Of a stretch of DNA of 64,000 bases, positions 1 to 64,000 are shown one piece after another. Origin of the DNA: an uncultured bacterium. Its GTDB lineage: Bacteria > Omnitrophota > Omnitrophia > Omnitrophales > Aquincolibacteriaceae. The notes under the pieces were generated by a model. It was given only the letters and a program-made list of their open reading frames with translations. It did not search any database and had not been told where the DNA came from. Every line of letters begins with the position of its first letter. Positions within the stretch are counted from its first letter, which is position 1. The stretch spans positions 35,119 to 99,118 of the forward strand of contig CAZSFZ010000002.1 in assembly GCA_964606385.1 (NCBI GenBank), in the 5' to 3' direction. The position numbers were made by a program, and so were the translations under genes.

Positions 1-673
1 TGAGCGACCCTCCGTGCTCGATCTTGCGGGCGGAACCAAAAATGCGCCGCGGTACTTCCATGGAACGCGCATCCACCCCGCCGGAAAGCGTGCGGCCACT
101 GGAGCGCTGTTCCGCGTTATGCACACGCGCCAAACGCGTCAGAGAATCCACCAGGACCATCACATTCGCTCCTGCCCCGACCTCCTGATACACCTGCTTC
201 ATCAATTCGCGGGCAGTTTCGATATGATGCTCGTAAGGCTGATCGGAGGAAGACCACCGGACCTCGGCCGTCACGCTCCGGCGGAAATCCGTCACTTCCT
301 CAGGCCGTTCGTCGATCAGAAGCACGTAAAGTTTTATTTCAGGATGGCTTTTTGCGACCGATTGGCAAATATGTTTCAAAAAGGTCGTTTTCCCGGATCC
401 TGGAGGCGCCACGATCAGCCCCCGCTGCCCCATCCCGATCGGACAGATCAGATCCATAACGCGCATCGTCATTTCCTGAGAACCATCCTCGAGCCGGATG
501 CGGGGAGAAGGATCGATAGCGGTACTCGCGAAGAACTTCTGTTCCTCTTCATTGACGGTACGATGCGGCTCGGCATGGGCCGGCCGGTGAAACGAACGAT
601 GCGGGTGCGGGGCGGGTCTTCCACGTCCTGAGTGGCGCTCCCGGCGGGGACCGCGATGATCGAAATTTCTCAT
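1..673 (-). CDS. rho: Transcription termination factor Rho, 3'-truncated by the window edge; ATG at 673, only ~95 aa precede the Walker A
   Basis: The minus-strand translation from 673 gives ...RIRLEDGSQEMTMRVMDLICPIGMGQRGLIVAPPGSGKTTFLKHICQ...LLIDERPEEVTD...VLVDSLTRLARVHN...SGRTLSGGVD...PRRIFGSARKIEHGGSL. These match the Rho ATPase core: Walker A, the Q-loop region and the R-loop. The frame stays open to position 1. Confidence 0.8.
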   Translation of the reverse strand, partial: MRNFDHRGPRRERHSGRGRPAPHPHRSFHRPAHAEPHRTVNEEEQKFFASTAIDPSPRIRLEDGSQEMTMRVMDLICPIGMGQRGLIVAPPGSGKTTFLKHICQSVAKSHPEIKLYVLLIDERPEEVTDFRRSVTAEVRWSSSDQPYEHHIETARELMKQVYQEVGAGANVMVLVDSLTRLARVHNAEQRSSGRTLSGGVDARSMEVPRRIFGSARKIEHGGSL

Positions 674-675
674 GA

Positions 676-2478
676 TTAAAGTTTTCCTATTTTCTTTTCC
701 AATGAATTCCACTCCGCCTCGGCGGTCTCGATCTGGATCTGGACTTCTTTCAAACGCGCGTTGCGTTCCTTGGAATAATGGAGGGGGTTTTTCGCCATCT
801 CCGCGAGGATCTTGTCGCGCTCCTCCGTAAAATGCCGCGCGCGACCCTCGGCCTTCTCCATTTGTTTGCGCAGTTTGTTCAATTCCGCTTTTTGGTCGTT
901 CTTTTTAGGTTTAGGAGCTTCCGCGGGAGCGGCCGGAATATCCTTGGCGATAGTGGAGGGCAAGCCCTCATCTTCGCGGTCTTCCTCCTCGCCCCGGGCC
1001 ACCTGTTCCAGATGGTAAACGTAATCTTCATAACTTCCGGGATAGTGAAGGACACGGCCTTTTTTGATCTCAAGGATGTCCGTCGCCAGAAGGTTCACGA
1101 AAGTCCGGTCGTGGCTGATAAAAACGACTGTGCCGGAAAAAGACCGGAGGGCGTTCGCGAGGGCCTCGACCGTCTCAAAATCCAGATGGTTCGTCGGTTC
1201 GTCGAGGAGCAGCACATGGCTTTTGGAAAGCAGGATCCCCGCGAGCACGAGCCTTGCCCGTTCGCCGCCGCTCAGTACTTTGACCTTCTTTTCAACGTCA
1301 TCGCCCTTAAAAAGAAAGCATCCGGCCATATCGAGCACGTCTTGGCGGGTCACACCGTCGGCGCTTTCGCGCGACAGGTACGTGTAAATATCATCCTCCG
1401 GATCCAGCACCGAGAACACATGCTGCGCGTAATAGGCGATCTTGAGCCCTGTCCCCCAGCGAAAGCTTCCGCCCTTGGCGGCCAGGCTTCCCGCGAGCGT
1501 CCGGAGGAACGTAGTTTTCCCTTCGCCGTTATTCCCGAGCACGGCAACATGTTTTCCGCGTTCGATCTCCAGGCCGATATTCCGCGCGATATCTTTTTCC
1601 GGATAACCGATCGTAAGGTTCTCGCAAGCCACGGCCACGCCCGCCTTGGGTTCCACCGGCGGGATGCGGATCTTGACCCCGCTCATCGGGTGAGCGATCT
1701 CGATCGTTTTAAGCTTCGCGAGCTGTTTCATTTTGGATTGAGCCCGGGTCGCGGTCGAGGCCTTCGCTTTGAACCGGTCGATAAAGGTCTGAAGCTGTTC
1801 CCGTTTTTTGTCGACCCCGCGGTTATAGGCCTCTTTTTGAGCGAGCTGTTCTTCCTTGAACTCGAAATATTCTTCGATATCTCCCGGATACAGGGCCAGT
1901 TCGCCGTTCTCGACCTCCAGGGTATGGTCACAGGTCCGCTTCAGGAATTCCCGGTCGTGGGAAACAACAAGATACCCGCCTTTGAAGTTCAGCAGAAAAT
2001 TCTCGAGCAGGATCAGGGTCGCGAGGTCCAGGTAATTACTCGGCTCGTCCAGGATCAGGAAGTTCGGATCCCCCAGGAGCATCGCCGCGAGCTTCACGCG
2101 CGTCTGAAAACCACCCGGAAGATTCCGCACCGATTCTTCGAGCATCTTGTTCTTGAGCTGGAACCGGGCAGCCATTTGGGCGCATTCCCAGTGCTCGCAC
2201 CGTGTCGTCCGCATCAGAAAAGCCAAAACGCTTTCCCCCGGCTTGAACGTATCGTGCTGTTCCAGATAACTTAGGCGCAGGGCGGTGTTGCGGATGATCG
2301 ACCCGCTATCGGCAGACTCATGGCCCGTGATGATGCGGCAAAGCGTGGACTTCCCGGCACCGTTACGGCCGATCACGCCGATCTTCTGGTCGTCACCGAA
2401 AGACGCCGTCGCGGAATCCAGAATGGTCACAGCCCCGTAAGCCTTGTGGAGCTCATTGACTTGTAGAAGAACGGTCAT
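676..2478 (-). CDS. ABC-F family ATPase (tandem ABC domains, Uup/EttA-like translation factor) with a C-terminal coiled-coil extension
   Basis: Two Walker A motifs (GRNGAGKST; GNNGEGKTT) and two ABC signatures (LSGGE-like) are present. There is no transmembrane domain. The C-terminus is a K/E-rich coiled coil. Length is 600 aa. Confidence 0.85.
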   Translation of the reverse strand: MTVLLQVNELHKAYGAVTILDSATASFGDDQKIGVIGRNGAGKSTLCRIITGHESADSGSIIRNTALRLSYLEQHDTFKPGESVLAFLMRTTRCEHWECAQMAARFQLKNKMLEESVRNLPGGFQTRVKLAAMLLGDPNFLILDEPSNYLDLATLILLENFLLNFKGGYLVVSHDREFLKRTCDHTLEVENGELALYPGDIEEYFEFKEEQLAQKEAYNRGVDKKREQLQTFIDRFKAKASTATRAQSKMKQLAKLKTIEIAHPMSGVKIRIPPVEPKAGVAVACENLTIGYPEKDIARNIGLEIERGKHVAVLGNNGEGKTTFLRTLAGSLAAKGGSFRWGTGLKIAYYAQHVFSVLDPEDDIYTYLSRESADGVTRQDVLDMAGCFLFKGDDVEKKVKVLSGGERARLVLAGILLSKSHVLLLDEPTNHLDFETVEALANALRSFSGTVVFISHDRTFVNLLATDILEIKKGRVLHYPGSYEDYVYHLEQVARGEEEDREDEGLPSTIAKDIPAAPAEAPKPKKNDQKAELNKLRKQMEKAEGRARHFTEERDKILAEMAKNPLHYSKERNARLKEVQIQIETAEAEWNSLEKKIGKL

Positions 2479-2506
2479 GATCTAAAATTCTTTTTTATGA
2501 AGATTG

Positions 2507-2535
2507 ATTATGATTTTTTAAAAATAGCGGGGCAA
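2507..2535 (-). promoter_or_regulatory. Candidate sigma70-type promoter for the ABC-F/rho unit (TTGCCC-17-CATAAT)
   Basis: The minus-strand -35 TTGCCC lies at 2530-2535 and the -10 CATAAT at 2507-2512, with a 17-nt spacer. They sit in an AT-rich 83-bp spacer upstream of the ABC-F start at 2478. Confidence 0.4.
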
Positions 2536-2561
2536 TATTTTTCTATGACGACGATGAAATT

Positions 2562-3704
2562 TTAAGCTCGAGAGGCGATGATCTTCGCCACGGCTTCCGG
2601 CGTGATGTCGTTATGCTCGCCGAACACGGAATCCCGTTCCGCGAAACGCTCGCGCACCTTGCGAGCGGCTTCCTTGGCCTGGATCTTGTAATCCCCCAGC
2701 CGCGTCGGCATCTTCAGGGAATGGAAAAAGGCTTCGGTCTTCACGATGGCTTCTTTGGCGGTCTTGACATTCCACACGCGCCGTCCGTATTGCTCCAGCT
2801 TCTTTTTCTTGGCGGTTAGTTTGTATTGCCACACCCCCGGCAGCACGATCGCGAGCGTCTCGGCATGGTCCAGACCGTAAAAAGCGGTAAGTTCATGAGC
2901 GATCATGTGCGTGGACCAGTCCTGCGGCACGCCGCAGCCGATCAGGTTGTTCAGGGCAAGCGTCGCGCTCCACATGAAGGTCGTGCGAGCTTCGTAGTCT
3001 TTCGGCTTTTTCAGGGTCACGGCCGCGACTTCAATCAAGGTTTGAAGGATCGACTCCGCCATCCGGTCCTGAAGCGGGGCCTCGGCCGGGTAGGTCATGT
3101 ATTGTTCCATCACATGGACAAAAGCGTCGACGATCCCGTTACGCGTCTGTTTTTCCGGTAAAGAAAAAGTCGTTTCCGGATCGAGCACGGAGAACACCGG
3201 GAAAACATGTTTCGACGCGAAATAAAGTTTTTCCTGGGTGGCTTTGCGCGAAATCACGGAATTCCCGTTTGATTCGGATCCGGTCGCGGGAAGCGTGAGT
3301 ACGGTCCCGACGGGAATCGCTGTTTTTACATTAGCCCCGCATTCTTTGAGGATGGCCCAAGGGTCCGCGCCTTCAAAACGGGCCGCGGCCGCGATGAATT
3401 TCGCGGCATCCAGCACCGAACCGCCGCCAACCGCCAGAATAAAACCGATCTTGTCTTTTTTGACGGTCTCAACAGCCTTCAGGCACGTTTCGTAAAACGG
3501 GTTCGGTTCGATCCCCGCGAACTCGGTCACGCGAAAGCCCTTCAAAGCCGCCTTCACCTGTTCATAGACGCCGTTCTTCTTGATCGACCCCCCGCCGTAG
3601 AGAAAAAGCACGGGCAGTTCTTTCGGAATACGGTTGGTGATCTCACGGATCATGCCTTTGCCGAAGAGGATCTCGGTGGGATTTTTGTAAGTGAAGTTCT
3701 GCAT
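2562..3704 (-). CDS. Iron-containing (group III) alcohol dehydrogenase family protein
   Basis: A GGGSVLDAAKFIAAAA NAD-binding motif and a His-rich metal site (HVMEQY...H) typical of Fe-ADH are present. Length is 380 aa. An AGGAG SD lies 7 nt upstream of the start. Confidence 0.8.
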   Translation of the reverse strand: MQNFTYKNPTEILFGKGMIREITNRIPKELPVLFLYGGGSIKKNGVYEQVKAALKGFRVTEFAGIEPNPFYETCLKAVETVKKDKIGFILAVGGGSVLDAAKFIAAAARFEGADPWAILKECGANVKTAIPVGTVLTLPATGSESNGNSVISRKATQEKLYFASKHVFPVFSVLDPETTFSLPEKQTRNGIVDAFVHVMEQYMTYPAEAPLQDRMAESILQTLIEVAAVTLKKPKDYEARTTFMWSATLALNNLIGCGVPQDWSTHMIAHELTAFYGLDHAETLAIVLPGVWQYKLTAKKKKLEQYGRRVWNVKTAKEAIVKTEAFFHSLKMPTRLGDYKIQAKEAARKVRERFAERDSVFGEHNDITPEAVAKIIASRA

Positions 3705-3794
3705 GTTCAGCTCCTATGAAAAGACACCACGGCCCTGGACCGTTACGGAAGGCGGCTTCAGGATCTCATGCCGCCAAGGGCCCTGCGCGCCCGA

Positions 3795-5249
3795 TCAATA
3801 CTTGTAATGTTCGGGCTTGAAGGGACCTTCGACAGGAACGTCAAGGTATTCGGACTGTTTTTTCGTGAGTTTCGTGAGCCGGGCACCCAATTTATCAAGA
3901 TGCAACCGGGCCACTTCCTCATCGAGCTTCTTATCCAGGCGGTAGACCCCGGGTTTTTTCGGGTTCAGGGCCAGATCGATCTGCGCGAGCGTCTGGTTCG
4001 TGAAAGAATTCGACATCACGAAACTCGGATGCCCCGTGGCACAGCCCAGGTTCACAAGACGGCCTTCGGCGAGCAGGATGATCGAATGTCCGTCCGGAAA
4101 TACGTACTTGTCGACCTGCGGCTTGATATTGATCCGCTTGATCCCCGGCCATTTCTGGAGCTTGGAAACTTCGATCTCATTGTCAAAATGTCCGATGTTG
4201 CAGACGATCGCCTCGTCTTTCATCCTGGACATGTGTTCAGCCGTGATCACGTCGATATTGCCTGTCGTGGTCACGTAAATATCGCCGATATCAAGCACAT
4301 CCTCGAGGCGCGCGACCTGGTAGCCGGCCATGGACGCCTGAAGGGCGCAGATCGGATCGATCTCCGTCACGATCACGCGGGCTTTAAGTTCCGCCAGGGA
4401 CTGGGCGCTGCCTTTTCCAACATCGCCATAGCCCAAGACCACCGCGACTTTCCCGGCGATCATGACGTCCGTCGCGCGTTTGATACCGTCCACAAGGGAC
4501 TCGCGGCAGCCGTAAAGATTATCGAACTTGGATTTGGTCACGGAATCGTTCACGTTGATCGCGGGAACCAGGAGTTTTCCCTGTTCCTGCATTTTGTAAA
4601 GACGGTGAACGCCCGTCGTCGTTTCTTCCGAAACGCCTTCCCATTCCTTCACAACACCATGCCACTTCTTGGGTTCGCTCTTGAGGACTTGCTTGAGCAG
4701 CTTGAAAAGCTCGATCTCATCCTGCGTCTCGACTTTCTTATCAAGGAGCTTCGGGTTCTTTTCCGCATCATAACCCAGATGGATCATGAGCGTCGCATCC
4801 CCGCCGTCATCCACGATCAGGTTCGGCCCCTTGCCCCCCGGAAAATTGAGCGCCTGGAGCGTGCACCACCAGTAATCGGCGAGCGTCTCCCCTTTCCACG
4901 CGAAGACCGGAATGCCTTTGGCCGCAATGGCCGCGGCAGCATGGTCCTGGGTGGAGAAGATATTGCAGGAACACCACCGCACGTCCGCCCCGAGTTCCAC
5001 GAGCGTCTCGATCAGGACCGCGGTCTGGATGGTCATGTGGAGACTGCCCATGATCCGCTTGCCATTGAGCGGCTTTTTCGGCCCGTACTTCGCGCGGGTC
5101 GCCATGAGCCCCGGCATTTCTTTCTCGGCCATAACGATCTCTTTACGGCCCCAATCAGCCAGCGAGAGATCGGCGACCTTGAAGTCCTGCGTTTTCTTGG
5201 AAGAAACCTTCTTTTTCATGGTTTTCTCTTTTTTCTCCAGCGTTAGCAT
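3795..5249 (-). CDS. ahcY: Adenosylhomocysteinase (S-adenosyl-L-homocysteine hydrolase)
   Basis: The N-terminus reads [17 protein letters not shown], followed by a central NAD-binding region ([10 protein letters not shown]) and a [13 protein letters not shown]-terminus. Length is 484 aa. An AAGGTAGGGG SD lies upstream of the ATG at 5249. Confidence 0.9.
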
Positions 5250-6430
5250 GCCGCCCCTACCTTGGTGCAGGCGCAGCCGCCCTTGAGCTTCAGAGCCTTC
5301 CGGAGCTCGTCGACCTTATCCGTTTTTTCCCAGGTGAACCCGGCTTCGCTGCGGCCAAAATGACCGTAAGCGGCGGTCTTGTTATAGATCGGACGACGAA
5401 GGTCCAAAGTGCTGATGATCCCGCGCGGCGTGAAATCGAACACCTTCGTGACGGCATCCGTGATCGCTTCTTCGCTGACCTTGTTCGTCCCGAACGTGTC
5501 CACGCGGATCGAAACGGGCTTGGCCACGCCGATCGCGTAAGAAACCTGGATCTCGCAGCTGCCCGCGAGGCCCGCGGCGACGATGTTCTTCGCCACGTAA
5601 CGCGCGAAATAGGCAGCCGAACGGTCGACCTTGGACGGATCTTTGCCGCTGAACGCGCCGCCGCCATGACGTCCCATGCCGCCATAGGTGTCGACAATGA
5701 TCTTGCGGCCCGTGAGACCGGTATCGCCATGGGGACCACCGACTTCAAAGCGGCCTGTCGGATTGATGAAGATCTTGGTATTCTTATCCATGAGCTTCGC
5801 GGGGATCACTTTTTTGATCACTTTTTCCGTGAGGTCTCTTTGGATGGTCGAGAGCTGGACGTCGCCGTCATGCTGGGAAGAAAGCACCACCGCTTCCACG
5901 CGCACCGGCTTTTCATTATCGTATTCGACCGTGACCTGGCTCTTGGAGTCCGGCCGCAGGTACTTGATCTCGCCTTTTTTACGGACCGCCGTAAGATAGC
6001 GGACCAGTTTTTGCGCCAACATGATCGGAAGCGGCATCAGCTCTTCAGTCTCATCCGTCGCATAACCGAACATCATGCCCTGGTCCCCGGCGCCGCCGGT
6101 ATCCACGCCCATCGCGATATCGGGCGACTGCGTGTGCAGTGCGACATCGATCTTGCAGGTCTTGTAGTCAAAGCCGATCTTGGAATCCACATAACCGATC
6201 TTCTTGATCACATCGCGCGCGACTTTTTCCGCGTCGACCTTGCCTTTGCTCGTGATCTCACCGGCGATGGTCATGCGGTCCGTCGTGGCAAGGCATTCGC
6301 AGGCCACGCGGGAGGCCGGGTCCTGGGCCAGATAAGCGTCCAGGATCGCGTCCGAGACCTGGTCGCAAACCTTGTCCGGATGCCCTTCAGAAACCGATTC
6401 GGAAGTGAAGAAATAGTGCCCTTTTTTCAT
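5243..6430 (-). CDS. metK: S-adenosylmethionine synthetase
   Basis: The protein begins [32 protein letters not shown] and contains the GGGAFSGKD motif. The listed ORF was trimmed to the internal ATG at 6430, which has an AAAGGAG SD. The N-terminal 136 codons of the listed ORF are non-coding read-through. Confidence 0.9.
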
Positions 6431-6437
6431 GATAGTC

Positions 6438-7196
6438 TTACTCCTTTGGATTTGTTGGGGTATTGACGATGGCGTTGGCTTTCTGATAAGAGACGAGGTC
6501 ACCGATATCCAACCATTTTCCCTTAAGAGAAAAAGCAAAAAGGCCCGATGTTTCCGCCAGCCAACGCATATAATGGCCAGGTTGGTCGGTATTATGGCCG
6601 CTTGAGATATACCTGTCAAGCAGGCTGAAAGTCTCCTTGGGAAGCCAGTAAATGCCGCTCGAGGCGAGCGTGGTGGTCGGCTGGGGCGGTTTTTCCTGGA
6701 ACTCCAGGATCTTCCCTTCCTGATCGGTCCGGACGAGGCCGTACCGTTTGGCGAGCTCCTTGTCCCCGACGTCATAGACGGCGATGACCCCGTGCGGACG
6801 CTTCTTTTGGCCGAAATCCACAAAAGAGGCCAGGTCAAAATCGAAGAAATTATCGCCCGCGATCACCAAAAGATCGCAGGGATCGACCTTTTCCGTCTTA
6901 ATGACGTAGGCCAGGTCCCCGATCGCCCCGAGCCGGGTCTCATTACTCGTCGTCTGATCGTTCACGACCTTGACCGGCCAGGGATATTTCGCCTTCGAGA
7001 CCCAGGATTCGAAATGTCCGGCAAACTTCTGATTGCTTACAAGATACACCGTCTCCACGCCAGAAACCTTCTGCACGCGTTCGAGGATCCATTCGAGAAT
7101 GGGTTTATTCCCCACGGGAAGTAAAGGCTTGGGGGTGTTTTCGGTCAAAGGATAAAGACGCGTCGCGTATCCCGCGCAAAGAATAATGACTTTCAT
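6438..7196 (-). CDS. Sugar-phosphate nucleotidyltransferase (NTP_transferase fold; mannose-1-P / heptose-1-P guanylyltransferase-like)
   Basis: The N-terminus reads [35 protein letters not shown], a GXGTRL nucleotidyltransferase signature. Length is 252 aa. Confidence 0.7.
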
Positions 7197-8170
7197 TTCA
7201 TCGCCTCCTTGATCCGGTCGATCATGCAGATGGACATCGGATCGACCTTATAAAGTTTCGCGAGCTCGCAGCTCGCCCAGTCCCCGAGAAGGATCATGGA
7301 AAAGATACGGGCCAGGGCCCCTTCCCCGCGCGCCTTGAACTCAACAACTTCGGCGCCCTGTTCCCGGATCGCCTGCATCGCGACCTTCTTCTTCCTGCGA
7401 AGCCAATCCGGCTCATTGCGGTCCGTCAGGAAAATGGCGGCCGATCGCGCGATCTTGAATTTCGGGAATCCCCACCCTTCGATCTCATGGTGGAACATCT
7501 CGGGCAACGCCTCGCAGGAGGCAAGCGTTTTCGCGTTCTCCGCGAATTGCGTGCGCCAACGGAGCGCCACCGACTGCATCAGGCCCCCGCCATAGATCGC
7601 GATATTCTTGTTCAAGAGCCGTTTCGCGAGTTTGCGCGCTTCCGCGGCCGGGAAATGATGGACCTCTTGAAGTACTTCCCGGATCTCTTGGGTGGAAACG
7701 GAGAACCACCGATAACGCATAAAAAGAAAAAGCAACGAGAAGGTGGTGTAGCCGATCGCAAAACGCGGCGGGTAGCCCTGAGGCAGACGAAAGAAAGGGA
7801 TCTTTCTTTTCAGCGCTTCCTTGGCGAGCCATCCCCCCGAAGCCACCACAAGAAAATGCGCCTTGCGTGCAACCGCCTGTTCAAAGATCGCCTCCACTTC
7901 GTGCGTGTTCCCCGAGTAGCTCGAAAGAATCACGATCGTCCTGGAATCGACCCATTCGGGAAGCCGCGATGTCCGGTTCACGGTCCAATGAATGCGCGAA
8001 CGGCTCTGCGCGATCGTCCCGAGGATATCGCCGCTAATGGCGGAACCGCCCATCCCGCAATAAAGGACCTTTTCCGGTCTTTTGATAAACGAGGCCGGCA
8101 GGCTGATCCCCTTGGCGATCGCGCGGGCCTTGGTGATCTGGTGGGCTAAATCTTTTAGATACACTTCCAT
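7193..8170 (-). CDS. SIS-domain sugar isomerase, bifunctional phosphoglucose/phosphomannose isomerase-like
   Basis: Length is 325 aa with a two-SIS architecture. It contains CGMGGSAISGD and SYSGNTHE motifs. Confidence 0.6.
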   Translation of the reverse strand: MEVYLKDLAHQITKARAIAKGISLPASFIKRPEKVLYCGMGGSAISGDILGTIAQSRSRIHWTVNRTSRLPEWVDSRTIVILSSYSGNTHEVEAIFEQAVARKAHFLVVASGGWLAKEALKRKIPFFRLPQGYPPRFAIGYTTFSLLFLFMRYRWFSVSTQEIREVLQEVHHFPAAEARKLAKRLLNKNIAIYGGGLMQSVALRWRTQFAENAKTLASCEALPEMFHHEIEGWGFPKFKIARSAAIFLTDRNEPDWLRRKKKVAMQAIREQGAEVVEFKARGEGALARIFSMILLGDWASCELAKLYKVDPMSICMIDRIKEAMK

Positions 8171-9918
8171 TATTCGTCGGCAAGCTCCTCACAAACGTCT
8201 TTGAGCTTTTCCCTGAGAAACGCGTAGGTCTCTTTCCCCGTGCGGAACGCGAGGGCCCGCTGGGCGAATTCCGTCGCGTCGGCATACCGGATCGAACGGA
8301 TCGCTTTTTTGATCTTGGGGAGCATGACCGGGCTCGCGCTGATCTCGTCGATCCCGAGCCCCACAAGCAGGATCGCGATCGCGGGGTCCGAAGACATCTC
8401 CCCGCAGCTTCCCACCCAGATATTGTGGCCGTGACCGTTCCGGATCGTGATATCGATCAATCTCAGGATCGCCGGATGGGTCGGCTCGTAAAGATGCGCG
8501 ATCTTTTCGTTCATGCGGTCGATCGCGAGCACGTACTGGATCAGGTCGTTCGTCCCCAGCGAAAAAAAATCCACTTCCTTGGCGAGCACATCGCTCGCGA
8601 GGGCCGCCGAAGGGATCTCGATCATCGCCCCGACCTGGATCTCCTTATTGAACGGAATGCCTTCCTTTTCAAGTTCGGCTTTGGCGGCGTCCAGGATCTC
8701 GCGCGCCGCGCGCACCTCGTAAACCCCCGTTACCATCGGATACATGATCTTCAGATTGCCGTGAACGCTCGCGCGCAGGATCGCCCGCAACTGCGTCTTG
8801 AAAATGTCCGTGCGGGTCAGGCAAAACCGGATCGCCCGCCATCCCAGGTAAGGGTTCATTTCATGAGGGATCTCCAGCGTGGAAGCGAACTTGTCGCCGC
8901 CGAGGTCGAGCGTGCGGATCACCACCGGATGCGGGTGCATCGATTCCGCGATCTTGCGGTAGGCCTCGTATTGTTCTTGCTCGGTCGGGAGCGTCGAGCG
9001 GTTCATATAAAAATATTCCGTCCTGAAAAGGCCAACCCCTTCGCCGCCATGGGAAGTGACCGATGCTGCTTCATGATGAAACTCGATATTCGCGGCCAGC
9101 GTGATGCGCTTTCCGTCGAGCGTTTCCGCCGGCAGGTCGCGCAGTTTTTCGAGCTCCCCGCTTAACTGATGGAAGCGGGTCTCCTGGGAATTGAACTTGT
9201 TGATCGTGGCCTGGTCGGGATTGATGACAACGACCCCGTGCGTTCCGTCCACGATGATCGTGTCGCCGTCCTGAAGTTCGTTCACGATCTTCTCGAGGCC
9301 TACCACGGCAGGGATCTCAAGCGAACGCCCGAGGATCGCGGTATGTGATGTGGCCCCGCCGATCTCCGTCACGAACGCCATCACCTTGTTCCTGTCGAGC
9401 GAAGCCGTATCGGAAGGCGAAAGATCGTGCGAAGCGATGATTACTTTGCCTTCAAATTCTTCAAGGCGTTTTTTCTCTTCCCCGCAGAGATTGGAAAGCA
9501 GGCGCTTGCCCACGTCGCGGATATCGGAGATACGTTCCTTCAGGTATTCATCATTGATCTGGGAAAAAGCCTGGAAATAGCGCTGGATCACGGCCGCGAA
9601 GGCGTACTCCGCCCCCACTTTTTCGTTCTTGATCACCTCGATCACGTCTTCGATCAGGGTCCGGTCTTCGAGGATCAAAAGGTGCGCGGTAAAGATGTCC
9701 GAACTTTCGCGGCCGATCTGGTCGGAAAGTTTCCGGCGAATGCCGAGGATCTCGGTGCGGGTGCGCGTCAGCGCTTCCTCGAACCGGGCGATCTCGTTGG
9801 AGATCTGCTCGGGCCCGACCGATCTTTTGGGAAGGTTAAAGGAGCCCCCGCTATGCAGCACGAACACCTTGCCGATCGCGATGCCGGGAGAGACCCCGAT
9901 CCCCTTGTAGTCCGTCAT
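8170..9918 (-). CDS. ptsI: Phosphoenolpyruvate-protein phosphotransferase (PTS enzyme I)
   Basis: The N-terminal phospho-His domain (GGATSHTAILGRSLEIPAVVG) and a C-terminal PEP-utilizing domain are present. Length is 582 aa. Confidence 0.9.
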   Translation of the reverse strand: MTDYKGIGVSPGIAIGKVFVLHSGGSFNLPKRSVGPEQISNEIARFEEALTRTRTEILGIRRKLSDQIGRESSDIFTAHLLILEDRTLIEDVIEVIKNEKVGAEYAFAAVIQRYFQAFSQINDEYLKERISDIRDVGKRLLSNLCGEEKKRLEEFEGKVIIASHDLSPSDTASLDRNKVMAFVTEIGGATSHTAILGRSLEIPAVVGLEKIVNELQDGDTIIVDGTHGVVVINPDQATINKFNSQETRFHQLSGELEKLRDLPAETLDGKRITLAANIEFHHEAASVTSHGGEGVGLFRTEYFYMNRSTLPTEQEQYEAYRKIAESMHPHPVVIRTLDLGGDKFASTLEIPHEMNPYLGWRAIRFCLTRTDIFKTQLRAILRASVHGNLKIMYPMVTGVYEVRAAREILDAAKAELEKEGIPFNKEIQVGAMIEIPSAALASDVLAKEVDFFSLGTNDLIQYVLAIDRMNEKIAHLYEPTHPAILRLIDITIRNGHGHNIWVGSCGEMSSDPAIAILLVGLGIDEISASPVMLPKIKKAIRSIRYADATEFAQRALAFRTGKETYAFLREKLKDVCEELADE

Positions 9919-9922
9919 TGGT

Positions 9923-10240
9923 TTATTCTCCGAAATTCGATTCGATCAATTTGGCAAGGGCTTCCATGGCCGCTTCGGCGTCCTTGCCGGTCACCCGCAC
10001 GGTGATCGAGGAACCCATTTCCGCCGCGAGCGTCATGATGCCCATGATCGACTTGCCGTCGATCTTGAGATCTTCTTTTTGAACTTCCACCGAAGCCTCG
10101 AACCGGTTCGCGGTCTGGACAAAGACCGCGGCGGGACGGGCGTGAAGCCCTAATTTATTCCCGATCACAAAGGTCCTTTCGACCGGCTCCGGGCCGGATC
10201 TCTTTTTCCGTTTGTTCATACCCGCGTCATTCTTCGGCAT
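9923..10240 (-). CDS. ptsH: Phosphocarrier protein HPr
   Basis: FVIGNKLGLHARPAAVFV contains the active-site His. The GIMTLAA motif is present. An SD (CAGGAGC) precedes the ATG at 10240; an alternative start lies at 10219. Confidence 0.8.
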   Translation of the reverse strand: MPKNDAGMNKRKKRSGPEPVERTFVIGNKLGLHARPAAVFVQTANRFEASVEVQKEDLKIDGKSIMGIMTLAAEMGSSITVRVTGKDAEAAMEALAKLIESNFGE

Positions 10241-11486
10241 GTTCGATATGCTCCTGGTAATGCTCCAGCACGAGTTTCATCAGAAGTTCGGCGTTGTGGC
10301 GGACCTGTTCCCCCTCCTGAAGCACGTCTCCCTGGATGACCTGATAACCCTTTTCCCGGATCTTTTCGATATCCAGCTTGACCGGCACGGATCCCTGTTT
10401 GGCATAACGCTGCAACAGGACCGGCGGGATGACCGCCGTGTTCACAAAACACGCGTCCACGATCCTCGGGTCCGTATGCTCCAGGATCACGTTCAGGTGG
10501 TCGAGGGCGCTCATCCCGGTCGTTTCGCCCGGCTGCGTCATCGTGTTCATGATATAGACTTTATAGGCATCCGACCGGAGCACGGCATCCCGGATATCCT
10601 TGATCAAAAGGTTCGGCAAAATACTGGTATAAAGGCTTCCCGGCCCCATCAGCACGATATCCGCGATCTCGATCGCATCCAAAGCTTCCTGACAGGCCCT
10701 GCAATCATCCGGCCGGAGACGGATACTGCGAAGCGGTTTTTTCAGGTCCGTGATGTTCGTTTCGCCCTCGGCGGAGGTCCCGTCCATGAATTCGCCCACG
10801 AGGGTCACTTTTTCAAGCGTTGAAGGAAGCACGCGCCCCCGGATCGCCAAAACCTTGCTCGACTCCGCGATCGCCTTTTCGAAATCGCCCGTTACCATCG
10901 AGAGCGCCGTGATAAAAAGATTCCCGAAGCTATGCCCTTTCAAACCCTCGCCCAGGTCAAAGCGGTACTGAAAAAGATCGCGGATCAGCGGTCCCGCGTC
11001 GGCCAGCGCCACCAGGCAGTTCCGGATATCGCCCGGAGGCAGGATATCCATTTCGTCGCGCAGACGCCCCGAACTCCCGCCCGTGTCCGTGACGGTCACG
11101 ATCGCCGTGATGTTGCTCGTAACGGTCTTGATCCCCGAAAGCATCGTGCTCAGGCCCGTCCCGCCTCCGATCGCCACGATCCGCGGCCCGTGGAGGAGCG
11201 ATTCCCCGCGGCGCTTCTGGTAGACGATATCCACCAACGAATCATTTCCATTCAGGGGCATCAGGGCGCGCACAAAGATCCGCACCATGTTCTTGATCGA
11301 GGTATAAATAAGAAAGATCCCGAGGATCAGCAGGGCCGTCGCGAACGACGCGAGCAGCACGCTCGTCTTGGACATCGTCTGCACGGTCAGAAGGGCCACG
11401 ACCACGATGAACCCAAGCCCCAACGAGCAGAGGATGATCCACCGTTTGATCCCGATCCCGGGGTAGAACCATTTGAAGAATTTCAT
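10227..11486 (-). CDS. YvcK/UPF0052 (CofD-like, gluconeogenesis factor family) protein with an N-terminal 2-TM extension
   Basis: IVAIGGGTGLSTMLSGIK is the YvcK/CofD signature. Two hydrophobic helices lie in the first 60 aa. Length is 419 aa. Confidence 0.75.
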   Translation of the reverse strand: MKFFKWFYPGIGIKRWIILCSLGLGFIVVVALLTVQTMSKTSVLLASFATALLILGIFLIYTSIKNMVRIFVRALMPLNGNDSLVDIVYQKRRGESLLHGPRIVAIGGGTGLSTMLSGIKTVTSNITAIVTVTDTGGSSGRLRDEMDILPPGDIRNCLVALADAGPLIRDLFQYRFDLGEGLKGHSFGNLFITALSMVTGDFEKAIAESSKVLAIRGRVLPSTLEKVTLVGEFMDGTSAEGETNITDLKKPLRSIRLRPDDCRACQEALDAIEIADIVLMGPGSLYTSILPNLLIKDIRDAVLRSDAYKVYIMNTMTQPGETTGMSALDHLNVILEHTDPRIVDACFVNTAVIPPVLLQRYAKQGSVPVKLDIEKIREKGYQVIQGDVLQEGEQVRHNAELLMKLVLEHYQEHIEHAEE

Positions 11487-11514
11487 AAAAGTGCCGGCAA
11501 AAAGCGGGGCCGGA

Positions 11515-11979
11515 TCAGGCCTTGCGGTTCTCTTCTTTGGAGATCAGGTCGTAGATGTCCTTCGGCGTCTTGCATTTCCGGATCAGCTCGCAGAAATAGG
11601 TGTCGCGCAAAAGCCTTGAGATCTGGGCAAGCGCCTTGAGGTGCGGCCCGGCCGTATCTTTGGGCGCGACCAGCAGGAAGAGGATGTAAACGGGTTCCCC
11701 GTCGAGGGCTTCAAAATTCACGCCCTTGCGGCTCACGCCGAGCACAGCCACCAGGCCGTCGACCTTGTCGGTCTTTCCGTGCGGAATGGCGATCCCCTGC
11801 CCGATCCCCGTGGAGCCCAGGTTCTCGCGTTCGATCAGGGCGCGCAGGATATTTTTCTTATCCCCCACATCCTTGACCTCGGCCAGCAGGTCGACCATCT
11901 CTTTTAAAATGCCTTCTTTGTCGGTCGCTTCCAGATCGACCTTGATGCCCTTCACGCTCAAAAAATCTGTGATCTTCAT
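11515..11979 (-). CDS. ptsN: PTS IIA-type nitrogen regulatory protein PtsN (EIIA-Ntr)
   Basis: GIAIPHGK contains the phospho-His. Length is 154 aa. The gene sits between hpf and the yvcK-like gene, as in canonical clusters. Confidence 0.8.
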   Translation of the reverse strand: MKITDFLSVKGIKVDLEATDKEGILKEMVDLLAEVKDVGDKKNILRALIERENLGSTGIGQGIAIPHGKTDKVDGLVAVLGVSRKGVNFEALDGEPVYILFLLVAPKDTAGPHLKALAQISRLLRDTYFCELIRKCKTPKDIYDLISKEENRKA

Positions 11980-12012
11980 GGATATTTCCTCCGGATTAAA
12001 AAAGGTTGCGGA

Positions 12013-12564
12013 TCAGAATCCCGGCTCGATAAGCCCGTGACTCCCGTCCTTGCGTTTATGGATGACATTCACCGCGTTCGTGTCCTGATTCATGAAAACA
12101 AGAAAGGTGTCCGGAGAGATCTCCAGCTGCAGGCTGGCCTCTTCGACCGACATCGGCTTCGCCGCGAAGGCCGGCGAGCGGACGATCTTCGGATGATCGG
12201 CGGGCAAAATGCTCTCCGCCTCGATCATTCCGAAAGCGCGTGCGACCTTGGCCGATGTCCTGGAATTTTTCTTATGATGCCCTTTGGTCTTGGAGCGGAA
12301 TTTCTTCAGCTGCTTCTCGACCCGGGCATACGCTTCATCCATCGCCGCGAAGATATTCTCCTTCGCCTCGCCCAAACCGAACGCGTGAAAATTCTTGGCG
12401 GAAAGCGTGATCTCGGCCTTGAAGATATATTTTTCTTTTTTAAGGAACACATGCGCCTCCACGAGCCGGGGCGCGTATTTTTCGAATTTAGGGAGGCGTT
12501 CTTCCAGATGTTCCTTCATGCCTTCCGTGATCTTGAGATTCTGCCCTGAAAAACGGATATCCAC
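12013..12564 (-). CDS. hpf: Ribosome hibernation promoting factor (long form)
   Basis: The N-terminus reads MDIRFSGQNLKITEGMKEHLEERL, a sigma54-modulation/RaiA fold. A C-terminal dimerization domain is present. Length is 183 aa. Confidence 0.85.
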   Translation of the reverse strand: MDIRFSGQNLKITEGMKEHLEERLPKFEKYAPRLVEAHVFLKKEKYIFKAEITLSAKNFHAFGLGEAKENIFAAMDEAYARVEKQLKKFRSKTKGHHKKNSRTSAKVARAFGMIEAESILPADHPKIVRSPAFAAKPMSVEEASLQLEISPDTFLVFMNQDTNAVNVIHKRKDGSHGLIEPGF

Positions 12565-12621
12565 TTTAAATGTCCTCCTTGAAAGTGCTTCGATGGATTA
12601 CTTGAGAAAAGCGGTGTCGGA

Positions 12622-13347
12622 TTACGCTAGCGTGAACCTTTCGCCGAGATAGATCTCCCGGGCTTTGGCGTCGGAAGCGAGGAACTCCGAGGTCCCGGAG
12701 ACCTCGACCTTGCCCTCGAAAAGAAGATAAGAACGGTCCGTAATGGAAAGCGTTTCTCGGACGCTGTGATCCGTGAGCAGGATGCTCAAGCCCTGGGCTT
12801 TGAGCCGCTGCAGGATCTTCTGCACTTCAAAAACGGCGATCGGGTCCACGCCACTAAAGGGCTCGTCCAGAAGGATCAGCGAAGGGTTCGTGACCAGCGC
12901 CCGCGTGATCTCAAGGCGCCGCCTTTCGCCGCCGGAAAGCGTGTAAGCCTTGTTCTTGGCAAGATAAGCGATATCGAGATCGTTCAAAAGCCTCTTGAGG
13001 CGCCGGTCCCGCTCTTCCTGCGGGATCTCCAGCGTTTCCAGGATCGCCATGATATTCTCTTCCACCGTCAGCTTTCGGAAGATCGAGGGTTCCTGAGAAA
13101 GGTAACCGATCCCGAGACGCGCCCGCTCGAACATCGGAAGGTTCGTAATCTCCTCACCCCGGAAAAAGATCTGTCCGGCTTCCGGACGGATCACGCCGAC
13201 CACCATGTAAAACGACGTGGTCTTTCCGGCGCCATTCGGACCCAAAAGCCCGACGATCTCGCCGCGGGAGATCTGGATATTGACGCCGTTGACGACGGTC
13301 CGTCCCTTATAACTTTTAGTGAGCTGCCTTGTCTCAAGTAAATTCAT
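12622..13347 (-). CDS. lptB: LPS export ABC transporter ATP-binding protein
   Basis: Walker A (GPNGAGKTT) and the ABC signature LSGGERRRLEI are present. Length is 241 aa. The gene lies adjacent to an OstA-like gene. Confidence 0.85.
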   Translation of the reverse strand: MNLLETRQLTKSYKGRTVVNGVNIQISRGEIVGLLGPNGAGKTTSFYMVVGVIRPEAGQIFFRGEEITNLPMFERARLGIGYLSQEPSIFRKLTVEENIMAILETLEIPQEERDRRLKRLLNDLDIAYLAKNKAYTLSGGERRRLEITRALVTNPSLILLDEPFSGVDPIAVFEVQKILQRLKAQGLSILLTDHSVRETLSITDRSYLLFEGKVEVSGTSEFLASDAKAREIYLGERFTLA

Positions 13348-13349
13348 GA

Positions 13350-14231
13350 CTAAAGCACTCCTTTTTCTAAGTTGCTGGCATCCCCGCTGAAATAAAGGGC
13401 CTCCGTGTCCCCGCCCAGGATGATACGTCCTTCGTCCGCCAGATAGATCACACTATCCGAATAAGTCTTGTTGCCGTCGGGATTCTCGATCACGACATCT
13501 CCCGCGGAAACGATCTTGGAAACGCGGCGGCTGACGCGGTTGTAATAAACGTCCATGGTGTCAGCGGTCAGCTTGCCCCGGGAATCCTGCGCCACCACAT
13601 TGTCCCGGAAATGAGCGATGTTCTTTTCGTAGTCCACGACAAGCGGTCCGTCACAGGTGATCGTTGTGGGCCCGGTTTCCTTGTCCTCGGCGTTCTGCAC
13701 GATCACGGTCACGTTTTTATGGAATTTTACTTTTTTGAGGTTCGTCTCAGCGCGGGCTCCGGTGCCTTCCACATTGATATTGTCCTTCTTGACCTGCGCC
13801 GGAAGATCCGTCTCCACGATATGTTCGGAGGGGCTCATATCCAGGGCCTCGGTCACAAGGCGCGTCCCGTCATCGGTCGTGGCGACCACGTTCTTTTCAA
13901 GGCGGACCTTGTTGTTCTTTTTATCGTAATTACCATGGTCCGCCGTCACGGTCACGGGAACTTCTTCGGCATAGGCCTTGGCCATCACGTTCATGAGCTG
14001 TACGTTATTGGAAAGGATGTCCGCGGAATCCCCCTCGATCTCGATCTCCCGCTGGCCCTCGGGTGTGTATTTAGTAAAAGAGAAAGAAAAGATCCTCTGG
14101 GGTTTTTGTTCAGACGCTTTTTCGGTGCCCTTCGCGGCCCTGTGTTTCCGGGTGATGACCACCTGGACCTGCACAAAGAAAACATAAAAAACCACAAGCG
14201 CGGCAAAAATAAGAACCAGACGTTTCATCAT
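13350..14231 (-). CDS. LptC/LptA-family (OstA-like) LPS transport periplasmic protein with an N-terminal membrane anchor
   Basis: An N-terminal TM helix is followed by repeated beta-strand-rich segments typical of the OstA-like jellyroll. It sits directly upstream of lptB. Length is 293 aa. Confidence 0.55.
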   Translation of the reverse strand: MMKRLVLIFAALVVFYVFFVQVQVVITRKHRAAKGTEKASEQKPQRIFSFSFTKYTPEGQREIEIEGDSADILSNNVQLMNVMAKAYAEEVPVTVTADHGNYDKKNNKVRLEKNVVATTDDGTRLVTEALDMSPSEHIVETDLPAQVKKDNINVEGTGARAETNLKKVKFHKNVTVIVQNAEDKETGPTTITCDGPLVVDYEKNIAHFRDNVVAQDSRGKLTADTMDVYYNRVSRRVSKIVSAGDVVIENPDGNKTYSDSVIYLADEGRIILGGDTEALYFSGDASNLEKGVL

Positions 14232-14253
14232 GAGCGTTTCACTATCTCCCTAA

Positions 14254-14325
14254 GACTGCGCACCTTAAAATGAATATTGGCGCAGCATTGTACCGTTGAC
14301 CCTTAAAATTGAATATCAAACGGTG
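14254..14325. repeat. Two adjacent hairpins whose loops carry the motif CCTTAAAAT(T)GAAT
   Basis: 14256-14285 has stem ctgcgc/gcgcag with loop accttaaaatgaatattg. 14292-14324 has stem accgtt/aacggt with loop gacccttaaaattgaatatca. A third copy lies at 42466-42504. Confidence 0.6.
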
Positions 14326-15266
14326 TTAAGTTCCGCTTGAGCCACGTGTTCCGGCTTTGTTTTCCAGCGGTCATGCATCCACCCCCACTGTTCGGGGTAA
14401 CGGCGGATCAACACTTCAAAATCACTCATCCAGGCTTCCGTATACTTCCGGATCGAGGCTGTCCGGTCGCCGCCTTCGATCTTCGGCCGCATCAAAGTCC
14501 CCAAAAGGAGTTTGTAGCGATTCCCGGGCATCCGGACCATACAAGCCGGCAGGATCGGCGCCCCCAGCGCCATGGCGAATTTCACCGGTGCCACCGAAGT
14601 GTAAGCGGGTTTCCCGAAAAAATCTACGAAAACGCCGCGCACCCGGTCCATATCCTGATCGGGCAAAAGACCGACGATCTCGCCGGCTTTTAAATGCTTA
14701 TGGATCTGCCGGGCCGCCTCATCTTGGTAGATCGTCTGGACCCCTACCGATCTCCTGAGCCCCACGATCCATTGATTATACGGCTCGTAATAGATCCGCC
14801 GGCCGACCACCGCGCCCTGAAAACCCTGAAGGCCGAAAATGCCGGCCAGGAGCTCCCAGTTGCCCATGTGTGGGGTCATTATAATGAGCCCCTTCCCTTC
14901 TTGCAAAATATCTTTGCAAAAAGAATAGGCGTCGCCGACTTCCACGAACGAGGCGGCCTTGTCACGGGACAGCGTGGCAAACCGGAGGAAATCCACGGCG
15001 GTCCGGAGCATATGCCCCATCACCCCGCGCCCGATCGTTTCTAATTCCTCGAAACTCTTTGTGTCGCCGTAGGCAAACTTCAGATTTTCAAGAACCTTCG
15101 TTCTCTGCCGGGCGACCAGCCGGTACCCCAGGCTTCCGGCCCAGTCCGCAAGCGCTAAAGCCATCCCCCGCGGCAAAAGCAGCAACAAGCTCGCGCCGAG
15201 CCGGGTCAGGAGATAAAGCGGATAACGGTAGAACTTTCTCTTGGCCATAGTCCCAATACTTATCAA
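14316..15266 (-). CDS. Lipid A biosynthesis (Kdo2-lipid IVA) acyltransferase, LpxL/LpxM/HtrB family
   Basis: The HMGNWE (HX4D/E) acyltransferase motif is present and the C-terminus reads YPEQWGWMHDRWK. Length is 316 aa. Confidence 0.75.
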   Translation of the reverse strand: MISIGTMAKRKFYRYPLYLLTRLGASLLLLLPRGMALALADWAGSLGYRLVARQRTKVLENLKFAYGDTKSFEELETIGRGVMGHMLRTAVDFLRFATLSRDKAASFVEVGDAYSFCKDILQEGKGLIIMTPHMGNWELLAGIFGLQGFQGAVVGRRIYYEPYNQWIVGLRRSVGVQTIYQDEAARQIHKHLKAGEIVGLLPDQDMDRVRGVFVDFFGKPAYTSVAPVKFAMALGAPILPACMVRMPGNRYKLLLGTLMRPKIEGGDRTASIRKYTEAWMSDFEVLIRRYPEQWGWMHDRWKTKPEHVAQAELNTV

Positions 15267-15339
15267 TTTTAACGAAGTTGAAATTGGGGCAATCCCAACT
15301 GCCCTTCATGTAAAAAAATCTAACGTTGGGATAGGCGGG

Positions 15340-16311
15340 TTAAACCCGGCCCGCCCTCATCAGGTCCTGAACGTCCAGTAGGCCCACAACGCGGCGGTTC
15401 CTGTCCACCACAGGTAATTCGTCGATCCGGAGGGATTCCATGATATGGAACGCCTCTTCCGCGAGTTTTTCCCTCTGGATATACCGGGGCTTGAGCGTGG
15501 CAAATTCCGCGACAGGACGATTCAGGATCTTTTCCCCGCCTGTTTTAAGATGACGCCTGAGATCCCCGTCGGTAAATACGCCCACCAATTTCCCATCCCG
15601 GTCAACGATCGTGCAGCTTCCCGCCCGGGAAGCGGTGATCTTAAGAAGCGCCTGACGCACCGGGGTTTTGATCCCCACGAGCGGATTGGCTTTACCCGTG
15701 CGCATGATCTCCGAAACTTTCAGCAATCGCTTACCGAGACTTCCCGCCGGATGAAGCTCCGCGAAATCCTCGGAGCGGAATCCTTTTTTCTTGAGAAGCG
15801 CGAACGCGAGCGCGTCTCCTATGGCAAGCGAGGCGGTTGTCGAAGCCGAAGGTGCCAGGTTCAACGGACAGGCCTCGCGCCGCACGCCGAGGTCCAATAC
15901 CTTATCCGCATTTTTTCCGAGCGTGGAGGACGGGACGCTCGTCAGCGCGACAAGCTTCACGCCTTTCTTCTTCAAAAGAGGGATCAGCCTCACGATCTCT
16001 TCGCTTTCGCCGCTTTGCGAGATCGCGATTACAAGGTCCTTGGACGTGACCATCCCGAAATCACCGTGCACCGCTTCCGCCGGATGGAGGAAGAACGTGG
16101 GAGTTCCCGTCGAGGCCATGGTCGCGGCGATCTTGCGGGCGATAAAACCGGGCTTCCCCATCCCCGTCAGGATCACGCGGCCCCTGCAATCCGCCAGCCA
16201 TTGCACCACGGTCTCGAAATCCCTGCCGATCCTGGAACGGAGGCGCGAGATCGCGAGCGCTTCCATCCGGAGCACTTCTTTGGCGAGCTTGACGACGTTC
16301 GATTTTTTCAT
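15340..16311 (-). CDS. kdsD: Arabinose-5-phosphate isomerase (KpsF/GutQ family; SIS + CBS domains)
   Basis: The SIS motif ISQSGESEE is followed by tandem CBS domains. The start was trimmed to MKKSNVV at 16311, 2 nt after the kdsA stop. Confidence 0.85.
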   Translation of the reverse strand: MKKSNVVKLAKEVLRMEALAISRLRSRIGRDFETVVQWLADCRGRVILTGMGKPGFIARKIAATMASTGTPTFFLHPAEAVHGDFGMVTSKDLVIAISQSGESEEIVRLIPLLKKKGVKLVALTSVPSSTLGKNADKVLDLGVRREACPLNLAPSASTTASLAIGDALAFALLKKKGFRSEDFAELHPAGSLGKRLLKVSEIMRTGKANPLVGIKTPVRQALLKITASRAGSCTIVDRDGKLVGVFTDGDLRRHLKTGGEKILNRPVAEFATLKPRYIQREKLAEEAFHIMESLRIDELPVVDRNRRVVGLLDVQDLMRAGRV

Positions 16312-16313
16312 GT

Positions 16314-17147
16314 TCAGGACTCTCCGCCGGCGCATTTTTTAAAGGCGAGCAGTTTTTGAAGCAAGGGTTTCAGCTTGGAAAACGCGAGCGCATTGGGCCC
16401 GTCCGAAAGCGCCCGGGCCGGATTTTCATGGATCTCCATGAACACGGCATCCGCTCCGGCCGCCACGGCGCAGCACGCGAGCGTGGGAATGAATTCAGAC
16501 ATGCCGCCGGACGCCGTTCCCTTCCCGCCGGGCACCTGGACCGAATGCGTGGCGTCATAGACTACGGGATATCCGAAGCCCCGCATGATCGGGATCGCGC
16601 GAAAATCATTCACGAGATTATTGTAGCCAAAACTCGTGCCGCGTTCGGTGAGAAGGATCTTCTTGCACCCAACCTCCTCCAGCTTATCGATCATATTCTT
16701 CGCTTCCCAAGGAGAGAGAAATTGCCCCTTTTTCACATTCACGATCTTCCCCGTCGCCGCGGCCGCAAAGAGAAGGTCGGTCTGACGGCAAAGGAACGCG
16801 GGGACCTGCAGGATATCCGCGACTTCGGCCACGGGCGCCGCCTGTTCGGGCGTGTGGAAATCCGTCAACACGGGCAGCTTGAACTCCTTTTTGACCCGCG
16901 CGAGGATCTTTAATCCCTTCTCGATGCCCGGGCCTCGGAACGAACGGATCGACGAACGGTTAGCCTTGTCAAAACTTGCCTTAAATACATAAGGCACTTT
17001 GAGTGAACGCGCGACACCCGAGATCTTTTCCGCAAGCCGGAGCGTGCCTTTTTCGTCCTCGATTACGCAGGGCCCGCCGATCAGCACAAGCTTGCGGGGA
17101 TCCCCAAAAACGATTGAACCCAGAGCGACTTTATGCATGGATCTCAT
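16314..17147 (-). CDS. kdsA: 2-dehydro-3-deoxyphosphooctonate aldolase (KDO-8-phosphate synthase)
   Basis: [13 protein letters not shown] and the DATHSVQ.PGG motif are present. Length is 277 aa. Confidence 0.9.
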
Positions 17148-18831
17148 TCATCTCCTGTGCTGGTGTTTCCGGTTTTGCGAGCTCCGGTTTTTGGTGGACG
17201 GGAACTTCCAAACCGCATTCTTCCTGAAAAGCGAGGGCGTGACGAATGAACTCCCGGAAAAGCGGGTGCGCCCGGTCCGGCTTGGATTTGAATTCGGGAT
17301 GGAACTGAACGGCGAGAAACCACGGATGATCTTCCAGTTCGATCATTTCGACGAGCTTCCCATTCGGAGAGATCCCCGAAAGCTTCATGCCGGCCTTCTG
17401 GAATTTTTCGCGGTATTCGTTGTTGAATTCATAACGGTGACGGTGACGTTCCGAGATCTCTTCCGCCTTGTAAGCCTTGTAAGCCAACGTTTCTTTCTTG
17501 ACCTGGCAAGGATACGCGCCCAAACGCATCGTGCCTCCCAAGTCCTTCACATTCTGCTGCTCCTCGAGAAGGCTGATCACCGGGAAAAGCGTCTTTTTGT
17601 TGAATTCGGTGGAGTGCGCGCCTTTCATGTCCAGGACATTGCGGGCAAACTCGATCGCCGCGCACTGCATCCCGAGACAGATGCCGAAAAAAGGGACTTT
17701 CTTCTCGCGGCAATACTGGATCGCCTTGAGCTTGCCTTCGATCCCCCGGCTGCCGAACCCTCCGGGCACGAGAACCCCCGAAACCCCTCTGAGCTGCTGT
17801 TCCATCGAACGGCTCGTCTCAAGCTTTTCGGAATTGATCCTCTTGATCACAACACCCGAGTCGTTGGCGATCCCGCCATGCTTCAAAGATTCATAAATGG
17901 ACTTGTAAGCATCCTGCAACTCGATGTACTTCCCCACCACGGCGATCTTGACCATGTGTTTGGGATGGAGCGTGATATCGACCACGCTCTTTTTCCACTC
18001 GTGAAGACTTCCTGACTTGTATTCGATCTTGAGCTTCTGACAGATGACCTTGTCGATCCCCTCTTGTTTGAAGGTAAGGGGGCATTCATAGATCGAAGCC
18101 ACATCCCGCGCCTCGATCACGGCCTCGGGCTCCACGTTGCAAAAAAGCGCGATCTTGTCCTTCATCGCCTGGTCGATCTTTTTTTCCGTGCGGCAGATCA
18201 GAATGTCCGGCTGGATCCCGATCTCGCGAAGCGTTCCGACGCTGTGTTGCGTGGGCTTCGTCTTAAGTTCCCCCGCGGCCCGGATGTAAGGGACAAGCGT
18301 CAAATGGATGAAAAGGGAGTTTTCGCGGCCGACTTCATGACGGTATTGGCGGGCCGCTTCGAGGAACGGCAGGGACTCAATATCGCCGGCCGTGCCTCCG
18401 ACTTCCGAAATGACAATATCGTAGCGCTTGTTGCGGGAAACGTTCCGGATGCGCTCCTTGATCTCGTTGGTGATATGCGGCACGACCTGCACGGTCCCGC
18501 CCAAATAATCCCCGCGGCGTTCTTTGGTGATCACGCTGTAATAGACCTGACCACTCGTGACGTTGTTCTCGCGCCCCAACGTCGTATGCGTAAAGCGTTC
18601 GTAATGGCCGAGATCGAGGTCCGTTTCGGCGCCGTCATCGGTGACATACACCTCGCCGTGCTGGAAAGGATTCATGGTCCCCGGATCGACGTTGAGGTAA
18701 GGGTCCAGCTTCTGGATCGCGACCTTGAGGCCCTTCGCTTCCAGGATCTTCGCGATCGACGCGGACGCGATCCCCTTTCCAAGGGATGAAACCACACCTC
18801 CAGTCACAAAAATATGTTTCGGCATATTCAA
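17131..18831 (-). CDS. pyrG: CTP synthase
   Basis: [17 protein letters not shown] is followed by a C-terminal glutamine amidotransferase domain (GICLGMQ). Length is 566 aa. Confidence 0.95.
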
Positions 18832-19655
18832 TTCCTCACGGGGTTGACCTGCAATCGTTTTTCGACCTCACGCAGGTCCTCTTCCGTGTCCACGCTGATG
18901 AAATCATACGCCGTTTCGATCACGCGAATGGAACGGCCCCTTTCGAGGACCCTTAATTGTTCCAACTTTTCGATGTTTTCCAGAACGCCCGGTTTCCAGT
19001 TCACGAACTCCAGAAGAAAATCGCGGCGATACCCGTAAACCCCCAGATGCTTTAAAAAGCTGAAGGCGCCATCCTGCTTGCCCTGGCTTCCATTTTCTTT
19101 TCTCAAAGGATTGCCAGGACTAGCCCGATTAACCTTTGAATCTTGCAATGGAGAATTGGGCTTGCCTTGAAAAAAGGGGATCGTCGCCCGCGAAAAATAA
19201 AGCGCGTTCCCGTCCTCGCCGCAAACCACTTTAACAACATTCGGATTCTCATAGCTTTCCCGGTCGGTCATGCGCACGGCCAGGGTCAGCATGTCCATAT
19301 TTTTCGATCTTTCGAAAATGCCGACCATCTCATCCAGCGCTTTCGGGTCCACGAGCGGCTGGTCGCCCTGGATATTGATCACCAGCTCCTGCTTGAAATG
19401 TCCCATCACTTCCGCGATGCGCGACGTGCCGTTCGGATGGTCCTTGCGGGTCATAAAAGCCTTGCCCCCGAACCCTTCCACGCATTGCTGGATGCGGGCG
19501 TCATCGGTCGCGACGATCACATCCTCGAGTTTTTTCGCCTGCCGGGCGCGCTCCCAAACATGCTGGATCATGGGTTTCCCGGCGATCACACGCAGGATCT
19601 TCTCGGACAATCTTGTGGAGCCTAAACGCGCGGGAATAACGCCAAGGGCTTTCAT
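18828..19655 (-). CDS. kdsB: 3-deoxy-manno-octulosonate cytidylyltransferase (CMP-KDO synthetase), with a ~25-aa low-complexity insertion
   Basis: The N-terminus reads [16 protein letters not shown] and the protein contains [12 protein letters not shown] and EQLRVLE. An extra [35 protein letters not shown] segment lies between conserved blocks. Confidence 0.85.
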
Positions 19656-20671
19656 GCTTTTCGGATCGCTTCCTCAAGTTCTTCGGGGGTCACCGTCGCG
19701 GTCCCGAGCTTCCCGACCACGATCCCGGCGGCAAGATTAGCGAGTTTCGCGGCTTCCTGCATTTTAGCGCCTGCCGCCAGGGCAAGTGCGAGCGTCGCGA
19801 TCACTGTATCCCCGGCACCTGAAACGTCATAAACTTCGCGCGCGGCGGTCGGAACCCGGGTCAGCTTTTTATTTTTCTCAAAAAGAGCCATGCCGTCCTC
19901 GCCCAGCGTGATCAACACGGAATCAAGTTTCAATTTTTTCATGAGTCCCCAACCCACCGTTTCCAATTCCGGGGCTTTGTAGCAGGCTCCATGCGTCCGC
20001 TCATAGCCGGTGTAAGCCTCGCTGCGGTTCGGGGTAATGCAGGTCACGCCCTGATAATAAACAAAGTTCTTTTCTTTGGGGTCCACCAGCACGGGTTTTT
20101 TGAACTTCTTGGCAAGACGAACGATCTCTTTCAACAGGAAGGGCTGCATCACACCTTTGCCGTAATCCTCCAGGATCACGACATCCATGCGTTTGATATT
20201 CTCACGCACGAATTTGAGGATCTTGAGAAGATCCGTTTTGGAAACATCGTCCGTTTTCTCACGGTCAAATCGGACCACCTGCTGGGAATGTGCGATCACG
20301 CGGGTCTTAAGGGACGTCGGACGTTCCGGGTCATAAACGATCCCGCCGATTTCGATCCCTTGCTGGCGCATCGCCTTGAGCAGCATGCGTCCGTAGAGAT
20401 CACGGCCCACGACCCCGCAGGGACAGACCTGCCCCTGGAGAGAACGGATGTTGTTCGCCACATTGAGCGATCCCCCCGGCATGAAGGATTCCCGCTCAAC
20501 CTTGACCACCGGAACCGGCGCTTCGGGGGAAATACGCTTCACGCTTCCCCATACAAATTGGTCCAGGATGAAATCACCGATCACGAGCACACGGCCTCCT
20601 TGAAACCTTTCCAGGATCTCGAGAAAGCGTCTTTTTTCCAGACTGCTCAACGGTAAGGATACGGTCTTCAT
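19652..20671 (-). CDS. hldE: D-beta-D-heptose 7-phosphate kinase (HldE domain I / RfaE1-like PfkB kinase, kinase-only)
   Basis: VLVIGDFILDQFVWGSVKRISPEAPVPVVKV matches the HldE N-terminus and the C-terminal motif is GAGDTV. It is 339 aa and has no adenylyltransferase domain. A GGGGGA SD lies upstream. Confidence 0.85.
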   Translation of the reverse strand: MKTVSLPLSSLEKRRFLEILERFQGGRVLVIGDFILDQFVWGSVKRISPEAPVPVVKVERESFMPGGSLNVANNIRSLQGQVCPCGVVGRDLYGRMLLKAMRQQGIEIGGIVYDPERPTSLKTRVIAHSQQVVRFDREKTDDVSKTDLLKILKFVRENIKRMDVVILEDYGKGVMQPFLLKEIVRLAKKFKKPVLVDPKEKNFVYYQGVTCITPNRSEAYTGYERTHGACYKAPELETVGWGLMKKLKLDSVLITLGEDGMALFEKNKKLTRVPTAAREVYDVSGAGDTVIATLALALAAGAKMQEAAKLANLAAGIVVGKLGTATVTPEELEEAIRKA

Positions 20672-20688
20672 AGTCCCCCTAAATAACG

Positions 20689-20722
20689 AGGACAGGCTTA
20701 TTTTTCTACAAGAGCCTGTCCT
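20689..20722 (-). promoter_or_regulatory. 5'-UTR hairpin between the predicted TSS and the hldE SD
   Basis: A 9-bp perfect stem (aggacaggc/gcctgtcct) encloses a 16-nt loop. It lies downstream of the TAGAAT box and upstream of the SD. Confidence 0.4.
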
Positions 20723-20747
20723 CTTCCATCTTGAATTTTAGGACTGC

Positions 20748-20776
20748 ATTCTAGCATCAGCGCTGAGCAGTGTCAA
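20748..20776 (-). promoter_or_regulatory. Near-consensus sigma70 promoter TTGACA-17-TAGAAT driving hldE-kdsB-pyrG-kdsA-kdsD
   Basis: The minus strand reads TTGACActgctcagcgctgatgcTAGAAT. The -35 lies at 20771-20776 and the -10 at 20748-20753. Confidence 0.6.
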
Positions 20777-20789
20777 TTAAAGGAATTTT

Positions 20790-20820
20790 TTATAACCTAT
20801 TGCTATATAACAGGTTATAA
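20790..20820. promoter_or_regulatory. Palindrome TTATAACCT-N13-AGGTTATAA, centred ~38 bp upstream of the -35 of the hldE promoter
   Basis: A perfect 9-bp inverted repeat flanks a 13-bp AT-rich centre. No U-tract follows on either strand. It lies just downstream of the FmdB gene. Confidence 0.4.
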
Positions 20821-20840
20821 ATAAATTTAACCCCAAAATC

Positions 20841-21113
20841 TTATTTTTTCTTAGTCTCGCAGGATGAACAGTCCCCGGAGCAACCGGAAGAAGAGGGCTT
20901 GTCCTTTTGGGCGGCTTCCTTGTAGCCTTTGGAGCGATAGTCCGTCTGGTAGAAACCGCTTCCCTTAAAGAGTACCCCGGCCCCGCCCGAGATCATGCGC
21001 TCCGCCTTGGATTTCCCGCACTTGGGGCACTTCTTGATGGCTTTTTCCGTCATGGACTGATATTTCTCGAATCGGTGGCCGCAGGCCCCGCATTCGTATT
21101 CATAGGTCGGCAT
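20841..21113 (-). CDS. FmdB-family zinc-ribbon protein
   Basis: MPTYEYECGACGHRFE...CPKCG gives a CxxC-X17-CxxC arrangement. The tail is Cys-rich (CSGDCSSC). Length is 90 aa. Confidence 0.75.
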   Translation of the reverse strand: MPTYEYECGACGHRFEKYQSMTEKAIKKCPKCGKSKAERMISGGAGVLFKGSGFYQTDYRSKGYKEAAQKDKPSSSGCSGDCSSCETKKK

Positions 21114-21136
21114 GGATCATTTTCCTTTCAAAAAGC

Positions 21137-22651
21137 TTACGCTTCAAAAAGACTGACGGTGGAAAAATCAGTATCGCTTGTAACATTGATCCCGAGACGC
21201 TTGAGCCCCTTGTCGTCTCCGGAGGTCGGAATGTGCGTCATATGCGCCTCACATCCGTTCAGCTCCTTTAACTTCGACATGGCCGCCTCCGCGGAAGGGT
21301 TGGTCGCGGCGCTGATACTCAGAGCCACCAGGATCTCGTCCAAATTGAGGCTCACGGCGTGGGCCCCCATGATGTCCTGCTTCATACGGCCGATGGATTC
21401 GATCACGCCGAGCGACAAGAGATGGATCTGGTCGGGGATCCCGGCGAGTTTCTTCACGGCATTCAGCACAAGGCTGGATGCGGCATGCATGAGCGGCGTG
21501 TTCTTCCCCGTCACGATCGACCCGTCATGAAGCTCGAGCGCGGCGCCGCAATAGATCCCCTTATTCCCTTCTCCGAGACGCTGGAGCTCCTGCGCGACTT
21601 CGCGCGCGGGAAGCACGACGCGCCGGTCCTCAATCTTCGCGTCGAGCTCGCGCATCAAAAGCTCGGTCCGCTGCGCGGCCTCTTTCTCCACGAATCCCAT
21701 CACGTACTCGCAGGAATAACGGAAAAAACGCGAGATCACTTCCTGCGTCGCGGCCTTGCGGACCGCCTCATCGTCCACGATGCCGAAACCGGCGCAGTTG
21801 ACCCCCATATCCGTGGGCGATTTATAGATCGAACGTTTCCCCATGATCTTTTTCAGGATGCGCTGAAGCACCGGGAAGATCTCGAGATCGCGGTTGTAAT
21901 TGACCGTGGTCTTTTTGTAAGCCTCCAGATGGAACGAATCGATCATGTTGATATCGCCCAGGTCCGCCGTCGCCGCCTCATAAGCCACGTTCACGGGATG
22001 CTTGAGCGGCAAGTTCCAGATCGGAAAGGTCTCGAATTTCGAGTACCCGCTTTCGAGACCGCGTGTGTGATCATGATAAAGCTGTGAGAGGCAGGTCGCG
22101 AGCTTTCCGCTCCCCGGCCCGGGCCCCGTCACGATCACGATCGGATTTTTGGTTTGGATGTACTCGTTCGCCCCGTAACCTTCGGGACTCACGATGAGCT
22201 CCACATCCGTGGGATACCCTTTTGTGAAACGGTGGGTACAAACGCGGATCCCGCGGCGCTCCAGCTTGTTCTTGAAGATCTTGGCGGCCGGCTGTTCGTT
22301 AAAACGGGTGATCACGACGGCTGTGACCGATAACCCCCAGGTCTTGAGGTCATCGATCATTTTGAAGGCATCCGCATCATACGTGATGCCGAAATCCGCG
22401 CGCAGTTTCCGCCGCTCGATATCCCCGGCATGAATACAAAGGATGATATCGATCTGGTCTTTCAGCTTTTGCAGCAACCGCATCTTGACGTTCGGATCGT
22501 ATCCCGGAAGGACGCGCGCCGCGTGATGATCGAAAAGAAGTTTCCCACCGAATTCGATATAAAGTTTGTTGCTGTATTTTTTGACCCGTTTCAGGATCGC
22601 TTCCGATTGTTCCTTAAGGTATTTATCGTTATCAAAACCGGCCTTCTTCAT
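21137..22651 (-). CDS. DUF1846/UPF0371-family protein with a P-loop (Walker A) motif
   Basis: IVIVTGPGPGSGKLAT is a Walker A motif. The start was trimmed to the ATG at 22651, preceded by an AGGGGAGGGG SD. Length is 504 aa. Confidence 0.7.
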   Translation of the reverse strand: MKKAGFDNDKYLKEQSEAILKRVKKYSNKLYIEFGGKLLFDHHAARVLPGYDPNVKMRLLQKLKDQIDIILCIHAGDIERRKLRADFGITYDADAFKMIDDLKTWGLSVTAVVITRFNEQPAAKIFKNKLERRGIRVCTHRFTKGYPTDVELIVSPEGYGANEYIQTKNPIVIVTGPGPGSGKLATCLSQLYHDHTRGLESGYSKFETFPIWNLPLKHPVNVAYEAATADLGDINMIDSFHLEAYKKTTVNYNRDLEIFPVLQRILKKIMGKRSIYKSPTDMGVNCAGFGIVDDEAVRKAATQEVISRFFRYSCEYVMGFVEKEAAQRTELLMRELDAKIEDRRVVLPAREVAQELQRLGEGNKGIYCGAALELHDGSIVTGKNTPLMHAASSLVLNAVKKLAGIPDQIHLLSLGVIESIGRMKQDIMGAHAVSLNLDEILVALSISAATNPSAEAAMSKLKELNGCEAHMTHIPTSGDDKGLKRLGINVTSDTDFSTVSLFEA

Positions 22652-22723
22652 GCAAACCCCTCCCCTGGTCATGGCGACGTTGCCGTGTGATTTGCTGCGG
22701 GATCGATATTTAGGACGGACTGG

Positions 22724-22732
22724 ATTCTACCA
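22724..22732 (-). promoter_or_regulatory. Extended -10 promoter (TGGTAGAAT) upstream of DUF1846
   Basis: The minus strand reads catggTAGAATccagtccgtccTAAATATC. The -10 and downstream block are near-identical to the hldE promoter (TAGAATgcagtccTAAAATTC). The -35 is weak. Confidence 0.4.
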
Positions 22733-22787
22733 TGGGAGGCGGAAAGAAAGAACGGCTTAATTCAGAAAAGGACCGGGAGGGGCTCGG

Positions 22788-23579
22788 TCAGGCGGCGTGG
22801 CCGGGTTCGTAAGCGGCAAGTTCGGCGACCACCTCGCCCAGCACGGGCACCTTGACCTTCATGAGAAGCGGGATGCGGCGCTCATCCAGGCTCATCCATC
22901 CCCTGACCTTGCCGCGCCGGACAAAAAACCCCTCGAAAAGCACTATCGGTTCGACCTCAACAGCCTGAAAAATACCCACATCATCGATCTTCATCTCCCG
23001 GACACCTTTCGTGGCCACCTCGAGATCCCAGTTCTTTTCATCCGCGTTCACCGGGATCATGACTTTGGAATCCGGTTTCAAGTCCTGCAGGCGGAGCCAG
23101 TAACAGCAGGAGATCTGGTCCTGAACGTCTTTCGGGATGAACATTTCCTTGCGGCTGTTGTCCTTGCGGGAATAGAAACGGCCGACATGCCCCTCCTGGT
23201 CATACTCCATGGATTCGTCGGTCCAGTAACGCCCTTCCTTGATCTTTTTTTCATACCGGAGGGAATGAAAACGCTCAACATCGATGTAGCTGTGATGCGT
23301 GTCCCGGACCTTGTAGATCCAGTCCAGGATCGCGCGGGAACGAACGTTGATCTCAATGTGATAGGCATCGCGATCGTTCACCTTGACGATCTCTTTGACC
23401 GTCGCCTCCGCTTCCCCGACGGGGAGCCCTGCGTAACGGACCTCAAATTTGATCTTTTCCCCGAGAAATATTTTTCCCGCGGAACTTTCGGAGGCCGGAA
23501 AAACCGTTTCCGCGTTTTCCGCAAAACCCGCGGGGATGAGCAACCCGCACAGGAAGAGGACCAGCACCGCTTTTTTCAT
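22788..23579 (-). CDS. DUF3108-family secreted protein
   Basis: The signal peptide is MKKAVLVLFLCGLLIPAGFA and a beta-rich body follows. The start was trimmed to 23579, 3 nt after the upstream stop. The long N-terminal ORF extension is discounted as non-coding. Confidence 0.65.
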   Translation of the reverse strand: MKKAVLVLFLCGLLIPAGFAENAETVFPASESSAGKIFLGEKIKFEVRYAGLPVGEAEATVKEIVKVNDRDAYHIEINVRSRAILDWIYKVRDTHHSYIDVERFHSLRYEKKIKEGRYWTDESMEYDQEGHVGRFYSRKDNSRKEMFIPKDVQDQISCCYWLRLQDLKPDSKVMIPVNADEKNWDLEVATKGVREMKIDDVGIFQAVEVEPIVLFEGFFVRRGKVRGWMSLDERRIPLLMKVKVPVLGEVVAELAAYEPGHAA

Positions 23580-23584
23580 AGACC

Positions 23585-24334
23585 TCAATTCCGGATCGTT
23601 CCGTCCAGGCCGATCACGATCCTTTTGACGGGAAGCTTGGTGCCGGAGAGTTCGACCGCTTCCTGGGCCATGCGGAAAAGGCCCGAACAGCAAGGCACTT
23701 CCATGATCACCACGGTCAGGGAATACACGGTATTGTTTTTCAGAAGTTCGGCGATCTTTTCGACATAACCGCCTGTGTCGTCGAGCTTGGGACAGGCGAT
23801 GACCAGCCTTTTCCCCTTGAGCATGTCCTGATGAAAACTTCCGAGCGCGAAAGCTGTGCAATCCGCCGCGATCAGAAGATCGCACTCCTTGAAATAAGGC
23901 GCGACCGGCGAGATCAAATGCAGCTGGATCGGCCACTGACTGAGCTCGGAGGGGGCGCCTCCCGCGGCCGAAGCTTCCGGTCTGGCGGAAGCCTCTCTTT
24001 TAAATTCGCGCGCCATCGAACCCGGGCAACCGCCAAACGACGGTAAAGCCGGCGCTCCGTGAACTTTTTTTGCGGCTTCGGGGCCCTGGGTCTTCATCAC
24101 ATGTTGAAAAGCGGCCTTGGCATCGTATTCCGCGCTCTCACGCTCCACGATCTTGAGGGCGTCCACGGGACAAACATCCAGGCAGGCCCCCATCCCGTCG
24201 CAGAAGATCTCTTTAACGAGCACGGCCTTTTTATGTTCATCCAGCACCAGCGCGCCTTCCGCGCATGCCTGGGTGCAGAGCCCGCATCCGTTGCATTTTT
24301 CCCTGTCGATCTCAATGATCTTTCGTTTTGCCAT
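23585..24334 (-). CDS. 4Fe-4S dicluster ferredoxin-domain protein with a C-terminal Cys-containing domain (function unknown)
   Basis: Two cluster motifs, CNGCGLCTQAC and CDGMGACLDVCP, are present. C-terminal cysteines include ACPKLDD and VPCC. An AAGGGG SD precedes the ATG at 24334. The gene overlaps the end of the upstream GT9 gene. Confidence 0.65.
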   Translation of the reverse strand: MAKRKIIEIDREKCNGCGLCTQACAEGALVLDEHKKAVLVKEIFCDGMGACLDVCPVDALKIVERESAEYDAKAAFQHVMKTQGPEAAKKVHGAPALPSFGGCPGSMAREFKREASARPEASAAGGAPSELSQWPIQLHLISPVAPYFKECDLLIAADCTAFALGSFHQDMLKGKRLVIACPKLDDTGGYVEKIAELLKNNTVYSLTVVIMEVPCCSGLFRMAQEAVELSGTKLPVKRIVIGLDGTIRN

Positions 24335-25409
24335 GGAGGACCCCTTGGATTTTTGAAAAAACCTCGCCCGGACCCAATTCTTTAAGACAGGCGATCGTCG
24401 GACACTGTTTATTATAACGGAATTTGTAATAACAGGGGCGGCAATCAAGGCCCTCCTTAAAAACAGCCCGGGCATCTTCCACGGGCGGGTAAGGCCCGTA
24501 AACTTCCGGAGGAACGGGTCCGTAGAACGCCACGAGCGGGACGCGAAGCGCGCGCGCCAAATGCACAAGGCCCCCGTCATTCCCGATAAAAAGCGCCGAC
24601 TTTTCAAGGACCTTCGCCGTTTGTGCCAGCTTCAGTTCCCCCGCCAGTACGATCGAGGGCGGCTTGATCATCGCCTGCAATTCCTCACAAAGCGCCCGTT
24701 CGGACCGACTTCCCAGGATCGCGACGCCGCGAAGGCCCCGCTCCGCCTGGATCTTCGCGATCAATGCCGCGAAGTTTTTCACGGGCCAGCGCTTGAAAGC
24801 GGCTTCCTTTCCCCAGGAATCCCCGCCTCCCGGAGCGACGGCGAGGAACCGTTCGGGAAGCAGTTTGAGCTTGTTCGCGACTTCCACCCCGATCAACGCG
24901 ACGGGTTTCGGAAAATAATATTCCAGAAAACGGTCCTCGACGGGGATGCCGGCCCTTTCCGCGAGGTCACAATAAAAATCCGCCGCGTGTTTTTTCCAGA
25001 AAGCCTCCGGGAGCGGGTAGCGGATGTTATGAAAAACCGCCCGGTTCTTGTACGCGAACCCCGCGCATTTCGGGACCCCAAGCAAGAACCGGCCCAGGAA
25101 GGCGTGCTCACGCCGAAGCGAGTAGTCCAGGATCAGATCGTAGTGTTTTGCACGCAGCTTTCGCCCCAGCTCCCACAGGTCCCGAAGATTTTGGAACGCA
25201 TTCTGGCGATGGGCACGGTCCTTGTCCACGACGAAAATCTCATTGATATGGGGATTGTTTTCCACGGCCTCGCGCGTCCGGGAACCCAAGAGCAGGTCCA
25301 CGGTCTCGACCGTCGGGATCAATCGCAGGGCCCGCATGACCGGCGTCACGAAAAGAAGGTCCCCGATCCCGTAAGGATGAACGATGAGCACCCGCCGAAG
25401 CGTTCTCAT
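24312..25409 (-). CDS. Glycosyltransferase family 9 (LPS heptosyltransferase-like), paralog 1
   Basis: The N-terminus has the GT9 motif RVLIVHPYGIGDLLFVTPVMRALR and the C-terminus reads GNDGGLVHLARALRVP. Length is 365 aa. Confidence 0.8.
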   Translation of the reverse strand: MRTLRRVLIVHPYGIGDLLFVTPVMRALRLIPTVETVDLLLGSRTREAVENNPHINEIFVVDKDRAHRQNAFQNLRDLWELGRKLRAKHYDLILDYSLRREHAFLGRFLLGVPKCAGFAYKNRAVFHNIRYPLPEAFWKKHAADFYCDLAERAGIPVEDRFLEYYFPKPVALIGVEVANKLKLLPERFLAVAPGGGDSWGKEAAFKRWPVKNFAALIAKIQAERGLRGVAILGSRSERALCEELQAMIKPPSIVLAGELKLAQTAKVLEKSALFIGNDGGLVHLARALRVPLVAFYGPVPPEVYGPYPPVEDARAVFKEGLDCRPCYYKFRYNKQCPTIACLKELGPGEVFSKIQGVLHGKTKDH

Positions 25410-26465
25410 TTAATGCATCTCCGGGACGGATCCGTGAAGAAGATCGCGCGCCGCGGCATAAACATCCTCCACGGCGATCTCATCGATGTAAGTGAATTTC
25501 CGCTCCGCCGCGGGAATATGAGAAACGTCTTTGGCGATCACCCGCCCGCGGCCTCCCAAAGGCCTCCAGCGTTCGGGTCCGAGCCCGGGTTCGTACCTTC
25601 CAAAAATGGAGACCACCGGCGTTTCGACGGCGGTCGCGATATGGACGGGCCCTGAATCATTCGAGATCAGCAGGGCTGCGCGTTTAAACAAGGCCCCAAG
25701 ATGCCCGAGCGAAAGTTTACCGCTCAGGTCCACCACGGGAATGTTTGTCCCCGCTTTCAGTTTTTGGACGGTCTCCCGGTCTTTGGCCGTTCCGATCGCG
25801 AGAAAAACATACGATCTTTCTTTCGCCATTTTCGTCACAAGCGCCGCGAAACGTTCCGCGGGCCACATTTTGGTCGCGTCACTTGCCGAAGGATTAAGCA
25901 CGATCCAGGGCCGGTCGTTCGGGATTTTATAAAATGCCAAAAGGTTTTCGAGCGAGCGGACCGCCCGGTTTGTCACAGGAAAAAAAAGACTTATTTTTTG
26001 CGGTGGAACGATCCCGAGAGGTTCCAGGAGGTCAAAAAGATATTCGGCCTCTTGTTTTTTCCCTTCTTTTTTGTCGTAGGGGTGGGCATGCGTGAGGGCC
26101 CAGGGAGCGCGGCGGGCATAACCGATGCGTACGGGGATCCCCGCGATCCAGGCGGCAAGGTGCATCCGATTCGTCCCGTGAGCGTGGATGACCAGGTCGA
26201 ATTTTTTATTCCCGAGGCTCTGGCTGAAATCAAGCTGCCCCCAAAAACCCCGCTCCTTCCCTTTTTTATCGTAAAGGATCGCTTCGTTCAGATACGGGTT
26301 CTCTTCGACGATCTCCCGGTGCTCGAGGAATACCAGGGCCGCGATCCATGCCCGCGGAAATTTTTCGCGCAGGGCTTTAAAAAGCGGGGTCGTGAGGACC
26401 AGGTCCCCGATACGGTCCGTCCGTGTGACGAGAATACGCGGAGCGTCAGGCAGCTTGATCGGCAT
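25410..26465 (-). CDS. Glycosyltransferase family 9 (heptosyltransferase-like), paralog 2
   Basis: RILVTRTDRIGDLVLTTPLFKALR and SNDSGPVHIATAV are present. Length is 351 aa. Confidence 0.8.
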   Translation of the reverse strand: MPIKLPDAPRILVTRTDRIGDLVLTTPLFKALREKFPRAWIAALVFLEHREIVEENPYLNEAILYDKKGKERGFWGQLDFSQSLGNKKFDLVIHAHGTNRMHLAAWIAGIPVRIGYARRAPWALTHAHPYDKKEGKKQEAEYLFDLLEPLGIVPPQKISLFFPVTNRAVRSLENLLAFYKIPNDRPWIVLNPSASDATKMWPAERFAALVTKMAKERSYVFLAIGTAKDRETVQKLKAGTNIPVVDLSGKLSLGHLGALFKRAALLISNDSGPVHIATAVETPVVSIFGRYEPGLGPERWRPLGGRGRVIAKDVSHIPAAERKFTYIDEIAVEDVYAAARDLLHGSVPEMH

Positions 26466-27408
26466 TCAGAAGCTCCAGCGAGAGCCGGACCACTTTTTCG
26501 GGTTTCAGACCGTGAAAACAGCTGCGCTCGGCGTAGGGCAATTTATCGGAACCGCAGGAACAGGCTGCGGCTTCTTCGCGCGCGATGCGGAATTTCGGTC
26601 CTTCATGCCCGTATTTTTCGTGGTTCGTCGGGCCGAAGATCCCGACGGTCGGCGTCCCCATCTCGGATCCAAGATGCATGATCGCGCTGTCGTTGGCGAT
26701 CACGAGCGCCGCGTTCGCGATCAGGGCCGCCGTTTCAGGGAGGATCAGTTCACCGCAAAGAACGCTCACAACTCCGGGAAGTTCGGACTCGATGCTGTCC
26801 GCGACCGGTTTTTCATTCAGCGTCCCGACCAAAAGGACTTTTTTTCCCGTTTTTTCATGAAGCGCCTTAATGACCTCTTTAAAGTATTTGACGGGCCAGC
26901 GCTTCCGTTCACTCGCGGCTCCCGCCGCCACCAGGATCCACCCGTTCTTTTCCGTCACCCCGAAGACTTCCAGCGTCCGCATGGCGAACACTTCATCCGC
27001 TTTATTGAAGAAAAGAAAAGTGGGCGGGACGGAAATGCCGGGCTCAACGGCCTCGAGCATTTCAAGATGGCGTTCCCGCATGTTGACCCGCGTGAATTTC
27101 CTGAAAAGAGGCGTTCGCTTCTTGCAGGAAACCAGGAACGGGATCGCGGTATTGCGAAGATCCACGACGAGGTCATACCGGGCTTTCCGAAGTTCCCCGA
27201 TAAATTTCAGTTTTTTCCAAAAAGAGGCTTTTTTGTCGTAGATCACGATCTTGTGGATGTCCGGACTCCGTTGCAGGACGCTTTGGGCGCGGGGACCGAC
27301 CACCACCGTAAGACGCGCTTCGGGATACTTCTTCGAAAGCGCCATGATCACGGGAGTCGTCAGGATCACATCCCCAAAATTACTTAAGGTCACCACAAGA
27401 ATGTTCAT
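26446..27408 (-). CDS. Glycosyltransferase family 9 (heptosyltransferase-like), paralog 3
   Basis: MNILVVTLSNFGDVILTTPVIMAL and ANDSAIMHLGSEMGTP are present. Length is 320 aa. Confidence 0.8.
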   Translation of the reverse strand: MNILVVTLSNFGDVILTTPVIMALSKKYPEARLTVVVGPRAQSVLQRSPDIHKIVIYDKKASFWKKLKFIGELRKARYDLVVDLRNTAIPFLVSCKKRTPLFRKFTRVNMRERHLEMLEAVEPGISVPPTFLFFNKADEVFAMRTLEVFGVTEKNGWILVAAGAASERKRWPVKYFKEVIKALHEKTGKKVLLVGTLNEKPVADSIESELPGVVSVLCGELILPETAALIANAALVIANDSAIMHLGSEMGTPTVGIFGPTNHEKYGHEGPKFRIAREEAAACSCGSDKLPYAERSCFHGLKPEKVVRLSLELLNADQAA

Positions 27409-28427
27409 GGCCGCCTCAGGACCCTTTCGATCGCGTCAAAAACTTCTTCGGGAACAATATGGGAAAGCCAGCCTTCTTCCGGAAGATCTTTGCCGAAAAA
27501 AGGCACCGGATATCCCGTCGGGACGTATTGTAACACGAGACTTTCGCCGCTCCCACGGGGTCCGGTGAGTTTGGGGTCCGTGGGGCCGAACAGGGCAACG
27601 ACCGGAGCCCCGACGCCGGAGGCGATATGCATGGGCCCGGAGTCTCCCGTCACAAGGCACGCGGCGTGTTTATAGACAGCCGCCGAAACGCGCAACCCCG
27701 TTTTCCCGACCAGGGAGATCACTTTGGCATTTCGGACCGAAGTGGCCAGCGCCTCCCAAAGCAGTTCGTCCTGGGAGGATCCCGTGACCACGACCGGAAG
27801 TTTCCACCTCATTTCGATCATCTCGGCAAGTGCCGCAAAATGTCCGACCGGCCAGCGCTTGGGCTCCCAATTGGCGCCTAAATGAAAACAAATATACCGA
27901 GAGTGTTTCCCGACACCGTGGGATTCAAGGATGCTCCGCGCGGCTTGCTCATCTTCTTCTTTGTAAAAAAACTGGTATTCTTTTTTGTCGGGAAGCTCAA
28001 ATCCCGCCCCGCGCATCATATTGAAGAAATAATCCAGCTGATGCATCAGTTGAGCGGGCTCCTGGACCGCCCGCGTCATAAACATCTTCCGCCCTTTTCC
28101 GTAGCCGATACGCTCTTTGACGCCCGCCATCGCTAAAAGCGCCGCGCGGGAACGGGAGCGATGGAAAAGATATCCTTGCTCCCAAGGCCCTTGTTTCCTT
28201 AACTCCATTAAAAATCCGGCCCGGGAGAGCCAGGAGCGGTGCGTGCTTTTTTCATCGAAACTTAAAAAACCCGAAACCGCAGGATGCGCTTCAAGGATCT
28301 CCCGGCAGCGCTCCGGGGCCATGCAAACGATCGAAGCCTCGGGATATTTTTTTTTGATGAGATCGAGCGCCGGCATCTGAAAAAGCAGGTCGCCGAGCCA
28401 ATTCTTCATCACCGCAAGGATCTTCAT
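27405..28427 (-). CDS. Glycosyltransferase family 9 (heptosyltransferase-like), paralog 4
   Basis: MKILAVMKNWLGDLLFQMPALDLI and TGDSGPMHIASGVGAP are present. Length is 340 aa. Confidence 0.8.
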   Translation of the reverse strand: MKILAVMKNWLGDLLFQMPALDLIKKKYPEASIVCMAPERCREILEAHPAVSGFLSFDEKSTHRSWLSRAGFLMELRKQGPWEQGYLFHRSRSRAALLAMAGVKERIGYGKGRKMFMTRAVQEPAQLMHQLDYFFNMMRGAGFELPDKKEYQFFYKEEDEQAARSILESHGVGKHSRYICFHLGANWEPKRWPVGHFAALAEMIEMRWKLPVVVTGSSQDELLWEALATSVRNAKVISLVGKTGLRVSAAVYKHAACLVTGDSGPMHIASGVGAPVVALFGPTDPKLTGPRGSGESLVLQYVPTGYPVPFFGKDLPEEGWLSHIVPEEVFDAIERVLRRP

Positions 28428-30520
28428 GACGCGAGAACCCTCTGGCAGTGTTCAAAAACTTCTTCCACGGAAATATGCTTGAGGCAGGCCAGGGTCTCTT
28501 TGGCCTTGCAAACGCCGTTGTAACACGGCTGGCACGGCAGATGATGCGAAAGCACATCGATCTTTTTTCCGGGCGGCACATGGCGCTTGGCGTCCGTCGG
28601 ACCAAAAAGCGCAACGATCGGGACGTTCATGGCGGCCGCCATATGAAGCGGCGCCGTATCCCCGGTCACGACCAGATGGAATTGTTTAAAAAATGCCGGT
28701 AATTCGTTCAGCTCGGTTTTGCCCATAAGGTCCAGGATCTTGCCGGTCCCGAAAGAATAAAAAGGCTGTCCCAGGTCGGCCTCCTCGGAAGAGCCGATCA
28801 GCACGATCCTCGCGTCATATTTTTCCAGAAGCCGTTTGGCCAAAGCGACAAAATGTTCCGACGGCCAGCGTTTGCTCGGCCAGTTCGGACTGGACCCCAT
28901 CACGAACCCGATGATCCGTGTAGATTCCTTCGGTTCAAGCGTCGCGATCATTTGTTTTGCTTTTTCAAGGTCCGCGGCCTTAGGCCAGAGTTCCAGGGCG
29001 TCATCGAATTTAACGACGCCGGCCTTGGACAGAACACGGAATTGATGGCGCAGGGGCGAATCACCGACCTCAAAGGTCCTGTCGGGCCGGTTCAGCAGAA
29101 AACCCCATTGCCCGCGTTCGAAACCGAAACGCTGGACCGCTCCCCCGAGATAAGCGAGGAGATGCGTCCATTTATTATTATGGAGATCGACGGACATATC
29201 GAAACCTTCACGGCGCACGCGGCGGGCGGTTTTCAGAAGATAAAAAAGATTCGAAAGTTTCTTCCGGTCCACCAGGATCATGTCATCCAGATACGGGCAG
29301 GATGAAACGATCGGCGCGAGTTTACGGTCCACCAGAAGCGTGATCGCCGCGTCCGGATAACGCTCCTTAAGCATCCGGAGGCTCGGCACGACCAGGATCA
29401 GGTCCCCCATCGCCCCCAGCTTGATCACCAGGATCCGCCGGCGTTTGCGGACTTCCTGATAAACGTCGAGCGTTTTCTTGACCATTTGCTCGAGGTTGAA
29501 CTGCTCCTCCACTTTTTTCCTCAATTTCACCGCAAACGATTTGGCCTTTTCCCGGTCCGTCAGAAGCTCGTACATGGCCTCCGCCATGGCGGGAATATTG
29601 CGCGGGGGGAACAAAAGCCCCGTCTCATGGTGCTCAATAATGTCCCGAACGCCACCCAGCCATGTCGCTACCACAGGCGTTCCCACCGCTCCCGCTTCAA
29701 TGACAACACGGCCGAAGGGCTCGGGGATCAGCGAGGAAAGAACCAACAGGTCGGATGCCGCCAAAAGGCCGGGAACGTCGCGGGTCGGGGGCAGGATCTT
29801 GACACAAGATTCAAGTCCAAATTGATGGACCGTTTTTTTCATCAGGTCTGTGTAACGGTGCCGACCGCGTCCTTCGGACCCTACGATCCAGACTTCAAAA
29901 TGGGAAAGCCGGCTTCGGAGCAGGTGCACGGCCTTAAGGAATTCCACCTGTCCTTTGCCGGCGGAAAATCTTCCCATCTGAAGGATCCGCATGGGACCTT
30001 TATGTTTTTCGAATTTTGCGAAGGAAAAGGTGAATTGAGAAAGGTCGACGCCCCGAGGGATCAGCCGGATGCGATCCGGCGGCACGTTGAATTCGTCGAT
30101 CATTCGCCGCCCGATCGCGTGTGAAGCCACGATCACGCGTTTGCCCCATCCCATGACATAACTCATGGGATGCACGGAATAGTGGCCGTGGCAGGTTGTG
30201 ATGAACGGAACGCCGGTCTTGCGTGCCGCAAGCCACCCGAGCCACGCCGGGACGCGGCTTCGCGCGTGAATGATATCCACACGCTCGCGCTGAATGATCT
30301 TCACGAGTTCTTCGACCAGAAAAAGTCCGGCCAATGATTTCTGATGAACGGGAAGCCCGTAATGAGGGATACCGATCTTTTGGAGCTCGGCCACGAGCGA
30401 CCCGCCGGATGAGACGACTACCGTCGCGTGGCCTTCCTTTTTCATGGCGCGCGCGAGGTCCACGACCCCGCGTTCGGTCCCGCCGAGTTCGAGTCCCGGC
30501 AAAAGCTGCATTACCTTCAT
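28424..30520 (-). CDS. Fused GT4 (group-1 glycosyltransferase) + GT9 heptosyltransferase-like protein
   Basis: The N-terminal ~370 aa form a GT4 fold (EPFGRVVIEAGAVGTPVVAT). The C-terminal ~330 aa are GT9 (ILVIKLGAMGDLILVVPSL...TGDTAPLHMAAAMNVP). Length is 698 aa. Confidence 0.8.
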   Translation of the reverse strand: MKVMQLLPGLELGGTERGVVDLARAMKKEGHATVVVSSGGSLVAELQKIGIPHYGLPVHQKSLAGLFLVEELVKIIQRERVDIIHARSRVPAWLGWLAARKTGVPFITTCHGHYSVHPMSYVMGWGKRVIVASHAIGRRMIDEFNVPPDRIRLIPRGVDLSQFTFSFAKFEKHKGPMRILQMGRFSAGKGQVEFLKAVHLLRSRLSHFEVWIVGSEGRGRHRYTDLMKKTVHQFGLESCVKILPPTRDVPGLLAASDLLVLSSLIPEPFGRVVIEAGAVGTPVVATWLGGVRDIIEHHETGLLFPPRNIPAMAEAMYELLTDREKAKSFAVKLRKKVEEQFNLEQMVKKTLDVYQEVRKRRRILVIKLGAMGDLILVVPSLRMLKERYPDAAITLLVDRKLAPIVSSCPYLDDMILVDRKKLSNLFYLLKTARRVRREGFDMSVDLHNNKWTHLLAYLGGAVQRFGFERGQWGFLLNRPDRTFEVGDSPLRHQFRVLSKAGVVKFDDALELWPKAADLEKAKQMIATLEPKESTRIIGFVMGSSPNWPSKRWPSEHFVALAKRLLEKYDARIVLIGSSEEADLGQPFYSFGTGKILDLMGKTELNELPAFFKQFHLVVTGDTAPLHMAAAMNVPIVALFGPTDAKRHVPPGKKIDVLSHHLPCQPCYNGVCKAKETLACLKHISVEEVFEHCQRVLAS

Positions 30521-32466
30521 ATCATGGCCCCCAACTTCTCAACCAATGCGCCTTTTTCGCGCTGAAGGACCGCCGTCGCGGGTTTTTTAACGAGTTCCGT
30601 GATATTCTTTTCCAAATCCGCCAAACCGCTCAAGGTCACGAGCCCGCGCTGCGCGAGGATCTGGTGAAAACGGTAATGTTTCGCGGGAAGGTCGCCTTCG
30701 CCGCAGCTTAGCACGATCACATGCTTCCCAGTCCCTACGGCTTCCGAGATCATAGCGAGACTGTCTTCCGTCACGATCAGAAGCTCCGCAAGCCCCATCA
30801 TGCCGCCCGCGGCGTAGGGCGGGTTTTCCTCGTTCGCCGCCACAAAAAATCTGCAGCCCGGATGCTGGACAAGTGTGTTTTTAAGAAAACGTTCCGCGGG
30901 CGCGGAGGTCCGGCGTGAAGTGGTGATCATGTAATCCCCCGCGTGAGTACTGACGCGCTTCAAAACCGAACAGAGTTTTTCCATATCAGAAACGGTCAGG
31001 TCATAACCCCGCGTGGCGCCGCCGATAAAGACCGCTATCTTCGGGCGCGCACTTTCCTCAAGCTTTGCGAGAAGTTCTTTCACATCCGATTCGCGGTCCA
31101 TGATTTTATAACCGCTTGGCATGATCACGCAGCGAAGCGTCCTCTTCGGTACTTTGCCTCCATCATGCGCCGGCACGATCGCAAGATCGTAGTGCGTCAG
31201 GGAGTAGGGAAAAGGCGGCTTCATGATGACGATCTTTTTGGCGCCGGTTTCTTTCGCGAGAAGCATCTGGATGGGCGCAAGGCCGGAACCCGCCGCGATC
31301 AGGTAGTCCGCGCTCACCGGCTCGATCGCCTGAAAAGTTTCCGCCGTCAGAAAGGGCTTGAGCCAGGAAAGTCGCCCCTGGATCCAGGGTTTCATCAAAA
31401 AAGCCAATCCGAAAAGAGCCATCCTGTGGAAAGCTGAACGGTATTCGACATGGATCCGTTCCGTCTCGAATTTAAGGCCGGGACGGCCGTGGAATTCCTT
31501 GAACTCCGAAAGCATCTCGGCCACAACTTCGGACTGCTTAAAATGGCCCGCCTTCCCGTCTGAAAGGATCACGATCTTCCGGTCCCAGGAATATTTCCAG
31601 CGTTTGTTCTCCCAGAGCCATTGATTCGGAAATTTGCGGATAAAACCTTCGAGCAATTCAATATATTGCCGGGCCTGGAACTCGATACGCGCTTGCGGCT
31701 CAAGGGAGGGGTCATCTTTCAGGACCTCCTCGGAATACACCTCATGCTCACGTCCTCCGGTCCTCACAATAAAGAACGGCATGATGAACGCGTCCGTCCG
31801 GTGCGCTAACTGGAAAGCCCCGATCGGGACCGTGGTTCTCCTCCCAAAGAACGGAAGGATGATCCCCTCGGTTTTTCCGGCCGATTGGTCGCCAAGCACC
31901 CCTACCATTTTTTTCTCCCGGAGCGCGCGGATCAGACCGCGGATACCCGCGCCGCGGCTGATCGAGACCGATCCGTGACTCTCGCGAAGTTCATTGATCA
32001 ATCCGTTAAGCTTGGGATATTTCTGATCGCGCGCCAGCACATAGATCGGTGTGCCGCGAAGCCCGGACCAGACCTGCAAAAGTTCCCAATTCCCGAAATG
32101 GGCGGTGAGAAGCACCCCGCCGTGCCCCGAACGCAGAAGCGCTTCATAGCGTTCCAGGTGGTGGATCTTGACATCGAGATCATGGTGCTTGCGTTTCATC
32201 TTCCTGAACGACATGATCTCTACCACATTTTGTCCCATGAACCCGAAGTGATCGCGCACGGCTTTCCATCGCTCGCGTGGCGTCAATTGGCTCCCAAGCG
32301 CCGCCTTCATGTTGATGTAAGCCACGCGGCGCTTCTTTGAAACATAGAAGATTCCGCGGCCCAAAAGATCACCGATCTTCAGTCCCGCGGAAAAGGGGAT
32401 GCGTTCAAAAATAAAAATGAGTATGTGGGCGACGGAACAAGCCGCCCGGTCAAGCAGGTCATTCAT
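30517..32466 (-). CDS. Fused LpxL/HtrB-family lipid A acyltransferase + DUF1022 (ELM1-like) domain protein
   Basis: The N-terminal ~300 aa carry the HFGNWE acyltransferase motif and PNQWLWENKRW. The C-terminal ~340 aa resemble DUF1022/ELM1 (GT-B-like). Length is 649 aa. Confidence 0.7.
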   Translation of the reverse strand: MNDLLDRAACSVAHILIFIFERIPFSAGLKIGDLLGRGIFYVSKKRRVAYINMKAALGSQLTPRERWKAVRDHFGFMGQNVVEIMSFRKMKRKHHDLDVKIHHLERYEALLRSGHGGVLLTAHFGNWELLQVWSGLRGTPIYVLARDQKYPKLNGLINELRESHGSVSISRGAGIRGLIRALREKKMVGVLGDQSAGKTEGIILPFFGRRTTVPIGAFQLAHRTDAFIMPFFIVRTGGREHEVYSEEVLKDDPSLEPQARIEFQARQYIELLEGFIRKFPNQWLWENKRWKYSWDRKIVILSDGKAGHFKQSEVVAEMLSEFKEFHGRPGLKFETERIHVEYRSAFHRMALFGLAFLMKPWIQGRLSWLKPFLTAETFQAIEPVSADYLIAAGSGLAPIQMLLAKETGAKKIVIMKPPFPYSLTHYDLAIVPAHDGGKVPKRTLRCVIMPSGYKIMDRESDVKELLAKLEESARPKIAVFIGGATRGYDLTVSDMEKLCSVLKRVSTHAGDYMITTSRRTSAPAERFLKNTLVQHPGCRFFVAANEENPPYAAGGMMGLAELLIVTEDSLAMISEAVGTGKHVIVLSCGEGDLPAKHYRFHQILAQRGLVTLSGLADLEKNITELVKKPATAVLQREKGALVEKLGAMI

Positions 32467-33515
32467 CAGTTCTTGACTCCCAAGAGACGGAACAGCCGGT
32501 CCGTCAGGATCTCCTCCCCCGACACGACCTTGAGGCGCGCGGCCAGGACGAGAGGGTTAAGCGTTTCCGCGATAAGCTGGCGGGAACGGTAAAAATCCTT
32601 TTCCGTCGTGATGATCTCTTCCGCGCCAGCGGATTGCGCGACTTCCTTGACCTTCAGAAGTTCTTCTTTGGTGTATTCATGATGGTCCAGGAATTCAAAG
32701 TTCCGGACCGTTTTGAGCTGGTAACGCTGCAGGACGAGCTGGAAAGACCGTGGCGTTCCGACCGCCGCAAAGGAGGCGACGCGCCGGCCGTTCATTTTTT
32801 CGATCGCCATCCGGACCTTGGTCTTCGCGCGATAGAGGAAAAGCACCTCCATCATGGTCTCGATGATCCTGGCCTGGGGCGCCAGCGCGGCGATCTTTTC
32901 TTTGAGCTTTTTAAGCTCTTCCGGGGTCACCAGGTTCACATGGGTAAGCACAATGATGGCCGCGCGGTTTAAAACGCCGAGCGGTTCGCGCAGAATGCCT
33001 CGAGGGATAAGCTTTCCGTTCCCAAAAGGATTGAGCGAGTTGATGACGATGATATCCACATCGCGGTGAAGGACCTGGTGCTGAAGACCGTCATCCAGGA
33101 TGGCGATGTCCACGTGCCTTTTTTCTTCTTTGACGCGCTGGGCGACTTTCGCGCGGTCTTTTCCGACCCCGATCACCGCGGCTGGAAGATGATTCTGGAG
33201 TTCTAGGGCTTCGTCATGACTGTAACCGCGCGTAAGGACCAGAGGAACACGCCGGTGCATGCCGATCTTGCGCGCCAGGTACTCCACAAAAGGGGTTTTG
33301 CCGGTCCCGCCCCAGGTCAGATTCCCGACACTGATCACGGGATAAGGAAGATGTTTTCGCTTCAGGACCTTTTTTTCATAGAGCCTGCGGAACGTCTGGA
33401 CTCCGAGCCCGTAACCCCATGCCGCGAACGAAAGAAAGCCCGAAAGCACGCCGCCCGTCGGGTCATTTTGCTTGTCCTCCGCCAAGAGACGGAAGTAATT
33501 CTTCATGCTGTCCAT
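32466..33515 (-). CDS. lpxK: Tetraacyldisaccharide 4'-kinase
   Basis: VISVGNLTWGGTGKTPFVEYLARK is the LpxK P-loop. Length is 349 aa. Confidence 0.85.
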   Translation of the reverse strand: MDSMKNYFRLLAEDKQNDPTGGVLSGFLSFAAWGYGLGVQTFRRLYEKKVLKRKHLPYPVISVGNLTWGGTGKTPFVEYLARKIGMHRRVPLVLTRGYSHDEALELQNHLPAAVIGVGKDRAKVAQRVKEEKRHVDIAILDDGLQHQVLHRDVDIIVINSLNPFGNGKLIPRGILREPLGVLNRAAIIVLTHVNLVTPEELKKLKEKIAALAPQARIIETMMEVLFLYRAKTKVRMAIEKMNGRRVASFAAVGTPRSFQLVLQRYQLKTVRNFEFLDHHEYTKEELLKVKEVAQSAGAEEIITTEKDFYRSRQLIAETLNPLVLAARLKVVSGEEILTDRLFRLLGVKN

Positions 33516-34857
33516 TGCCTAAAATCCTTTCTTGGGTACGCCGGCCCTTCAGGAACGTCAGGATCCACCCGGCCTGACGTTTGCTGGCACCCCGTAAACG
33601 GTTAACGATCTGAAAAGCTTTTTGCCCCATCGTACAACGCTTGCCCTCATTCGCGAGGAGCTCTGCCGCCGCGGACGACAATTCGTCCGGGGCCGAGATC
33701 CTGAGAGCGCCGCCGTCATGATCGAGCTGGTGGTAGATCTTGTGAAAGTTAAAAACGTGCGGTCCATGGATGACCGCCTTGCTGAAACGCGCGGGCTCGA
33801 TCGGGTTCTGACCCCCGTGAGGGATCAGGCTCCCGCCCATGAACACGAGATCCGCGATTCCGTACAGATTTTTGAGAACTCCCAACTGGTCCAGGATCTG
33901 CACCTGAGGGGCGATCCATTGTCCCTCCGGCCCGGAACCTTCTTGCTTCTTTGATGATGATAAGACCATACTGAAACCGAATTTTTCTAATTGCCTCAAA
34001 AGACCTTCCGAGCGTTCAATGTGGCGCGGCGCGAGGACCAGCTTGAGAGCCGGGAACCGCTCACGCAGTATTTTGAAGGATGTCAGAAGCGCTTCTTCTT
34101 CTCCCGGATGCGTGCTGCCCGCGATCCACACGATATCTTCCGGCGCATAGCCCCAGGCCTGCCGTAATTCCGCGGGATGGACCGCGTTGTCTCCCAGCCA
34201 TTCCGCTTGGTCGAACTTCATGTTCCCCATATCCCGCACGGATTCCGCGGTGATGCCCAATTGGCGGAAGCGGTCCGCGTCGTCCGGGGATTGCGCCAGC
34301 ACAAAATCAAGCTTCCCCCAGAGCGGCGTGAAAAGCCAAGGGAAAACCCGGTACCGCTTGAAGGAACGTTGGGACAACCGGGCATTGATCACGCCAACCG
34401 GGATATCCCTTCGTTTGGCTTCCGTCAAAAGGTTCGGCCAGATCTCGGTTTCGACCAGCAAAAGACAGACCGGCTGGAAGAGATCCAAAAAGCGTTTGAC
34501 CACGGCGGTCAGATCGAACGGAAAATAACAGACATGGACCCGTTCCCCCGCGAACTTTTTCGCGATCCTCTGGCCCGTGGGTGTCACCGTCGTGAGTAAT
34601 AGATCGAATTCCGGCGCCGAAGCCAGCCACTCCTGGATGAATTTCTCGACCGCCATCACTTCCCCAACGCTCACGGCATGAAGCCAGATTATTTTTTTAC
34701 CTTTAAATTTCCCAGCCCAATCCTTCGGAAAAATCCCGCGGCGCTCACGCCAAAGCGCGGAGGGATCTTCGGCCTGACGAAGCTTCATTAGGAAGATGGG
34801 CGCATAAAAGATCCCGAAAACGATAAACGCCAAATTATAGAGAATATTTCTGATCAT
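33463..34857 (-). CDS. waaA: 3-deoxy-D-manno-octulosonic acid (Kdo) transferase
   Basis: An N-terminal TM helix is followed by WLHAVSVGEVMAV. The GT30 C-terminus has GGSLIPHGGQNPIEPA. Length is 464 aa. Confidence 0.85.
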   Translation of the reverse strand: MIRNILYNLAFIVFGIFYAPIFLMKLRQAEDPSALWRERRGIFPKDWAGKFKGKKIIWLHAVSVGEVMAVEKFIQEWLASAPEFDLLLTTVTPTGQRIAKKFAGERVHVCYFPFDLTAVVKRFLDLFQPVCLLLVETEIWPNLLTEAKRRDIPVGVINARLSQRSFKRYRVFPWLFTPLWGKLDFVLAQSPDDADRFRQLGITAESVRDMGNMKFDQAEWLGDNAVHPAELRQAWGYAPEDIVWIAGSTHPGEEEALLTSFKILRERFPALKLVLAPRHIERSEGLLRQLEKFGFSMVLSSSKKQEGSGPEGQWIAPQVQILDQLGVLKNLYGIADLVFMGGSLIPHGGQNPIEPARFSKAVIHGPHVFNFHKIYHQLDHDGGALRISAPDELSSAAAELLANEGKRCTMGQKAFQIVNRLRGASKRQAGWILTFLKGRRTQERILGNGQHEELLPSLGGGQAK

Positions 34858-34903
34858 TTTCTGTCTTCTTTTAAGATTTCCAATTTAAATTCAAAATAAA
34901 ATC

Positions 34904-35782
34904 TCACGCCCTCGGATGCGCCGCCGCGTAAGCATCCTTCAAGCGCTGGGTCGTCACGTGCGTGTAGATCTGTGTGGTCGAAAGATTCGCGTGCCCCAAA
35001 AGCTCCTGAACACTCCGAAGGTCCGCCCCGCGATCCAGCATGTGCGTCGCGAACGAATGGCGGAACGTGTGAGGCGAGATCTCTTTCCCGAGCCCCGTCC
35101 GTTTCACATATTTCAGGATCATCCTCCGGACGCTCCGGTCCGTGAGACGGCTCCCGATCCGGCTGATGAACAAAGGTTTCTTGATCGCGTTCGCGGCTTC
35201 GCGCGGAGCCTTCATGTCCAGGTAAGCGCGCAAAACGTTCAGAGCCGTTTGTCCCACGGGCACGATCCGTTCCTTTTTCCCTTTACCTCGCACCCGGACA
35301 AGCCCCTGAAAAAAATCGAGATCATCATGATTGAGCCCCGCGAGTTCGCTCACGCGAAGACCGGAGCTATAGAGCATCTCGAGGATCGCCTTGTCGCGCT
35401 TCTCCTCCCAATTGTTTCTGGAGGGGGCTTCCAGAAGTTTCGTGATTTCATCGGGATTCATGAACGAAGGAAGTTTCTTTTCCTTCTTGGGGGTCGCAAT
35501 CCCCGCCGCGGGGTTCTGCGTCAGGATGTTTTCTCGCACCAGGTATTTGAAGAATGAACGGAGGCAGGCGAGTTTGCGGGAAATGGAGCTTTTGCTGTAA
35601 TCTCGGGTCTTCAAGAACGCCAAAAAAGAGCGGATGTCTAGGTACGTCAGGTCCTTGAAATCCTTTTCGGCGATGAATTTCCCGAATTCCCGGAGGTCGA
35701 TCCCGTAGTTCTTGACCGTGTGCTCGGAAGCGCCCTTTTCGGTCGCGAGAAAACCCAGGAAGTCTTCGACGTTTTTACTCAT
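34904..35782 (-). CDS. Tyrosine recombinase XerC/XerD family
   Basis: The C-terminal catalytic region reads HTFRHSFATHMLDRGADLRSVQELLGHANLSTTQIYTHV. Length is 292 aa. Confidence 0.85.
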   Translation of the reverse strand: MSKNVEDFLGFLATEKGASEHTVKNYGIDLREFGKFIAEKDFKDLTYLDIRSFLAFLKTRDYSKSSISRKLACLRSFFKYLVRENILTQNPAAGIATPKKEKKLPSFMNPDEITKLLEAPSRNNWEEKRDKAILEMLYSSGLRVSELAGLNHDDLDFFQGLVRVRGKGKKERIVPVGQTALNVLRAYLDMKAPREAANAIKKPLFISRIGSRLTDRSVRRMILKYVKRTGLGKEISPHTFRHSFATHMLDRGADLRSVQELLGHANLSTTQIYTHVTTQRLKDAYAAAHPRA

Positions 35783-35792
35783 GGTCTGCGGC

Positions 35793-37907
35793 TCAAGGAG
35801 CTTCAGAGGCTTCGACGTCGTCTTCTTTTTTCGGCAGTTCGTTCACCACATACGTGCACTTCGGGTAGTTCGAACAGCCGTAAAAAGCCCGGCGTCCTTT
35901 CGCGCGGCGCTTGACCAGTTCCCCGCCGCAGCCCGGCACGGAACAAAAGAAGCCGGTCGGAATGGAACGCGTGTATTTGCATTCCGGAAAACCGGAGCAC
36001 GCCATGAACTTGCCGAATCGTCCGAACTTGATCATGACCTGCTTGCCGCACAACGCGCACTTGAGCTCCGTGGGGATCGGGGCCTGTTTCACGCTCTTCA
36101 TCTCGGTCTGCGCGCGCACCAGAAGCTCTCCGAAAGGCGCGTAAAAATCTTTCAGCACTTTCACCCACTCCATCTTTCCTTCTTCGATCTCATCAAGCTC
36201 TTCTTCCATAAGCGCCGTAAACTCGGTGTCCAGGATCGTCGGAAAATGTTTGACCAGAATATCCACGACCGTTTCTCCGAGCTCGGTCGGCATGAGCGCG
36301 CCGCCTTTGCGTTCGGCATACACGCGGCTCAGGATGGTCGAGATCGTCGGGGCGTAGGTGCTCGGCCGGCCGATGCCTTTTTCTTCGAGCAGTTTGATCA
36401 AGCTGGCGTCGTTGAAACGCGGCGGCGGTTTCGTGAAATGCTGTTCGCCCGCGAGTTCGTGAAGCTTGAGAGCCTGTCCGGCTTTAAGGTCCGGAAGCTC
36501 TGCCGCCTCGGGCGCTTCTTCCTCTTCATTCTCCTTGCTATTATCTTTTTCCGTCTTGATCTCGCCGAAGGCGGCCGTAAATCCCAGGAAAAGGCTTTTT
36601 TTGCCGGTCGTTCGGAATTCGTATTTCTCGCCCGCGTGGATCGCGATAGCTGTGTGTTCGTCGATGGCCGGCGTCATCTGGGACGCCAGGAATTTTCTCC
36701 AGATCAGCTCATAAACCTTGAGCTCATCACTTTCGAGGAATTGCCGCACGGACTCCGGAGTACGGAAAGCCGAGGTCGGACGGACCGCTTCATGGGCCTC
36801 CTGCGCGCCTTTCCGGGATTTATAGACGGGCGGTTTTTCGGGGAGGTAATCTTTGCCGAATTTTTCGAGAATATAGCGGGAGGCCTCTTCCTGCGCGCTC
36901 GCAGCGATGTTCACCGAATCGGTTCTCATGTAGGTGATCAGACCGACGCTTCCTTCCTCACCGAGCTCAACACCTTCGTAAAGTTTCTGCGCGATGCGCA
37001 TCGTGTTCGCGGCCGAAAACCCGAGCCGGCTGTACGCTTCCTGTTGAAGTTTGCTCGTGGTATAAGGCGCCTGGGGCTTGCGGCGCTTTTCGGTCTTATC
37101 CACCGTCGCGACCTTAAAGGGGAGCTGTTCCAGTTCCTTTTTGGTTTTTTCCGTTTCTTCTAAATTTTTCAGTTCCGGCTTGGTTTTATCGATCTGGACC
37201 AATCGGGAGAGAAAGATCCTGGAGGCGTCAGGGCCTTCGGAAGCAGAAAGCTTCGCGTCGATCGTCCAATATTCCTGGGAAACGAACTTTCGGATCTCGC
37301 GCTCGCGGTCCACGACGAACCTCAAGGCCACCGACTGCACGCGGCCCGCGCTCAAGCCGCGGCCCACGTTCTTCCAAAGAAGCGGACTCAGTTGATACCC
37401 GACCACGCGGTCCAGAACGCGGCGCGCCTGCTGGGCGTTCACAAGGTTCATATCGATGGCGCGCGGATGATCAAAAGCTTTCAGCACCGCGGACTGGGTG
37501 ATCTCGTTGAATTCCACACGGAGGATCTTCGGCCCGTGGCCTTCCTCGGAAAAAATATGCGCCAAGTGCCAGCTGATGGCTTCCCCTTCACGGTCCGGAT
37601 CGGGGGCCACATAGATCGTTTCTTTTTCCTTGGCGTCTTGTTTGAGCTGTTTGACCGTCTTGGTCGCCCGGCGGATGATGATGTACTCGGGCGCGAAATC
37701 ATGTTCCAGGTCCACCCCCATCCGGCTCTTCGGAAGGTCCCGGACGTGGCCCATGGACGCCACGACCTGAAAGTCGCGGCCGAGGAACTTATTGATGGTT
37801 TTAGCCTTGGCGGGTGATTCTACGATCACCAAGTACTTAGGACCCTTCGAGGTTTTGGATGCTTTTTCCGCCTTTGAGGATTTCACACTCTTCTTTGCTT
37901 TGACCAC
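35793..37907 (-). CDS. topA: DNA topoisomerase I
   Basis: The Toprim N-terminus reads YLVIVESPAKAKTI and C-terminal Zn ribbons are present. It has a GTG start at 37907 with an AGGGAGG SD 5 nt upstream. Length is 704 aa. Confidence 0.9.
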   Translation of the reverse strand: MVKAKKSVKSSKAEKASKTSKGPKYLVIVESPAKAKTINKFLGRDFQVVASMGHVRDLPKSRMGVDLEHDFAPEYIIIRRATKTVKQLKQDAKEKETIYVAPDPDREGEAISWHLAHIFSEEGHGPKILRVEFNEITQSAVLKAFDHPRAIDMNLVNAQQARRVLDRVVGYQLSPLLWKNVGRGLSAGRVQSVALRFVVDREREIRKFVSQEYWTIDAKLSASEGPDASRIFLSRLVQIDKTKPELKNLEETEKTKKELEQLPFKVATVDKTEKRRKPQAPYTTSKLQQEAYSRLGFSAANTMRIAQKLYEGVELGEEGSVGLITYMRTDSVNIAASAQEEASRYILEKFGKDYLPEKPPVYKSRKGAQEAHEAVRPTSAFRTPESVRQFLESDELKVYELIWRKFLASQMTPAIDEHTAIAIHAGEKYEFRTTGKKSLFLGFTAAFGEIKTEKDNSKENEEEEAPEAAELPDLKAGQALKLHELAGEQHFTKPPPRFNDASLIKLLEEKGIGRPSTYAPTISTILSRVYAERKGGALMPTELGETVVDILVKHFPTILDTEFTALMEEELDEIEEGKMEWVKVLKDFYAPFGELLVRAQTEMKSVKQAPIPTELKCALCGKQVMIKFGRFGKFMACSGFPECKYTRSIPTGFFCSVPGCGGELVKRRAKGRRAFYGCSNYPKCTYVVNELPKKEDDVEASEAP

Positions 37908-37960
37908 AAGGCCTCCCTACGGATTAAAGACAAGGTCTGGACTATGTAAATTGAGGGTGA

Positions 37961-37989
37961 ATTCTAAACAAAATGAAGGGGATTGTAAA
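37961..37989 (-). promoter_or_regulatory. Candidate sigma70 promoter for topA (TTTACA-17-TAGAAT)
   Basis: The minus-strand -35 lies at 37984-37989 and the -10 at 37961-37966. They are ~55 nt upstream of the topA GTG. Confidence 0.5.
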
Positions 37990-38033
37990 CGGCAAGTTTA
38001 TCGGACGCTTGTAACTCTAGGGCCCAAAACAGA

Positions 38034-38429
38034 TTATGAGATCTGGTCCCAGGGATCCCCTTTAGGCTTCGCGCCGGCAGGCGGGCTTTTTTTGACATTC
38101 CCGTGAGGGAGCTTGTAGAGGGATTCCAGCTCCATGATCTGGGAATCACGCACCGCTTCCTTCTCGACCCGGCGGACCAAGCGCTTTAAAGCGCCGACGC
38201 GCATGCCGAATTTCTCGATACAAAGCGTGGTCAGCAAACGCGCCAGGATGTTCATGTGGACCTCAAGGTCGGTTAACCGTTCATCCACCCTTTCTCCCTC
38301 TTCGTTGGCTTTACTTACGTCCTTTTTGAGCTCTGCCAGTTTTGTATAGAGGGAAAGGACCTCCTTAAACACCCCGGCTGTTTTATGAGCCCCAGTCCTT
38401 TTGTTTTTAGCGCGCTTCCTCTTGGGCAT
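38034..38429 (-). CDS. Hypothetical small basic coiled-coil protein (131 aa)
   Basis: The ORF has an AGGTGG SD 6 nt upstream of ATG 38429. The N-terminus is MPKRKRAKNKRTGAHK and the rest is helical/coiled-coil. I recognise no family. Confidence 0.45.
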   Translation of the reverse strand: MPKRKRAKNKRTGAHKTAGVFKEVLSLYTKLAELKKDVSKANEEGERVDERLTDLEVHMNILARLLTTLCIEKFGMRVGALKRLVRRVEKEAVRDSQIMELESLYKLPHGNVKKSPPAGAKPKGDPWDQIS

Positions 38430-38449
38430 TTTCACCACCTTTCGATTCA

Positions 38450-38478
38450 AGTCTAACACACAAAACCGTCCTTGGGAA
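38450..38478 (-). promoter_or_regulatory. Weak candidate promoter (TTCCCA-17-TGTTAGACT) for the small hypothetical gene
   Basis: An extended -10-like TGnTAGACT lies at 38450-38458 and a -35-like element at 38473-38478, immediately downstream of the terminator. Confidence 0.3.
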
Positions 38479-38484
38479 AAGGCC

Positions 38485-38522
38485 AAAAAAAAGGGGCAAG
38501 CGATTTAACGCTTGCCCCTTTT
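38485..38522 (-). terminator. Rho-independent terminator after the RDD gene (bidirectional hairpin)
   Basis: The stem ggggcaagcg/cgcttgcccc (10 bp, 6-nt loop) is followed on the minus strand by 8 U. On the plus strand 4 T follow. Confidence 0.6.
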
Positions 38523-38543
38523 CCAGTAAAAACCAGGTTTTAA

Positions 38544-38984
38544 CTAAGCTTCAACAACCTGCGTCTTGGCCCAATTATCCGCGAGACGGTGCCCCTTGAC
38601 GATGAGCATCACGATCTCGATCAGATACCCCAGCACCAGCACGAACGGAATGATCAAAAGGATGTTCCTCAAGAAAGCCTGGAGCCAAGTCACTTTCTCC
38701 CCCGTCAAACTGACGATCTTGACCTTAACCATCGCGCGTCCGGGAGAATAAACCGCATCACGGAACATCAACCAAAGGACGTTCACGATCACAAGGACCA
38801 CGCTGCGGACCACATCCGGTGCCGCCAAAAGAACGATGCCGATCACCACACCAAGAACAATGGGAATGACGACCAGATCGATCAGACCTGCCGCAAATCT
38901 TTTTCCCTTACTTGCTGGAACCAATCCGTCCATCTTTGACTCCTTTCGGTTAAGCAATGCGTCCTTAACAAGACATGTTTTCAC
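38544..38984 (-). CDS. RDD-family membrane protein
   Basis: RFAAGLIDLVVIPIVLGVVIGIVL and further TM helices are present. Length is 146 aa. An internal ATG at 38933 is an alternative start. Confidence 0.6.
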   Translation of the reverse strand: MKTCLVKDALLNRKESKMDGLVPASKGKRFAAGLIDLVVIPIVLGVVIGIVLLAAPDVVRSVVLVIVNVLWLMFRDAVYSPGRAMVKVKIVSLTGEKVTWLQAFLRNILLIIPFVLVLGYLIEIVMLIVKGHRLADNWAKTQVVEA

Positions 38985-39069
38985 ATAAAACTCTATAGAG
39001 AAAACATCCGCCTGTCAAAACTTTTTATTACGAACCGTTAGATTAATAACGGCTTCCTCCCCCCGGAGC

Positions 39070-40224
39070 TTAACACGGCAAAGCGTATCTCCCGTCCTGG
39101 TTCCTTCGGACCTTTTTTGTCAATTCCAGCCTCAGGAGGAGGGATGGCAATTTCGAGGATTCAAGACCCGTGAATTCAAGGATCTCCTCCTGGGCAAGTG
39201 GGCCCTCCTCTTTCAAGAGTTCTTCGATCACACAGCCTTCTTCAACGGACAAAGATACTTCCTCTTTTTCCGGAGAGGTAAAAAAACGCGCCTCTGGGTC
39301 GACAGGATCAGAAGTCCCGTGGAGAACGGGCTCCGCTTTGTTTTCGAGCTTTAACCGGTCCGCCAACGCCAAAAGGATATCCTCCGCTGACTCCGCAAGA
39401 CAGGCGCCCTCCTTGATCAGTTGATGCGTTCCACGGGAAGTGAGCTGGTCTACGGGTCCCGGAAGCGCGAATACTTCCCGCCCTTGCTCGACAGCCTGGT
39501 GCGCCGTGATCAGGGATCCGCTCCGCGAGTGGGCTTCCACCACGAAAGTCGCGTACGAGAGACCGGAAAGGATCCGGTTCCGTCGCGGAAAATTTTCCGG
39601 CAGGGGCGGTGTGCCAAGCGGATATTCGCTCAACACGGTTCCCCGTTCCGAAATCCTTCGAGAAAGGTCCTCGTGTTCCTTGGGATAGACAATGTCGAGG
39701 CCGCATCCTAGAACCGCGATCGTACGGCCGTAGGACACCTGCAACGCCGCCTCATGCGCGATCTGGTCGATCCCGCGCGCGAGACCTGAAACGATCGTAA
39801 GGCCCCTTGCCGCCAATTCCTGAGCGAATTTTTTCGCCTGCATCCGGCCGTAGAAACTTGGGTGCCGCGTCCCCACGATCGCAATGGCATTCCGGTCATT
39901 TTCAACAAGCGTTCCTTTTTTATAAAGGAGAAGCGGAGGATCCGGGATCTCTTTGAGGCCTGCCGGATAATCCGGGTCCGTGTATAGAAGAAAACCGATC
40001 CCCTTTTGGGCGCAGAGCTCCGCTTCTTTTTTCGGATCAAAAGAGCCGCCCTCTTTTATCGATACCGGAAGCTCTTTGAGAAGATTCTCTGCCTCCATAA
40101 GCGTGATGATCTCCCGGGCACACTTCCCTTCCGAGAGCCATATCGCCGCTTTTCGTCTTCCGTCGATCCGGAGCCTGTTCAGAATTAAAAAAGCTTTTAT
40201 TTCGTCCGCCTCTGCGTTGGTCAT
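39070..40224 (-). CDS. dprA: DNA processing protein DprA (Smf)
   Basis: The Rossmann core contains AIVGTRHPSFYG, VSGLARGID and HSRSGSLITA. The C-terminus is winged-helix-like. Length is 384 aa. Confidence 0.85.
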   Translation of the reverse strand: MTNAEADEIKAFLILNRLRIDGRRKAAIWLSEGKCAREIITLMEAENLLKELPVSIKEGGSFDPKKEAELCAQKGIGFLLYTDPDYPAGLKEIPDPPLLLYKKGTLVENDRNAIAIVGTRHPSFYGRMQAKKFAQELAARGLTIVSGLARGIDQIAHEAALQVSYGRTIAVLGCGLDIVYPKEHEDLSRRISERGTVLSEYPLGTPPLPENFPRRNRILSGLSYATFVVEAHSRSGSLITAHQAVEQGREVFALPGPVDQLTSRGTHQLIKEGACLAESAEDILLALADRLKLENKAEPVLHGTSDPVDPEARFFTSPEKEEVSLSVEEGCVIEELLKEEGPLAQEEILEFTGLESSKLPSLLLRLELTKKVRRNQDGRYALPC

Positions 40225-40733
40225 GGATGAAATCCGATCAGGGGCTTTTTCCGAACAGGAGGATTTGCCAGCCTCCGAATGGCCTTATAGAGAACCCGAA
40301 AATTAGCGTCATAATTTATCCGCATTTCCTCGATCTTCCGAGATAGATCTTTATGAGTCGCAAGGATCTCTCTTAATTTTACAAACGCTCGGACCACCTG
40401 CAGACTCATCTGAACCGCTAGCTTTGTATTGAGCACGCTCGCCAGCATCATGGCACCATATTCTGTAAAAGCATAAGGAAGCGCTGTTGAAAATTTGAGC
40501 TGCCGGAGGTGGTCGCAATTTGCGACCACCTCCTTCTTTTCTTTTTGAGTCAAACGGAACATAAAGTCCTGCGGAAAACGATCTTTATTCCTGCGCACTT
40601 GTTCATTGAGCCGCTTGGTGCTAACCCCATAAAGACCCGCAAGGTCAGCATCCAACATAACCTTTTGTCCTCGAAGGAATAGGATTGTTCCGAAGATTCT
40701 TTCGAAGGGGATAGGGCTGTTTTGTCTTTTCAT
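40221..40733 (-). CDS. ORF6N-domain (KilA-N-like, phage antirepressor-type) protein
   Basis: RGQKVMLDADLAGLYGVSTKRLNEQVRRNKDRFPQDFMFRLT is the ORF6N signature. The gene is ~45% GC versus ~58% for its neighbours, and an AT-rich 90-bp spacer lies upstream. Confidence 0.7.
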   Translation of the reverse strand: MKRQNSPIPFERIFGTILFLRGQKVMLDADLAGLYGVSTKRLNEQVRRNKDRFPQDFMFRLTQKEKKEVVANCDHLRQLKFSTALPYAFTEYGAMMLASVLNTKLAVQMSLQVVRAFVKLREILATHKDLSRKIEEMRINYDANFRVLYKAIRRLANPPVRKKPLIGFHP

Positions 40734-40823
40734 GAATATAAACTAATAAAATATTGATAAAAATGCAATAATTATTTTTTAAAACACCCATGAAAAGCGC
40801 TCTATTAGATGGATTGCAGAAGA

Positions 40824-41921
40824 TTACTTCGCGCCGGCGAGGCGGAGGATCGTGCGGACGTTCTCGAGAGGAATGTTCTTTTCGACGGTGACTTTGCCGA
40901 TCCGGCGCGGCAGGACAAAACGCAGGGCCCCCCGGCTTTTTTTCTTATCCGTCATCATGACTTTCAATATGTCCGCGGCTTTCAAATTATACTTTTTAAT
41001 CGAAACCGGAAGCTTCATGGAAACCAAGAGCCTCATCTGACGCCAAGGAAGGTCTTGGGAGCAAAGCCCGAGGTCCGCGGCCAACTGCGCCGCCATCATC
41101 ATGCCGATCGCGACCGCTTCCCCATGCACAAGATCCTGAAAGCGGAGCGCTCCTTCGATCCCATGGGCAAAAGTGTGCCCGTAATTCAGCATGGCGCGTT
41201 GACCTTTTGTTTCGAACTCATCCCGGCTGACCACGCCAGCCTTGGTCTTCGCGCAGGCCAACACGATCTTCTCGGTCGCGCGAATGTCTTTTCGTAAAAT
41301 ATGTTTCGCGTTTTTCTCCAAGAATTTGAAAAGCACCGGATCGCTGATCACGCCGTATTTCACGACCTCTCCCAATGCCGCGCAAAGCTCCCGCGGCGGC
41401 AATGAGCGCAGCGTATCCACGTCCGAGATCACAAGCGCCGGCGGCCAAAAGGCCCCCATAAGATTTTTTCCCTCTTTAAGATCGATCGCGGTTTTTCCGC
41501 CGATCGCGCTGTCGACTTGGGCAAGAAGGGTCGTCGCCACGTTCACATAACGGATCCCGCGCAGATAGACCGCCGCCGCGAACCCCGCGAGGTCACTCAC
41601 GACGCCCCCGCCTACCGCCACGATCCCGTCCCGGCGTTCAAATCCCTTGGCAAGAAGCGCGTACGCAAGGCGGAAAAGTTCCGCGCCTGATTTCGCGATC
41701 TCCCCGTCAGGAAGCGTATGGGAATAGACCTGAAACCCTTTTTTGGAAAGCGAGGCGCTGATCACCTTAAGATAAGGAGCGAGATTTTTCTGGGACACGA
41801 TCATGAGCTTCGCGCCGGGAGTAAAGATCCCGGACGCCAGGGCTCCGGTCCGGGGCAACAAACCCCGGCCGACGCAGATCCCGTAATTCCCTTTCAGGCT
41901 TTTCACCTGGATGGTTTTCAT
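40824..41921 (-). CDS. aroB: 3-dehydroquinate synthase
   Basis: The NAD-binding motif GGGVVSDLAGFAAAVYLRGIRYVNVATTLLAQVDSAIGGK is present. Length is 365 aa. Confidence 0.9.
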   Translation of the reverse strand: MKTIQVKSLKGNYGICVGRGLLPRTGALASGIFTPGAKLMIVSQKNLAPYLKVISASLSKKGFQVYSHTLPDGEIAKSGAELFRLAYALLAKGFERRDGIVAVGGGVVSDLAGFAAAVYLRGIRYVNVATTLLAQVDSAIGGKTAIDLKEGKNLMGAFWPPALVISDVDTLRSLPPRELCAALGEVVKYGVISDPVLFKFLEKNAKHILRKDIRATEKIVLACAKTKAGVVSRDEFETKGQRAMLNYGHTFAHGIEGALRFQDLVHGEAVAIGMMMAAQLAADLGLCSQDLPWRQMRLLVSMKLPVSIKKYNLKAADILKVMMTDKKKSRGALRFVLPRRIGKVTVEKNIPLENVRTILRLAGAK

Positions 41922-42442
41922 GTTCTTGTCCTCAACATCTCCTGGATCTCTCCTGCCACATCTTCTGCGATCTTGCCGTCCGTCAACACGGAAAAATGAC
42001 AGGCGTTTTCATAAAAAATTTCCCGGTCGCTCAGGATCTGTTTCAACGCCCCGAACGGGTCCGGCTTATTCAGAAGCGGCCGGTCTTTGGAATACCGCAC
42101 CCTTTGCCACAAGGATTCCGCCGTCGCTTTAAGGAGCACCACTTTCCCGGTCTTCTTCATGCGCCGCACATTCTCTTCGCGAAGCACGATACCGCCGCCC
42201 GTCGCGACCACCTGGCCTTTTTGTTTGGAGATATGCTCCAGGACCTGGGACTCCACATCCCGGAAATAGGGCTCTCCTGATGACGCAAAGATCTCGGGGA
42301 TCGTCCGTTTTTCCTTGGCCTGGATCTCGGCATCGAGATCCACGAACCGGAAGCCCAGCCGAGCCGCCAGATCTTCCCCGGTCACGGTCTTGCCGGACCC
42401 CATCATGCCGATCAGATAGACGTTGTCAGTACCGTTATTCAT
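41918..42442 (-). CDS. aroK: Shikimate kinase
   Basis: The P-loop reads YLIGMMGSGKTVTG. Length is 174 aa. No SD precedes the ATG. Confidence 0.85.
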   Translation of the reverse strand: MNNGTDNVYLIGMMGSGKTVTGEDLAARLGFRFVDLDAEIQAKEKRTIPEIFASSGEPYFRDVESQVLEHISKQKGQVVATGGGIVLREENVRRMKKTGKVVLLKATAESLWQRVRYSKDRPLLNKPDPFGALKQILSDREIFYENACHFSVLTDGKIAEDVAGEIQEMLRTRT

Positions 42443-42465
42443 AGATAAATACGGGTTAACGGTAC

Positions 42466-42504
42466 GACACTGTGAACCCTTAAAATGAATCGCAACACAG
42501 TGTC
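42466..42504. repeat. Third copy of the loop-motif hairpin (CCTTAAAATGAAT), overlapping the aroC stop codon
   Basis: A 9-bp perfect stem (gacactgtg/cacagtgtc) encloses the loop aacccttaaaatgaatcgcaa. The motif lies ~33 nt upstream of the aroK ATG. Confidence 0.6.
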
Positions 42505-43621
42505 AGGCACGGATCTGTTTTAAATAACCTTCGTAATTGCGGCGGATCTCACGGACGGAATCGCCGCCGAATTTCTCAAGAAAGGCATCAGCCAGCGTAT
42601 AAGCTACGAGCGCTTCCCCGATCACACTCCCCGCCGGTACCGCGCAGGAATCGCTGCGTTCAAAGTCCGCCTTTTCCATCTTCTTGGTTCTCATGTTCAC
42701 CGAAGCGAGCGGCTTCGCGAGCGTCGAGATCGGTTTCATCGTGAGACGGACCACCAGATCCGCCCCGTTGGTCATGCCCCCTTCAAGACCGCCGGCATGG
42801 TTCGTTTTATGGAAATAGCCGCGAGCTTTTCCGTAGAAGATCTCGTCATGCGCTTCGGAACCCGGAATGCCGGCCAGCGCCACACCTTCCCCGATCTCCA
42901 CCGCCTTGGCGGATTGCTGGCTCATCAGGATCATGGCAAGCCGCGCGTCGAGCTTTCTTTCAAAATGGACATAAGAACCCAGGCCGATCGGAAGTCCCGT
43001 GGCACGGACTTCATATTTTCCGCCCAACGAATCCCCGTGCTTCATGGCTTTTGTGATCGCCTGCATCATGGCTTTTTCGGTTTTTCTGCAAACGCAGCGA
43101 ACGGGAGAATCCTTGGTCCCCTGGCGGATCTCCGCCACGGAAATATCGCACGCGGGAAGCGAGACGGAACCGATCTGGACCACATGCGCCGCGATATCGA
43201 TCCCAAACGTTTTGAGCAGAAGCTTGCAGGCCGCGCCGACCGCGACACGCATGGACGTTTCACGGGCACTTGAGCGCTCCAGCACCGCGCGAATCCCCTG
43301 ATCGTATTTCAGGGCACCGGCGAGGTCCGCGTGCCCCGGACGGGGACGGAAAAGCTCCGGCATCTCTTCGATCTTGAAATCCTTATTCGTCAGAAGGAAT
43401 CCCAACGGCGCGCCGGTCGTGACCTTTTTGATCACGCCGCCCATGATCTCCACAGCATCCGTTTCGATCTTCTGCCTGCCCCCGCGGCCGTAACCTCCCT
43501 GGCGGCGGCGCATCTCCGCGTTGATAAAATCCAGGTCGAGCGCGAGGCCGCTCGGAAACCCTTCCAAAATAGCGGCCATGTAATGGCCGTGCGATTCTCC
43601 CGTTGTGATGTATCGAAGCAT
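42503..43621 (-). CDS. aroC: Chorismate synthase
   Basis: MLRYITTGESHG...RPGHADLAGALKY...GGRSSARET matches chorismate synthase. Length is 372 aa. Confidence 0.9.
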   Translation of the reverse strand: MLRYITTGESHGHYMAAILEGFPSGLALDLDFINAEMRRRQGGYGRGGRQKIETDAVEIMGGVIKKVTTGAPLGFLLTNKDFKIEEMPELFRPRPGHADLAGALKYDQGIRAVLERSSARETSMRVAVGAACKLLLKTFGIDIAAHVVQIGSVSLPACDISVAEIRQGTKDSPVRCVCRKTEKAMMQAITKAMKHGDSLGGKYEVRATGLPIGLGSYVHFERKLDARLAMILMSQQSAKAVEIGEGVALAGIPGSEAHDEIFYGKARGYFHKTNHAGGLEGGMTNGADLVVRLTMKPISTLAKPLASVNMRTKKMEKADFERSDSCAVPAGSVIGEALVAYTLADAFLEKFGGDSVREIRRNYEGYLKQIRA

Positions 43622-43622
43622 C

Positions 43623-44435
43623 TTAGTGAACTCCGTAGGTTTTTGCTAAAAATCGGAGGACTTCATCCCCCATCATGAACATGAACGCCCCGGCCAGCGC
43701 CAGGAAAGGGCCGAACGGGATCGTTTCCTCTTTTTTCACAAAACGCTGCCAAAGCGCGAACGGCAAAGCCGGAAAAGGCGCCAGAAGGAACACCAGGCCC
43801 ACTTTGGTCACGCCGATAAAAGCGCCGATCATGGCAAGAAGCTTCACGTCGCCGCCGCCCATACTGTCTTTTTTGAAAGCCAGCTTCCCCAGCCATCCAA
43901 CCAAAATCAGGATCCCGCCCCCGGCGACAAGGCCGGCCAGGGAGGCAATAAACTTTTGATACCAAAGCGCCTGTTCAAAATGCCCGTGCCCGGTAACGCT
44001 CAGAGCAAGTCCGGCGATCATCCCGCCGATCGTGATCTCGTCCGGGATCAGGCCGGTCTCAAAATCCGTCATGGTCGCCACGATGATCATGGCGAAAAAG
44101 ATACAAGAAGACACGAACTCCGCCGACAGGCCGTACTGCCGCCACAAAAGCCACGCGATCAGGGCCGCGGTCAACTCTACCAGAAAATAGCGGAACGCGA
44201 TCGGGCGGCGGCAACGGAAACATTTACCCTGAAGCAAAAGATAGCTCAAAAGCGGAATGTTTTCATACCAGGGGATCTTGGCTTTGCAATGCGGACAAAA
44301 AGACCTCGGGACAACGACCGAAAGATCGCGCGGCATCCGGTGAATGCACACGTTCAGGAAGCTCCCCACGACGGCCCCCATGACAAAAACGAACCATGGT
44401 GTTATCGGGTCCATATTATTCCCCTTTTCCTGCAA
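43623..44435 (-). CDS. Prepilin (type IV leader) peptidase, A24 family
   Basis: An N-terminal zinc-ribbon-like segment (CPHCKAKIPWYENIPLLSYLLLQGKCFRC) is followed by multiple TM helices and the catalytic motif DFETGLIPDE. Length is 270 aa. An alternative start lies at 44414. Confidence 0.8.
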   Translation of the reverse strand: MQEKGNNMDPITPWFVFVMGAVVGSFLNVCIHRMPRDLSVVVPRSFCPHCKAKIPWYENIPLLSYLLLQGKCFRCRRPIAFRYFLVELTAALIAWLLWRQYGLSAEFVSSCIFFAMIIVATMTDFETGLIPDEITIGGMIAGLALSVTGHGHFEQALWYQKFIASLAGLVAGGGILILVGWLGKLAFKKDSMGGGDVKLLAMIGAFIGVTKVGLVFLLAPFPALPFALWQRFVKKEETIPFGPFLALAGAFMFMMGDEVLRFLAKTYGVH

Positions 44436-45297
44436 GCGCTTGAAGCAACGCCTTACGCATGACTTCGACCGGTGCCCTCTTCCCTGTCCAGTGTTCCAAG
44501 GCGCGGGCCCCCTGATAAAGCAGCATCCCGAGCCCGTTCAAGGTTTTATGCCCTTTCCTCTTCGCTCCACGAAGAAAAGGCGTCATCGCCGGATTGTAGA
44601 TCAGGTCCATGAAAAATATTTTTTTCGTGCTGCGGCGGGGGATCCATGCGTCCGGCATCACCCGCGGATCCCTGGGCTTGAGTCCCAACGGCGTCGCATT
44701 AATGATAACATCGGCTTTTTGAACGGCCTCCTTGACCTCCTCCGTTCCGGCCAAAACAGCCCTGAAAAGCACCTTTTTAAATAGCTTACGCATGTCCTGA
44801 GCGATCTTTCGCGCTTTTTCAGGAAAACAGTCCGTGATCAGGACCTCCCGAGCGCCCTCCCGCGCAAGACCGTAAACAACCGCCCGTGCCGCGCCGCCGG
44901 CCCCAAGCACCACGGCCCGCTTCCCCGCCGGACGGAACCCGCCGTCCTTCATGAGCGCGAGAAGGAAACCTTCCATGTCGGTATTTGTTCCGACCCATCG
45001 CTTCCCGCTCTTGAAAACCGTGTTCACCGCGCCGATCGCCCGGGCTTCCGGCCGTACCTGATGCAGATACTTCAGGACGGTTTCTTTATAGGGCACCGTC
45101 ACATTGAAACCGGAAAGAACGAGCTTCGAGGCCTGCTTCATGAGTTTTTTAAAAGCGGCGGGTGCGAGGTCCAGGACGATGTAGTTCGCGTCGATCCCGA
45201 GCTTCCGGAACGCGGCCTCGTGCATGAAGGGTGACAGCGTATGAGAAAGGGGGTGACCGAAGATCCCGTAAAGTTTGAAGGACTTTACCGTTTTCAC
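44416..45297 (-). CDS. aroE: Shikimate dehydrogenase
   Basis: The N-terminus has the shikimate-binding motifs YGIFGHPLSHTLSP and SGFNVTVPYK and the central NADP motif reads GAGGAARAV. Length is 293 aa. Confidence 0.85.
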   Translation of the reverse strand: MKTVKSFKLYGIFGHPLSHTLSPFMHEAAFRKLGIDANYIVLDLAPAAFKKLMKQASKLVLSGFNVTVPYKETVLKYLHQVRPEARAIGAVNTVFKSGKRWVGTNTDMEGFLLALMKDGGFRPAGKRAVVLGAGGAARAVVYGLAREGAREVLITDCFPEKARKIAQDMRKLFKKVLFRAVLAGTEEVKEAVQKADVIINATPLGLKPRDPRVMPDAWIPRRSTKKIFFMDLIYNPAMTPFLRGAKRKGHKTLNGLGMLLYQGARALEHWTGKRAPVEVMRKALLQALAGKGE

Positions 45298-46841
45298 ACC
45301 GGAGAGGGCTGGCTCGGGGCCCGTTGGGAATTCGCCGAAACTTTATTGAGCGCGAAAAGATACGCCCGGACGCTGGCCTCAATGATATCGGTGCTTGTGC
45401 CGCGGCCGGTCACTTCTTTAGAACCGATCTCCAATTTGACCAGCACTTCGCCCAAAGCGTCCTTACCGCCCGTGACCGATTGAAGGCCGTAATGGATCAA
45501 TTTAGCCTTGGAGTTCACGATCTTTTCGATCGCTTTATAACAGGCATCCACGGGACCGTCCCCGGTCGAGGTCGCCTCTTTGACTTTACCTTCATACGAA
45601 AGCTTGATCTGGGCGCAGGGCTTCGAACCGGTCTCCGAGACGACTTTCATGGACACCAGTTTCCACGTCTCCGGGATCTTGGCGATCTCGCTTTGCAGGA
45701 TCGCCTCGAGGTCCTCGTCAAAAATATATTTTTTCTTGTCCGCCAGGGCCTTGAATTGGACGAATGCCTGATCGAGCTCCTTGGGCGCCAAACGGAACCC
45801 GAGTTTTTTCACGCGAACTTCAAACGCATGTTTTCCGGAAAGTTTTCCGAGCATCAGCTGGCTCCCCGAAAGCCCGATCTTTTTTGGATCCATGATCTCG
45901 TAGGTCTGGCGTTTCTTGAGCACGCCGTCCTGATGGATCCCGGAAGCGTGCCAAAAGGCGTTCCGCCCGACGATCGCCTTGTTGGGCTGGACGACCATAC
46001 CCGTCAAGTTGGACACCAAGCGCGACGCCTTCGTGATCTCCGAAAGCTTGATGTCTGTATAACAGTGCATGAAATCCGGACGCGTATCGATCGTCATGGC
46101 GATCTCTTCGATGGAGGCGTTCCCCGCCCGTTCGCCGATGCCGTTCACGGTACATTCGACCTGGTTCGCTCCGGCCAACACCGCGGCTAGGGAATTCGCG
46201 GTCGCGAGCCCGAGATCGTTGTGGCAGTGGACTGAAAGCACGACCCTTTTGCCGAGGCCCGGGTTTTTCTTGATCAGGAACCGGATCAACTCCGTGAATT
46301 CCTGCGGCACGGTATACCCCACCGTATCGGGGATATTGATCGAAGTCGCTCCGGCGTGGATCGCGGCCCGGACCGTTTCGGCCAAAAACTCACGCTCAGT
46401 ACGGGACGCGTCCTCGGGAGAAAATTCGATATATTTGAAATCCTTGGCGGCGGATTTGATCTGCTGCTCCACCATCGCAAGGATCTCTTTTTTGTTTTTC
46501 TTGAGCTTGAACTCGCGATGGATCTGCGAGGTCGCGAGAAATACATGAAGGCGTTTTTTCGCCGCGCCCTCGAGCGCCCTGCGGCAGGCATCGATATCCC
46601 TCGGGATCATCCTGGAAAGACCGCAGATCACGGGTTTGCGCACACTTTCCGCGATCATCGAGACGGCCTTCATCTCTCCCGGCGAGGAGGCCGGAAAACC
46701 CGCTTCAATCACATCGACATTCAGCCGCTCAAGCTGGCGCGCGATCTTCAGCTTCTCGTCGGGCGTGAGCGATGCCCCGGGCGACTGTTCGCCGTCCCTG
46801 AGCGTGGTGTCGAATATATATATCTTACGTTTGTTTTTCAT
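45294..46841 (-). CDS. leuA: 2-isopropylmalate synthase
   Basis: The TIM barrel has IFDTTLRDGEQSPG and HCHNDLGLA motifs. A C-terminal LeuA regulatory domain is present. Length is 515 aa. Confidence 0.9.
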   Translation of the reverse strand: MKNKRKIYIFDTTLRDGEQSPGASLTPDEKLKIARQLERLNVDVIEAGFPASSPGEMKAVSMIAESVRKPVICGLSRMIPRDIDACRRALEGAAKKRLHVFLATSQIHREFKLKKNKKEILAMVEQQIKSAAKDFKYIEFSPEDASRTEREFLAETVRAAIHAGATSINIPDTVGYTVPQEFTELIRFLIKKNPGLGKRVVLSVHCHNDLGLATANSLAAVLAGANQVECTVNGIGERAGNASIEEIAMTIDTRPDFMHCYTDIKLSEITKASRLVSNLTGMVVQPNKAIVGRNAFWHASGIHQDGVLKKRQTYEIMDPKKIGLSGSQLMLGKLSGKHAFEVRVKKLGFRLAPKELDQAFVQFKALADKKKYIFDEDLEAILQSEIAKIPETWKLVSMKVVSETGSKPCAQIKLSYEGKVKEATSTGDGPVDACYKAIEKIVNSKAKLIHYGLQSVTGGKDALGEVLVKLEIGSKEVTGRGTSTDIIEASVRAYLFALNKVSANSQRAPSQPSPV

Positions 46842-46879
46842 ATTCGTTTTTGATCATTGCTGACCCGTCCAACTTGAAA

Positions 46880-46945
46880 CGGGGCCATGGGCCACGTCTT
46901 CCGGGCCACGAAAACGCTTTTTCGTGGTCCGTGTCCCGTGGCCCT
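46880..46945. repeat. GGGCCACG/CGTGGCCC-based repeat cluster with a hairpin, in the ilvC-leuA spacer
   Basis: A GGGCCATGGCCC palindrome is followed by GGGCCACG repeats in both orientations. A 12-bp hairpin (ggccacgaaaa-cgct-ttttcgtggtcc) and gtgtcccgtggccc follow; on the plus strand the outer arms GGGCCACG (46903-46910) and CGTGGCCC (46937-46944) pair and are followed by TTTTAATTT. A 16-nt block (gggacacggacCacg) is shared with the rsmA insertion. Confidence 0.6.
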
Positions 46946-46951
46946 TTTAAT

Positions 46952-47953
46952 TTATTTCGCTTTTTTGATGAATTCCATCATCCCGCGGAGCTGCGCGCCG
47001 ACCTTCTCGATCCCGTGCTGTTCGCAGGCTTCGCGCATTTTCTTGAAGTTCGGACGGCCTTTCTTGTTCTCTTCCATCCATTCCTTCGCGAATTTCCCGT
47101 CCACGATCTCCTTCAGCATCTTTTTCATTTCCTTGTGGGTCTCTTTCGTGATCACGCGAGGCCCGCGGGTGTAGCCGCCGTATTCCGCGGTATCCGACAC
47201 GCGTTTGTACATGCCGCTGATCCCGTGCACGAACATCGCATCCACGATGAGCTTCACTTCGTGGAGGCATTCAAAATACGCCATCTCGGGCTGGTATCCG
47301 GCTTCGACCAGCGTGTCGTAACCGGCCGTGATGAGGTCGCTCAAACCGCCGCAAAGAACCGCCTGCTCGCCGAAAAGATCCGTTTCGGTCTCTTCCTTGA
47401 ACGTGGTTTCGATCACACCCGCGCGGGCGCCGCCGATCGCTTTCGCGTACGCGAGGCCGACCTGGAGCGCTTTGCCGCTGGGGTTCTGTTTCACGGCCAC
47501 CAGGCACGGCACGCCGCCGCCTTCGACGAACTGGGAACGCACGAGCGAGCCCGGGCCTTTCGGCGCGACCATGAACACGTCGATCTCTTTCGCCGGCTGG
47601 ATATAACCGAAATGGATATTGAACCCGTGGGAAAAACAGAGCGCTTTCCCCGCCTTCATGTGAGGGGCGATATGTTTTTCATAGATCTCGGCCTGGAGAT
47701 GGTCCTGCGTCAGGATCTGGATGATGTCCGCCTGCTGGGCCGCTTCGCTCGCGGAGATAGGTTTGAAACCGTCTTTGACCGCCTGTTCGTAGTTCGGCGT
47801 TCCGGGGATCTCGGACACGATCACGTCCACACCCGAATCGCGGAGGTTCAGGCCCTGACCGCGGCCCTGGATCCCGTAACCGATGATGGCGACTTTTTTT
47901 CCTTTGAGAAGGTTCAGGTCCGCGTCTTTATCGTAATAAATTTTAACTGCCAT
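46952..47953 (-). CDS. ilvC: Ketol-acid reductoisomerase
   Basis: MAVKIYYDKDADLNLLKGKKVAIIGYGIQGRGQGLNLRDSG matches IlvC. Length is 333 aa. Confidence 0.95.
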   Translation of the reverse strand: MAVKIYYDKDADLNLLKGKKVAIIGYGIQGRGQGLNLRDSGVDVIVSEIPGTPNYEQAVKDGFKPISASEAAQQADIIQILTQDHLQAEIYEKHIAPHMKAGKALCFSHGFNIHFGYIQPAKEIDVFMVAPKGPGSLVRSQFVEGGGVPCLVAVKQNPSGKALQVGLAYAKAIGGARAGVIETTFKEETETDLFGEQAVLCGGLSDLITAGYDTLVEAGYQPEMAYFECLHEVKLIVDAMFVHGISGMYKRVSDTAEYGGYTRGPRVITKETHKEMKKMLKEIVDGKFAKEWMEENKKGRPNFKKMREACEQHGIEKVGAQLRGMMEFIKKAK

Positions 47954-47986
47954 TTTATTTTCCTTTCGTTTGTGACGATGTTGAGA

Positions 47987-48535
47987 TTATTTCTTTTTTG
48001 ATTTTTTTGTTTTCTTGCAACCGCCGCTCTTACCGCCGCATTTGGCGGGGGCCTTGAGCGCTCCCCGGCGGGCCATGGCGATCTGCCCCGTCCGGACGAC
48101 TTCCTTAAGGTCAAAAGGACGCAGCAGCTCCAGCATCGCGTCGATCTTGCCTTCACTGCCCGTGACCTCGATCGTCAGGGTTTCCGGGCTCACGTCCACG
48201 ATCTTCGCGCGGAACGTGTTCACGACATGCATGATGTCGTTACGGTTGGAGGCGTTCGCTCCGATCTTGATCAACACCAGCTCGCGCGCGATCATGTCCT
48301 GGATCGTCAGGTCCTCCACGCGGATCACGTCCACAAGCTTGTTGAGCTGTTTCATGATCTGCTCGACCACACGGTCGTCCCCGTTCGCGATCACGGTCAT
48401 ACGCGACACCTCGGGATCCTGGGTCTCCCCGACCGCGAGGCTGTCGATATTGAATCCGCGCGCCGAAAAAAGTCCCGCCACGCGCGCCAGAACGCCAAAA
48501 TGATTTTCCACCAACACTGAGATCGTATGTTGCAT
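47987..48535 (-). CDS. ilvN: Acetolactate synthase small (regulatory) subunit, with a Lys-rich C-terminal tail
   Basis: The ACT domain begins MQHTISVLVENHFGVLARVAGLFSARGFNI. The C-terminal extension is CGGKSGGCKKTKKSKKK. Length is 182 aa. Confidence 0.85.
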   Translation of the reverse strand: MQHTISVLVENHFGVLARVAGLFSARGFNIDSLAVGETQDPEVSRMTVIANGDDRVVEQIMKQLNKLVDVIRVEDLTIQDMIARELVLIKIGANASNRNDIMHVVNTFRAKIVDVSPETLTIEVTGSEGKIDAMLELLRPFDLKEVVRTGQIAMARRGALKAPAKCGGKSGGCKKTKKSKKK

Positions 48536-48553
48536 GACTATTTTCCTCGCTGT

Positions 48554-50239
48554 TTAAGCCATATCCATGATCTGGTCCAGGGCATTCCCGGCCGGCACCA
48601 TGGGATACACATTCGCTTCTTTGGAAACAAGACATTGGACAACGACAGGGCCCTTGTGGGCCAGCGCCTTTTTGATCGCCGGCACGACTTCGCTTTTCTT
48701 CCGGACCTTAAGCGCCAGAATGCCGTAGGCCCCCACCAGTTTCACGAAATCGGGATTGGACGGACCGATCACGGAACCCGAATAACGCCGCTTGTAAAAA
48801 AGTTGCTGCCATTGACGGACCATCCCGTAGTACCCGTTATCCAGGACAAAAGTCTTTACCGGCACTTTGTTGTAAGCCGCGGTCGCGAGCTCCGTCATGG
48901 TCATCTGGAACGATCCGTCCCCTTCAATGCAGACCACCGTCTCTTTGGGTTTTCCGATCTGGGCCCCCACCGCCGCGGGGAAACCATACCCCATCGTTCC
49001 CAGCCCGCCGGAGGTGAGCATCGTACGCGGCCGGTCGAATTGATACCATTGCGCTGTCCACATCTGATGCTGCCCGACGCCCGTCACCACGATCGCCCGG
49101 TGCTTCGTCAGTTCCCCGATCTTTTCGATCACATACGCCGGATGGATCGCTTGGCCCGCGCTTTCGTACTTCATCGGATGTTTTTGTTTCCAGGCGGCGA
49201 TCTGGGAAAGCCATTCCTTCAGCTCCGGACGCTTGTCCGCCACGAGCGCGTTCAGCCTTTCCATCGCCTGTTTTACATCGCTCACCACGGGCACATGCAC
49301 CCGCACGGTCTTGGAGATCGACGCGGGATCGATGTCGATATGAATGATCTTCGCGTGCGGCGCGAATTTCGCCACATTGCCGGTCACGCGGTCGTCAAAA
49401 CGCGCGCCGACGCCGATCAGGACGTCCGAATTCTGCACCGCGTAATTGGCGAAATGCGTGCCGTGCATCCCGAGCATTCTCAAAGAGGACGCGTGCGTTT
49501 CCGGAAAAATCCCGAGGCCCAGGATCGTCGTCGTGACCGGGATCCCCGTTCTTTCGGCGAATTCCAGGATCGTTTTTTCCGCGCCGGAGATGATCGCGCC
49601 ACCGCCCACATAAAGCACGGGCCGCTTGCTCGCGCGGATCAATTCGGCCGCCTTGGAGATCTGTTCCTCCACGCCTGGACATTCCACATCCGGCTGGTAA
49701 CTTCGGATAAAAACATCCTTCGGCCACACGAACTCCGTTTGGGCGCGGCTGATGTCGACCGGGAAATCGATCAACACGGGACCGGGCTTTCCGGTCGTCG
49801 CGATATAGAACGCTTCGCGCACGGTCTTCGCGATGTCGCGGACATCCTTGATCAAAAAATTGTGTTTGGTCACGGGACGCGTGATCCCGACGATGTCGAC
49901 TTCCTGGAACGCGTCGCTTCCGATCGCGTTCGTGGTCACCTGCCCGGTGATGCAGACCATCGGCACGGAATCCATGTATGCCGTCGCAAGGCCCGTCACG
50001 GTATTCGTCGCCGCCGGCCCCGAGGTTACGAGACAAACGCCTGGACGTCCCGTCGCGCGGGCATAACCATCGGCCATGTGCGTGGCGCCCTGTTCGTGCT
50101 TGGTCAGGATCAGCTTGATCTTGGAATCATAGAGCACATCGTAGGTAGGCAGAATAACCCCGCCCGGGAGCCCGAACACATGCTCCACGCCCTCTTTTTC
50201 AAGACACTTGATCAGGATCTGCGCGCCTGTTAATTTCAT
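48554..50239 (-). CDS. ilvB: Acetolactate synthase large (catalytic) subunit
   Basis: The ThDP motif GLGTMGYGFPAAVGA and the N-terminus LTGAQILIKCLEKEGVEHVFGLPGG are present. Length is 561 aa. An AGAGGAAA SD is present. Confidence 0.9.
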   Translation of the reverse strand: MKLTGAQILIKCLEKEGVEHVFGLPGGVILPTYDVLYDSKIKLILTKHEQGATHMADGYARATGRPGVCLVTSGPAATNTVTGLATAYMDSVPMVCITGQVTTNAIGSDAFQEVDIVGITRPVTKHNFLIKDVRDIAKTVREAFYIATTGKPGPVLIDFPVDISRAQTEFVWPKDVFIRSYQPDVECPGVEEQISKAAELIRASKRPVLYVGGGAIISGAEKTILEFAERTGIPVTTTILGLGIFPETHASSLRMLGMHGTHFANYAVQNSDVLIGVGARFDDRVTGNVAKFAPHAKIIHIDIDPASISKTVRVHVPVVSDVKQAMERLNALVADKRPELKEWLSQIAAWKQKHPMKYESAGQAIHPAYVIEKIGELTKHRAIVVTGVGQHQMWTAQWYQFDRPRTMLTSGGLGTMGYGFPAAVGAQIGKPKETVVCIEGDGSFQMTMTELATAAYNKVPVKTFVLDNGYYGMVRQWQQLFYKRRYSGSVIGPSNPDFVKLVGAYGILALKVRKKSEVVPAIKKALAHKGPVVVQCLVSKEANVYPMVPAGNALDQIMDMA

Positions 50240-50294
50240 CCTTTGTTTTCCTCTTGGATCTGCGGAAATGTCCCGCTTGAGCTACGGAAGGAAT

Positions 50295-51335
50295 TTAAAC
50301 CGCGAAAAAGTCTTTAACGCCCTTCTTGAATTTTCCCTTCCAGGTCTTCTGATTTTGCGCCACGGTGACCTCCCAGCTTTGCCCCATGGATTCCATCCAG
50401 TCAAAGGCCGCCTTTTTAAATTCCAGATCGTTCGCTTCTTCATCGGTCTTGTATTCCACCAGATGGATCGGATAGCCCTTCTGCTGGAGTTTGTCGAACC
50501 AGGCCTGATTCTTGGCCCGTGCATCGCTATCCGCTTTCAAGGCGACATAGAACGGCACTTGGTCCGCCGCGTCGGAGTGTGGGTCGATCAGCTGATAAAA
50601 AGGCCCATCCCACGCCTGCCCGATCAGCGTGGCAGCCGTGAATTCCTTGGGATATTTGACCGCTAAATAGGCCGCGTAATGAGCGCCGAGGTCCTTGCCG
50701 ACGATATAAACCCTCTTTTTGCTGATCGGAAAACGTTCGATCATATCGTTCTTCAAAGACAACATCCATTCATCCAGCCGGTAGGGCGTGTCCCCTTCCT
50801 TCGGCCAAAGAGAATAGGGCGCCAGAAGGAAAATGCTTTTGCGCTGCGCCAACCCCGTCAGGTATTCGATCTGCTGCTCCGCTTTCGCGTCTTCGGCCGG
50901 GGCGATGATGACGAGCGGATAAGTCCGGTCGGTTTTATAATCCTTCGGCGCGAAAAGAAAAACAGGATATTTGTATCCGCTTACTTCCACCAATCCGGAA
51001 GGATTCGAGGCCGTAAACACCTGGGTTTCCGGCATGTCCCTGGAGGCGTCTTGAGACGCTGCTGTAGCGGGCACTGCCGGCATTAAAGGGGCGACAGCAG
51101 CCGCAACCGGCTGGCTCTCGGAAACCGGCAAAGCCACGCTTTGCGCGGACTGGGCCTCCGCGGCAGCTACCACATCTTCCAGCACCTGTTCTTCTTCCTG
51201 CTGGGGCAAGGATTCATCATAATTGGCCGCGGCTTTTTGCTCTTCCACGGGCGTTAAAGCGCGCACGGAGACGCTCCCCACAAAAAGAAATAATCCTAAA
51301 AAAAAGAAAAAAATACTCTTGCGATAGTTTTCCAT
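50295..51335 (-). CDS. Secreted alpha/beta-hydrolase-fold (esterase-like) protein with a Pro/Ala/Gln-rich linker; catalytic Ser and His apparently not conserved
   Basis: The signal peptide is MENYRKSIFFFFLGLFLFVGSVSVRA, followed by a low-complexity linker. The nucleophile-elbow position reads VGKDLGA (Asp in place of Ser). The C-terminal HLVEYKTDEE lacks the usual GH. An AAGAGG SD lies upstream of ATG 51335. Confidence 0.5.
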   Translation of the reverse strand: MENYRKSIFFFFLGLFLFVGSVSVRALTPVEEQKAAANYDESLPQQEEEQVLEDVVAAAEAQSAQSVALPVSESQPVAAAVAPLMPAVPATAASQDASRDMPETQVFTASNPSGLVEVSGYKYPVFLFAPKDYKTDRTYPLVIIAPAEDAKAEQQIEYLTGLAQRKSIFLLAPYSLWPKEGDTPYRLDEWMLSLKNDMIERFPISKKRVYIVGKDLGAHYAAYLAVKYPKEFTAATLIGQAWDGPFYQLIDPHSDAADQVPFYVALKADSDARAKNQAWFDKLQQKGYPIHLVEYKTDEEANDLEFKKAAFDWMESMGQSWEVTVAQNQKTWKGKFKKGVKDFFAV

Positions 51336-51417
51336 TTGAGACCTCTTGATCTCGTCTGCCCGCACAGGCAGTTGGGGACCTGAATTGACGTAACTTGCTG
51401 GAACAAAAGAGGTTATT

Positions 51418-51445
51418 ATTATATGGATAAGCTCCGGAATGTCAA
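51418..51445 (-). promoter_or_regulatory. Consensus sigma70 promoter TTGACA-16-TATAAT upstream of the secreted hydrolase-like gene
   Basis: The minus strand reads ctgcgTTGACAttccggagcttatccaTATAATaataacc. The -35 lies at 51440-51445 and the -10 at 51418-51423. Confidence 0.6.
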
Positions 51446-51493
51446 CGCAGCTGAAAATCGCGGGAAATCGCCTTTTTTATGAAAAAAGCGGGG

Positions 51494-53949
<2,456 letters not shown>

Positions 53950-53953
<4 letters not shown>

Positions 53954-54648
53954 TCAGATCTCCTTTTGGGCAATACGCTCTTCCGGTCCTTCCCCGCGAC
54001 CAGAACCACCATTTCGCCCTTCCGGGGCTTACGTGTCATATCCTGAATAAGTTCGGACAAACGGCCCCGCAACACTTCTTCGAATTTTTTCGTGAGCTCG
54101 CGCGCGACCGCGCCTTCGCGGTCGCCGAAAACCTCCAGCATGTCCTGAAGCGCTTTCACGATACGGAAAGGCGATTCAAAGAATATCAGTGTTTCCTCGC
54201 GGCCCGCAAGCGCTTCGAGCTCATGCCGCCGGCGTTGCCCCTTATTTGAAAGAAAACCGAGAAAGCTGAAACTGTCGGTCGGAAGACCGCTCAAGACCAG
54301 CGCCGTTGTGACGGCGGAAGGCCCAGGCAGGACCTCCATCGGCAGTCCTTGTGCCAGCGCTTCATGGACGATCTGGAACCCAGGATCGGACACAAGCGGT
54401 GTCCCGCCGTCCGAAACCAGGGCCAGGCGCTTTCCTTCTTTTAAAAGAGCCGTAAGCCCCGCGGTTTTTTGCGGAGCACTGTGGTCGTGATAGCTGAGAA
54501 GCGGCTTCGAAATTTCATAATGATGTAACAGCTTCTGCGTCTGCCGCGTATCTTCGCAAACAATGATGTCCGCCTGCTTCAAGGCCTCCAGCGCCCGCAA
54601 GGTGATATCGGAAAGATTGCCGATCGGGGTCGGGACAACGGTCAGCAT
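53950..54648 (-). CDS. rsmI: 16S rRNA (cytidine1402-2'-O)-methyltransferase
   Basis: MLTVVPTPIGNLSDITLRALEALKQADIIVCEDTR is the tetrapyrrole-methylase-like fold. Length is 232 aa. Confidence 0.85.
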
Positions 54649-54653
54649 AAGGC

Positions 54654-55661
54654 TCAGTGATTCCTTTCAAGCACGTAATCCGCGAGCTGTTCCAGGCTGG
54701 TTCTAAAAACGGACGGCGGAAAGATCTCGAGCTCGCGTTTGGCCAGCGTCATGAAGGTTCTGGCTTTTCCGAGGGCGTAATCCAGGGCCCCGCTCTTCTG
54801 GAGGGTTTCCCGCAATATCGAAAGACGCCTGGACTGGCTCCGGGAGTAAAGGATGCGGACCACTTTATCGCGCTCCCCGGACGCGAGGCAGTGGATCACC
54901 GGCAGCGTGTAGACCCCTTCTTCAAGGTCCGAACCGAGGGTCTTGCCGAATTCGCTTTCGGTTCCGTAAAAATCCAACGCGTCGTCCGTGATCTGGAACG
55001 CCATCCCGAAAAAAGTCCCGAACCGGCCGAGCGCTTCGGCTTTTTCGGGCTCGATCCCCCAGATGAGCGCCCCGGTCTGAAGCGCGCACGCGAGTAGTGA
55101 AGCGGTCTTCTTTCGAATGATCTCAAGATGAATCTCTTCGGTCAGATTGATGTTCTTTTTTTCGCTGATCTCCTGAACCTCTCCTTCGCAGATCTCGCCG
55201 GCGGTCTTCAGGAAAAGCGGGATGATCTTGTCGTTCCCGTAACGGAAGATCGTGACGATCGCGCGGTCGTGGAAATAATCCCCCGCAAGAACCGCAGCCT
55301 GCGGCCCTGATTTCACATGAAGCGCGGAGACGCCGCGCCGCAAAGGCGCCGAATCAATGATATCGTCATGGATCAATGTCGCAGCGTGAAAGATCTCGGT
55401 CGCGGCAGCCAGATAAAGCTCCGCGGTTTCGTTGCGTTCGGAAGGGATCTCCTGTCCGGGTTTCAGAGAGCGGGCGAGGCCGGCGCCCAGAAGGATCAGG
55501 GCGGGCCTCAGGAGTTTTCCGTTTTTGGAGAAAAAATGGTCGACCATCTCGCGCATCTTGCCGATGGGCGTGTCCAGCGTCTCCCGGACCAGAGAAGGGA
55601 CCCGCAAAATACCGGACTGAATGGGGGCGTAAATGTCTTTAAGCGTCAGCGTGGTTCTCAT
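54654..55661 (-). CDS. ispB: Polyprenyl diphosphate synthase (octaprenyl/heptaprenyl-type trans-IPPS)
   Basis: The first Asp-rich motif is LIHDDIID and the second is ITDDALD. Length is 335 aa. Confidence 0.8.
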   Translation of the reverse strand: MRTTLTLKDIYAPIQSGILRVPSLVRETLDTPIGKMREMVDHFFSKNGKLLRPALILLGAGLARSLKPGQEIPSERNETAELYLAAATEIFHAATLIHDDIIDSAPLRRGVSALHVKSGPQAAVLAGDYFHDRAIVTIFRYGNDKIIPLFLKTAGEICEGEVQEISEKKNINLTEEIHLEIIRKKTASLLACALQTGALIWGIEPEKAEALGRFGTFFGMAFQITDDALDFYGTESEFGKTLGSDLEEGVYTLPVIHCLASGERDKVVRILYSRSQSRRLSILRETLQKSGALDYALGKARTFMTLAKRELEIFPPSVFRTSLEQLADYVLERNH

Positions 55662-55712
55662 AGGAGGCTGTATTATAACAAAAAGGTCTTTTCCCCTGAG
55701 GGATATTTCCGG

Positions 55713-56612
55713 TCACGGATTCTGAGGGTCCAGCGCTTCTGCCAGGCGGAGGAATTGTTCGAGCGAAAGGGTTTCGCCGCGAAGCTTGGGGGGGAAACCG
55801 AGTTTCCCGAAAAGGGCCTCAAGCTCTTCCCGGTTTCGTCGGGGCTTAAGGGCCTGGGTGAACAGCGCCAAAAGGGTCTTACGGCGCTGGCTGAACGCGA
55901 TGCGGACAACCTCGAGAAGAAATGCTTCGTTTTTCACCCCGACAGAACTTTTAAAATCGTACCGGATGACCCGCGACATCACCTCCGGCGGAGGCAGAAA
56001 ACATTTAGGGGAAACGTCAAAAAGGAACTCGGTATCCCCGTAAAGTTTGCCCGTAACGCTCAGGCGTCCATAGTCTTTTTCCCCGGCCTTCGCAGTAAGG
56101 CGTGCCGCGACTTCTTTTTGAAGCATCAAAACGGCGCTGGAAAAGACCTTCGCGTGCTCCACGAGATGAAAAAGAATGGGTGTGCTGATGTAGTAAGGAA
56201 GATTCCCGATCACTTTGATTTTAGGGACACGTCCGTCGGGACACGGACACGCGAAGGGATCCCGTGGCCCGTGGCCCGTGGCCCGTGGCGCCAATAACTC
56301 TGTCAAGTTGGTCTTAAGGATATCAGCATGGATCAATTGAAACCGGTCCGGGTGTTCCGGCAAAAGTTCCCGGGTCAAAATATCAACAAATTTGGGATCC
56401 GTCTCCACCGCTAAAAGCGGAAAGCCCCGGCCCAACACTTCGCGCGTAACGGCTCCGAGCCCCGGTCCGATCTCGAGGACGCGCTCCCCCGGCCGAAGGT
56501 CCAGCGCGTCCACGATCTTGCGGATCGTATTGGGATCCATGAGAAGATGTTGCCCCAAGTGGCCGCGGATCCGGAGGTTGTATTTTTTGAGTAGTTCTAT
56601 TTGCGTGAGCAT
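55713..56612 (-). CDS. rsmA: 16S rRNA (adenine1518/1519-N6)-dimethyltransferase, with a ~18-aa repeat-encoded insertion
   Basis: GQHLLMD, VLEIGPGLGAVT and IGNLPYYISTP are conserved. The inserted ...RATGHGPRDPFACPCPDGRVP... precedes IGNLPY and is encoded by the repeat at 56223-56290. Confidence 0.85.
   Translation of the reverse strand: MLTQIELLKKYNLRIRGHLGQHLLMDPNTIRKIVDALDLRPGERVLEIGPGLGAVTREVLGRGFPLLAVETDPKFVDILTRELLPEHPDRFQLIHADILKTNLTELLAPRATGHGPRDPFACPCPDGRVPKIKVIGNLPYYISTPILFHLVEHAKVFSSAVLMLQKEVAARLTAKAGEKDYGRLSVTGKLYGDTEFLFDVSPKCFLPPPEVMSRVIRYDFKSSVGVKNEAFLLEVVRIAFSQRRKTLLALFTQALKPRRNREELEALFGKLGFPPKLRGETLSLEQFLRLAEALDPQNP
56223..56290. repeat. GGGACACG/GTGGCCC repeat block inside the rsmA coding region
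   Basis: The plus strand reads gggacacgtccgtcgggacacggacacgcgaagggatcc, followed by the heptamer GTGGCCC x3 plus GTGGCGC (56263-56290). A 16-nt block is shared with the ilvC-leuA spacer repeat (46880-46945). Confidence 0.65.
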
Positions 56613-57601
56613 TTCGCGAGAACGGCTGTCTTGGCAAGACGGAGCGCCGCGAGCATCGAAGAGGCGTCCGCTTTGCCCTGGTAGGCGATATCGAAAGCCG
56701 TCCCGTGGTCCGGAGAAGTGCGGATGTAAGGAAGCCCGAGCGTCACGTTCACACCGTCATGGAACGCCACAAGCTTGAACGCCGTGAGGGCCTGATCGTG
56801 ATACATGGCGATCACGCCGTCGTATTTACCGTGATAGGCAGCATGAAAAAGAAGGTCCGCCGAAAAAGGACCGCAAGCGTGAACGCCTTTCCGGCAGGCG
56901 GCGCGGACCGCGGGCGCGATGACTTTTTCTTCTTCACCCCCGAATTCCTTCCCATGAGGATTCAGCGCGCAGACGGCGATCTTTGGTTTTTTGATGGCAA
57001 GCCCGTGCCTGAGCATTTCCTCCGTTAAAAGGATCTTTTCCAGGATCCCTTTGGAGGTGAGATGGGCACTCACTTTTTTGAGCGGTACATGGATCGTGGC
57101 AAGCGTCACGTTCAGACGGGGGCTTACGAACATCATGGCAAAACGCCGGGCCTTGGCCGTTTCGGCGAGGAATTCTGTGTGCCCGATGAATTTTTTATCC
57201 AATAGACGGATCGCAGCCTTGTTCACAGGCGCTGTCACGATCGCATCCACGACACCTTTTTGAGCCAACGAAGCGGCCTTCTCGACCGCGGCAAGCGCCT
57301 GACGACCGTTCTCGCGGCAGAGCTTCCCCGTTTGAAAGGTTCCCCCGCCCGGAAGCTCCTCTGAAATGTCATAAAAATAAATATTCCCGGGACGAAAGGT
57401 TCCGGAAGTGACGGACGAAACGGTTTTGAAAGGAAGCCAGAGACCTGTTTTTTGGCATAGGGTCTTAAACGCCTGACGGGAGCCCAGAAGAAGGTACGCG
57501 AAACGCCTGGAAGGTTTTTCTTTTTGGAGGGCCTTCACGACAATCTCAGGACCAATGCCTCCCGGATCGCCCATCGTCACTGCCAGCACGGGACAGTTCA
57601 T
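56597..57601 (-). CDS. pdxA: 4-hydroxythreonine-4-phosphate dehydrogenase
   Basis: MNCPVLAVTMGDPGGIGPEIVVKAL...TAPVNKAAI...HGTAFDIAYQGKADASSM matches PdxA. The start was trimmed to ATG 57601, giving an ATGA overlap with the surA stop. Confidence 0.85.
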   Translation of the reverse strand: MNCPVLAVTMGDPGGIGPEIVVKALQKEKPSRRFAYLLLGSRQAFKTLCQKTGLWLPFKTVSSVTSGTFRPGNIYFYDISEELPGGGTFQTGKLCRENGRQALAAVEKAASLAQKGVVDAIVTAPVNKAAIRLLDKKFIGHTEFLAETAKARRFAMMFVSPRLNVTLATIHVPLKKVSAHLTSKGILEKILLTEEMLRHGLAIKKPKIAVCALNPHGKEFGGEEEKVIAPAVRAACRKGVHACGPFSADLLFHAAYHGKYDGVIAMYHDQALTAFKLVAFHDGVNVTLGLPYIRTSPDHGTAFDIAYQGKADASSMLAALRLAKTAVLAKCSRK

Positions 57602-58569
57602 TTGATCGAAATGTAAGCCGCCTTTTTCACTTCTTCCATCCAGTCGCGGAACCTTGCGGCGCTTTTCTCCTGGAAAAGGTATCCCGCGATCTGGTCTTTC
57701 ACTTCCTCGAAATAACGGATTTTCTCGGGCTCGCGCGCTTCGATGCGGAACATATGGTAGCCGACCGGTGTTTCCACGATCTCCGTCACCTCGCCGATAG
57801 AGGCCTTGAAGATCACGTTGTCCACCGATTCGATCATGGCGCCGCGGTCGATCCATTCCCCGACACCCCCCTGTTTAGCGTGGCTGTCTTCGGAAAAATC
57901 CTTCACGATCTGGTCGAAATTCCGGTACATGCGGATCTTTTGCGCCAAGAGCTCGATCCGCTGTTTGGCCTCTTCGTCTGTCAGGCCTTTTTCGCGCGCC
58001 TCACCGCTTTTCTTGATCGTAAGCGATTTCACCTGAACGCGTTCCTTGGTCTTGAACTGATCGGGATTATTCTTGTAGAACTCCTCGACTTCGGCCGGAG
58101 ACACGATCACTTTGGAGCGGATCTCCCGGTCCTGGAGCTGGCGGACCATCGCCTGCTTTTTAAGGCGTTCCCGGAGGGCTTTCATGGTCAAGCCTTCCCG
58201 TTCGAGCAATTCATCCAGCGCCTCGGGTTTTTCCATTTTGGATTTGAAGGTCTGGAGCTCTTTTTCAACTTCCTCGTCCTTGACCTCGATCCCCATCGCG
58301 ACCGCTTCCTGGTACACAAGCTTATCCTCGATCATCTGGCTCAACATCTTGTGCCGGATCTCGCCCATCACCTGGACAAGCTCCTGGCCGCTGTATTCCT
58401 TGCTGTATTGTTCATAGAGCGGTCTTAAAAAAGTATCCAGCTCCGCTTGCGTGATGACTTCATCATTAACGACCGCCACCACCCGGTCCAGGAGCTCTTC
58501 CTGGGCCGCATAGGCCGGGGACACGGAGAGCGCCATAGATAATATAAGGAGGAAAATGAGCTTTTTCAT
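57598..58569 (-). CDS. surA: Periplasmic chaperone/peptidyl-prolyl isomerase SurA family
   Basis: The signal peptide is MKKLIFLLILSMALSVSPAYA. An N-terminal chaperone domain and a C-terminal parvulin-like PPIase (GEVTEIVETPVGYHMFRI) follow. The start was trimmed to 58569. Confidence 0.75.
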   Translation of the reverse strand: MKKLIFLLILSMALSVSPAYAAQEELLDRVVAVVNDEVITQAELDTFLRPLYEQYSKEYSGQELVQVMGEIRHKMLSQMIEDKLVYQEAVAMGIEVKDEEVEKELQTFKSKMEKPEALDELLEREGLTMKALRERLKKQAMVRQLQDREIRSKVIVSPAEVEEFYKNNPDQFKTKERVQVKSLTIKKSGEAREKGLTDEEAKQRIELLAQKIRMYRNFDQIVKDFSEDSHAKQGGVGEWIDRGAMIESVDNVIFKASIGEVTEIVETPVGYHMFRIEAREPEKIRYFEEVKDQIAGYLFQEKSAARFRDWMEEVKKAAYISIK

Positions 58570-58632
58570 GAGGCCGGTATTATACAACAAATAGAAGAAC
58601 TCGGGGAACGGGAAGCGTTTAACGCCGGCGGA

Positions 58633-58657
58633 CCACCCCACCTACGAGGTGGGGTGG
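58633..58657. other. GC-rich perfect hairpin (11-bp stem, 3-nt loop) 14 nt downstream of the mfd stop
   Basis: ccaccccacct-acg-aggtggggtgg forms the hairpin. No U-tract follows on either strand. Confidence 0.5.
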
Positions 58658-58671
58658 GTTGATGTTCACTG

Positions 58672-60561
58672 TTAACCGGCTTTCACCTCTTCCACCGATT
58701 TTTTGAGCATCCGGCAATAGAGGTCGAAACCGACGGCGTGGATGAAACCGCTTTGCTCATGTCCGAGGAGGTTCCCGGCGCCGCGGATCTCGAGATCTTC
58801 CATGGCGATCTTGAACCCCGATCCCAGTTGCGTGAATTTTTCGATCGCGTGAAGCCGTTTTTCCGCGTCCTGCGTCATGACCCAATTCTTGGGGATCAGG
58901 AAGTAGGCGTACGCCTGCCGCTTTTCCTTGAACCGGCCCACGCGGCCCCGCAATTGGTAAAGGTCCGCAAGCCCAAAACAGTCGGCGCGGTCCACGATGA
59001 GCGTATTCACATTCGGAATATCGATCCCGGACTCCACAATGCAGGTCGAGATCAGGCAGTCGATCTCGCCTTTCAGGAACCTTTTCATCACATTTTCCAG
59101 CATGTCGACATGCATCTGTCCGTGCATCACACCGAAGCGTACCCCCGGCAAAAGCTTCGTCAACCGGTCATGGACCCGGTCGATCGATTGCACGCGGTTA
59201 TGCACAAAATAGATCTGCCCTTGGCGCGCGAGCTCCCGCTCGATCGCCTGTTTGATGATATTCTCGTGATATTCCATCACAAAGGTCTCGACCGGCATGC
59301 GGCTCTTGGGCGGAGTATCGATCACGGACATGTCGCGCACGCCGAGAAGCGCCATGTGAAGCGTCCGCGGGATCGGCGTGGCCGTAAGCGTCAGCACATC
59401 CACCTGGGTACGCATCTGCTTGAGTTTTTCCTTGTGCCGCACGCCGAAGCGCTGCTCCTCGTCAATGACAACGAGCCCCAGGTCCTTGAAGCGGATATCC
59501 CGGGAAAGAAGCCGGTGCGTTCCGATCACCACATCCGTCGCGCCTTCCTGGAGAGACTTTACAATCGCCTTTTGCTGTTTGGGTGTCTGGAACCTCGAGA
59601 GAAGTTCGACCGTCACGGGGAAATTTTTCGCGCGCTCCTTTAAAAGCACGTAATGCTGCTCCGCCAGGATCGTGGTGGGCACAAGAAAAGCGGCCTGCTT
59701 CCCGCCCATGACCGCCTTGAAAGCCGCCCGCATCGCGACTTCGGTTTTGCCGTACCCCACGTCTCCACAGAGCAGGCGGTCCATCGGACCAGTGGATTCC
59801 ATGTCCTTTTTGACCTCTTCGATCGCGCGTCTTTGCCCCGGCGTTTCTTCGAAAGGGAATTCTGATTCAAATTCCTCCTGCCACGGCGTGTCCTTGGGAA
59901 ACGCGAGCCCTTGAAGCAGGCTGCGCTTGGCCTGGATCTCGAGGAGGTCTTTGGCGACCTTATGGAGCGCCGCCTTCGTCCTTTGCTTGGTCCGTTCCCA
60001 TTCCTGGGTGTTGAGCTTGGTGAGTTTTGGCTCGGCCCCGGACCCGCCAATATACCGCTCCACGGGCTCTTCAAGGGAAAGATAGAGGATCTCGCGTTCG
60101 GCGTATTCGATCGCCATGCAGCGGGTGCGCGCCCCTTGCATCTGAATGACTTTGGTGCCGAGGAAGCGGCCGATGCCGTACTTGAGGTGGACGATGATAT
60201 CGCCGCGTTCAAGGCCTTTCGTACCCGCCACCGGCTCAAAGGTCTCGAACCTTTCCTCCATGCGCCGGAGTTTTTTGCGGAAGAGGTCCGAGATCTCGAT
60301 CAGGAAGACTTCGTCAAACGTGGTCGTGCTTTCACCCGTCGTGAGTGAAAAATCGCGGATCTGGACAGGCACGTCCCCCTGGAACTGAACGCGGACCGGA
60401 AGACGGTAGGTCGCAGGATAGATGTCCACCACCCCGCCGCGCACGGCGAACTCCCCCGGAAGCGCGACATGCTCCCTCTTCTGATAGCGAAGCCCGGCGA
60501 GAAGCTCCTGGAGCGCTTCGATCCCGATCGGGGCGTGGGTCTTAAGGCGTCTGATCTCCAT
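58672..60561 (-). CDS. mfd: Transcription-repair coupling factor Mfd, short form lacking the N-terminal UvrB-homology module (D1a/D2) and the C-terminal D7
   Basis: The protein begins within D1b (GEFAVRGGVVDIYP...VRVQFQGD). It contains the RNAP-interaction domain and the full SF2 translocase (GDVGYGKTEVAMRAAF; DEEQRFGV; QLRGRVGR). It ends at ...LKKSVEEVKAG, where E. coli Mfd continues ~165 aa. Length is 629 aa versus ~1150. Confidence 0.8.
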   Translation of the reverse strand: MEIRRLKTHAPIGIEALQELLAGLRYQKREHVALPGEFAVRGGVVDIYPATYRLPVRVQFQGDVPVQIRDFSLTTGESTTTFDEVFLIEISDLFRKKLRRMEERFETFEPVAGTKGLERGDIIVHLKYGIGRFLGTKVIQMQGARTRCMAIEYAEREILYLSLEEPVERYIGGSGAEPKLTKLNTQEWERTKQRTKAALHKVAKDLLEIQAKRSLLQGLAFPKDTPWQEEFESEFPFEETPGQRRAIEEVKKDMESTGPMDRLLCGDVGYGKTEVAMRAAFKAVMGGKQAAFLVPTTILAEQHYVLLKERAKNFPVTVELLSRFQTPKQQKAIVKSLQEGATDVVIGTHRLLSRDIRFKDLGLVVIDEEQRFGVRHKEKLKQMRTQVDVLTLTATPIPRTLHMALLGVRDMSVIDTPPKSRMPVETFVMEYHENIIKQAIERELARQGQIYFVHNRVQSIDRVHDRLTKLLPGVRFGVMHGQMHVDMLENVMKRFLKGEIDCLISTCIVESGIDIPNVNTLIVDRADCFGLADLYQLRGRVGRFKEKRQAYAYFLIPKNWVMTQDAEKRLHAIEKFTQLGSGFKIAMEDLEIRGAGNLLGHEQSGFIHAVGFDLYCRMLKKSVEEVKAG

Positions 60562-60628
60562 GACGTGTTATTTTAACACAAAATGAAGACACCCATTCCG
60601 CGGAAGAGAGGCAACTTGAAGAGGAGAA

Positions 60629-61795
60629 TTATTTGAAGATCTTGGCGATGCGCTGGACGGCAGTTTCGATATCTTTTTCGGAACAAGCGTAGCTCATGCG
60701 GATGTGCTGCGGGCTGCCGAAAGGTTCGCAAGGAATGACGGCGACATGGACTTCGTCGAGAAGCCTTTTCGCGACCTCAAAACCCTTAAGGCCCGTTCCC
60801 GAGATATCCACAAAGAGATAGAAGGCCCCGTTCGATTTGAAGGGCTTGAAGGACTTCACGGCCTTGAGTTTTTCAATGAAAAGGTCGCGGCGTTTCTGGA
60901 ACACCTCGCACATTTTTTCGGCTTCCGCGTCTCCCTGATCCAAAGCGACCACGGCACCGGGCTGCGTGAAAGAAACAGGATTGGAGGTCGAATGGCTCTG
61001 GATGCTTTCGACGGCCTTGGCCAGGGTTTTGTCCGGGAACGCGGCATAACCAAGCCGCCATCCCGTCATCGCGTAAGCCTTGCTGTGCCCGTTGACGATC
61101 ACCGTGCGTTTGGCGATCTCGGGGTCGAGCGACGCGATCGAGGCGTGCTTCCGGCCGTCAAAAACAAGCTTCTCGTAGATCTCATCGCTTAACACGATCA
61201 CATTCGGGAATTTTTTGAGCACCGCGCAAAGGGCCTTGAGCTCTTCGGCGGTATAGACCGCGCCTGTCGGGTTCGATGGCGAATTGAGGATGAGGATCTT
61301 GGACTTGGGCGTAAGCGCTTTTTCAAGCACTTCAGGGGTGATCTTGAAATCCGTCTTTTCCGTGGAAGACAGAAAAACGCTTGTCCCGCCGAGTACCGTC
61401 ACCATCTCCGGATAGCTCAGCCAATACGGCACCGGGATCAACACTTCATCGCCGGAGTTCAGGAGCGCGAAAAGCACATTAAAGATGACGTGCTTGGCGC
61501 CGCAGCCGACCACGATCTGTTCCGGCGTGAAATCCAGCCCCTGGTCGCGCTTGAGTTTGCGGCAGATGGCCTGACGGAGCTCTACGGTCCCCGGGACGGG
61601 AGTGTACTTGGTGTTCCCTTTTTTGAGGGATTCGATCGCGGCGTCCTTGATGAAAGCGGGCGTGTCAAAATCCGGCTCGCCGGCGGAGAGGGAGATCACG
61701 TCGATCCCCTGCGCCTTCATCGCTTTCGCCTTGGCAGCGATCTCAAGCGTGACCGAAGGCTTGACCGACAAAACTCGCGCGGAAAGCTCCATCAT
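60629..61795 (-). CDS. Aspartate/aromatic aminotransferase (class I PLP-dependent)
   Basis: A PLP-lysine region (NGHSKAYAMTGWRLGY) and LSAGEPDFDTP near the N-terminus are present. Length is 388 aa. Confidence 0.85.
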   Translation of the reverse strand: MMELSARVLSVKPSVTLEIAAKAKAMKAQGIDVISLSAGEPDFDTPAFIKDAAIESLKKGNTKYTPVPGTVELRQAICRKLKRDQGLDFTPEQIVVGCGAKHVIFNVLFALLNSGDEVLIPVPYWLSYPEMVTVLGGTSVFLSSTEKTDFKITPEVLEKALTPKSKILILNSPSNPTGAVYTAEELKALCAVLKKFPNVIVLSDEIYEKLVFDGRKHASIASLDPEIAKRTVIVNGHSKAYAMTGWRLGYAAFPDKTLAKAVESIQSHSTSNPVSFTQPGAVVALDQGDAEAEKMCEVFQKRRDLFIEKLKAVKSFKPFKSNGAFYLFVDISGTGLKGFEVAKRLLDEVHVAVIPCEPFGSPQHIRMSYACSEKDIETAVQRIAKIFK

Positions 61796-61807
61796 CTTCT
61801 CCGAAAA

Positions 61808-62371
61808 TTAATTTTCGTCGCCTTTGAGGAATTTTCTGAGCTTGCCCAGGAACCCGCCCTTTTTCTCCGAATCCTTCTTCTCTTCTTTCTTCGGAGCCTC
61901 GGATTCCTTTTTAGCCTCGACGGCTTTAGGGGATTCCTTGGCCGGCGTTTTTTCCGAAGCTTTTTCGGCAGGCTTTGCGGCTTTTTTCTTTTTGGCCTTT
62001 TTGGCGGGAGCCTCGAACACGGCGGTCCATTCCAAAAGCGCCATTTGAGCGCCGTCGCCGGCGCGATAGCCCATGCGAAGCACGCGGGTATAGCCGCCCT
62101 TACGGTCCTTGAAAAGCGGGGCGATCTGCGTGACCAGGATGCGCGCGATCTCGGGATCCCGGACCTTGGAGATCAGAAGCCGGCGGGCATGAAGCCCGTC
62201 GCGCTTCGCGATCGTGATCATCTTGTCCGCGAGCGCGCTGGTCTCTTTGGCCTTGGCGTGCGTCGTCTCGATGCGTTTTTTCAAGACAAGCGCCCGCACG
62301 AGGTTCCGGAGCTTCGCGGTGCGGTGTGAGGTAACGACCCCTAATGTCCTTCTACGGCGTTGATGGCGCAT
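61808..62371 (-). CDS. rplQ: 50S ribosomal protein L17 with a ~65-aa Lys/Ala/Glu-rich C-terminal extension
   Basis: MRHQRRRRTLGVVTSHRTAKLRNLVRALV...TTHAKAKE is the L17 core of ~120 aa. The tail reads APAKKAKKKKAAKPAEKASEKTPAKESPKAVEAKKESEAPKKEEKKDSEKK. Confidence 0.9.
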   Translation of the reverse strand: MRHQRRRRTLGVVTSHRTAKLRNLVRALVLKKRIETTHAKAKETSALADKMITIAKRDGLHARRLLISKVRDPEIARILVTQIAPLFKDRKGGYTRVLRMGYRAGDGAQMALLEWTAVFEAPAKKAKKKKAAKPAEKASEKTPAKESPKAVEAKKESEAPKKEEKKDSEKKGGFLGKLRKFLKGDEN

Positions 62372-62380
62372 GGCGGATCC

Positions 62381-63388
62381 TTATAATTCTGAAGGGGCTG
62401 CGGCGGCCGCGCCCTTGTTCGGCACAGAGTCCTCAATGTTCATCCCGAGATGCAGGTTCATCCCGGTCAGGATGGCATTGATCTCGTTTAAGGACTTCTT
62501 TCCGAAGTTTTTGTATTTGAGCATTTGCCCTTCGGTCTTCTGGATCAGGTCGCCGATCGTCTTGATGTTGGCGGCTTCCAGGCAGTTGGCGCTGCGGACC
62601 GAAAGTTCGAGCTCGCTGATCGGCTTGTGGATCATGTCCAGGAACTCCTTGTCCTCGACCTCTTCCTCTTCCTCTTCTTCCGGAAGTTCGCCGTAGTTCA
62701 CGAACACATCGAGATGGCGCTGAAGGATGTTCGACGCGTAAAGAAGGGCTTCTTCCGGGCCCATGGCGCCGTTCGTCCAGATCTCGAGGAGCAGGCGGTC
62801 ATAATCGGTGGTCTGTCCCACACGGGTGTCTTCCACGTAGAAGTTCACCTTGGTGACGGGCGAGAAGGAAGAATCGACGGTCACCACCCCGATCGAAGCG
62901 TCTTCCTGCTTGTTCTTCTCGGCGGACACATAACCGCGGCCCCGGCCGACTTCCATTTCCATCTTGAAGTTCTGGTTCTTGCTCAGCGTGCAGATCACAA
63001 GGTCCGGGTTCACGATCTCGACGGTCTCATCCGCCTGGATGTCGCCCGCCTTGACCGGCCCCTGTTTCTTGACGTCAATGAAGATCTTCTTCGGCCCTTT
63101 GCCGTGATAGCGGAGCACGAGTTTTTTCACGTTCATGACGATCTGGGCGCCGTCTTCGACCACGCCGTCGATCGCGGAAAATTCGTGCAGCATCCCTTCG
63201 ATCTTGATCGAGGTCACCGCGGCCCCGTCGATCGAGGAGATCAACACGCGGCGAAGCGCGTTCCCGATCGTGGTCCCGTAACCGCGTTCGAACGGTTCGG
63301 CAACGAACTTGCCGTAATTGGGCGTCAGCGACCCTTGTTCCGCTTCGAGGCGCTTCGGCATTTCAAAAGTTTTCCAGCGAATACCCAT
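62381..63388 (-). CDS. rpoA: DNA-directed RNA polymerase alpha subunit
   Basis: The NTD reads ...FEMPKRLEAEQGSLTPNYGKFVAEPFERGYGTTIGNALRRVLISS. The C-terminal domain contains the helix-hairpin-helix segment ISELELSVRSANCLEAANIKTIGDL. Length is 335 aa. Confidence 0.95.
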   Translation of the reverse strand: MGIRWKTFEMPKRLEAEQGSLTPNYGKFVAEPFERGYGTTIGNALRRVLISSIDGAAVTSIKIEGMLHEFSAIDGVVEDGAQIVMNVKKLVLRYHGKGPKKIFIDVKKQGPVKAGDIQADETVEIVNPDLVICTLSKNQNFKMEMEVGRGRGYVSAEKNKQEDASIGVVTVDSSFSPVTKVNFYVEDTRVGQTTDYDRLLLEIWTNGAMGPEEALLYASNILQRHLDVFVNYGELPEEEEEEEVEDKEFLDMIHKPISELELSVRSANCLEAANIKTIGDLIQKTEGQMLKYKNFGKKSLNEINAILTGMNLHLGMNIEDSVPNKGAAAAAPSEL

Positions 63389-63444
63389 GGTGTTTCCTCC
63401 TTATGCGAGTCCAGTAAAAAACTTCTTCAAAACAGCCCGTTGTG

Positions 63445-64000
63445 TTATTTCGAGTACAATTCGACGATCAGCGCTTCTTCCACGGGGATCCCCGCGTCCG
63501 CTTTGGTGGGCAGCCGGGTGATCGTTCCGGTCAATTTTTCGCGATCGAGCGCGAGCCATTCCGGCGCGCTCAGGTCTTTCCACTTCTCGAGGCTCGCCTG
63601 GATCCTCTTGATCGTCGCTTCTTTCTGCTTTACGGTAATCTTGTCCCCGACCTTGCAGATATAGGACGGGATGTTCACTTTCTTGCCGTTCACCGTGATG
63701 TGCCCGTGCCCGACCATCTGGCGCGCTTCCCTGCGGGAACCGCCAAACAGGAGCCGGAACACGACGTTGTCCAAACGGCGTTCGTGAAGCTGGATCAGCA
63801 TTTCACCTGTAACGCCCTGCATCCGGACCGCGCGAGCAAAAAATACGCGGAACTGACGCTCCGTCACGCCATAGATCCTTTTCATTTTCTGTTTTTCGCG
63901 AAGCTGAACGCCGTAGTCGGAGATCTTCTGGCGGGCCAAACCGTGCTGGCCGGGCGGCTTCGATAAACGCTTGTCATGCTTCTCATCGGTCGTACGGCGA
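63445..64000 (-). CDS. rpsD: 30S ribosomal protein S4, 5'-truncated by the window edge
   Basis: ...KPPGQHGLARQKISDYGVQLREKQKMKRIYGVTERQFRVFF...GHGHITVNGKKVNIPSY matches S4. The frame continues upstream past position 64000. Confidence 0.9.
   Translation of the reverse strand, partial: RRTTDEKHDKRLSKPPGQHGLARQKISDYGVQLREKQKMKRIYGVTERQFRVFFARAVRMQGVTGEMLIQLHERRLDNVVFRLLFGGSRREARQMVGHGHITVNGKKVNIPSYICKVGDKITVKQKEATIKRIQASLEKWKDLSAPEWLALDREKLTGTITRLPTKADAGIPVEEALIVELYSK

Follow-up and report, generated by a model that had tools for sequence, protein, structure and literature searches.

PDC-S05, a single-gene defence candidate in PADLOC, is among the closest described systems to the gene analyzed here. 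A PDC-S05 representative that carries a RhuM domain lowered plating of T7 and T5 in E. coli ~1000-fold and also protected against T4 (bioRxiv 10.1101/2024.09.26.614923). Our gene, located in a 64-kb stretch of DNA from an uncultured Omnitrophota bacterium (hereafter the window), is likewise single and small and has a strong HMM match to PDC-S05, and its homologues are often found in or beside R-M and CRISPR loci. However, the assayed representative has a Virulence_RhuM domain, and none was detected in the window protein at E-values up to 10, which leaves defence by the short form as a candidate function; moreover, the window copy is part of a housekeeping operon, and no defence island surrounds it. 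A second group of relatives comprises the antirepressor-type proteins of phages and ICEs (KilA-N, ORF6N, Bro-N, Rha and AntA), with which the window protein has the N-terminal ORF6N domain in common. It differs from them in lacking ANT, KilAC and ORF6C C-terminal domains (none at E up to 10, where only ORF6N and a sub-threshold Rha match appear), and its gene lacks a prophage context.

The gene also contains a conserved palindrome, for which other comparisons are relevant. Protein-binding sites inside coding regions include lac O2 in lacZ, gal OI in galE and parS in spo0J/parB. REP/BIME elements with RAYT and integron attC sites are likewise short palindromes with a conserved core and variable, covarying arms, at times arranged as small arrays, and each has one associated protein family. 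Below, we describe the gene, its junction with dprA and the stem-loop, and discuss which explanations they favor.

Composition and genomic setting

The ORF6N gene is flanked by dprA and aroB (Table 1), and its wider neighbourhood comprises aroE, pilD, aroC, aroK, an RDD gene, topA, a xerC-like gene and lipid A genes. Its GC content (0.458) and GC3 (0.480) are the lowest among ~57 window ORFs, the remaining ORFs ranging from 0.51 to 0.59 and from 0.57 to 0.79, respectively. By a synonymous-codon score, its codon usage is the most atypical of 49 genes (z = -4.8). Across the 64-kb scan, only 0.5% of 513-nt windows are equally GC-poor, and the GC minimum falls within the ORF6N region. An earlier reading made from the sequence alone had called the gene compositionally odd at ~45% GC, and the compositional check that it proposed sets the gene apart on all three measures; the contrast it drew holds for the gene, but the flanks measure 55–57% GC and not ~58%. 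The GC3 of the window copy is also ~10 points below that of its orthologues. Low codon-usage scores are seen as well in dprA, the RDD gene and the next gene.

Table 1. Features of the ORF6N locus, in window coordinates
Feature	Position	Strand	Details
dprA, downstream cistron	39070..40224	-	TIGR00732 255 bits (cut-off 191); DNA_processg_A + DprA_WH
ATGA overlap, ORF6N stop TGA / dprA start ATG	40221..40224	-	Direct sequence reading
ORF6N-domain gene	40221..40733	-	170 aa; matches to PF10543 and PDLC04856; dN/dS 0.03–0.07
Perfect 29-nt palindrome/stem-loop	40505..40533		14-nt arms, centre 40519; encodes K-E-V-V-A-N-C-D-H-L-R
AT-rich spacer, apparently the native dprA-operon promoter region, now ahead of ORF6N-dprA	40734..40823	-	GC 0.244; spacers of relatives align
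Candidate -10 hexamer TAGTTT (relatives: TATGCT)	40740..40745	-	From conservation across relatives
Candidate -35 hexamer TTGCAT (relatives: TTGATT)	40763..40768	-	Conserved alignment block
aroB, end of upstream aroE-pilD-aroC-aroK-aroB block	40824..41921	-	TIGR01357 347 bits

Promoter region and overlap with dprA

The 90-bp spacer has 75.6% AT, in agreement with the >75% given by the sequence-only reading; no other segment of this length in the window is richer in AT, and just 0.1% of 90-nt windows match it. Two other gaps are equally AT-rich (2479–2561, GC 0.25; 34858–34903, GC 0.20), and the statement that there is almost no intergenic space does not hold for the window, which has more than 20 gaps of at least 30 bp. 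Nor did the spacer prove to be part of an insertion, as had been proposed, because the same promoter-like sequence lies ahead of dprA in relatives that lack ORF6N. The aroB–dprA spacers of 17 relatives align with that of the window whether ORF6N is present or absent, and all three locus types share a conserved -35, 17-nt spacing, a -10 and 6–7 nt to the ATG. In the window, the candidate -10 lies 17 nt past the -35 hexamer and 6 nt ahead of the ATG; a generic consensus promoter scan of the sequence did not call this -10 site. No Shine-Dalgarno sequence was seen ahead of the ORF6N start, which together with the closeness of the -10 to the ATG suggests a leaderless mRNA. Boxes resembling a -10 directly before the ATG also occur at other first genes in the window. 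Judged by these alignments, the spacer is the native promoter of dprA, apparently a leaderless one, and did not come with ORF6N.

At its other end, the ORF6N gene overlaps dprA by the four nucleotides ATGA, and the same overlap is found at eight related loci (L003, L006, L008, L010, L012, L015, L017 and L024). Translational coupling from ORF6N to dprA through this overlap is a plausible inference. The order from dprA to topA and the xerC-like gene is conserved in relatives, and synteny on the aroB side is found in all of them.

History of the locus in Omnitrophota relatives

Comparison of the dprA–aroB junction among relatives, a check that the sequence-only reading had proposed, recovers orthologues, deletion scars, other alleles and empty sites. 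Orthologues that are 76–81% identical occupy this junction in at least five other Omnitrophota species (L008, L010, L012, L015 and L024). Against these, dN/dS is 0.03–0.07; dS exceeds 1 and, like that of aroB, is saturated, and the two genes have similar dN. Nine further species retain only an in-frame scar of ~50 nt, in which ~11 codons from the start and 6–7 from the end of ORF6N are left and which in some cases now contains stop codons. The scars are identical to a model deletion product at 35–41 of 54 positions, beating all 200 shuffles. Two loci carry different ORF6N alleles at the same spot, L025 (40% identical) and L017 (45%), the latter with an additional fragment of a third ORF6N. In the distant relatives L020, L026 and L029, the promoter is followed directly by the dprA ATG, without ORF6N.

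These comparisons show that the gene is an intact accessory gene of ancient acquisition for a stand-alone ORF6N (KilA-N-type) protein, and that it is wedged precisely between the start codon of dprA and the native promoter of that gene. A genus-level Omnitrophota group inherited it from its common ancestor; purifying selection has since maintained it in some species, that of the window among them, one in-frame internal deletion took it out of others, and in two cases another allele replaced it. A neighbor-joining tree of AroB, TopA and DprA, intended to time gain and loss, is star-like; both one gain with one deletion and the spread of an allele by recombination would be compatible with it. 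The locus itself is ordinary gene turnover.

The sequence-only reading had instead seen a horizontally acquired single-gene remnant next to dprA, which can be spelled out as a recent relic of a prophage or conjugative element that is now in decay. The composition described above would fit such an origin, as would the presence of ORF6N domains in phage antirepressors (PHROGs matches) and the many close relatives without the gene. However, purifying selection acts on the ORF, which is intact, and orthologues with saturated dS stand at the same junction in several species. Since the relatives without the gene bear its deletion scar, absence there reflects loss and not the original state. A recent islet would be absent without trace from close relatives and show degradation or relaxed selection; here, five species have orthologues and nine have scars, and of the features of an islet only the atypical composition is found. 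No phage or ICE genes lie within ±10 kb, where the neighbours are housekeeping genes and not the regulatory setting of a prophage or ICE in which an antirepressor would be expected. The premise that ORF6N is typical of phages and conjugative elements also does not extend to this subfamily, which is nearly missing from phage collections (4 of 50,697 phage records) and whose palindrome type occurs in two of 2.9 million viral contigs. We regard a decaying remnant as highly improbable. What survives of the earlier description is a foreign-type, patchily distributed accessory gene; a one-off or recent gain is contradicted by the orthologues at the same junction. Presence of the same gene at the junction throughout the lineage had been named as grounds against a horizontal remnant, and this is half the case, at least five other species having it and others having a scar or nothing.

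The ORF6N protein and its family

The window protein consists of an N-terminal ORF6N domain followed by long C-terminal helices. PF10543 matches with E = 1.6e-30 (105.6 bits, cut-off 27.8), residues 17–100 aligning to profile positions 3–86 of 86, and the PADLOC PDC-S05 models match with E = 5e-52 (PDLC04856, 174 bits), 1.3e-45 (PDLC04869) and 7.7e-41 (PDLC04849). An AlphaFold2 model of moderate confidence (pLDDT 72) places the helices at residues 104–126 and 128–156. No PDB structure matches by sequence, and Foldseek returns none at E < 0.3; it shows a vague, non-significant likeness to winged-helix and MerR-like dimeric DNA binders. An alignment of 38 sequences has 37 invariant columns, including Y35, G36, R48, N49, R52, F53, P54, F89, E91 and G93, and the family motifs YGV-T--LN--V-RN--RFP-DFMF and FTE-G are both present in the window protein.

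The family comprises more than 30,000 clusters at 50% identity, and homologues 62–68% identical are found across phyla. Elsewhere, homologue genes are single and occur in many contexts: 96 Pfam families are represented among 102 neighbours, recombinases being the commonest (7 of 102). Some homologues lie between mod and res of a type III R-M system, and others adjoin HsdM, Cas3 or recombinases. Family members are also carried by the cultivable Bacteroides ovatus and Legionella fallonii and by a 2.9-kb Segatella copri plasmid.

The position of the gene raises the possibility that it was recruited to lead the dprA operon as a dedicated regulator or partner of DprA and natural transformation. ORF6N appears translationally coupled to dprA in all six ORF6N-positive species, three different ORF6N alleles have been retained at this one place, and dprA, the RDD gene and the next gene share low codon-usage scores. 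Nevertheless, at least 14 related species use the same dprA promoter without ORF6N. None of the 102 homologue neighbours is a DprA and none was found by tblastn in 100 loci, so that a general ORF6N–DprA linkage is rejected and the dprA adjacency noted by the sequence-only reading is specific to this Omnitrophota lineage. The family is usually accompanied by R-M, CRISPR and recombinase genes instead, and we consider a dedicated role in transformation very unlikely. A Shosta/PsyrTA pair, in which a DprA-like protein is co-inherited with a PRTase or RecQ-like toxin, was also considered: the window DprA matches the ShosA and PsyrA models but passes the dprA equivalog TIGR00732. This identity was rejected, as the order from dprA to topA is kept, the upstream gene is ORF6N and not a PRTase, and the two genes are not co-inherited.

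A conserved stem-loop inside the coding sequence

The 29-nt palindrome within the ORF6N gene is the longest perfect inverted repeat of the window, which contains no further copy within three mismatches. Predicted folding energies are -27.3 kcal/mol for the RNA form and -17.1 for the DNA form (z ~ -5.3). A perfect stem-loop of 25–33 nt is found at the same codon position in nearly every homologue, at 33–100% protein identity, giving the family a 12–14-bp stem at a fixed codon position, often with satellite copies beside the gene. With the centre chosen in each gene as that of the best palindrome, a mild selection bias, this palindrome precedes the F-T-E-x-G motif by 15–18 codons in 86 of the 92 genes that allow both to be located, and 90.7% of stem cells are paired, versus ~37% in slid controls. 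ORF6N genes have about one ORF6N-type palindrome per 0.6 kb, whereas control loci have about one such palindrome of any type per 22 kb. Free-standing copies flank many ORF6N genes; L194 has six upstream, and L152 and L158 have downstream ones. The longer ORF6N proteins of viral contigs (L176–L182) have the same stem-loop in their genes.

The pattern of substitution indicates base pairing in the stem. Double changes are seen at 12 of 14 stem pairs, 38 arm types occur, and 97% of 935 stem cells are strictly Watson-Crick. Codons compatible with pairing are fixed: GTG in 54 of 55 sequences (background 0.35), GTC in 53 of 55 (0.29), GCA in 40 of 41 (0.18), and GAC and CAC in 55 of 55 each. The Cys codon TGC/TGT covaries with Ala GCA and Thr ACA, and the peptide encoded by the stem varies along with the arms. 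The three central nucleotides, within the apex CA(NNN)TG, are the most variable of the element. A symmetric duplex operator for a dimer would be an alternative, but the arms swap G:C and A:T yet stay complementary, and the central three bases are the least constrained; we keep it only as a sub-option because arm switching and a free centre fit base pairing better.

Which molecule forms the stem is less evident. Instead of being a site for the ORF6N protein, the stem-loop may act within the sense transcript, where it could pause ribosomes, be cut by RNase III or otherwise processed, or stabilise the mRNA. The very stable predicted RNA hairpin, the covariation and the loop-like variability of the centre would all agree with this, and in L194 the upstream copies are flanked by genes of one orientation, possibly within a single transcript. 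However, G.U pairs are not enriched (7 G.T versus 14 A.C among the stem cells), the sense strand has no U-tract after the stem, and some of the free-standing copies are downstream of the gene. Neither the window nor 19 ORF6N loci yield an Rfam family at threshold; the best match, the Listeria RNA rli61, is antisense and below threshold. Because G.T is not enriched over A.C, the sense-mRNA hairpin is not favored, and we think a role of this kind unlikely, if still deserving attention. By the same counts, DNA and antisense RNA would both fit the pairing data.

Two antisense candidates were rejected. The rli61 match scores 24.6 against a threshold of 50 bits and has a similar hairpin, but it is not in phage A118 and goes unmentioned in the literature searched. 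A scan also flagged the palindrome, with its T-rich + strand tail, as an antisense intrinsic terminator; since other subfamilies lack a conserved T-run, this was dismissed as a general role.

Comparison with known elements underlines how the stem-loop differs. Like lac O2, gal OI and parS, it is a dyad element within an ORF, and parS also lies in the gene of its own binder. In contrast to these sites, the ORF6N element is one family-wide element at a fixed codon, shows compensatory change and dictates peptide and codons, a pattern that speaks for base pairing and against simple recognition of half-sites. Unlike the partners of REP/BIME and attC elements, ORF6N proteins have no HUH/Y1 motifs or integrase, and the primary palindrome copy is inside the coding sequence; unlike REP/BIME, the palindromes are not dispersed, with a single one in the window. 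The AntA-type gp42 gene of Listeria phage A118 contains no such palindrome. Searches of the literature on ORF6N, KilA-N palindromes and intragenic palindromes yielded no description of the stem-loop, nor is it mentioned in the PDC-S05 literature searched, and a conserved hairpin embedded in the ORF6N family is apparently undescribed so far.

The stem-loop might alternatively belong to a selfish, mobile single-gene cassette that brings no host benefit and whose position before dprA reflects site preference. The element would then mark where the cassette recombines or inserts, and a recombinase, an HUH enzyme or intron-like machinery would recognise it in trans. Several observations agree with mobility, among them the close homologues across phyla, their highly mixed neighbours, the colonization of one junction by three different alleles or fragments, and fragments with the palindrome just upstream of intact genes. 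The identities of the 5' and 3' gene halves correlate at only 0.48, indicating mosaic genes, and in L183 the ORF6N gene breaks off at the stem-loop position beside a group II intron. Recombinases are the commonest neighbours, though in few cases, and no recombinase or nuclease is consistently linked; the protein itself has no catalytic domain. In the near-identical copies L098 and L101, homology extends from ~120 nt before the ORF to ~10 nt past it, and the flanks differ; an attempt to define the ends of a mobile unit from these boundaries gave no terminal repeats or target duplications, and there are none at the window locus beyond the ATGA microhomology. Long purifying selection at a level like that of aroB and a fixed chromosomal site argue for function at the host level. 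A purely selfish cassette seems to us improbable, although it merits some weight.

Proposed function and significance

As a whole, the account that we favor, with slightly better than even confidence, is that of an old ORF6N gene at the dprA promoter whose stem-loop is its cognate site and whose role lies in conflict. The conserved promoter of dprA would drive ORF6N, the mRNA probably being leaderless, and ORF6N would be translated as the first cistron, with translation of dprA coupled through the overlap. The protein would be a dimerising nucleic-acid binder, and its putative cognate site the conserved stem-loop with the CA(NNN)TG apex within its own coding sequence. Binding could lead to autoregulation and, at this locus, also to changed expression of dprA downstream. 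In the cell, a part in conflict is most likely, whether in phage defence, as for the PDC-S05 candidates, or in the control of mobile DNA, and a part in competence is less so; the position ahead of dprA is probably a permissive accident.

A broader suggestion, which we put forward tentatively and with less than even confidence, is that ORF6N genes are self-contained modules of a protein and a cis stem-loop as its putative nucleic-acid target. In such a module, the stem-loop might serve autoregulation or the sensing or marking of DNA or RNA; a factor other than the ORF6N protein could also read it.

The locus is a clean case of a small accessory gene wired into a core operon without disturbing it. 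ORF6N now occupies the start of what is apparently a leaderless transcript and would pass translation to dprA via ATGA, and relatives kept, deleted or swapped the gene. ORF6N/PDC-S05 proteins are abundant and annotated only as "domain-containing"; the embedded stem-loop provides a testable handle on their mechanism, namely which binder and which molecule are involved. It also means that the EVVANCDHL / LRSQIVTS "conserved motif" of the family is shaped by nucleic-acid pairing and not by protein function. If true, the module reading would add an undescribed class of gene-embedded structured element in a candidate defence or antirepressor family of this size.

An ORF6N gene of atypical composition ahead of dprA

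On the minus strand, the genes run leuA, aroE, pilD, aroC, aroK, aroB, spacer, ORF6N and dprA, followed by an RDD-family gene, a 150-aa ORF, topA, an xerC-like recombinase gene and lipid A genes. The TGA stop of the ORF6N gene shares bases with the dprA ATG (ATGA). Apart from a sub-threshold Rha match, no second domain was found in the 170-aa protein up to an E-value of 10. The sequence-only reading described a low-GC gene followed by an AT-rich spacer, and both observations hold: the gene has the lowest GC (0.458) and GC3 (0.480) among the ~57 ORFs of the window and the most atypical codon usage among 49 genes (z = -4.8), and the spacer, at GC 0.244, is the window's AT-richest 90 nt. The flanks have 55–57% GC rather than the ~58% given there, and the near-absence of intergenic DNA was overstated. 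In the codon-usage ranking, ORF6N and one other gene come lowest, followed by dprA, the RDD-family gene and the 150-aa ORF (scores 0.05–0.07 against a mean of 0.25). DprA matches the PADLOC ShosA (E = 2e-67) and PsyrA models. Since its gene satisfies the dprA equivalog model and lies in the conserved dprA...topA order, we rejected this identity as a cross-hit of the DprA fold, one that could lead automated defence annotation astray.

Features of the window and of compared loci (L-numbers)
Feature	Position	Strand	Remark
ORF6N gene, 170 codons	40221-40733	minus	Pfam ORF6N E = 1.6e-30
Stem-loop GGAGGTGGTCGCAAATTGCGACCACCTCC	40505-40533		within ORF6N gene; longest perfect inverted repeat in 64 kb
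Spacer, 90 bp	40734-40823		between aroB and ORF6N gene in minus-strand order
aroB	40824-41921	minus	upstream neighbour of spacer
dprA	39070-40224	minus	directly downstream of ORF6N gene
dprA, RDD-family gene, 150-aa ORF	38034-40224		low codon-usage scores
Other gene at the low end of the codon-usage ranking	56597-57856		
Stretch of 815 nt	57857-58671		
Perfect inverted repeat, 11-nt arms CCACCCCACCT/AGGTGGGGTGG	58633-58657		just upstream of gene 58672-60561
-10-box gene starts	55662-55690; 60562-60590		upstream of genes ending 55661 and 60561
Variable dprA-topA stretches	L003 7949-8239; L006 7832-8227, 8933-10132; L008 8427-9611		
Palindrome array	L194 3560-4030; L195 100-400		
Tandem palindromes	L152 3038-3129; L139 435-473; L156 4724-4798; L178 4784-4878		
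Plasmid ORF6N features	L189 3344; 3986-4537		
ORF6N gene interrupted by group II intron	L183 1638-3740		intron on opposite strand
A-type palindrome GAGGTGGTCGCAATTTGTGACCACC	L192 4994-5016		

History of the aroB/dprA junction

Exact-protein look-ups, combined with a scan that used DprA and took a single genome for each GTDB species, yielded 21 Omnitrophota loci sharing the order aroK-aroB-[x]-dprA-RDD-topA. Some carry an ORF6N orthologue, 76–81% identical and likewise with the ATGA overlap (L008, L010, L012 (= L006/L007), L015 (= L003) and L024); L017 and L025 carry different alleles, 45% and 40% identical, respectively. Others have only a scar of ~50 nt (L009, L011, L013, L014, L016, L018, L019, L021 and L022), and in more distant relatives (L020, L026 and L029) the promoter leads straight into the dprA ATG. 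The 5' part of the scar corresponds to the first 10–11 ORF6N codons (MKKRSC.IP..) and the 3' part to the last 6–7; ATGA still ends it in several loci, and some scars now contain stop codons. Scars match a model deletion product at 35–41 of 54 positions, above all 200 shuffles. Since the S-x-I-P-x-E N-terminal motif retained in the scar is common across the ORF6N family, the scar derives from the gene and not the reverse. L017 additionally contains part of a third ORF6N (NLRSQIVTSSWGGRGYYL, ending in a stop), located after the promoter and ahead of the ORF6N gene.

Six ORF6N orthologues are under purifying selection (dN/dS 0.03–0.07, dS > 1), with dN (0.05–0.14) similar to that of aroB (0.06–0.125). 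Together, the orthologues at the same junction, the scars and these ratios show a gene that is old here, functional, and repeatedly lost or replaced, and not a recent remnant. The neighbour-joining tree is star-like and so does not fix the order of gains and losses. ORF6N GC3 is only 0.01–0.09 under that of adjacent genes in the orthologues, compared with 0.18 in the window copy, the most divergent allele among them; no relative closer than 81% identity was found in the databases searched. Either drift or replacement by an allele from a donor of lower GC may account for this low GC3. The dprA-topA stretch also varies among relatives, holding a GIY-YIG, 23S-rRNA-IVS four-helix-bundle or DUF7544 gene depending on the species; the whole region is therefore a hotspot for small accessory genes.

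The spacer as a putative promoter

An alignment of the spacer from 18 loci, covering all three junction types, contains the conserved blocks TTGATT - 17 nt - TATGCT - 6–7 nt - first ATG in all except the most distant, L026; the window versions are TTGCAT and TAGTTT. Conservation of these blocks whether the first ATG belongs to ORF6N, scar or dprA identifies the AT-rich spacer as the putative native dprA promoter region. A generic promoter scan of the window did not call this site, so conservation is what the assignment is drawn from. No Shine-Dalgarno sequence occurs in the aligned spacers, a layout that suggests a leaderless mRNA. Elsewhere in the window, other first-in-operon genes likewise lack a Shine-Dalgarno sequence and have -10-like boxes (TATAAT, TAAAAT) 7–9 nt ahead of the ATG, so leaderless starts may be common in this genome; an SD-like motif precedes only 23 of 49 window genes. 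A separate 815-nt stretch, without a long minus-strand ORF, tRNA or Rfam match, contains a perfect inverted repeat.

A covarying stem-loop embedded in ORF6N genes

The ORF6N gene contains a 29-nt perfect inverted repeat with counterparts in homologues. Across 105 distinct homologous genes (33–100% identity, viral and plasmid copies included), the best palindrome lies at one common place, 15–18 codons upstream of F-T-E-x-G in 86 of the 92 genes with both located. Taking this best palindrome as the centre for each gene introduces a mild selection bias. Pairing holds for 90.7% of cells in a set of 85 distinct 41-nt segments, and for 34–47% with a slid partner column. Twelve of 14 stem pairs have changed on both sides, with 201 double-change cells versus 65 in shuffles. 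There are 38 arm types, and the peptide varies with them (EVVANCDHL, LRSQFATSK, LRCQIGTSR, DLMLQNATSK, FLRSNNLTAN). The CA...TG around three central, variable nucleotides is at least 90% conserved.

In the 55 genes that encode VV[AT]xCDH, the choice among synonymous codons is fixed on the one that allows pairing: GTG for the first Val (54/55; background 0.35), GTC for the second (53/55; 0.29), GCA for Ala (40/41; 0.18), ACA for Thr (14/14; 0.21), GAC for Asp (55/55; 0.44) and CAC for His (55/55; 0.55). In these genes the Cys codon (TGC/TGT) also covaries with the Ala GCA/Thr ACA alternative. Mismatches within the stem are rare (3%), with no G.T bias (G.T 7, A.C 14), so a sense-RNA hairpin is not favoured; the pairing molecule may be DNA or antisense RNA. 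The predicted folding energy of the hairpin is -27.3 kcal/mol for RNA and -17.1 for DNA. The stem-loop matches no Rfam family, and a literature search found no description of it.

Palindromes of this type are restricted to ORF6N genes (93) and their immediate flanks (~30 within 300 nt), compared with ~1 palindrome of any kind per 22 kb in control loci. The sequence surrounding most free-standing copies shows no coding homology. In L194, where an ORF6N gene follows a type III R-M methylase gene, the 440 nt separating the two hold an array of six different, nearly perfect copies besides the in-gene palindrome. Tandem groups of two or three copies that differ in their arms closely follow or precede the ORF6N gene in L152, L139, L156 and L178, again with no detectable coding homology nearby. 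Database ORF6N proteins P0057, P0072 and P0101 are called with N-terminal extensions, e.g. MKNLKSQIVTSK, in which an upstream free-standing palindrome is translated; their starts are probably mis-called. On the viral contig L183, a group II intron (RF00029, RF01999) interrupts the ORF6N gene near the stem-loop position and is followed by half a palindrome; some bacterial group II introns target stem-loops. Viral contig L192 has a palindrome and no detectable ORF6N gene within the 5.9 kb of it that the analysis covered.

Family context and possible function

Relatives of the window protein number 30,689 at E <= 1e-3 and 13,862 at E <= 1e-10 (50%-identity cluster representatives), with 62–68% identical homologues in Nitrospirota, Desulfobacterota, Planctomycetota, Acidobacteriota and Zixibacteria. 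The subfamily is rare among phage records (4 of 50,697) and occurs on 25 plasmids. One Segatella copri plasmid (L187, NZ_CP152354.1, 2955 bp) has only rep and ORF6N genes, the latter with palindrome GAGGTGGTCGAAATTTTCGACCAC. On a Bacteroides ovatus plasmid (L189), the motif that the palindrome encodes appears two times in the ORF6N protein, as CLRSQIATL and as NLRSQTVTSR; upstream, another ORF6N-type palindrome separates two integrase gene fragments, and a JAB/RadC-type gene and ardA lie downstream. Neighbours of 66–67 homologues are very heterogeneous: 102 proteins fall into 96 Pfam families, most commonly serine recombinases (4), HsdM (3) and integrases (3), with no DprA among them. In one case the homologue is flanked by mod and res of a type III R-M system. 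The window protein matches PDC-S05, a PADLOC single-gene phage-defence candidate (E = 5e-52), whose tested representative gave ~1000-fold protection against T7 and T5 (bioRxiv 10.1101/2024.09.26.614923); unlike that representative, it has no RhuM domain.

We propose that ORF6N would be transcribed from the conserved promoter and translationally coupled to dprA, and that its product may be a dimeric nucleic-acid-binding protein targeting its own stem-loop in autoregulation, possibly with a conflict-related role. Its AlphaFold2 model (pLDDT 72) has long C-terminal helices and only vague likeness to winged-helix and MerR-like folds in the PDB. The main rival reading is a selfish cassette that uses the hairpin for recombination or insertion; ORF6N fragments, allele swaps and mosaic 5'/3' gene halves (r = 0.48) are compatible with it, but purifying selection on ORF6N and the absence of a linked enzyme speak against it. 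The initial observation of an unusual gene is confirmed and its interpretation partly supported. The locus is ordinary, if neat, accessory-gene turnover within a known family; what deserves follow-up is the stem-loop embedded in genes across that family.

Follow-up and report, generated by a model that had tools for sequence, protein, structure and literature searches.

How two clusters of GC-rich 7-nt units came to stand in a single stretch of Omnitrophota DNA, one in the spacer between ilvC and leuA and the other inside the open reading frame of rsmA, is the question raised by the 64-kb sequence analysed here (hereafter, the window). A first-pass annotation, made from the sequence alone, had read both clusters as REP-like or miniature mobile repeats able to colonise spacers and tolerant loops of genes. 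Here, we describe the two elements, compare them with syntenic loci of related genomes and with similar sequences in genome and metagenome collections, and weigh the ways in which they may have arisen.

Architecture of the two heptamer clusters

A degenerate-unit scan of the 64 kb (GGNCACG/CGTGNCC) returned exactly two clusters with at least three units and no third (Table 1). Both share one layout, in which tandem heptamers lead through a loop into inverted heptamers. The motif GGGCCACG has eight occurrences in the window where 2.8 would be expected, and six of the eight copies fall within the clusters (46889, 46903 and 46937- in the spacer; 56263-, 56270- and 56277- in rsmA), while GGGACACG is present eight times against 2.1 expected, with three copies inside the clusters. 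Tandem Repeats Finder (TRF) assigned a period-7 array to each locus, that in rsmA with 100% matches and a score of 58. By motif counts, degenerate-unit scan and TRF, the clusters recognized in the first-pass annotation are therefore real. The 16-nt block with one mismatch that they were said to share is indeed shared, but comprises 12 identical nucleotides, CGGGACACGGAC, and then a 1-nt indel, with its copies on opposite strands; a repeat search of the whole window found no longer repeats joining the two loci. The shared units and the inverted heptamer arms support the assignment of both loci to the same kind of element.

Table 1. Coordinates of the two heptamer elements and their neighbouring or host genes (positions in the window)
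Feature	Position	Strand	Evidence
ilvC, ketol-acid reductoisomerase, upstream of the spacer hairpin	46952-47953	-	Pfam KARI_N, KARI_C
leuA, 2-isopropylmalate synthase, downstream of the spacer hairpin	45294-46841	-	Pfam HMGL-like, HCS_D2, LeuA_dimer
Heptamer-periodic spacer hairpin	46882-46944	-	Sequence, motif count, TRF, RNA fold
Spacer 5' arm, three units GGGCCAC GGGACAC GGACCAC(G)	46923-46944	-	TRF period 7, 3.1 copies
Spacer 3' arm, CGTGGCCC GGAAGA CGTGGCCC	46889-46910	-	Sequence and RNA fold
rsmA host gene, 16S rRNA A1518/A1519 dimethyltransferase	55713-56612	-	Pfam RrnaAD 2.5e-51; PDB KsgA matches
In-frame heptamer hairpin element inside rsmA	56223-56290	-	Sequence, TRF, ortholog alignment
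Perfect tandem CCCGTGG x4.1, (GGGCCAC)n on the coding strand	56261-56289	-	TRF
Opposite arm, GGGACAC-type units (GGGACACGTCCGTCGGGACACGGACACG on the + strand)	56224-56251	-	Sequence, motif scan

On the coding strand, the spacer hairpin begins 7 nt past the ilvC stop codon, the junction reading TAA ATTAAAA, and runs GGGCCAC GGGACAC GGACCAC G - AAAAAGCGTTTT - C GTGGCCC GGAAGAC GTGGCCC, followed by ATGGCCCC. Its predicted RNA fold reaches -36 kcal/mol (z -4.18), a stability equalled by none of 200 shuffles, and is nested, with an outer stem of 8 bp, an internal loop and then 3 + 9 bp, the conserved internal loop being made by the unpaired middle unit of the 3' arm. The 12-bp hairpin described earlier exists, but only as part of this larger structure; likewise, the sequence reported as the palindrome GGGCCATGGCCC reads GGGGCCATGGGCC and is palindromic only imperfectly, with one extra G. 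A terminator scan called no intrinsic terminator at the hairpin on the coding strand, where AUGGCCCCGUUUC follows the stem and no U-run is present, the only T-run lying on the antisense strand. The spacer copy contains just two G3 tracts. Upstream of leuA, a T-box, a leader and a riboswitch were each considered and rejected, as the ilvC-leuA spacer has no Rfam match.

Neither window element is flanked by a duplicated sequence of the kind left at a target site, and no pair of empty and filled sites was found for them. GTAG and CTAC are present in neither, and GACG/CGTC occurs solely inside the arms (GGAAGACGTGG; ACGTCCGTCGGG), never as a terminal tag. The REP-like reading is supported for the placement in spacers and tolerant loops and only putative as regards mobility; the terminal GTAG tag, a hallmark of REPs, is absent. 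The window genome is array-poor, its spacers being mostly short and free of arrays, with a few apparent remnants, and L007 and L008 are likewise sparse; two copies in 64 kb among such spacers count against a 'family' within this genome.

An in-frame insertion before the GNLPY motif of RsmA

The coding strand of the rsmA element reads GCGCCAC (GGGCCAC)x3 GGGATCCCTTCGC GTGTCC GTGTCCC GACGGAC GTGTCCC, translated as ..PRATGHGPRDPFACPCPDGRVP.. / ..APRATGHGPRDPFACPCPDGRVP... Every pair of units contains a C·U mismatch, making the element a degenerate copy of the spacer layout, and its fold (-36.2 kcal/mol, z -1.27) is no better than that of shuffled sequence. By eye, the sense strand (GGGCCACGGGCCACGGGCCACGGG) matches G3N4G3N4G3N4G3, a putative G-quadruplex motif.

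When 36 Omnitrophota RsmA proteins with 51-76% identity to that of the window were aligned (alignment A1), the segment preceding the invariant GNLPY ranged from near zero to ~35 extra residues. The window protein exceeds the insert-less orthologs L006, L007 and L008 by 15 residues (TGHGPRDPFACPCPD) and Bacillus subtilis KsgA (6ifs) by ~14; most 283-aa proteins also lack any insert. The alignment, read through its pairwise gaps, therefore confirms the in-frame insertion proposed earlier, but at a net 15 residues rather than the ~18 first given. It is the only window-specific insertion of at least 8 residues in a syntenic block of ~18 kb. The first-pass annotation had also weighed the opposite case, in which related RsmA proteins would carry the same segment and only two copies of the element would exist; all examined orthologs are without the segment, and more copies lie elsewhere. 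Taken together, the comparisons support an in-frame, lineage-specific insertion before GNLPY.

The insert occupies residues ~108-131, between the helix at 103-107 and the GNLPY strand at 132-137. In the AlphaFold2 model of the window RsmA (mean pLDDT 89.7 overall), these residues form coil with pLDDT of 54-65 (residues 111-130), falling below 50 at positions 112-115, and the predicted low-confidence coil supports the site being a tolerant loop. The units GGGCCAC, GGGACAC, GGACCAC and GGAAGAC are free of stop codons in every phase and on both strands, so that any copy with a length divisible by three stays open. Accordingly, the insert peptide is the heptamer read in three phases, (GGGCCAC)3 giving GPRATGH and (GTGTCCC)n giving VSRVPCP. 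A functional Cys motif in the insert was rejected, since CPCP is GTGTCCC read in successive phases.

The stretch 50108-58660, which holds rsmA and leaves the spacer outside, is 100% identical at the DNA level in the Logan assemblies SRR15237811 and SRR15237810. Because two independent assemblies agree, the rsmA element is not an assembly artefact; length polymorphism of the heptamer array, which the first-pass annotation had suggested looking for, was absent between the two assemblies.

The same position in RsmA is occupied in other lineages. In L139, L140, L003, L004 and L005, different palindromes stand at the insert codon position; they are unrelated and fold strongly (-23 to -52 kcal/mol). 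Other RsmA sites hold copies of a MITE-like repeat of ~85 nt (alignment A3) with the ends GTCCCAA...TTGGGAC, which is separate from the heptamer hairpins and more MITE-like than they are. The unrelated palindromes and the ~85-nt repeats together mark RsmA as a recurrent landing place, for which insertion-tolerant loops are the likeliest cause.

Period-7 hairpins behind stop codons in related genomes

Comparison of syntenic loci from related genomes placed the spacer element in a wider pattern. In L003, L004, L005 and L134, period 7 is the sole tandem-repeat period that stands out. The arrays of the relatives are inverted pairs located right behind stop codons, in the order (unit)n, A/T-rich loop and (reverse-complement unit)n, and about one-third to one-half of their spacers of at least 40 nt contain such a pair. 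Unit sequences vary between spacers, including GGGGAAC/GTTCCCC, GGTCAAC/GTTGACC, TAGGGTR/CTAAACC and GACCACA/TCTGTGG as well as GTCTGAA, GTACGGC and GACTAGA. The arrays often overlap the 3' ends of genes and are then translated as C-terminal tails, exemplified by the heptamer-encoded RsmA tails 'ARGMGNGERFR' in L005 and 'TTDCRPQTAD' in L004. A search of the accessible literature found no paper linking Omnitrophota with such repeats.

In the ilvC-leuA spacer itself, a periodic hairpin is present in every examined relative with a real spacer. In L005, it consists of (GGTCAAC)4 and its inverse, with period 7 (-41.7 kcal/mol, z -7.35); L006 has GCGCAAA-type units, also with period 7 (z -3.1), and L009 has 8-nt GCCGCAAR units with period 8 (z -4.0). 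Orthologous spacers that all carry a hairpin, built from differing units, argue for an old, concertedly evolving structure and not for a recent arrival. Colonisation of the spacer by a fresh copy is consequently not supported, and the sequence comparison points to the window hairpin being an old positional feature whose sequence may have turned over in concert.

Related variants at other sites and in other genomes

Among species-representative genomes, at least 120 matches to (GGGNCAC)3 were returned; those listed belong mostly to GC-rich Actinomycetota, Lysobacterales and others, with a single Omnitrophota locus, L035, and no match from the window genome among them. As bare (GGGNCAC)3 arrays are common in GC-rich phyla, shared units alone are weak evidence for common descent. 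At L035, one large ORF spans at least five heptamer hairpins, and alignment A2 shows five element-encoded segments of its protein to be missing from eight homologs; the closest match to the protein in the protein collection has 46% identity. One of these in-ORF inserts corresponds to the variant of the window, with ~20 of 22 positions matching per arm (~90%). On the coding strand, it reads GGGCCACGGGACACGGGACACG AAAAGCG.. CGTGGCCCGGAGAACGTGGCCC in L035 and L134, and its window counterpart reads GGGCCACGGGACACGGACCACG AAAAAGCG.. CGTGGCCCGGAAGACGTGGCCC; the window spacer and L134/L035 also agree in the middle units that stay unpaired and in how the loop begins.

A two-arm pattern search of JGI metagenomes returned nine loci. 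Two of them, L131 and L134, correspond to the L035 locus, and L130/L138 represent another copy, immediately behind the stop codon of a gene for a 150-aa archease-like protein, which has in common with the window spacer the 18-nt block CGTGGCCCGGAAGACGTG, including the odd unit GGAAGAC. A short contig, L137, carries two hairpins with CCACG units, and four high-GC loci are probably chance matches. In addition, L134 contains two hairpins of another unit type (GGATGRC) with an identical, non-repetitive 18-nt loop. Other Omnitrophota genomes thus contain close sequence relatives of the element in two settings, immediately after a stop codon and in frame within an ORF, in agreement with the placement originally proposed.

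Shared non-repetitive detail is hard to obtain through independent slippage and argues for copying between sites or genomes, and we infer from these sequence matches that particular variants have probably spread to new sites and genomes. L035 and the window probably belong to different genomes, as the metagenomes containing the L035 contig did not return the spacer element of the window. The tetranucleotide correlation with the window is 0.936 for L035, an uninformative measure given that L005, from a different genome, reaches 0.985. Scanning of viral contigs with two specific patterns produced no matches, leaving a phage vehicle without sign.

Comparison with known repeat families

REPs are single stem-loops of 20-40 nt with a stem of 5-13 bp, and a genome has tens to thousands of them; those of the GTAG type are associated with RAYTs (IS200/IS605-type tyrosine transposases). 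Their GTAG or CGTC tag, unpaired at one end, and their presence inside genes, where comparison with shorter homologs sometimes places them in frame within ORFs, are described by Di Nocera et al. (2013, PMC3733652). The elements described here resemble REPs and BIMEs in being short, GC-rich, imperfect palindromes located after genes and within operons, plausibly forming RNA hairpins, with multiple sequence families per genome and occasional in-frame copies in ORFs. They differ in size (56-70 nt, outside the REP range), in their nested or segmented form with arrayed arms and in lacking a terminal GTAG/CGTC tag.

The nearest structural analogue is the set of heptamer pairs of Xanthomonas, where mostly intergenic GGGAATC arrays form 70-75 convergent pairs per genome capable of stem-loops or cruciforms, with the array type conserved across species and the length variable (Rehm et al. 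2015, PMC4692102). The same study cites Mrazek et al. (2007) for an excess of heptamer SSRs in bacteria and refers to cyanobacterial heptanucleotide repeats in Calothrix. Exact 7-nt tandem units and close convergent arrays able to form a stem-loop are common to both systems, and the spacer copy is intergenic like the Xanthomonas arrays, whereas the copies in rsmA and in the L035 ORF are not. The Omnitrophota, a different phylum, moreover have several unit types per genome rather than one dominant unit; placement behind stop codons, C-terminal tails and in-frame ORF copies are features that the accessible text does not describe for Xanthomonas. In the Beggiatoaceae and cyanobacteria, TAACTGA repeats form abundant intergenic tandem heptamers, some overlapping ORF ends; these arrays are mostly direct and upstream of genes, and inverted pairs are rare, with one in the orange Guaymas 'Maribeggiatoa' (BOGUAY) and a few in Nostoc (PMC4679880). 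TAACTGA carries stop codons, which makes read-through impossible, unlike in the window units.

Small non-autonomous palindromic repeats of the MITE type (Correia, ERIC and the Coxiella QMITE) likewise reside in spacers, with occasional in-frame fusions to ORFs, and are delimited by terminal inverted repeats together with target-site duplications. The heptamer hairpins show neither, and their arms are arrays. Rickettsia palindromic elements (RPEs) are in-frame inserts of ~100-150 bp in unrelated housekeeping genes at fold-compatible sites, restricted to Rickettsia and encoding a conserved peptide (PMC10969869). The rsmA insert shares with them its in-frame position at a structurally tolerant site, but is ~68 nt long, resides in an Omnitrophota host and encodes a peptide that is nothing other than heptamer phases; RPEs, in turn, have no heptamer periodicity and no sequence similarity to the window elements. 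Heptamer-periodic hairpins appear to be little described as a REP-like class.

Origin and likely role of the elements

We favour, with a probability of roughly 60%, a REP-like class with arms arrayed in 7-nt units, comprising stem-loops at gene 3' ends, arms evolving in concert, variants that spread and a passenger copy in rsmA. The arms are short tandem arrays, the element is predicted to fold as RNA or single-stranded DNA into a long, segmented hairpin, and in this Omnitrophota clade the hairpins normally stand right behind stop codons. Their most likely role would be that of 3'-end or intercistronic RNA stem-loops, acting in partial termination or in protection against 3' exonucleases by analogy with the REP/BIME sequences of Escherichia coli. 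Such an RNA 3'-end function is suggested by analogy, and the spacer hairpin, which has no coding-strand U-tract and was not called as a terminator, weighs against it. The arms seem to evolve in concert, perhaps through 7-nt replication slippage combined with arm-to-arm copying, which would explain why orthologous ilvC-leuA spacers keep the hairpin but differ in the unit. The rsmA copy may represent such spread, or a secondary expansion, into the surface loop before motif IV, where it would survive because its length is divisible by three and its units (GGGCCAC, GGGACAC, GGAAGAC-like) are stop-free. It is probably a tolerated passenger whose hairpin is now decaying, and not an adaptation of RsmA. 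A fold no better than that of shuffled sequence in this copy weighs against the favoured explanation. A broader version, in which heptamer-periodic hairpins constitute a distinct, phylum-spanning element class produced by a dedicated mechanism of array building, symmetrising and copying, and the default 3'-end structure of genes in some Omnitrophota, appears unlikely to us; hairpins of this type also occur in Acidobacteriota and Gemmatimonadota loci.

The strongest competitor, itself doubtful but deserving consideration, is a purely local origin, with 7-nt slippage and quasi-palindrome (template-switch) correction acting on a chance GC-rich seed and without any movement, the likeness of the two loci then reflecting slippage-prone, stop-free units favoured repeatedly. 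Units that differ between spacers, even orthologous ones, agree with this, as do the perfect 4.1-copy tandem in rsmA, typical of recent slippage, the independent rise of (GGGNCAC)3 in Streptomyces, Lysobacterales, Acidobacteriota and Gemmatimonadota among the matches listed, the fact that neither a target-site duplication at the window elements nor a transposase was seen, and the unrelated hairpins that other lineages carry at this position of RsmA. What tells against a local origin is that convergence would need to reproduce non-repetitive detail: the order of three units per arm, the unpaired middles and the loop start common to the window spacer and L134/L035, the identical 18-nt loop of the two GGATGRC hairpins in L134, and the block with GGAAGAC common to the window and L130.

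The remaining explanations concern mainly rsmA. A structure selected in its mRNA or DNA (a hairpin or G3N4 G-quadruplex motif serving as pause, attenuator or protein-binding site, with the peptide as by-product) would accommodate the strong, unrelated hairpins of L139, L140, L003, L004 and L005 at the same codon position and the G-tract reading of the sense strand, and the GGGAATC heptamers of Xanthomonas have been studied as putative quadruplex-formers (Rehm et al. 2015, PMC4692102); we nevertheless regard it as improbable, because many orthologs, including L006, L007, L008 and most 283-aa proteins, do without an insert and the hairpin of the window rsmA is itself weak. Slightly less probable still is a contingency locus, with (GGGCCAC)4 serving as a phase-variation switch in which changes of ±7 nt frameshift rsmA and toggle 16S m6,2A1518/1519 methylation, with consequences for kasugamycin sensitivity and the checking of ribosome biogenesis. 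A perfect tandem within an ORF, with a unit length indivisible by 3, would fit such a switch, and heptamer SSRs are known as phase-variation elements of other bacteria (PMC12721329); yet the array has only ~4 units and does not vary in length among three assemblies of two sequencing runs, the element class is mostly intergenic, and the hairpins at the same site in other lineages are non-repetitive. Chance low-complexity sequence or an assembly artefact, for which the GC-rich genome (56%) and the shortness of the motifs might speak, is the least credible of all and can practically be set aside, considering motif counts 3-4 times the expectation and concentrated at two places, the stability of the spacer hairpin (z -4.2), the identity of the rsmA region between two independent assemblies and the homologous elements in other genomes.

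Implications for Omnitrophota genomes

In the uncultured Omnitrophota, some of which have hairpins in one-third to one-half of their longer spacers, these structures offer a candidate terminator or mRNA-stability signal at gene boundaries. An excess of 7-nt repeats in bacteria has been noted since 2007, and the many orthologous hairpins with different units are good material for testing slippage together with arm-to-arm copying. The in-frame copies in rsmA and in the large ORF show this repeat class to be a source of new disordered segments and C-terminal tails, comparable to RPEs, and such elements disrupt gene prediction and exaggerate the variation in protein length in the annotation of MAGs. 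Should a distinct element class prove true, C-termini and internal loops would be routinely remodelled by hairpins in some Omnitrophota.

Heptamer arrays in related and distant genomes

Paired arrays of period 7 lie behind a third to half of the genes with a spacer of at least 40 nt in the syntenic loci of three related genomes (L003, L004 and L005) and in the Omnitrophota locus L134, with several unit types per genome. In contrast, nearly all such arrays have been lost from the window genome, as seen across the 64-kb window, where GGGTCAACGGTACAA and GGGGAACGGGAAGCG, in the spacers at 14232-14315 and ~58590-58620, are possible remnants of other heptamer units.

The same architecture of inverted array pairs extends beyond Omnitrophota, with several pairs of different units within a single 8-kb stretch. 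An Acidobacteriota MAG (MFD03726.bin.2.19; L116, 8 kb) has GGGACAC ×9.4 facing GTCCCGT ×25 among its pairs, and a Gemmatimonadales MAG (L091) carries ACGGTCA/GACCCGT and TGAAGGC/TTCAGCC. One Lysobacterales MAG (JALHRS01) holds many long GGGGCAC arrays (L045, L052, L071, L095, L097 and L115), consistent with the excess of heptamers already reported in Xanthomonas (PMC4692102).

Heptamer arrays and palindromes in rsmA

The variable-length C-terminal tails of RsmA (ARGTGNG.., TTDCRPQTAD and ..RDSGLVPRDSS..) are translated heptamer arrays: the reading frame has extended into the hairpin that follows the gene, taking in its 5' arm. Upstream of the GNLPY motif, the rsmA codons of L003, L004, L005 and two further rsmA-bearing loci (L139 and L140) form differing, strongly folding palindromes (-23 to -52 kcal/mol) at the same site as the window insert; either insertions are especially frequent at this site, or a structure is under selection there. 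The perfect run within the window insert, GGGCCACGGGCCACGGGCCACGGG, matches on its sense strand the canonical G-quadruplex pattern G3N4G3N4G3N4G3, and this match, read from the sequence, is present in both the rsmA coding strand and the mRNA.

Other repeat families

A second repeat family of ~85 nt, with ends GTCCCAA...TTGGGAC and core GCCCCAATTTC, looks MITE-like; six aligned copies from five genomes have a mean column identity of 70%. The window copy is flanked by a SIS/CBS-domain gene (15340-16335) and a lipid A acyltransferase gene (14316-15266). In L035 the repeat is nested in heptamer hairpins, placed between units after ..ACG, and read in frame, and the L006 copy constitutes a 28-aa in-frame insert in RsmA. 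Separately, the direct-repeat family D2 comprises four copies of a 46-nt motif at ~1-kb spacing with 61-72% identity; because these fall within four consecutive ~1-kb ORFs (24312-28427, minus strand), the ORFs are probably tandem paralogous genes.

Coordinates of repeat-associated features
Feature	Locus	Position	Strand
RsmA tail array	L005	6870-6902	
RsmA tail array	L004	10897-10930	
RsmA tail array	L003	10874-10894	
RsmA tail array	L139	about 1090-1182	
G-rich run in rsmA	window	56261-56289	minus
~85-nt repeat	window	15262-15345	minus
~85-nt repeat	L035	6638-6728; 7468-7560	
~85-nt repeat	L006	within rsmA, after RYVFR	
~85-nt repeat	L003, L005	spacers	
D2 repeats	window	24750-27861	
Extended -10-like box	window	55662-55712	minus
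Extended -10-like box	L003	~7860; ~10950	
Extended -10-like box	L004	~7885; ~10985	
Extended -10-like box	L005	~3745; ~6940	

Promoter-like boxes behind the hairpins

Immediately after the hairpins stands an extended -10-like box, TTGTATAAT, whose window version is TTGTTATAAT. The box precedes the start codon (ATG) of the following gene by about 9-10 nt, and a Shine-Dalgarno sequence is absent, which suggests that the genes behind the hairpins may be expressed from leaderless transcripts.

Follow-up and report, generated by a model that had tools for sequence, protein, structure and literature searches.

Mfd serves as a model of autoinhibited motor proteins and, as an 'evolvability factor', has been proposed as a drug target. 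Its canonical form, represented by the E. coli (2EYQ, 6X26-6X50) and mycobacterial (6AC6) structures, comprises roughly 1000-1250 amino acids (aa). In current models, domains D1-D3 and D7 repress the motor and keep the UvrA surface hidden until the stalled polymerase has been verified, the protein being remodelled in such a way that this surface is concealed until late in loading (Kang 2021). In the engineered E. coli variants deltaD7 and deltaBHM/deltaN both ATPase activity and translocation are derepressed, and deltaD7 binds UvrA constitutively while still supporting TCR (Manelyte 2010; Smith 2012, PMC3488230). Atypical Mfds from Buchnera aphidicola, Wigglesworthia glossinidia and the Arabidopsis chloroplast retain D7 but are missing the UvrB-homology module in its entirety, D2 included, and the hosts of these proteins lack UvrABC (Smith 2012, PMC3488230). 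In the literature surveyed, there was no natural short Mfd other than the Buchnera, Wigglesworthia and chloroplast forms and no account of Mfd in Omnitrophota, nor had D2-linker-D4-D6 been described as a laboratory construct.

The window analysed here, a 64-kb stretch of DNA from an uncultured member of the Omnitrophota, encodes an Mfd of only 629 aa (mini-Mfd). Its complete coding sequence lies on the minus strand at 58672..60561, beginning with ATG, as originally described, and ending with a stop codon at 58674-58672 (ORF list). An in-frame TAA is found 9 nt upstream of the ATG, and the upstream aminotransferase gene occupies 60629..61795, the range up to 60628 being made up of the mini-mfd ORF and a 67-bp spacer. 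The ORF is a real, intact Mfd gene: the protein scores 866.2 bits against the TIGR00580 mfd equivalog (cutoff 800), displays 47% identity to residues 437-989 of E. coli Mfd (BLASTP) and is identical to a protein in public data (P0001). Its score with the E. coli-type model PRK10689/NF007966 falls below the cutoff (610 versus 1329).

The order of domains in mini-Mfd is D2, D3-D4 linker, RNAP-interacting domain (RID, D4) and translocase (D5-D6), all described below with minus-strand coordinates. The protein starts at the D1a/D2 boundary, and not inside D1b as had been proposed, and ends at the D6/D7 boundary immediately after the translocase, as predicted, with its C-terminal '...VEEVKAG' corresponding to '...VDALKAG' at residue 989 of E. 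coli Mfd. The UvrB-domain-2-like UvrA-docking domain D2 (aa 1-90; 60292..60561) was assigned from PF17757, alignments and AF2 modelling. It is followed by a linker (aa 91-116; 60214..60291) aligned to E. coli residues 447-472 and equivalent to the D3-D4 linker; residues 81-116 as a whole correspond to E. coli 437-472, a segment made up of the last part of D3 plus this linker. The linker carries a conserved basic/acidic motif (K96, K97, R100, E109, P110) and is predicted to be partly disordered (pLDDT below 50 at residues 99-114 in AF2) and partly helical (helix 92-107 in the D2-only AF2 model). What is absent between D2 and the RID, as judged by alignment to E. coli Mfd, is D1b together with D3. 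Foldseek matched the AF2 model of the whole protein to Mfd structures. The original prediction was therefore correct about the RID, the motor and the loss of D1a and D7, and mistaken about a start in D1b and the loss of D2.

Both the RID and the motor are intact, their catalytic, TRG and RID residues having been retained. The RID (aa 117-165; 60067..60213) was delimited by PF02559 and alignment, the Pfam match covering aa 117-164 (E = 2.7e-9; 37.4 bits, cutoff 23), and it aligns to E. coli residues 473-527 (473-547 for the wider RID region), where I139 takes the place of L499. A connector containing the relay helix (aa 166-215; 59917..60066, by alignment) leads to the motor; it includes W188, equivalent to the relay-helix residue W550, whose role has been described for E. 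coli Mfd (Smith 2012, PMC3488230), and residues 186-215 are modelled as a helix by AF2. Translocase domain 1 (D5; aa 216-420; 59302..59916) matches PF00270 (E = 1.3e-25), and translocase domain 2 (D6; aa 421-629; 58675..59301), which contains the TRG motif and the hook helices, matches PF00271 (E = 5.8e-21), so that the expected RID and SF2 motor are both accounted for. The Walker A (GYGKT, K272) and Walker B (DEEQ, E368) motifs correspond to E. coli K634 and E730, and the TRG residues R569, R593 and Q603 to R929, R953 and Q963; these five residues and W188 are invariant across the short-Mfd family. The RID, relay helix, TRG translocase and hook helices are thus shared with canonical Mfd, the 47% identity to the E. 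coli protein extending over D4-D6. RecG possesses a homologous motor with a TRG motif and a preceding long helix, and its models match aa 206-616 of mini-Mfd. However, no RecG model comes near its cutoff (at best 408 bits versus 718, over aa 215-607 only), and the N-terminus of RecG is a wedge domain, whereas that of mini-Mfd consists of D2 and the RID.

D2 was identified by a PF17757 (UvrB_inter) match at residues 6-87 (E = 4e-15) and by alignment: residues 15-90 correspond to D2 of E. coli Mfd (139-211), and residues 12-77 to positions 182-247 of M. smegmatis Mfd. When residues 1-116 were modelled with AlphaFold, pLDDT was 91-96 over residues 1-70 and 87-94 over residues 71-90. The modelled D2 could be superposed on two structures, domain 2 of UvrB in the crystal of the UvrA-UvrB interaction domains (3fpn_B; rmsd 1.7 Å, TM 0.88) and the D2 of Mfd in the core UvrA/TRCF complex (4dfc_A; rmsd 1.4 Å, TM 0.89). 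The retained portion matches exactly the 85-94-residue unit crystallised with UvrA. D2 of mini-Mfd displays 30% identity to UvrB domain 2 (3FPN chain B), sharing R41, G42, D46, P49, R57 and F71, but the latter is an insertion in UvrB helicase domain 1, while in mini-Mfd the domain is an N-terminal appendage of the translocase.

The D2 residues Y26, R41, G42, D46, P49, T51, Y52, R53, P55, R57, F71 and G76 are invariant in the short family. The UvrA interface was compared at E. coli residues R165, R181 and F185. R41 and R57 are the equivalents of R165 and R181, the arginines that contact UvrA or D7 and that are shared with canonical Mfd; both are invariant despite the absence of D7. F185 is the last member of the 'D2AAA' triad through which E. 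coli Mfd binds UvrA; its position is occupied by E, R or Q in the short family and by F or W in 43 of 60 long Mfds. Also specific to the lineage are the invariant T51-Y52-R53 and a glycine at position 76 in place of a glutamine that is invariant in long Mfds; this signature could reflect an altered binding partner or an intramolecular contact that is new. In the short family, pairwise identity averages 0.57 for D2 versus 0.75 for D5, and in long Mfds 0.39 versus 0.65, indicating at the sequence level that D2 is constrained, relative to the motor, at least as strongly as in canonical Mfd. D2 is therefore under purifying selection and appears to be functional, and it is well folded in the model. 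It had been suggested that mini-Mfd, through a coherent loss of both partner domains, is an RNAP-displacing factor uncoupled from UvrA recruitment. The first idea fails because one partner, D7, is gone and the other, D2, is retained, and the second is unsupported since the protein has a D2 that folds well in the model and is under purifying selection, with the R165 and R181 equivalents unchanged.

Mini-Mfd lacks D1a, D1b, D3 and D7. No part of it aligned to residues 1-122 or 214-436 of E. coli Mfd, the deletions falling at domain boundaries in this alignment, and no match to PF03461 (D7, Pfam TRCF) was detected in the protein or in any of the 240 homologue clusters listed. HMMs of D1a, D1b-D3 and D7, built from 76 long Mfds, found nothing at E ≤ 1 among six-frame ORFs of the 64-kb window and 17 related loci, a search covering about 0.4 Mb of related sequence; in the positive controls six of six loci were matched (1e-14 to 1e-54). 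Likewise, tblastn with E. coli D1a, D1b-D3 and D7 yielded no match in the window and the related loci. The loss of D7 is thus borne out by Pfam, by the HMM and by the position of the C-terminus. An mfd gene split or frameshifted was also considered and rejected, as neither a D1a-restoring sequence upstream nor an ORF encoding D7 downstream was present in the window and the 17 loci; as for a separate ORF for D1a-D2, D1a was not found there, and D2 is already contained in mini-Mfd. Unlike canonical Mfd, mini-Mfd is devoid of the autoinhibitory clamp and of the D7 mask over D2, and consequently of the stepwise remodelling by which the UvrA surface is kept hidden until late in loading. Engineered E. 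coli truncations similarly lack D7 or the N-terminal clamp, whereas mini-Mfd combines both losses and spares D2. The Buchnera, Wigglesworthia and chloroplast Mfds are also natural, shortened proteins with a RID and a motor, but mini-Mfd reverses their pattern, having kept D2 and lost D7 in a phylum with annotated UvrABC.

About 240 protein clusters share the ends and the domain set of mini-Mfd, all those with an organism name belonging to Omnitrophota, and many lie on contigs of 0.1-1.5 Mb. The 119 full-length homologues (64-100% identity) start 0-4 aa from M1, with three exceptions, and end 0-21 aa past G629; a second branch comprises another 120 clusters of 609-655 aa. The short forms constitute a single clade in a neighbour-joining (NJ) tree and have a single origin. 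An independent 'Planctomycetia' origin, suggested by the labels of four short-form loci (L015-L018), was rejected, these falling in the same clade with close relatives labelled Omnitrophica. In a library clustered at 50% identity, genuinely short Mfds account for two of the 150 best representatives. The third entry below 1000 aa (P0246, 838 aa) was discarded as a short form; it is probably a fragment, because its cluster has a 1151-aa member and its contig is 4.7 kb long. The half-size Mfd is apparently common to the whole candidate phylum Omnitrophota, where the gene lies in a conserved order, rpoA-rplQ-aspAT-mfd-surA-pdxA-ksgA. The names given to family members at NCBI are inconsistent (TRCF, DEAD/DEAH helicase, CarD-family regulator), a practical point for annotation.

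The 67-bp spacer between the aminotransferase stop codon and the mfd ATG (60562..60628, minus strand) contains, as first reported, an extended -10-like element, TGTTAAAAT (60570..60578, minus strand), a candidate promoter separated from the ATG by 8 nt; positions -18 to -4 hold nothing resembling an SD. The pattern TGNTANAAT occurs seven times in the window, compared with 2.5 expected. The same extended -10 is found at 6-9 nt in five related loci (L002, L003, L004, L006 and L014), and L012 has TAACAT at 7 nt from the start; altogether TANNNT at 6-9 nt without an SD is present in seven of 12 close Omnitrophota loci, and of the other five, four have an SD-like motif without such a -10 and L013 has neither. 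A generic -35/-10 scan upstream of mfd called no promoter, as no -35 is present, and the promoter reading therefore rests on the extended -10 and on comparative evidence. This element probably also drives mini-mfd, with transcription starting at the ATG or a few nucleotides from it. The suggested leaderless mRNA is plausible, given that the -10 arrangement recurs in relatives, where it alternates with SD-like sequences. Just downstream of the mfd stop codon lies an 11-bp perfect inverted repeat (58633..58657), with no T-run after it on the coding strand such as an intrinsic terminator would have.

As for the partners of D2, uvrA and uvrB were not found among the ten largest ORFs, by tblastn in the 64-kb window and the related loci, or in about 14 kb beyond the left edge of the window; this negative carries no weight, as about 1% of each genome was covered. 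In other Omnitrophota genomes uvrA, uvrB and uvrC are annotated. In the source data of Seymour 2023 (PMC10066038), where every 'count' equals 1 and is thus read as presence or absence rather than copy number, Omnitrophota genomes 58 and 231 carry K03701, K03702 and K03703 alongside K03723, and genomes 190, 104 and 143 carry TIGR00630 alongside TIGR00580. Genome 58 possesses PF17760 (the UvrB-interaction domain of UvrA) and PF02559 without PF03461. By annotation the phylum has NER, the evidence for UvrABC coming from Omnitrophota genomes other than the source genome.

The architecture, the conservation and the absence of the missing domains nearby are observed; from them we infer RNAP displacement, UvrA binding and constitutive activity of mini-Mfd. 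With a probability of about 0.65, mini-Mfd is a minimal TRCF composed of D2, linker, RID and translocase, devoid of the clamp and with a permanently exposed UvrA-docking domain. Three domain-boundary deletions in the ancestor of the phylum, of D1a, then of D1b with D3, then of D7, would have given rise to this form, in which a linker of about 29 aa would join D2 to the RID. At a stalled RNAP, the RID would dock on the beta subunit, and the RecG-like motor would move on the upstream duplex DNA, pushing the polymerase forward or off. With neither a D7 mask nor a D1/D3 scaffold to reposition it, the tethered D2 would always be open to UvrA, and the site would be handed to UvrAB. In the absence of the D1-D3/D7 autoinhibitory clamp, the motor is predicted to be derepressed, as it is in E. 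coli Mfd engineered to lack D7 (deltaD7) or the N-terminal clamp (deltaN). The sole intramolecular control that would remain is the conserved hook-relay interface (W188).

A permanently activated Mfd has been judged unlikely in the cell (Smith 2012, PMC3488230), an expectation that would be easier to reconcile with a D2 that has been repurposed, either as a replacement autoinhibitory element on the motor or RID or as an adaptor serving a different partner in place of UvrA. The T51-Y52-R53 surface motif, the substitution of Q by G76 and the non-aromatic F185 position could be read in this way, and it is a possibility that the D2 so remodelled couples the removal of stalled RNAP to a different partner. 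However, the core UvrB/Mfd D2 signature is unchanged, no partner or docking site has been identified and the model carries no inter-domain confidence, and we regard repurposing as improbable. Not quite so improbable, but still unlikely, is an RNAP-displacing or anti-backtracking translocase that does not recruit UvrA and in which D2 is kept for folding, solubility or as a tether. The E, R or Q at the F185 position, the lack of UvrA in the window and its flanks and the existence of natural NER-independent Mfds in Buchnera, Wigglesworthia and the Arabidopsis chloroplast (Smith 2012, PMC3488230) are in its favour. These NER-less proteins nevertheless show the opposite pattern of loss. Also against this reading are the conservation of D2, which relative to the motor equals or exceeds that in canonical Mfd, the UvrA-contact arginines, invariant although D7 is gone, and the retention of precisely the unit crystallised with UvrA; moreover, UvrA with its UvrB-interaction domain, UvrB and UvrC are found in other Omnitrophota genomes.

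The half-canonical length of the protein, its PRK10689 score below the cutoff and the inspection of this genome over 64 kb could also suggest that the ORF is a pseudogene, a fragment created by assembly or gene calling, or part of a split mfd with further pieces elsewhere. Such an artefact is very improbable: the ends are shared by about 240 independent clusters, many on long contigs, the reading frame is bounded by the upstream in-frame stop and by a neighbouring gene 67 bp away, the deletions coincide with domain boundaries, a search of related sequence totalling about 0.4 Mb, in which the positive controls were detected, did not find the missing domains, and genome 58 of Seymour 2023 (PMC10066038) is without any PF03461. 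The broader proposal that the entire phylum runs TCR with a clamp-free Mfd whose UvrA-docking domain is permanently unmasked is tentative and rather doubtful at present.

As a compact protein, mini-Mfd is suited to structural and biochemical work, through which it may be tested whether autoinhibition is a requirement for TCR or a mere refinement. If the phylum does run TCR with a clamp-free Mfd, the repression, remodelling and kinetic proofreading known from E. coli Mfd would be dispensable or replaced by something not yet seen. Mini-Mfd, as a natural, phylum-wide form, defines the minimal Mfd architecture tolerated by evolution.

The mini-mfd gene lies on the minus strand at 58672..60561, where it is the sole open reading frame, and encodes a 629-residue protein with an ATG start. 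A Pfam search of this protein identified UvrB_inter (PF17757; residues 6-87, E = 4e-15), CarD_TRCF_RID (residues 117-164), DEAD (residues 240-402) and Helicase_C (residues 438-544), and did not find the TRCF (D7) domain. The protein passes the NCBIfam mfd equivalog TIGR00580 (866 bits, cutoff 800), and an identity as RecG was rejected, every RecG model scoring far under its cutoff. Alignment by BLASTP to E. coli Mfd (from NC_000913) gave two segments, in which residues 15-90 correspond to E. coli residues 139-211, i.e. to D2, and residues 81-629 to E. coli residues 437-989, a stretch beginning with the final D3 strand and the D3-D4 linker and reaching the end of D6. A two-piece match was also obtained with mycobacterial Mfd (residues 182-247 and 533-1050) using phmmer against PDB sequences. 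The full-length AF2 model (pLDDT 73) matches crystal and cryo-EM structures of Mfd, and that of residues 1-116 (pLDDT 91-96 over residues 1-70 and 87-94 over residues 71-90) best matches domain 2 of UvrB in a crystal structure of the UvrA-UvrB interaction domains (3fpn_B, rmsd 1.7 Å) and also D2 of Mfd in the 'core UvrA/TRCF complex' (4dfc_A, rmsd 1.4 Å). Collectively, these matches define the architecture D2-linker-D4(RID)-D5-D6, with D1a, D1b, D3 and D7 all missing. The original prediction had correctly described a protein devoid of D1a and D7 that retains the RID and the motor and terminates at '...KAG', the end of D6; its placement of the start inside D1b and the proposed loss of D2 are contradicted by the alignment of the N-terminal segment to D2 and, for the latter, by the PF17757 hit and both structural matches.

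According to the alignments, a counterpart of the ~25-residue D3-D4 linker is kept and joined straight to D2. The segment between D2 and the RID (residues 91-116; 60214-60291), in which Lys96, Lys97, Arg100, Glu109 and Pro110 are conserved across the family, is partly predicted to be helical and may contact DNA or the RID.

The shortness of the protein is highly unlikely to be that of a pseudogene or a split gene. The ATG is preceded at 9 nt by an in-frame TAA, the aspartate-aminotransferase-like gene before it (60629..61795) ends 67 bp upstream and a SurA-like gene follows beyond a perfect 11-bp hairpin, leaving no room at either end for an extension lost by frameshift. No separate D1a or downstream D7 reading frame was found: E. 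coli D1a, D1b-D3 and D7 gave no tblastn match in the window or at 17 related loci carrying the short form (L002-L018), and profile HMMs of the three regions derived from 76 long Mfd representatives found none at E <= 1 among six-frame reading frames of these sequences, while matching all six long-Mfd loci used as positive controls (1e-14 to 1e-54). For Omnitrophota genome 58, the published source data include PF02559, and PF03461 is not among the entries (Seymour et al., 2023, PMC10066038). The hairpin in the mfd-surA intergenic region (CCACCCCACCT/AGGTGGGGTGG, 3-nt loop; 58633-58657) occurs once in the window and, as its coding strand has no T-run, is not a canonical intrinsic terminator.

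The G+C content of the window is 52-59%, and the minus strand carries nearly all of the genes. Two long minus-strand reading frames of an LPS cluster are apparent fusions, one (28424..30520) joining a GT4 glycosyltransferase (residues 4-358) to a heptosyltransferase II (residues 362-696), the other (30517..32466) a lipid A lauroyl-acyltransferase (residues 9-293) to ~350 residues that have no NCBIfam match. The mechanically called metK (5243..6838, minus strand) begins at a TTG 142 codons ahead of the region matching TIGR01034, and its true start is probably downstream.

The short architecture is widely conserved. A search of ~5.8 billion proteins listed 120 clusters with 64-100% identity to the mini-Mfd, of which 119 comprise 617-683 residues, the other being a 489-residue fragment annotated as partial. 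All 119 share an identical Pfam set, none contains PF03461, and in the alignment 116 start 0-4 residues from Met1 and all end 0-21 residues past Gly629, in variable, low-complexity tails. When a second search was seeded with the L017 protein, the most divergent of the short forms, a further 120 clusters (609-655 residues) with the same domains were listed, in which every name-bearing cluster is labelled Omnitrophica or Omnitrophota; the named proteins closest to the mini-Mfd likewise derive from 'Candidatus Omnitrophota/Omnitrophica' MAGs. When 1.84 billion 50%-identity representatives were scanned exhaustively with HMMER, only two of the best 150 matches were genuinely short (640 and 642 residues), and the others, save one, comprise 989-1393 residues with two matching stretches, D2 and D4-D6; the exception, the 838-residue P0246, was set aside as a probable fragment. 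The long Mfds nearest to the short forms belong to other lineages, NPL-UPA2 and Halonatronum. Neighbour-joining analysis of D4-D6 groups all short forms in one clade, which points to a single origin.

The short form was found at 17 loci in species-representative genomes, and the order rpoA-rplQ-aspAT-mfd-surA-pdxA-ksgA-ispB is kept across Omnitrophota loci (L002-L014 and L016-L018, around mfd), the mfd-surA adjacency holding even in the most divergent branch; L002, L004 and L010 carry 2-3 kb of extra DNA between aspAT and mfd. Four of the loci, L015-L018 (CAYVEO010000001.1, CAYOSQ010000005.1, CAZESF010000045.1 and CAZBLX010000109.1), are labelled 'uncultured Planctomycetia'; their mini-Mfds fall inside the Omnitrophota clade, with close relatives named Omnitrophica (e.g. 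4484_70.1), and the label is probably wrong or outdated. NCBI names within the family (P0298, P0302, P0338 and other members) include 'transcription-repair coupling factor', 'DEAD/DEAH box helicase', 'CarD family transcriptional regulator' and 'helicase-related protein', the short architecture being inconsistently recognised by annotation pipelines.

The predicted extended -10 element upstream of the gene was recovered (TGTTAAAAT, 60570-60578, minus strand), ending 8 nt ahead of the ATG, with no SD-like sequence at -18 to -4. The motif TGNTANAAT occurs seven times in the window (2.5 expected), six of them on the coding strand. In seven of 12 close Omnitrophota loci, TANNNT is present 6-9 nt from the start codon, six of the seven having the TG extension as well and all seven lacking an SD; four of the other five carry a GGAG-like SD instead, and L013 has neither. 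The remainder of the spacer is not conserved. Such alternation is the expected product of two initiation modes and renders a leaderless mini-mfd mRNA plausible. The ispB-like polyprenyl synthase gene (54654..55661), likewise lacking an SD, also has an extended -10 (TGTTATAAT, 55672-55680, minus strand) 10 nt upstream of its ATG; this genome may make recurrent use of leaderless or near-leaderless mRNAs.

The mean pairwise identity of D2 and D5 is 0.57 and 0.75, respectively, in the short family and 0.39 and 0.65 in 60 long Mfds, so that the constraint on D2, set against that on the motor, is no weaker than in canonical Mfd. Its 12 invariant positions in the short family include Arg41 and Arg57, equivalent to Arg165 and Arg181 of E. 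coli Mfd, which are reported to be located at the D2:D7 interface and to contribute to the surface contacted by UvrA (Manelyte et al., 2010, PMC3025350). Since the mini-Mfd has no D7, these residues cannot serve D7 binding, and UvrA docking would be their remaining known function. Caveats to such docking are the replacement of the Phe185 equivalent by Glu, Arg or Gln (Phe or Trp in 43 of 60 long Mfds), the family-specific invariant Thr51-Tyr52-Arg53 and Gly76 in place of a Gln invariant in long Mfds; these changes may reflect either co-evolution with the UvrA of the phylum or a changed partner. A repurposed D2, with which they would agree, is an improbable alternative.

It is also unlikely that the mini-Mfd is a displacement factor uncoupled from NER, as originally proposed. 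Neither the window nor its retrieved flanks, a sample too small to be informative, contained a uvr gene. Elsewhere in the phylum, K03701 (uvrA), K03702 (uvrB) and K03703 (uvrC) accompany K03723 (mfd) in genomes 58 and 231, TIGR00630 (uvrA) accompanies TIGR00580 (mfd) in genomes 190, 104 and 143, and genome 58 has PF17760 (the UvrA domain contacting UvrB and Mfd), PF17755, PF17757 and PF12344 (Seymour et al., 2023, PMC10066038); as every count in these sheets is 1, the entries indicate presence only. Atypical natural Mfds were found described only for Buchnera, Wigglesworthia and the Arabidopsis chloroplast, none of which has UvrABC; these proteins retain D7 and are devoid of the entire UvrB-homology module (Smith et al., 2012, PMC3488230). 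The Omnitrophota protein is the reverse, with D2 kept, D7 lost and UvrABC present in the phylum, and full-text literature searches found no description of its architecture. Retention of UvrA recruitment by the mini-Mfd is favoured, with reservations.

Walker A Lys272, Walker B Glu368 and the TRG residues Arg569, Arg593 and Gln603 align with their E. coli counterparts and are invariant in the short family, as is Trp188 of the relay helix (E. coli Trp550), and the mini-Mfd is very probably a functional RNAP-targeted translocase. Of the known regulatory elements, only the hook-relay interface around Trp550 is kept, which forms a second layer of control independent of the clamp (Smith et al., 2012, PMC3488230). 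During loading of E. coli Mfd, D1-D3 and D7 are remodelled and the UvrA surface of D2 stays concealed until a late state, allowing kinetic discrimination between stalled and paused complexes (Kang et al., 2021, PMC7864632), whereas the parts performing these steps are missing from the mini-Mfd. Analogy with the E. coli deltaD7 and deltaBHM proteins predicts constitutive derepression of its motor. The RID would bind RNAP beta, the motor would translocate along upstream DNA, pushing the polymerase forward or dislodging it, and D2, never masked and on a flexible linker, would recruit UvrA. While the architecture and its conservation are observed directly, these steps are proposed from them, and a RID-docked, derepressed motor with an unmasked UvrA-recruiting D2 is the preferred reading, with a probability of about 0.65. 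The mini-Mfd is a real, conserved and lineage-defining minimal Mfd, as foreseen in part, and the key correction is that its UvrA-docking domain has been kept rather than lost.
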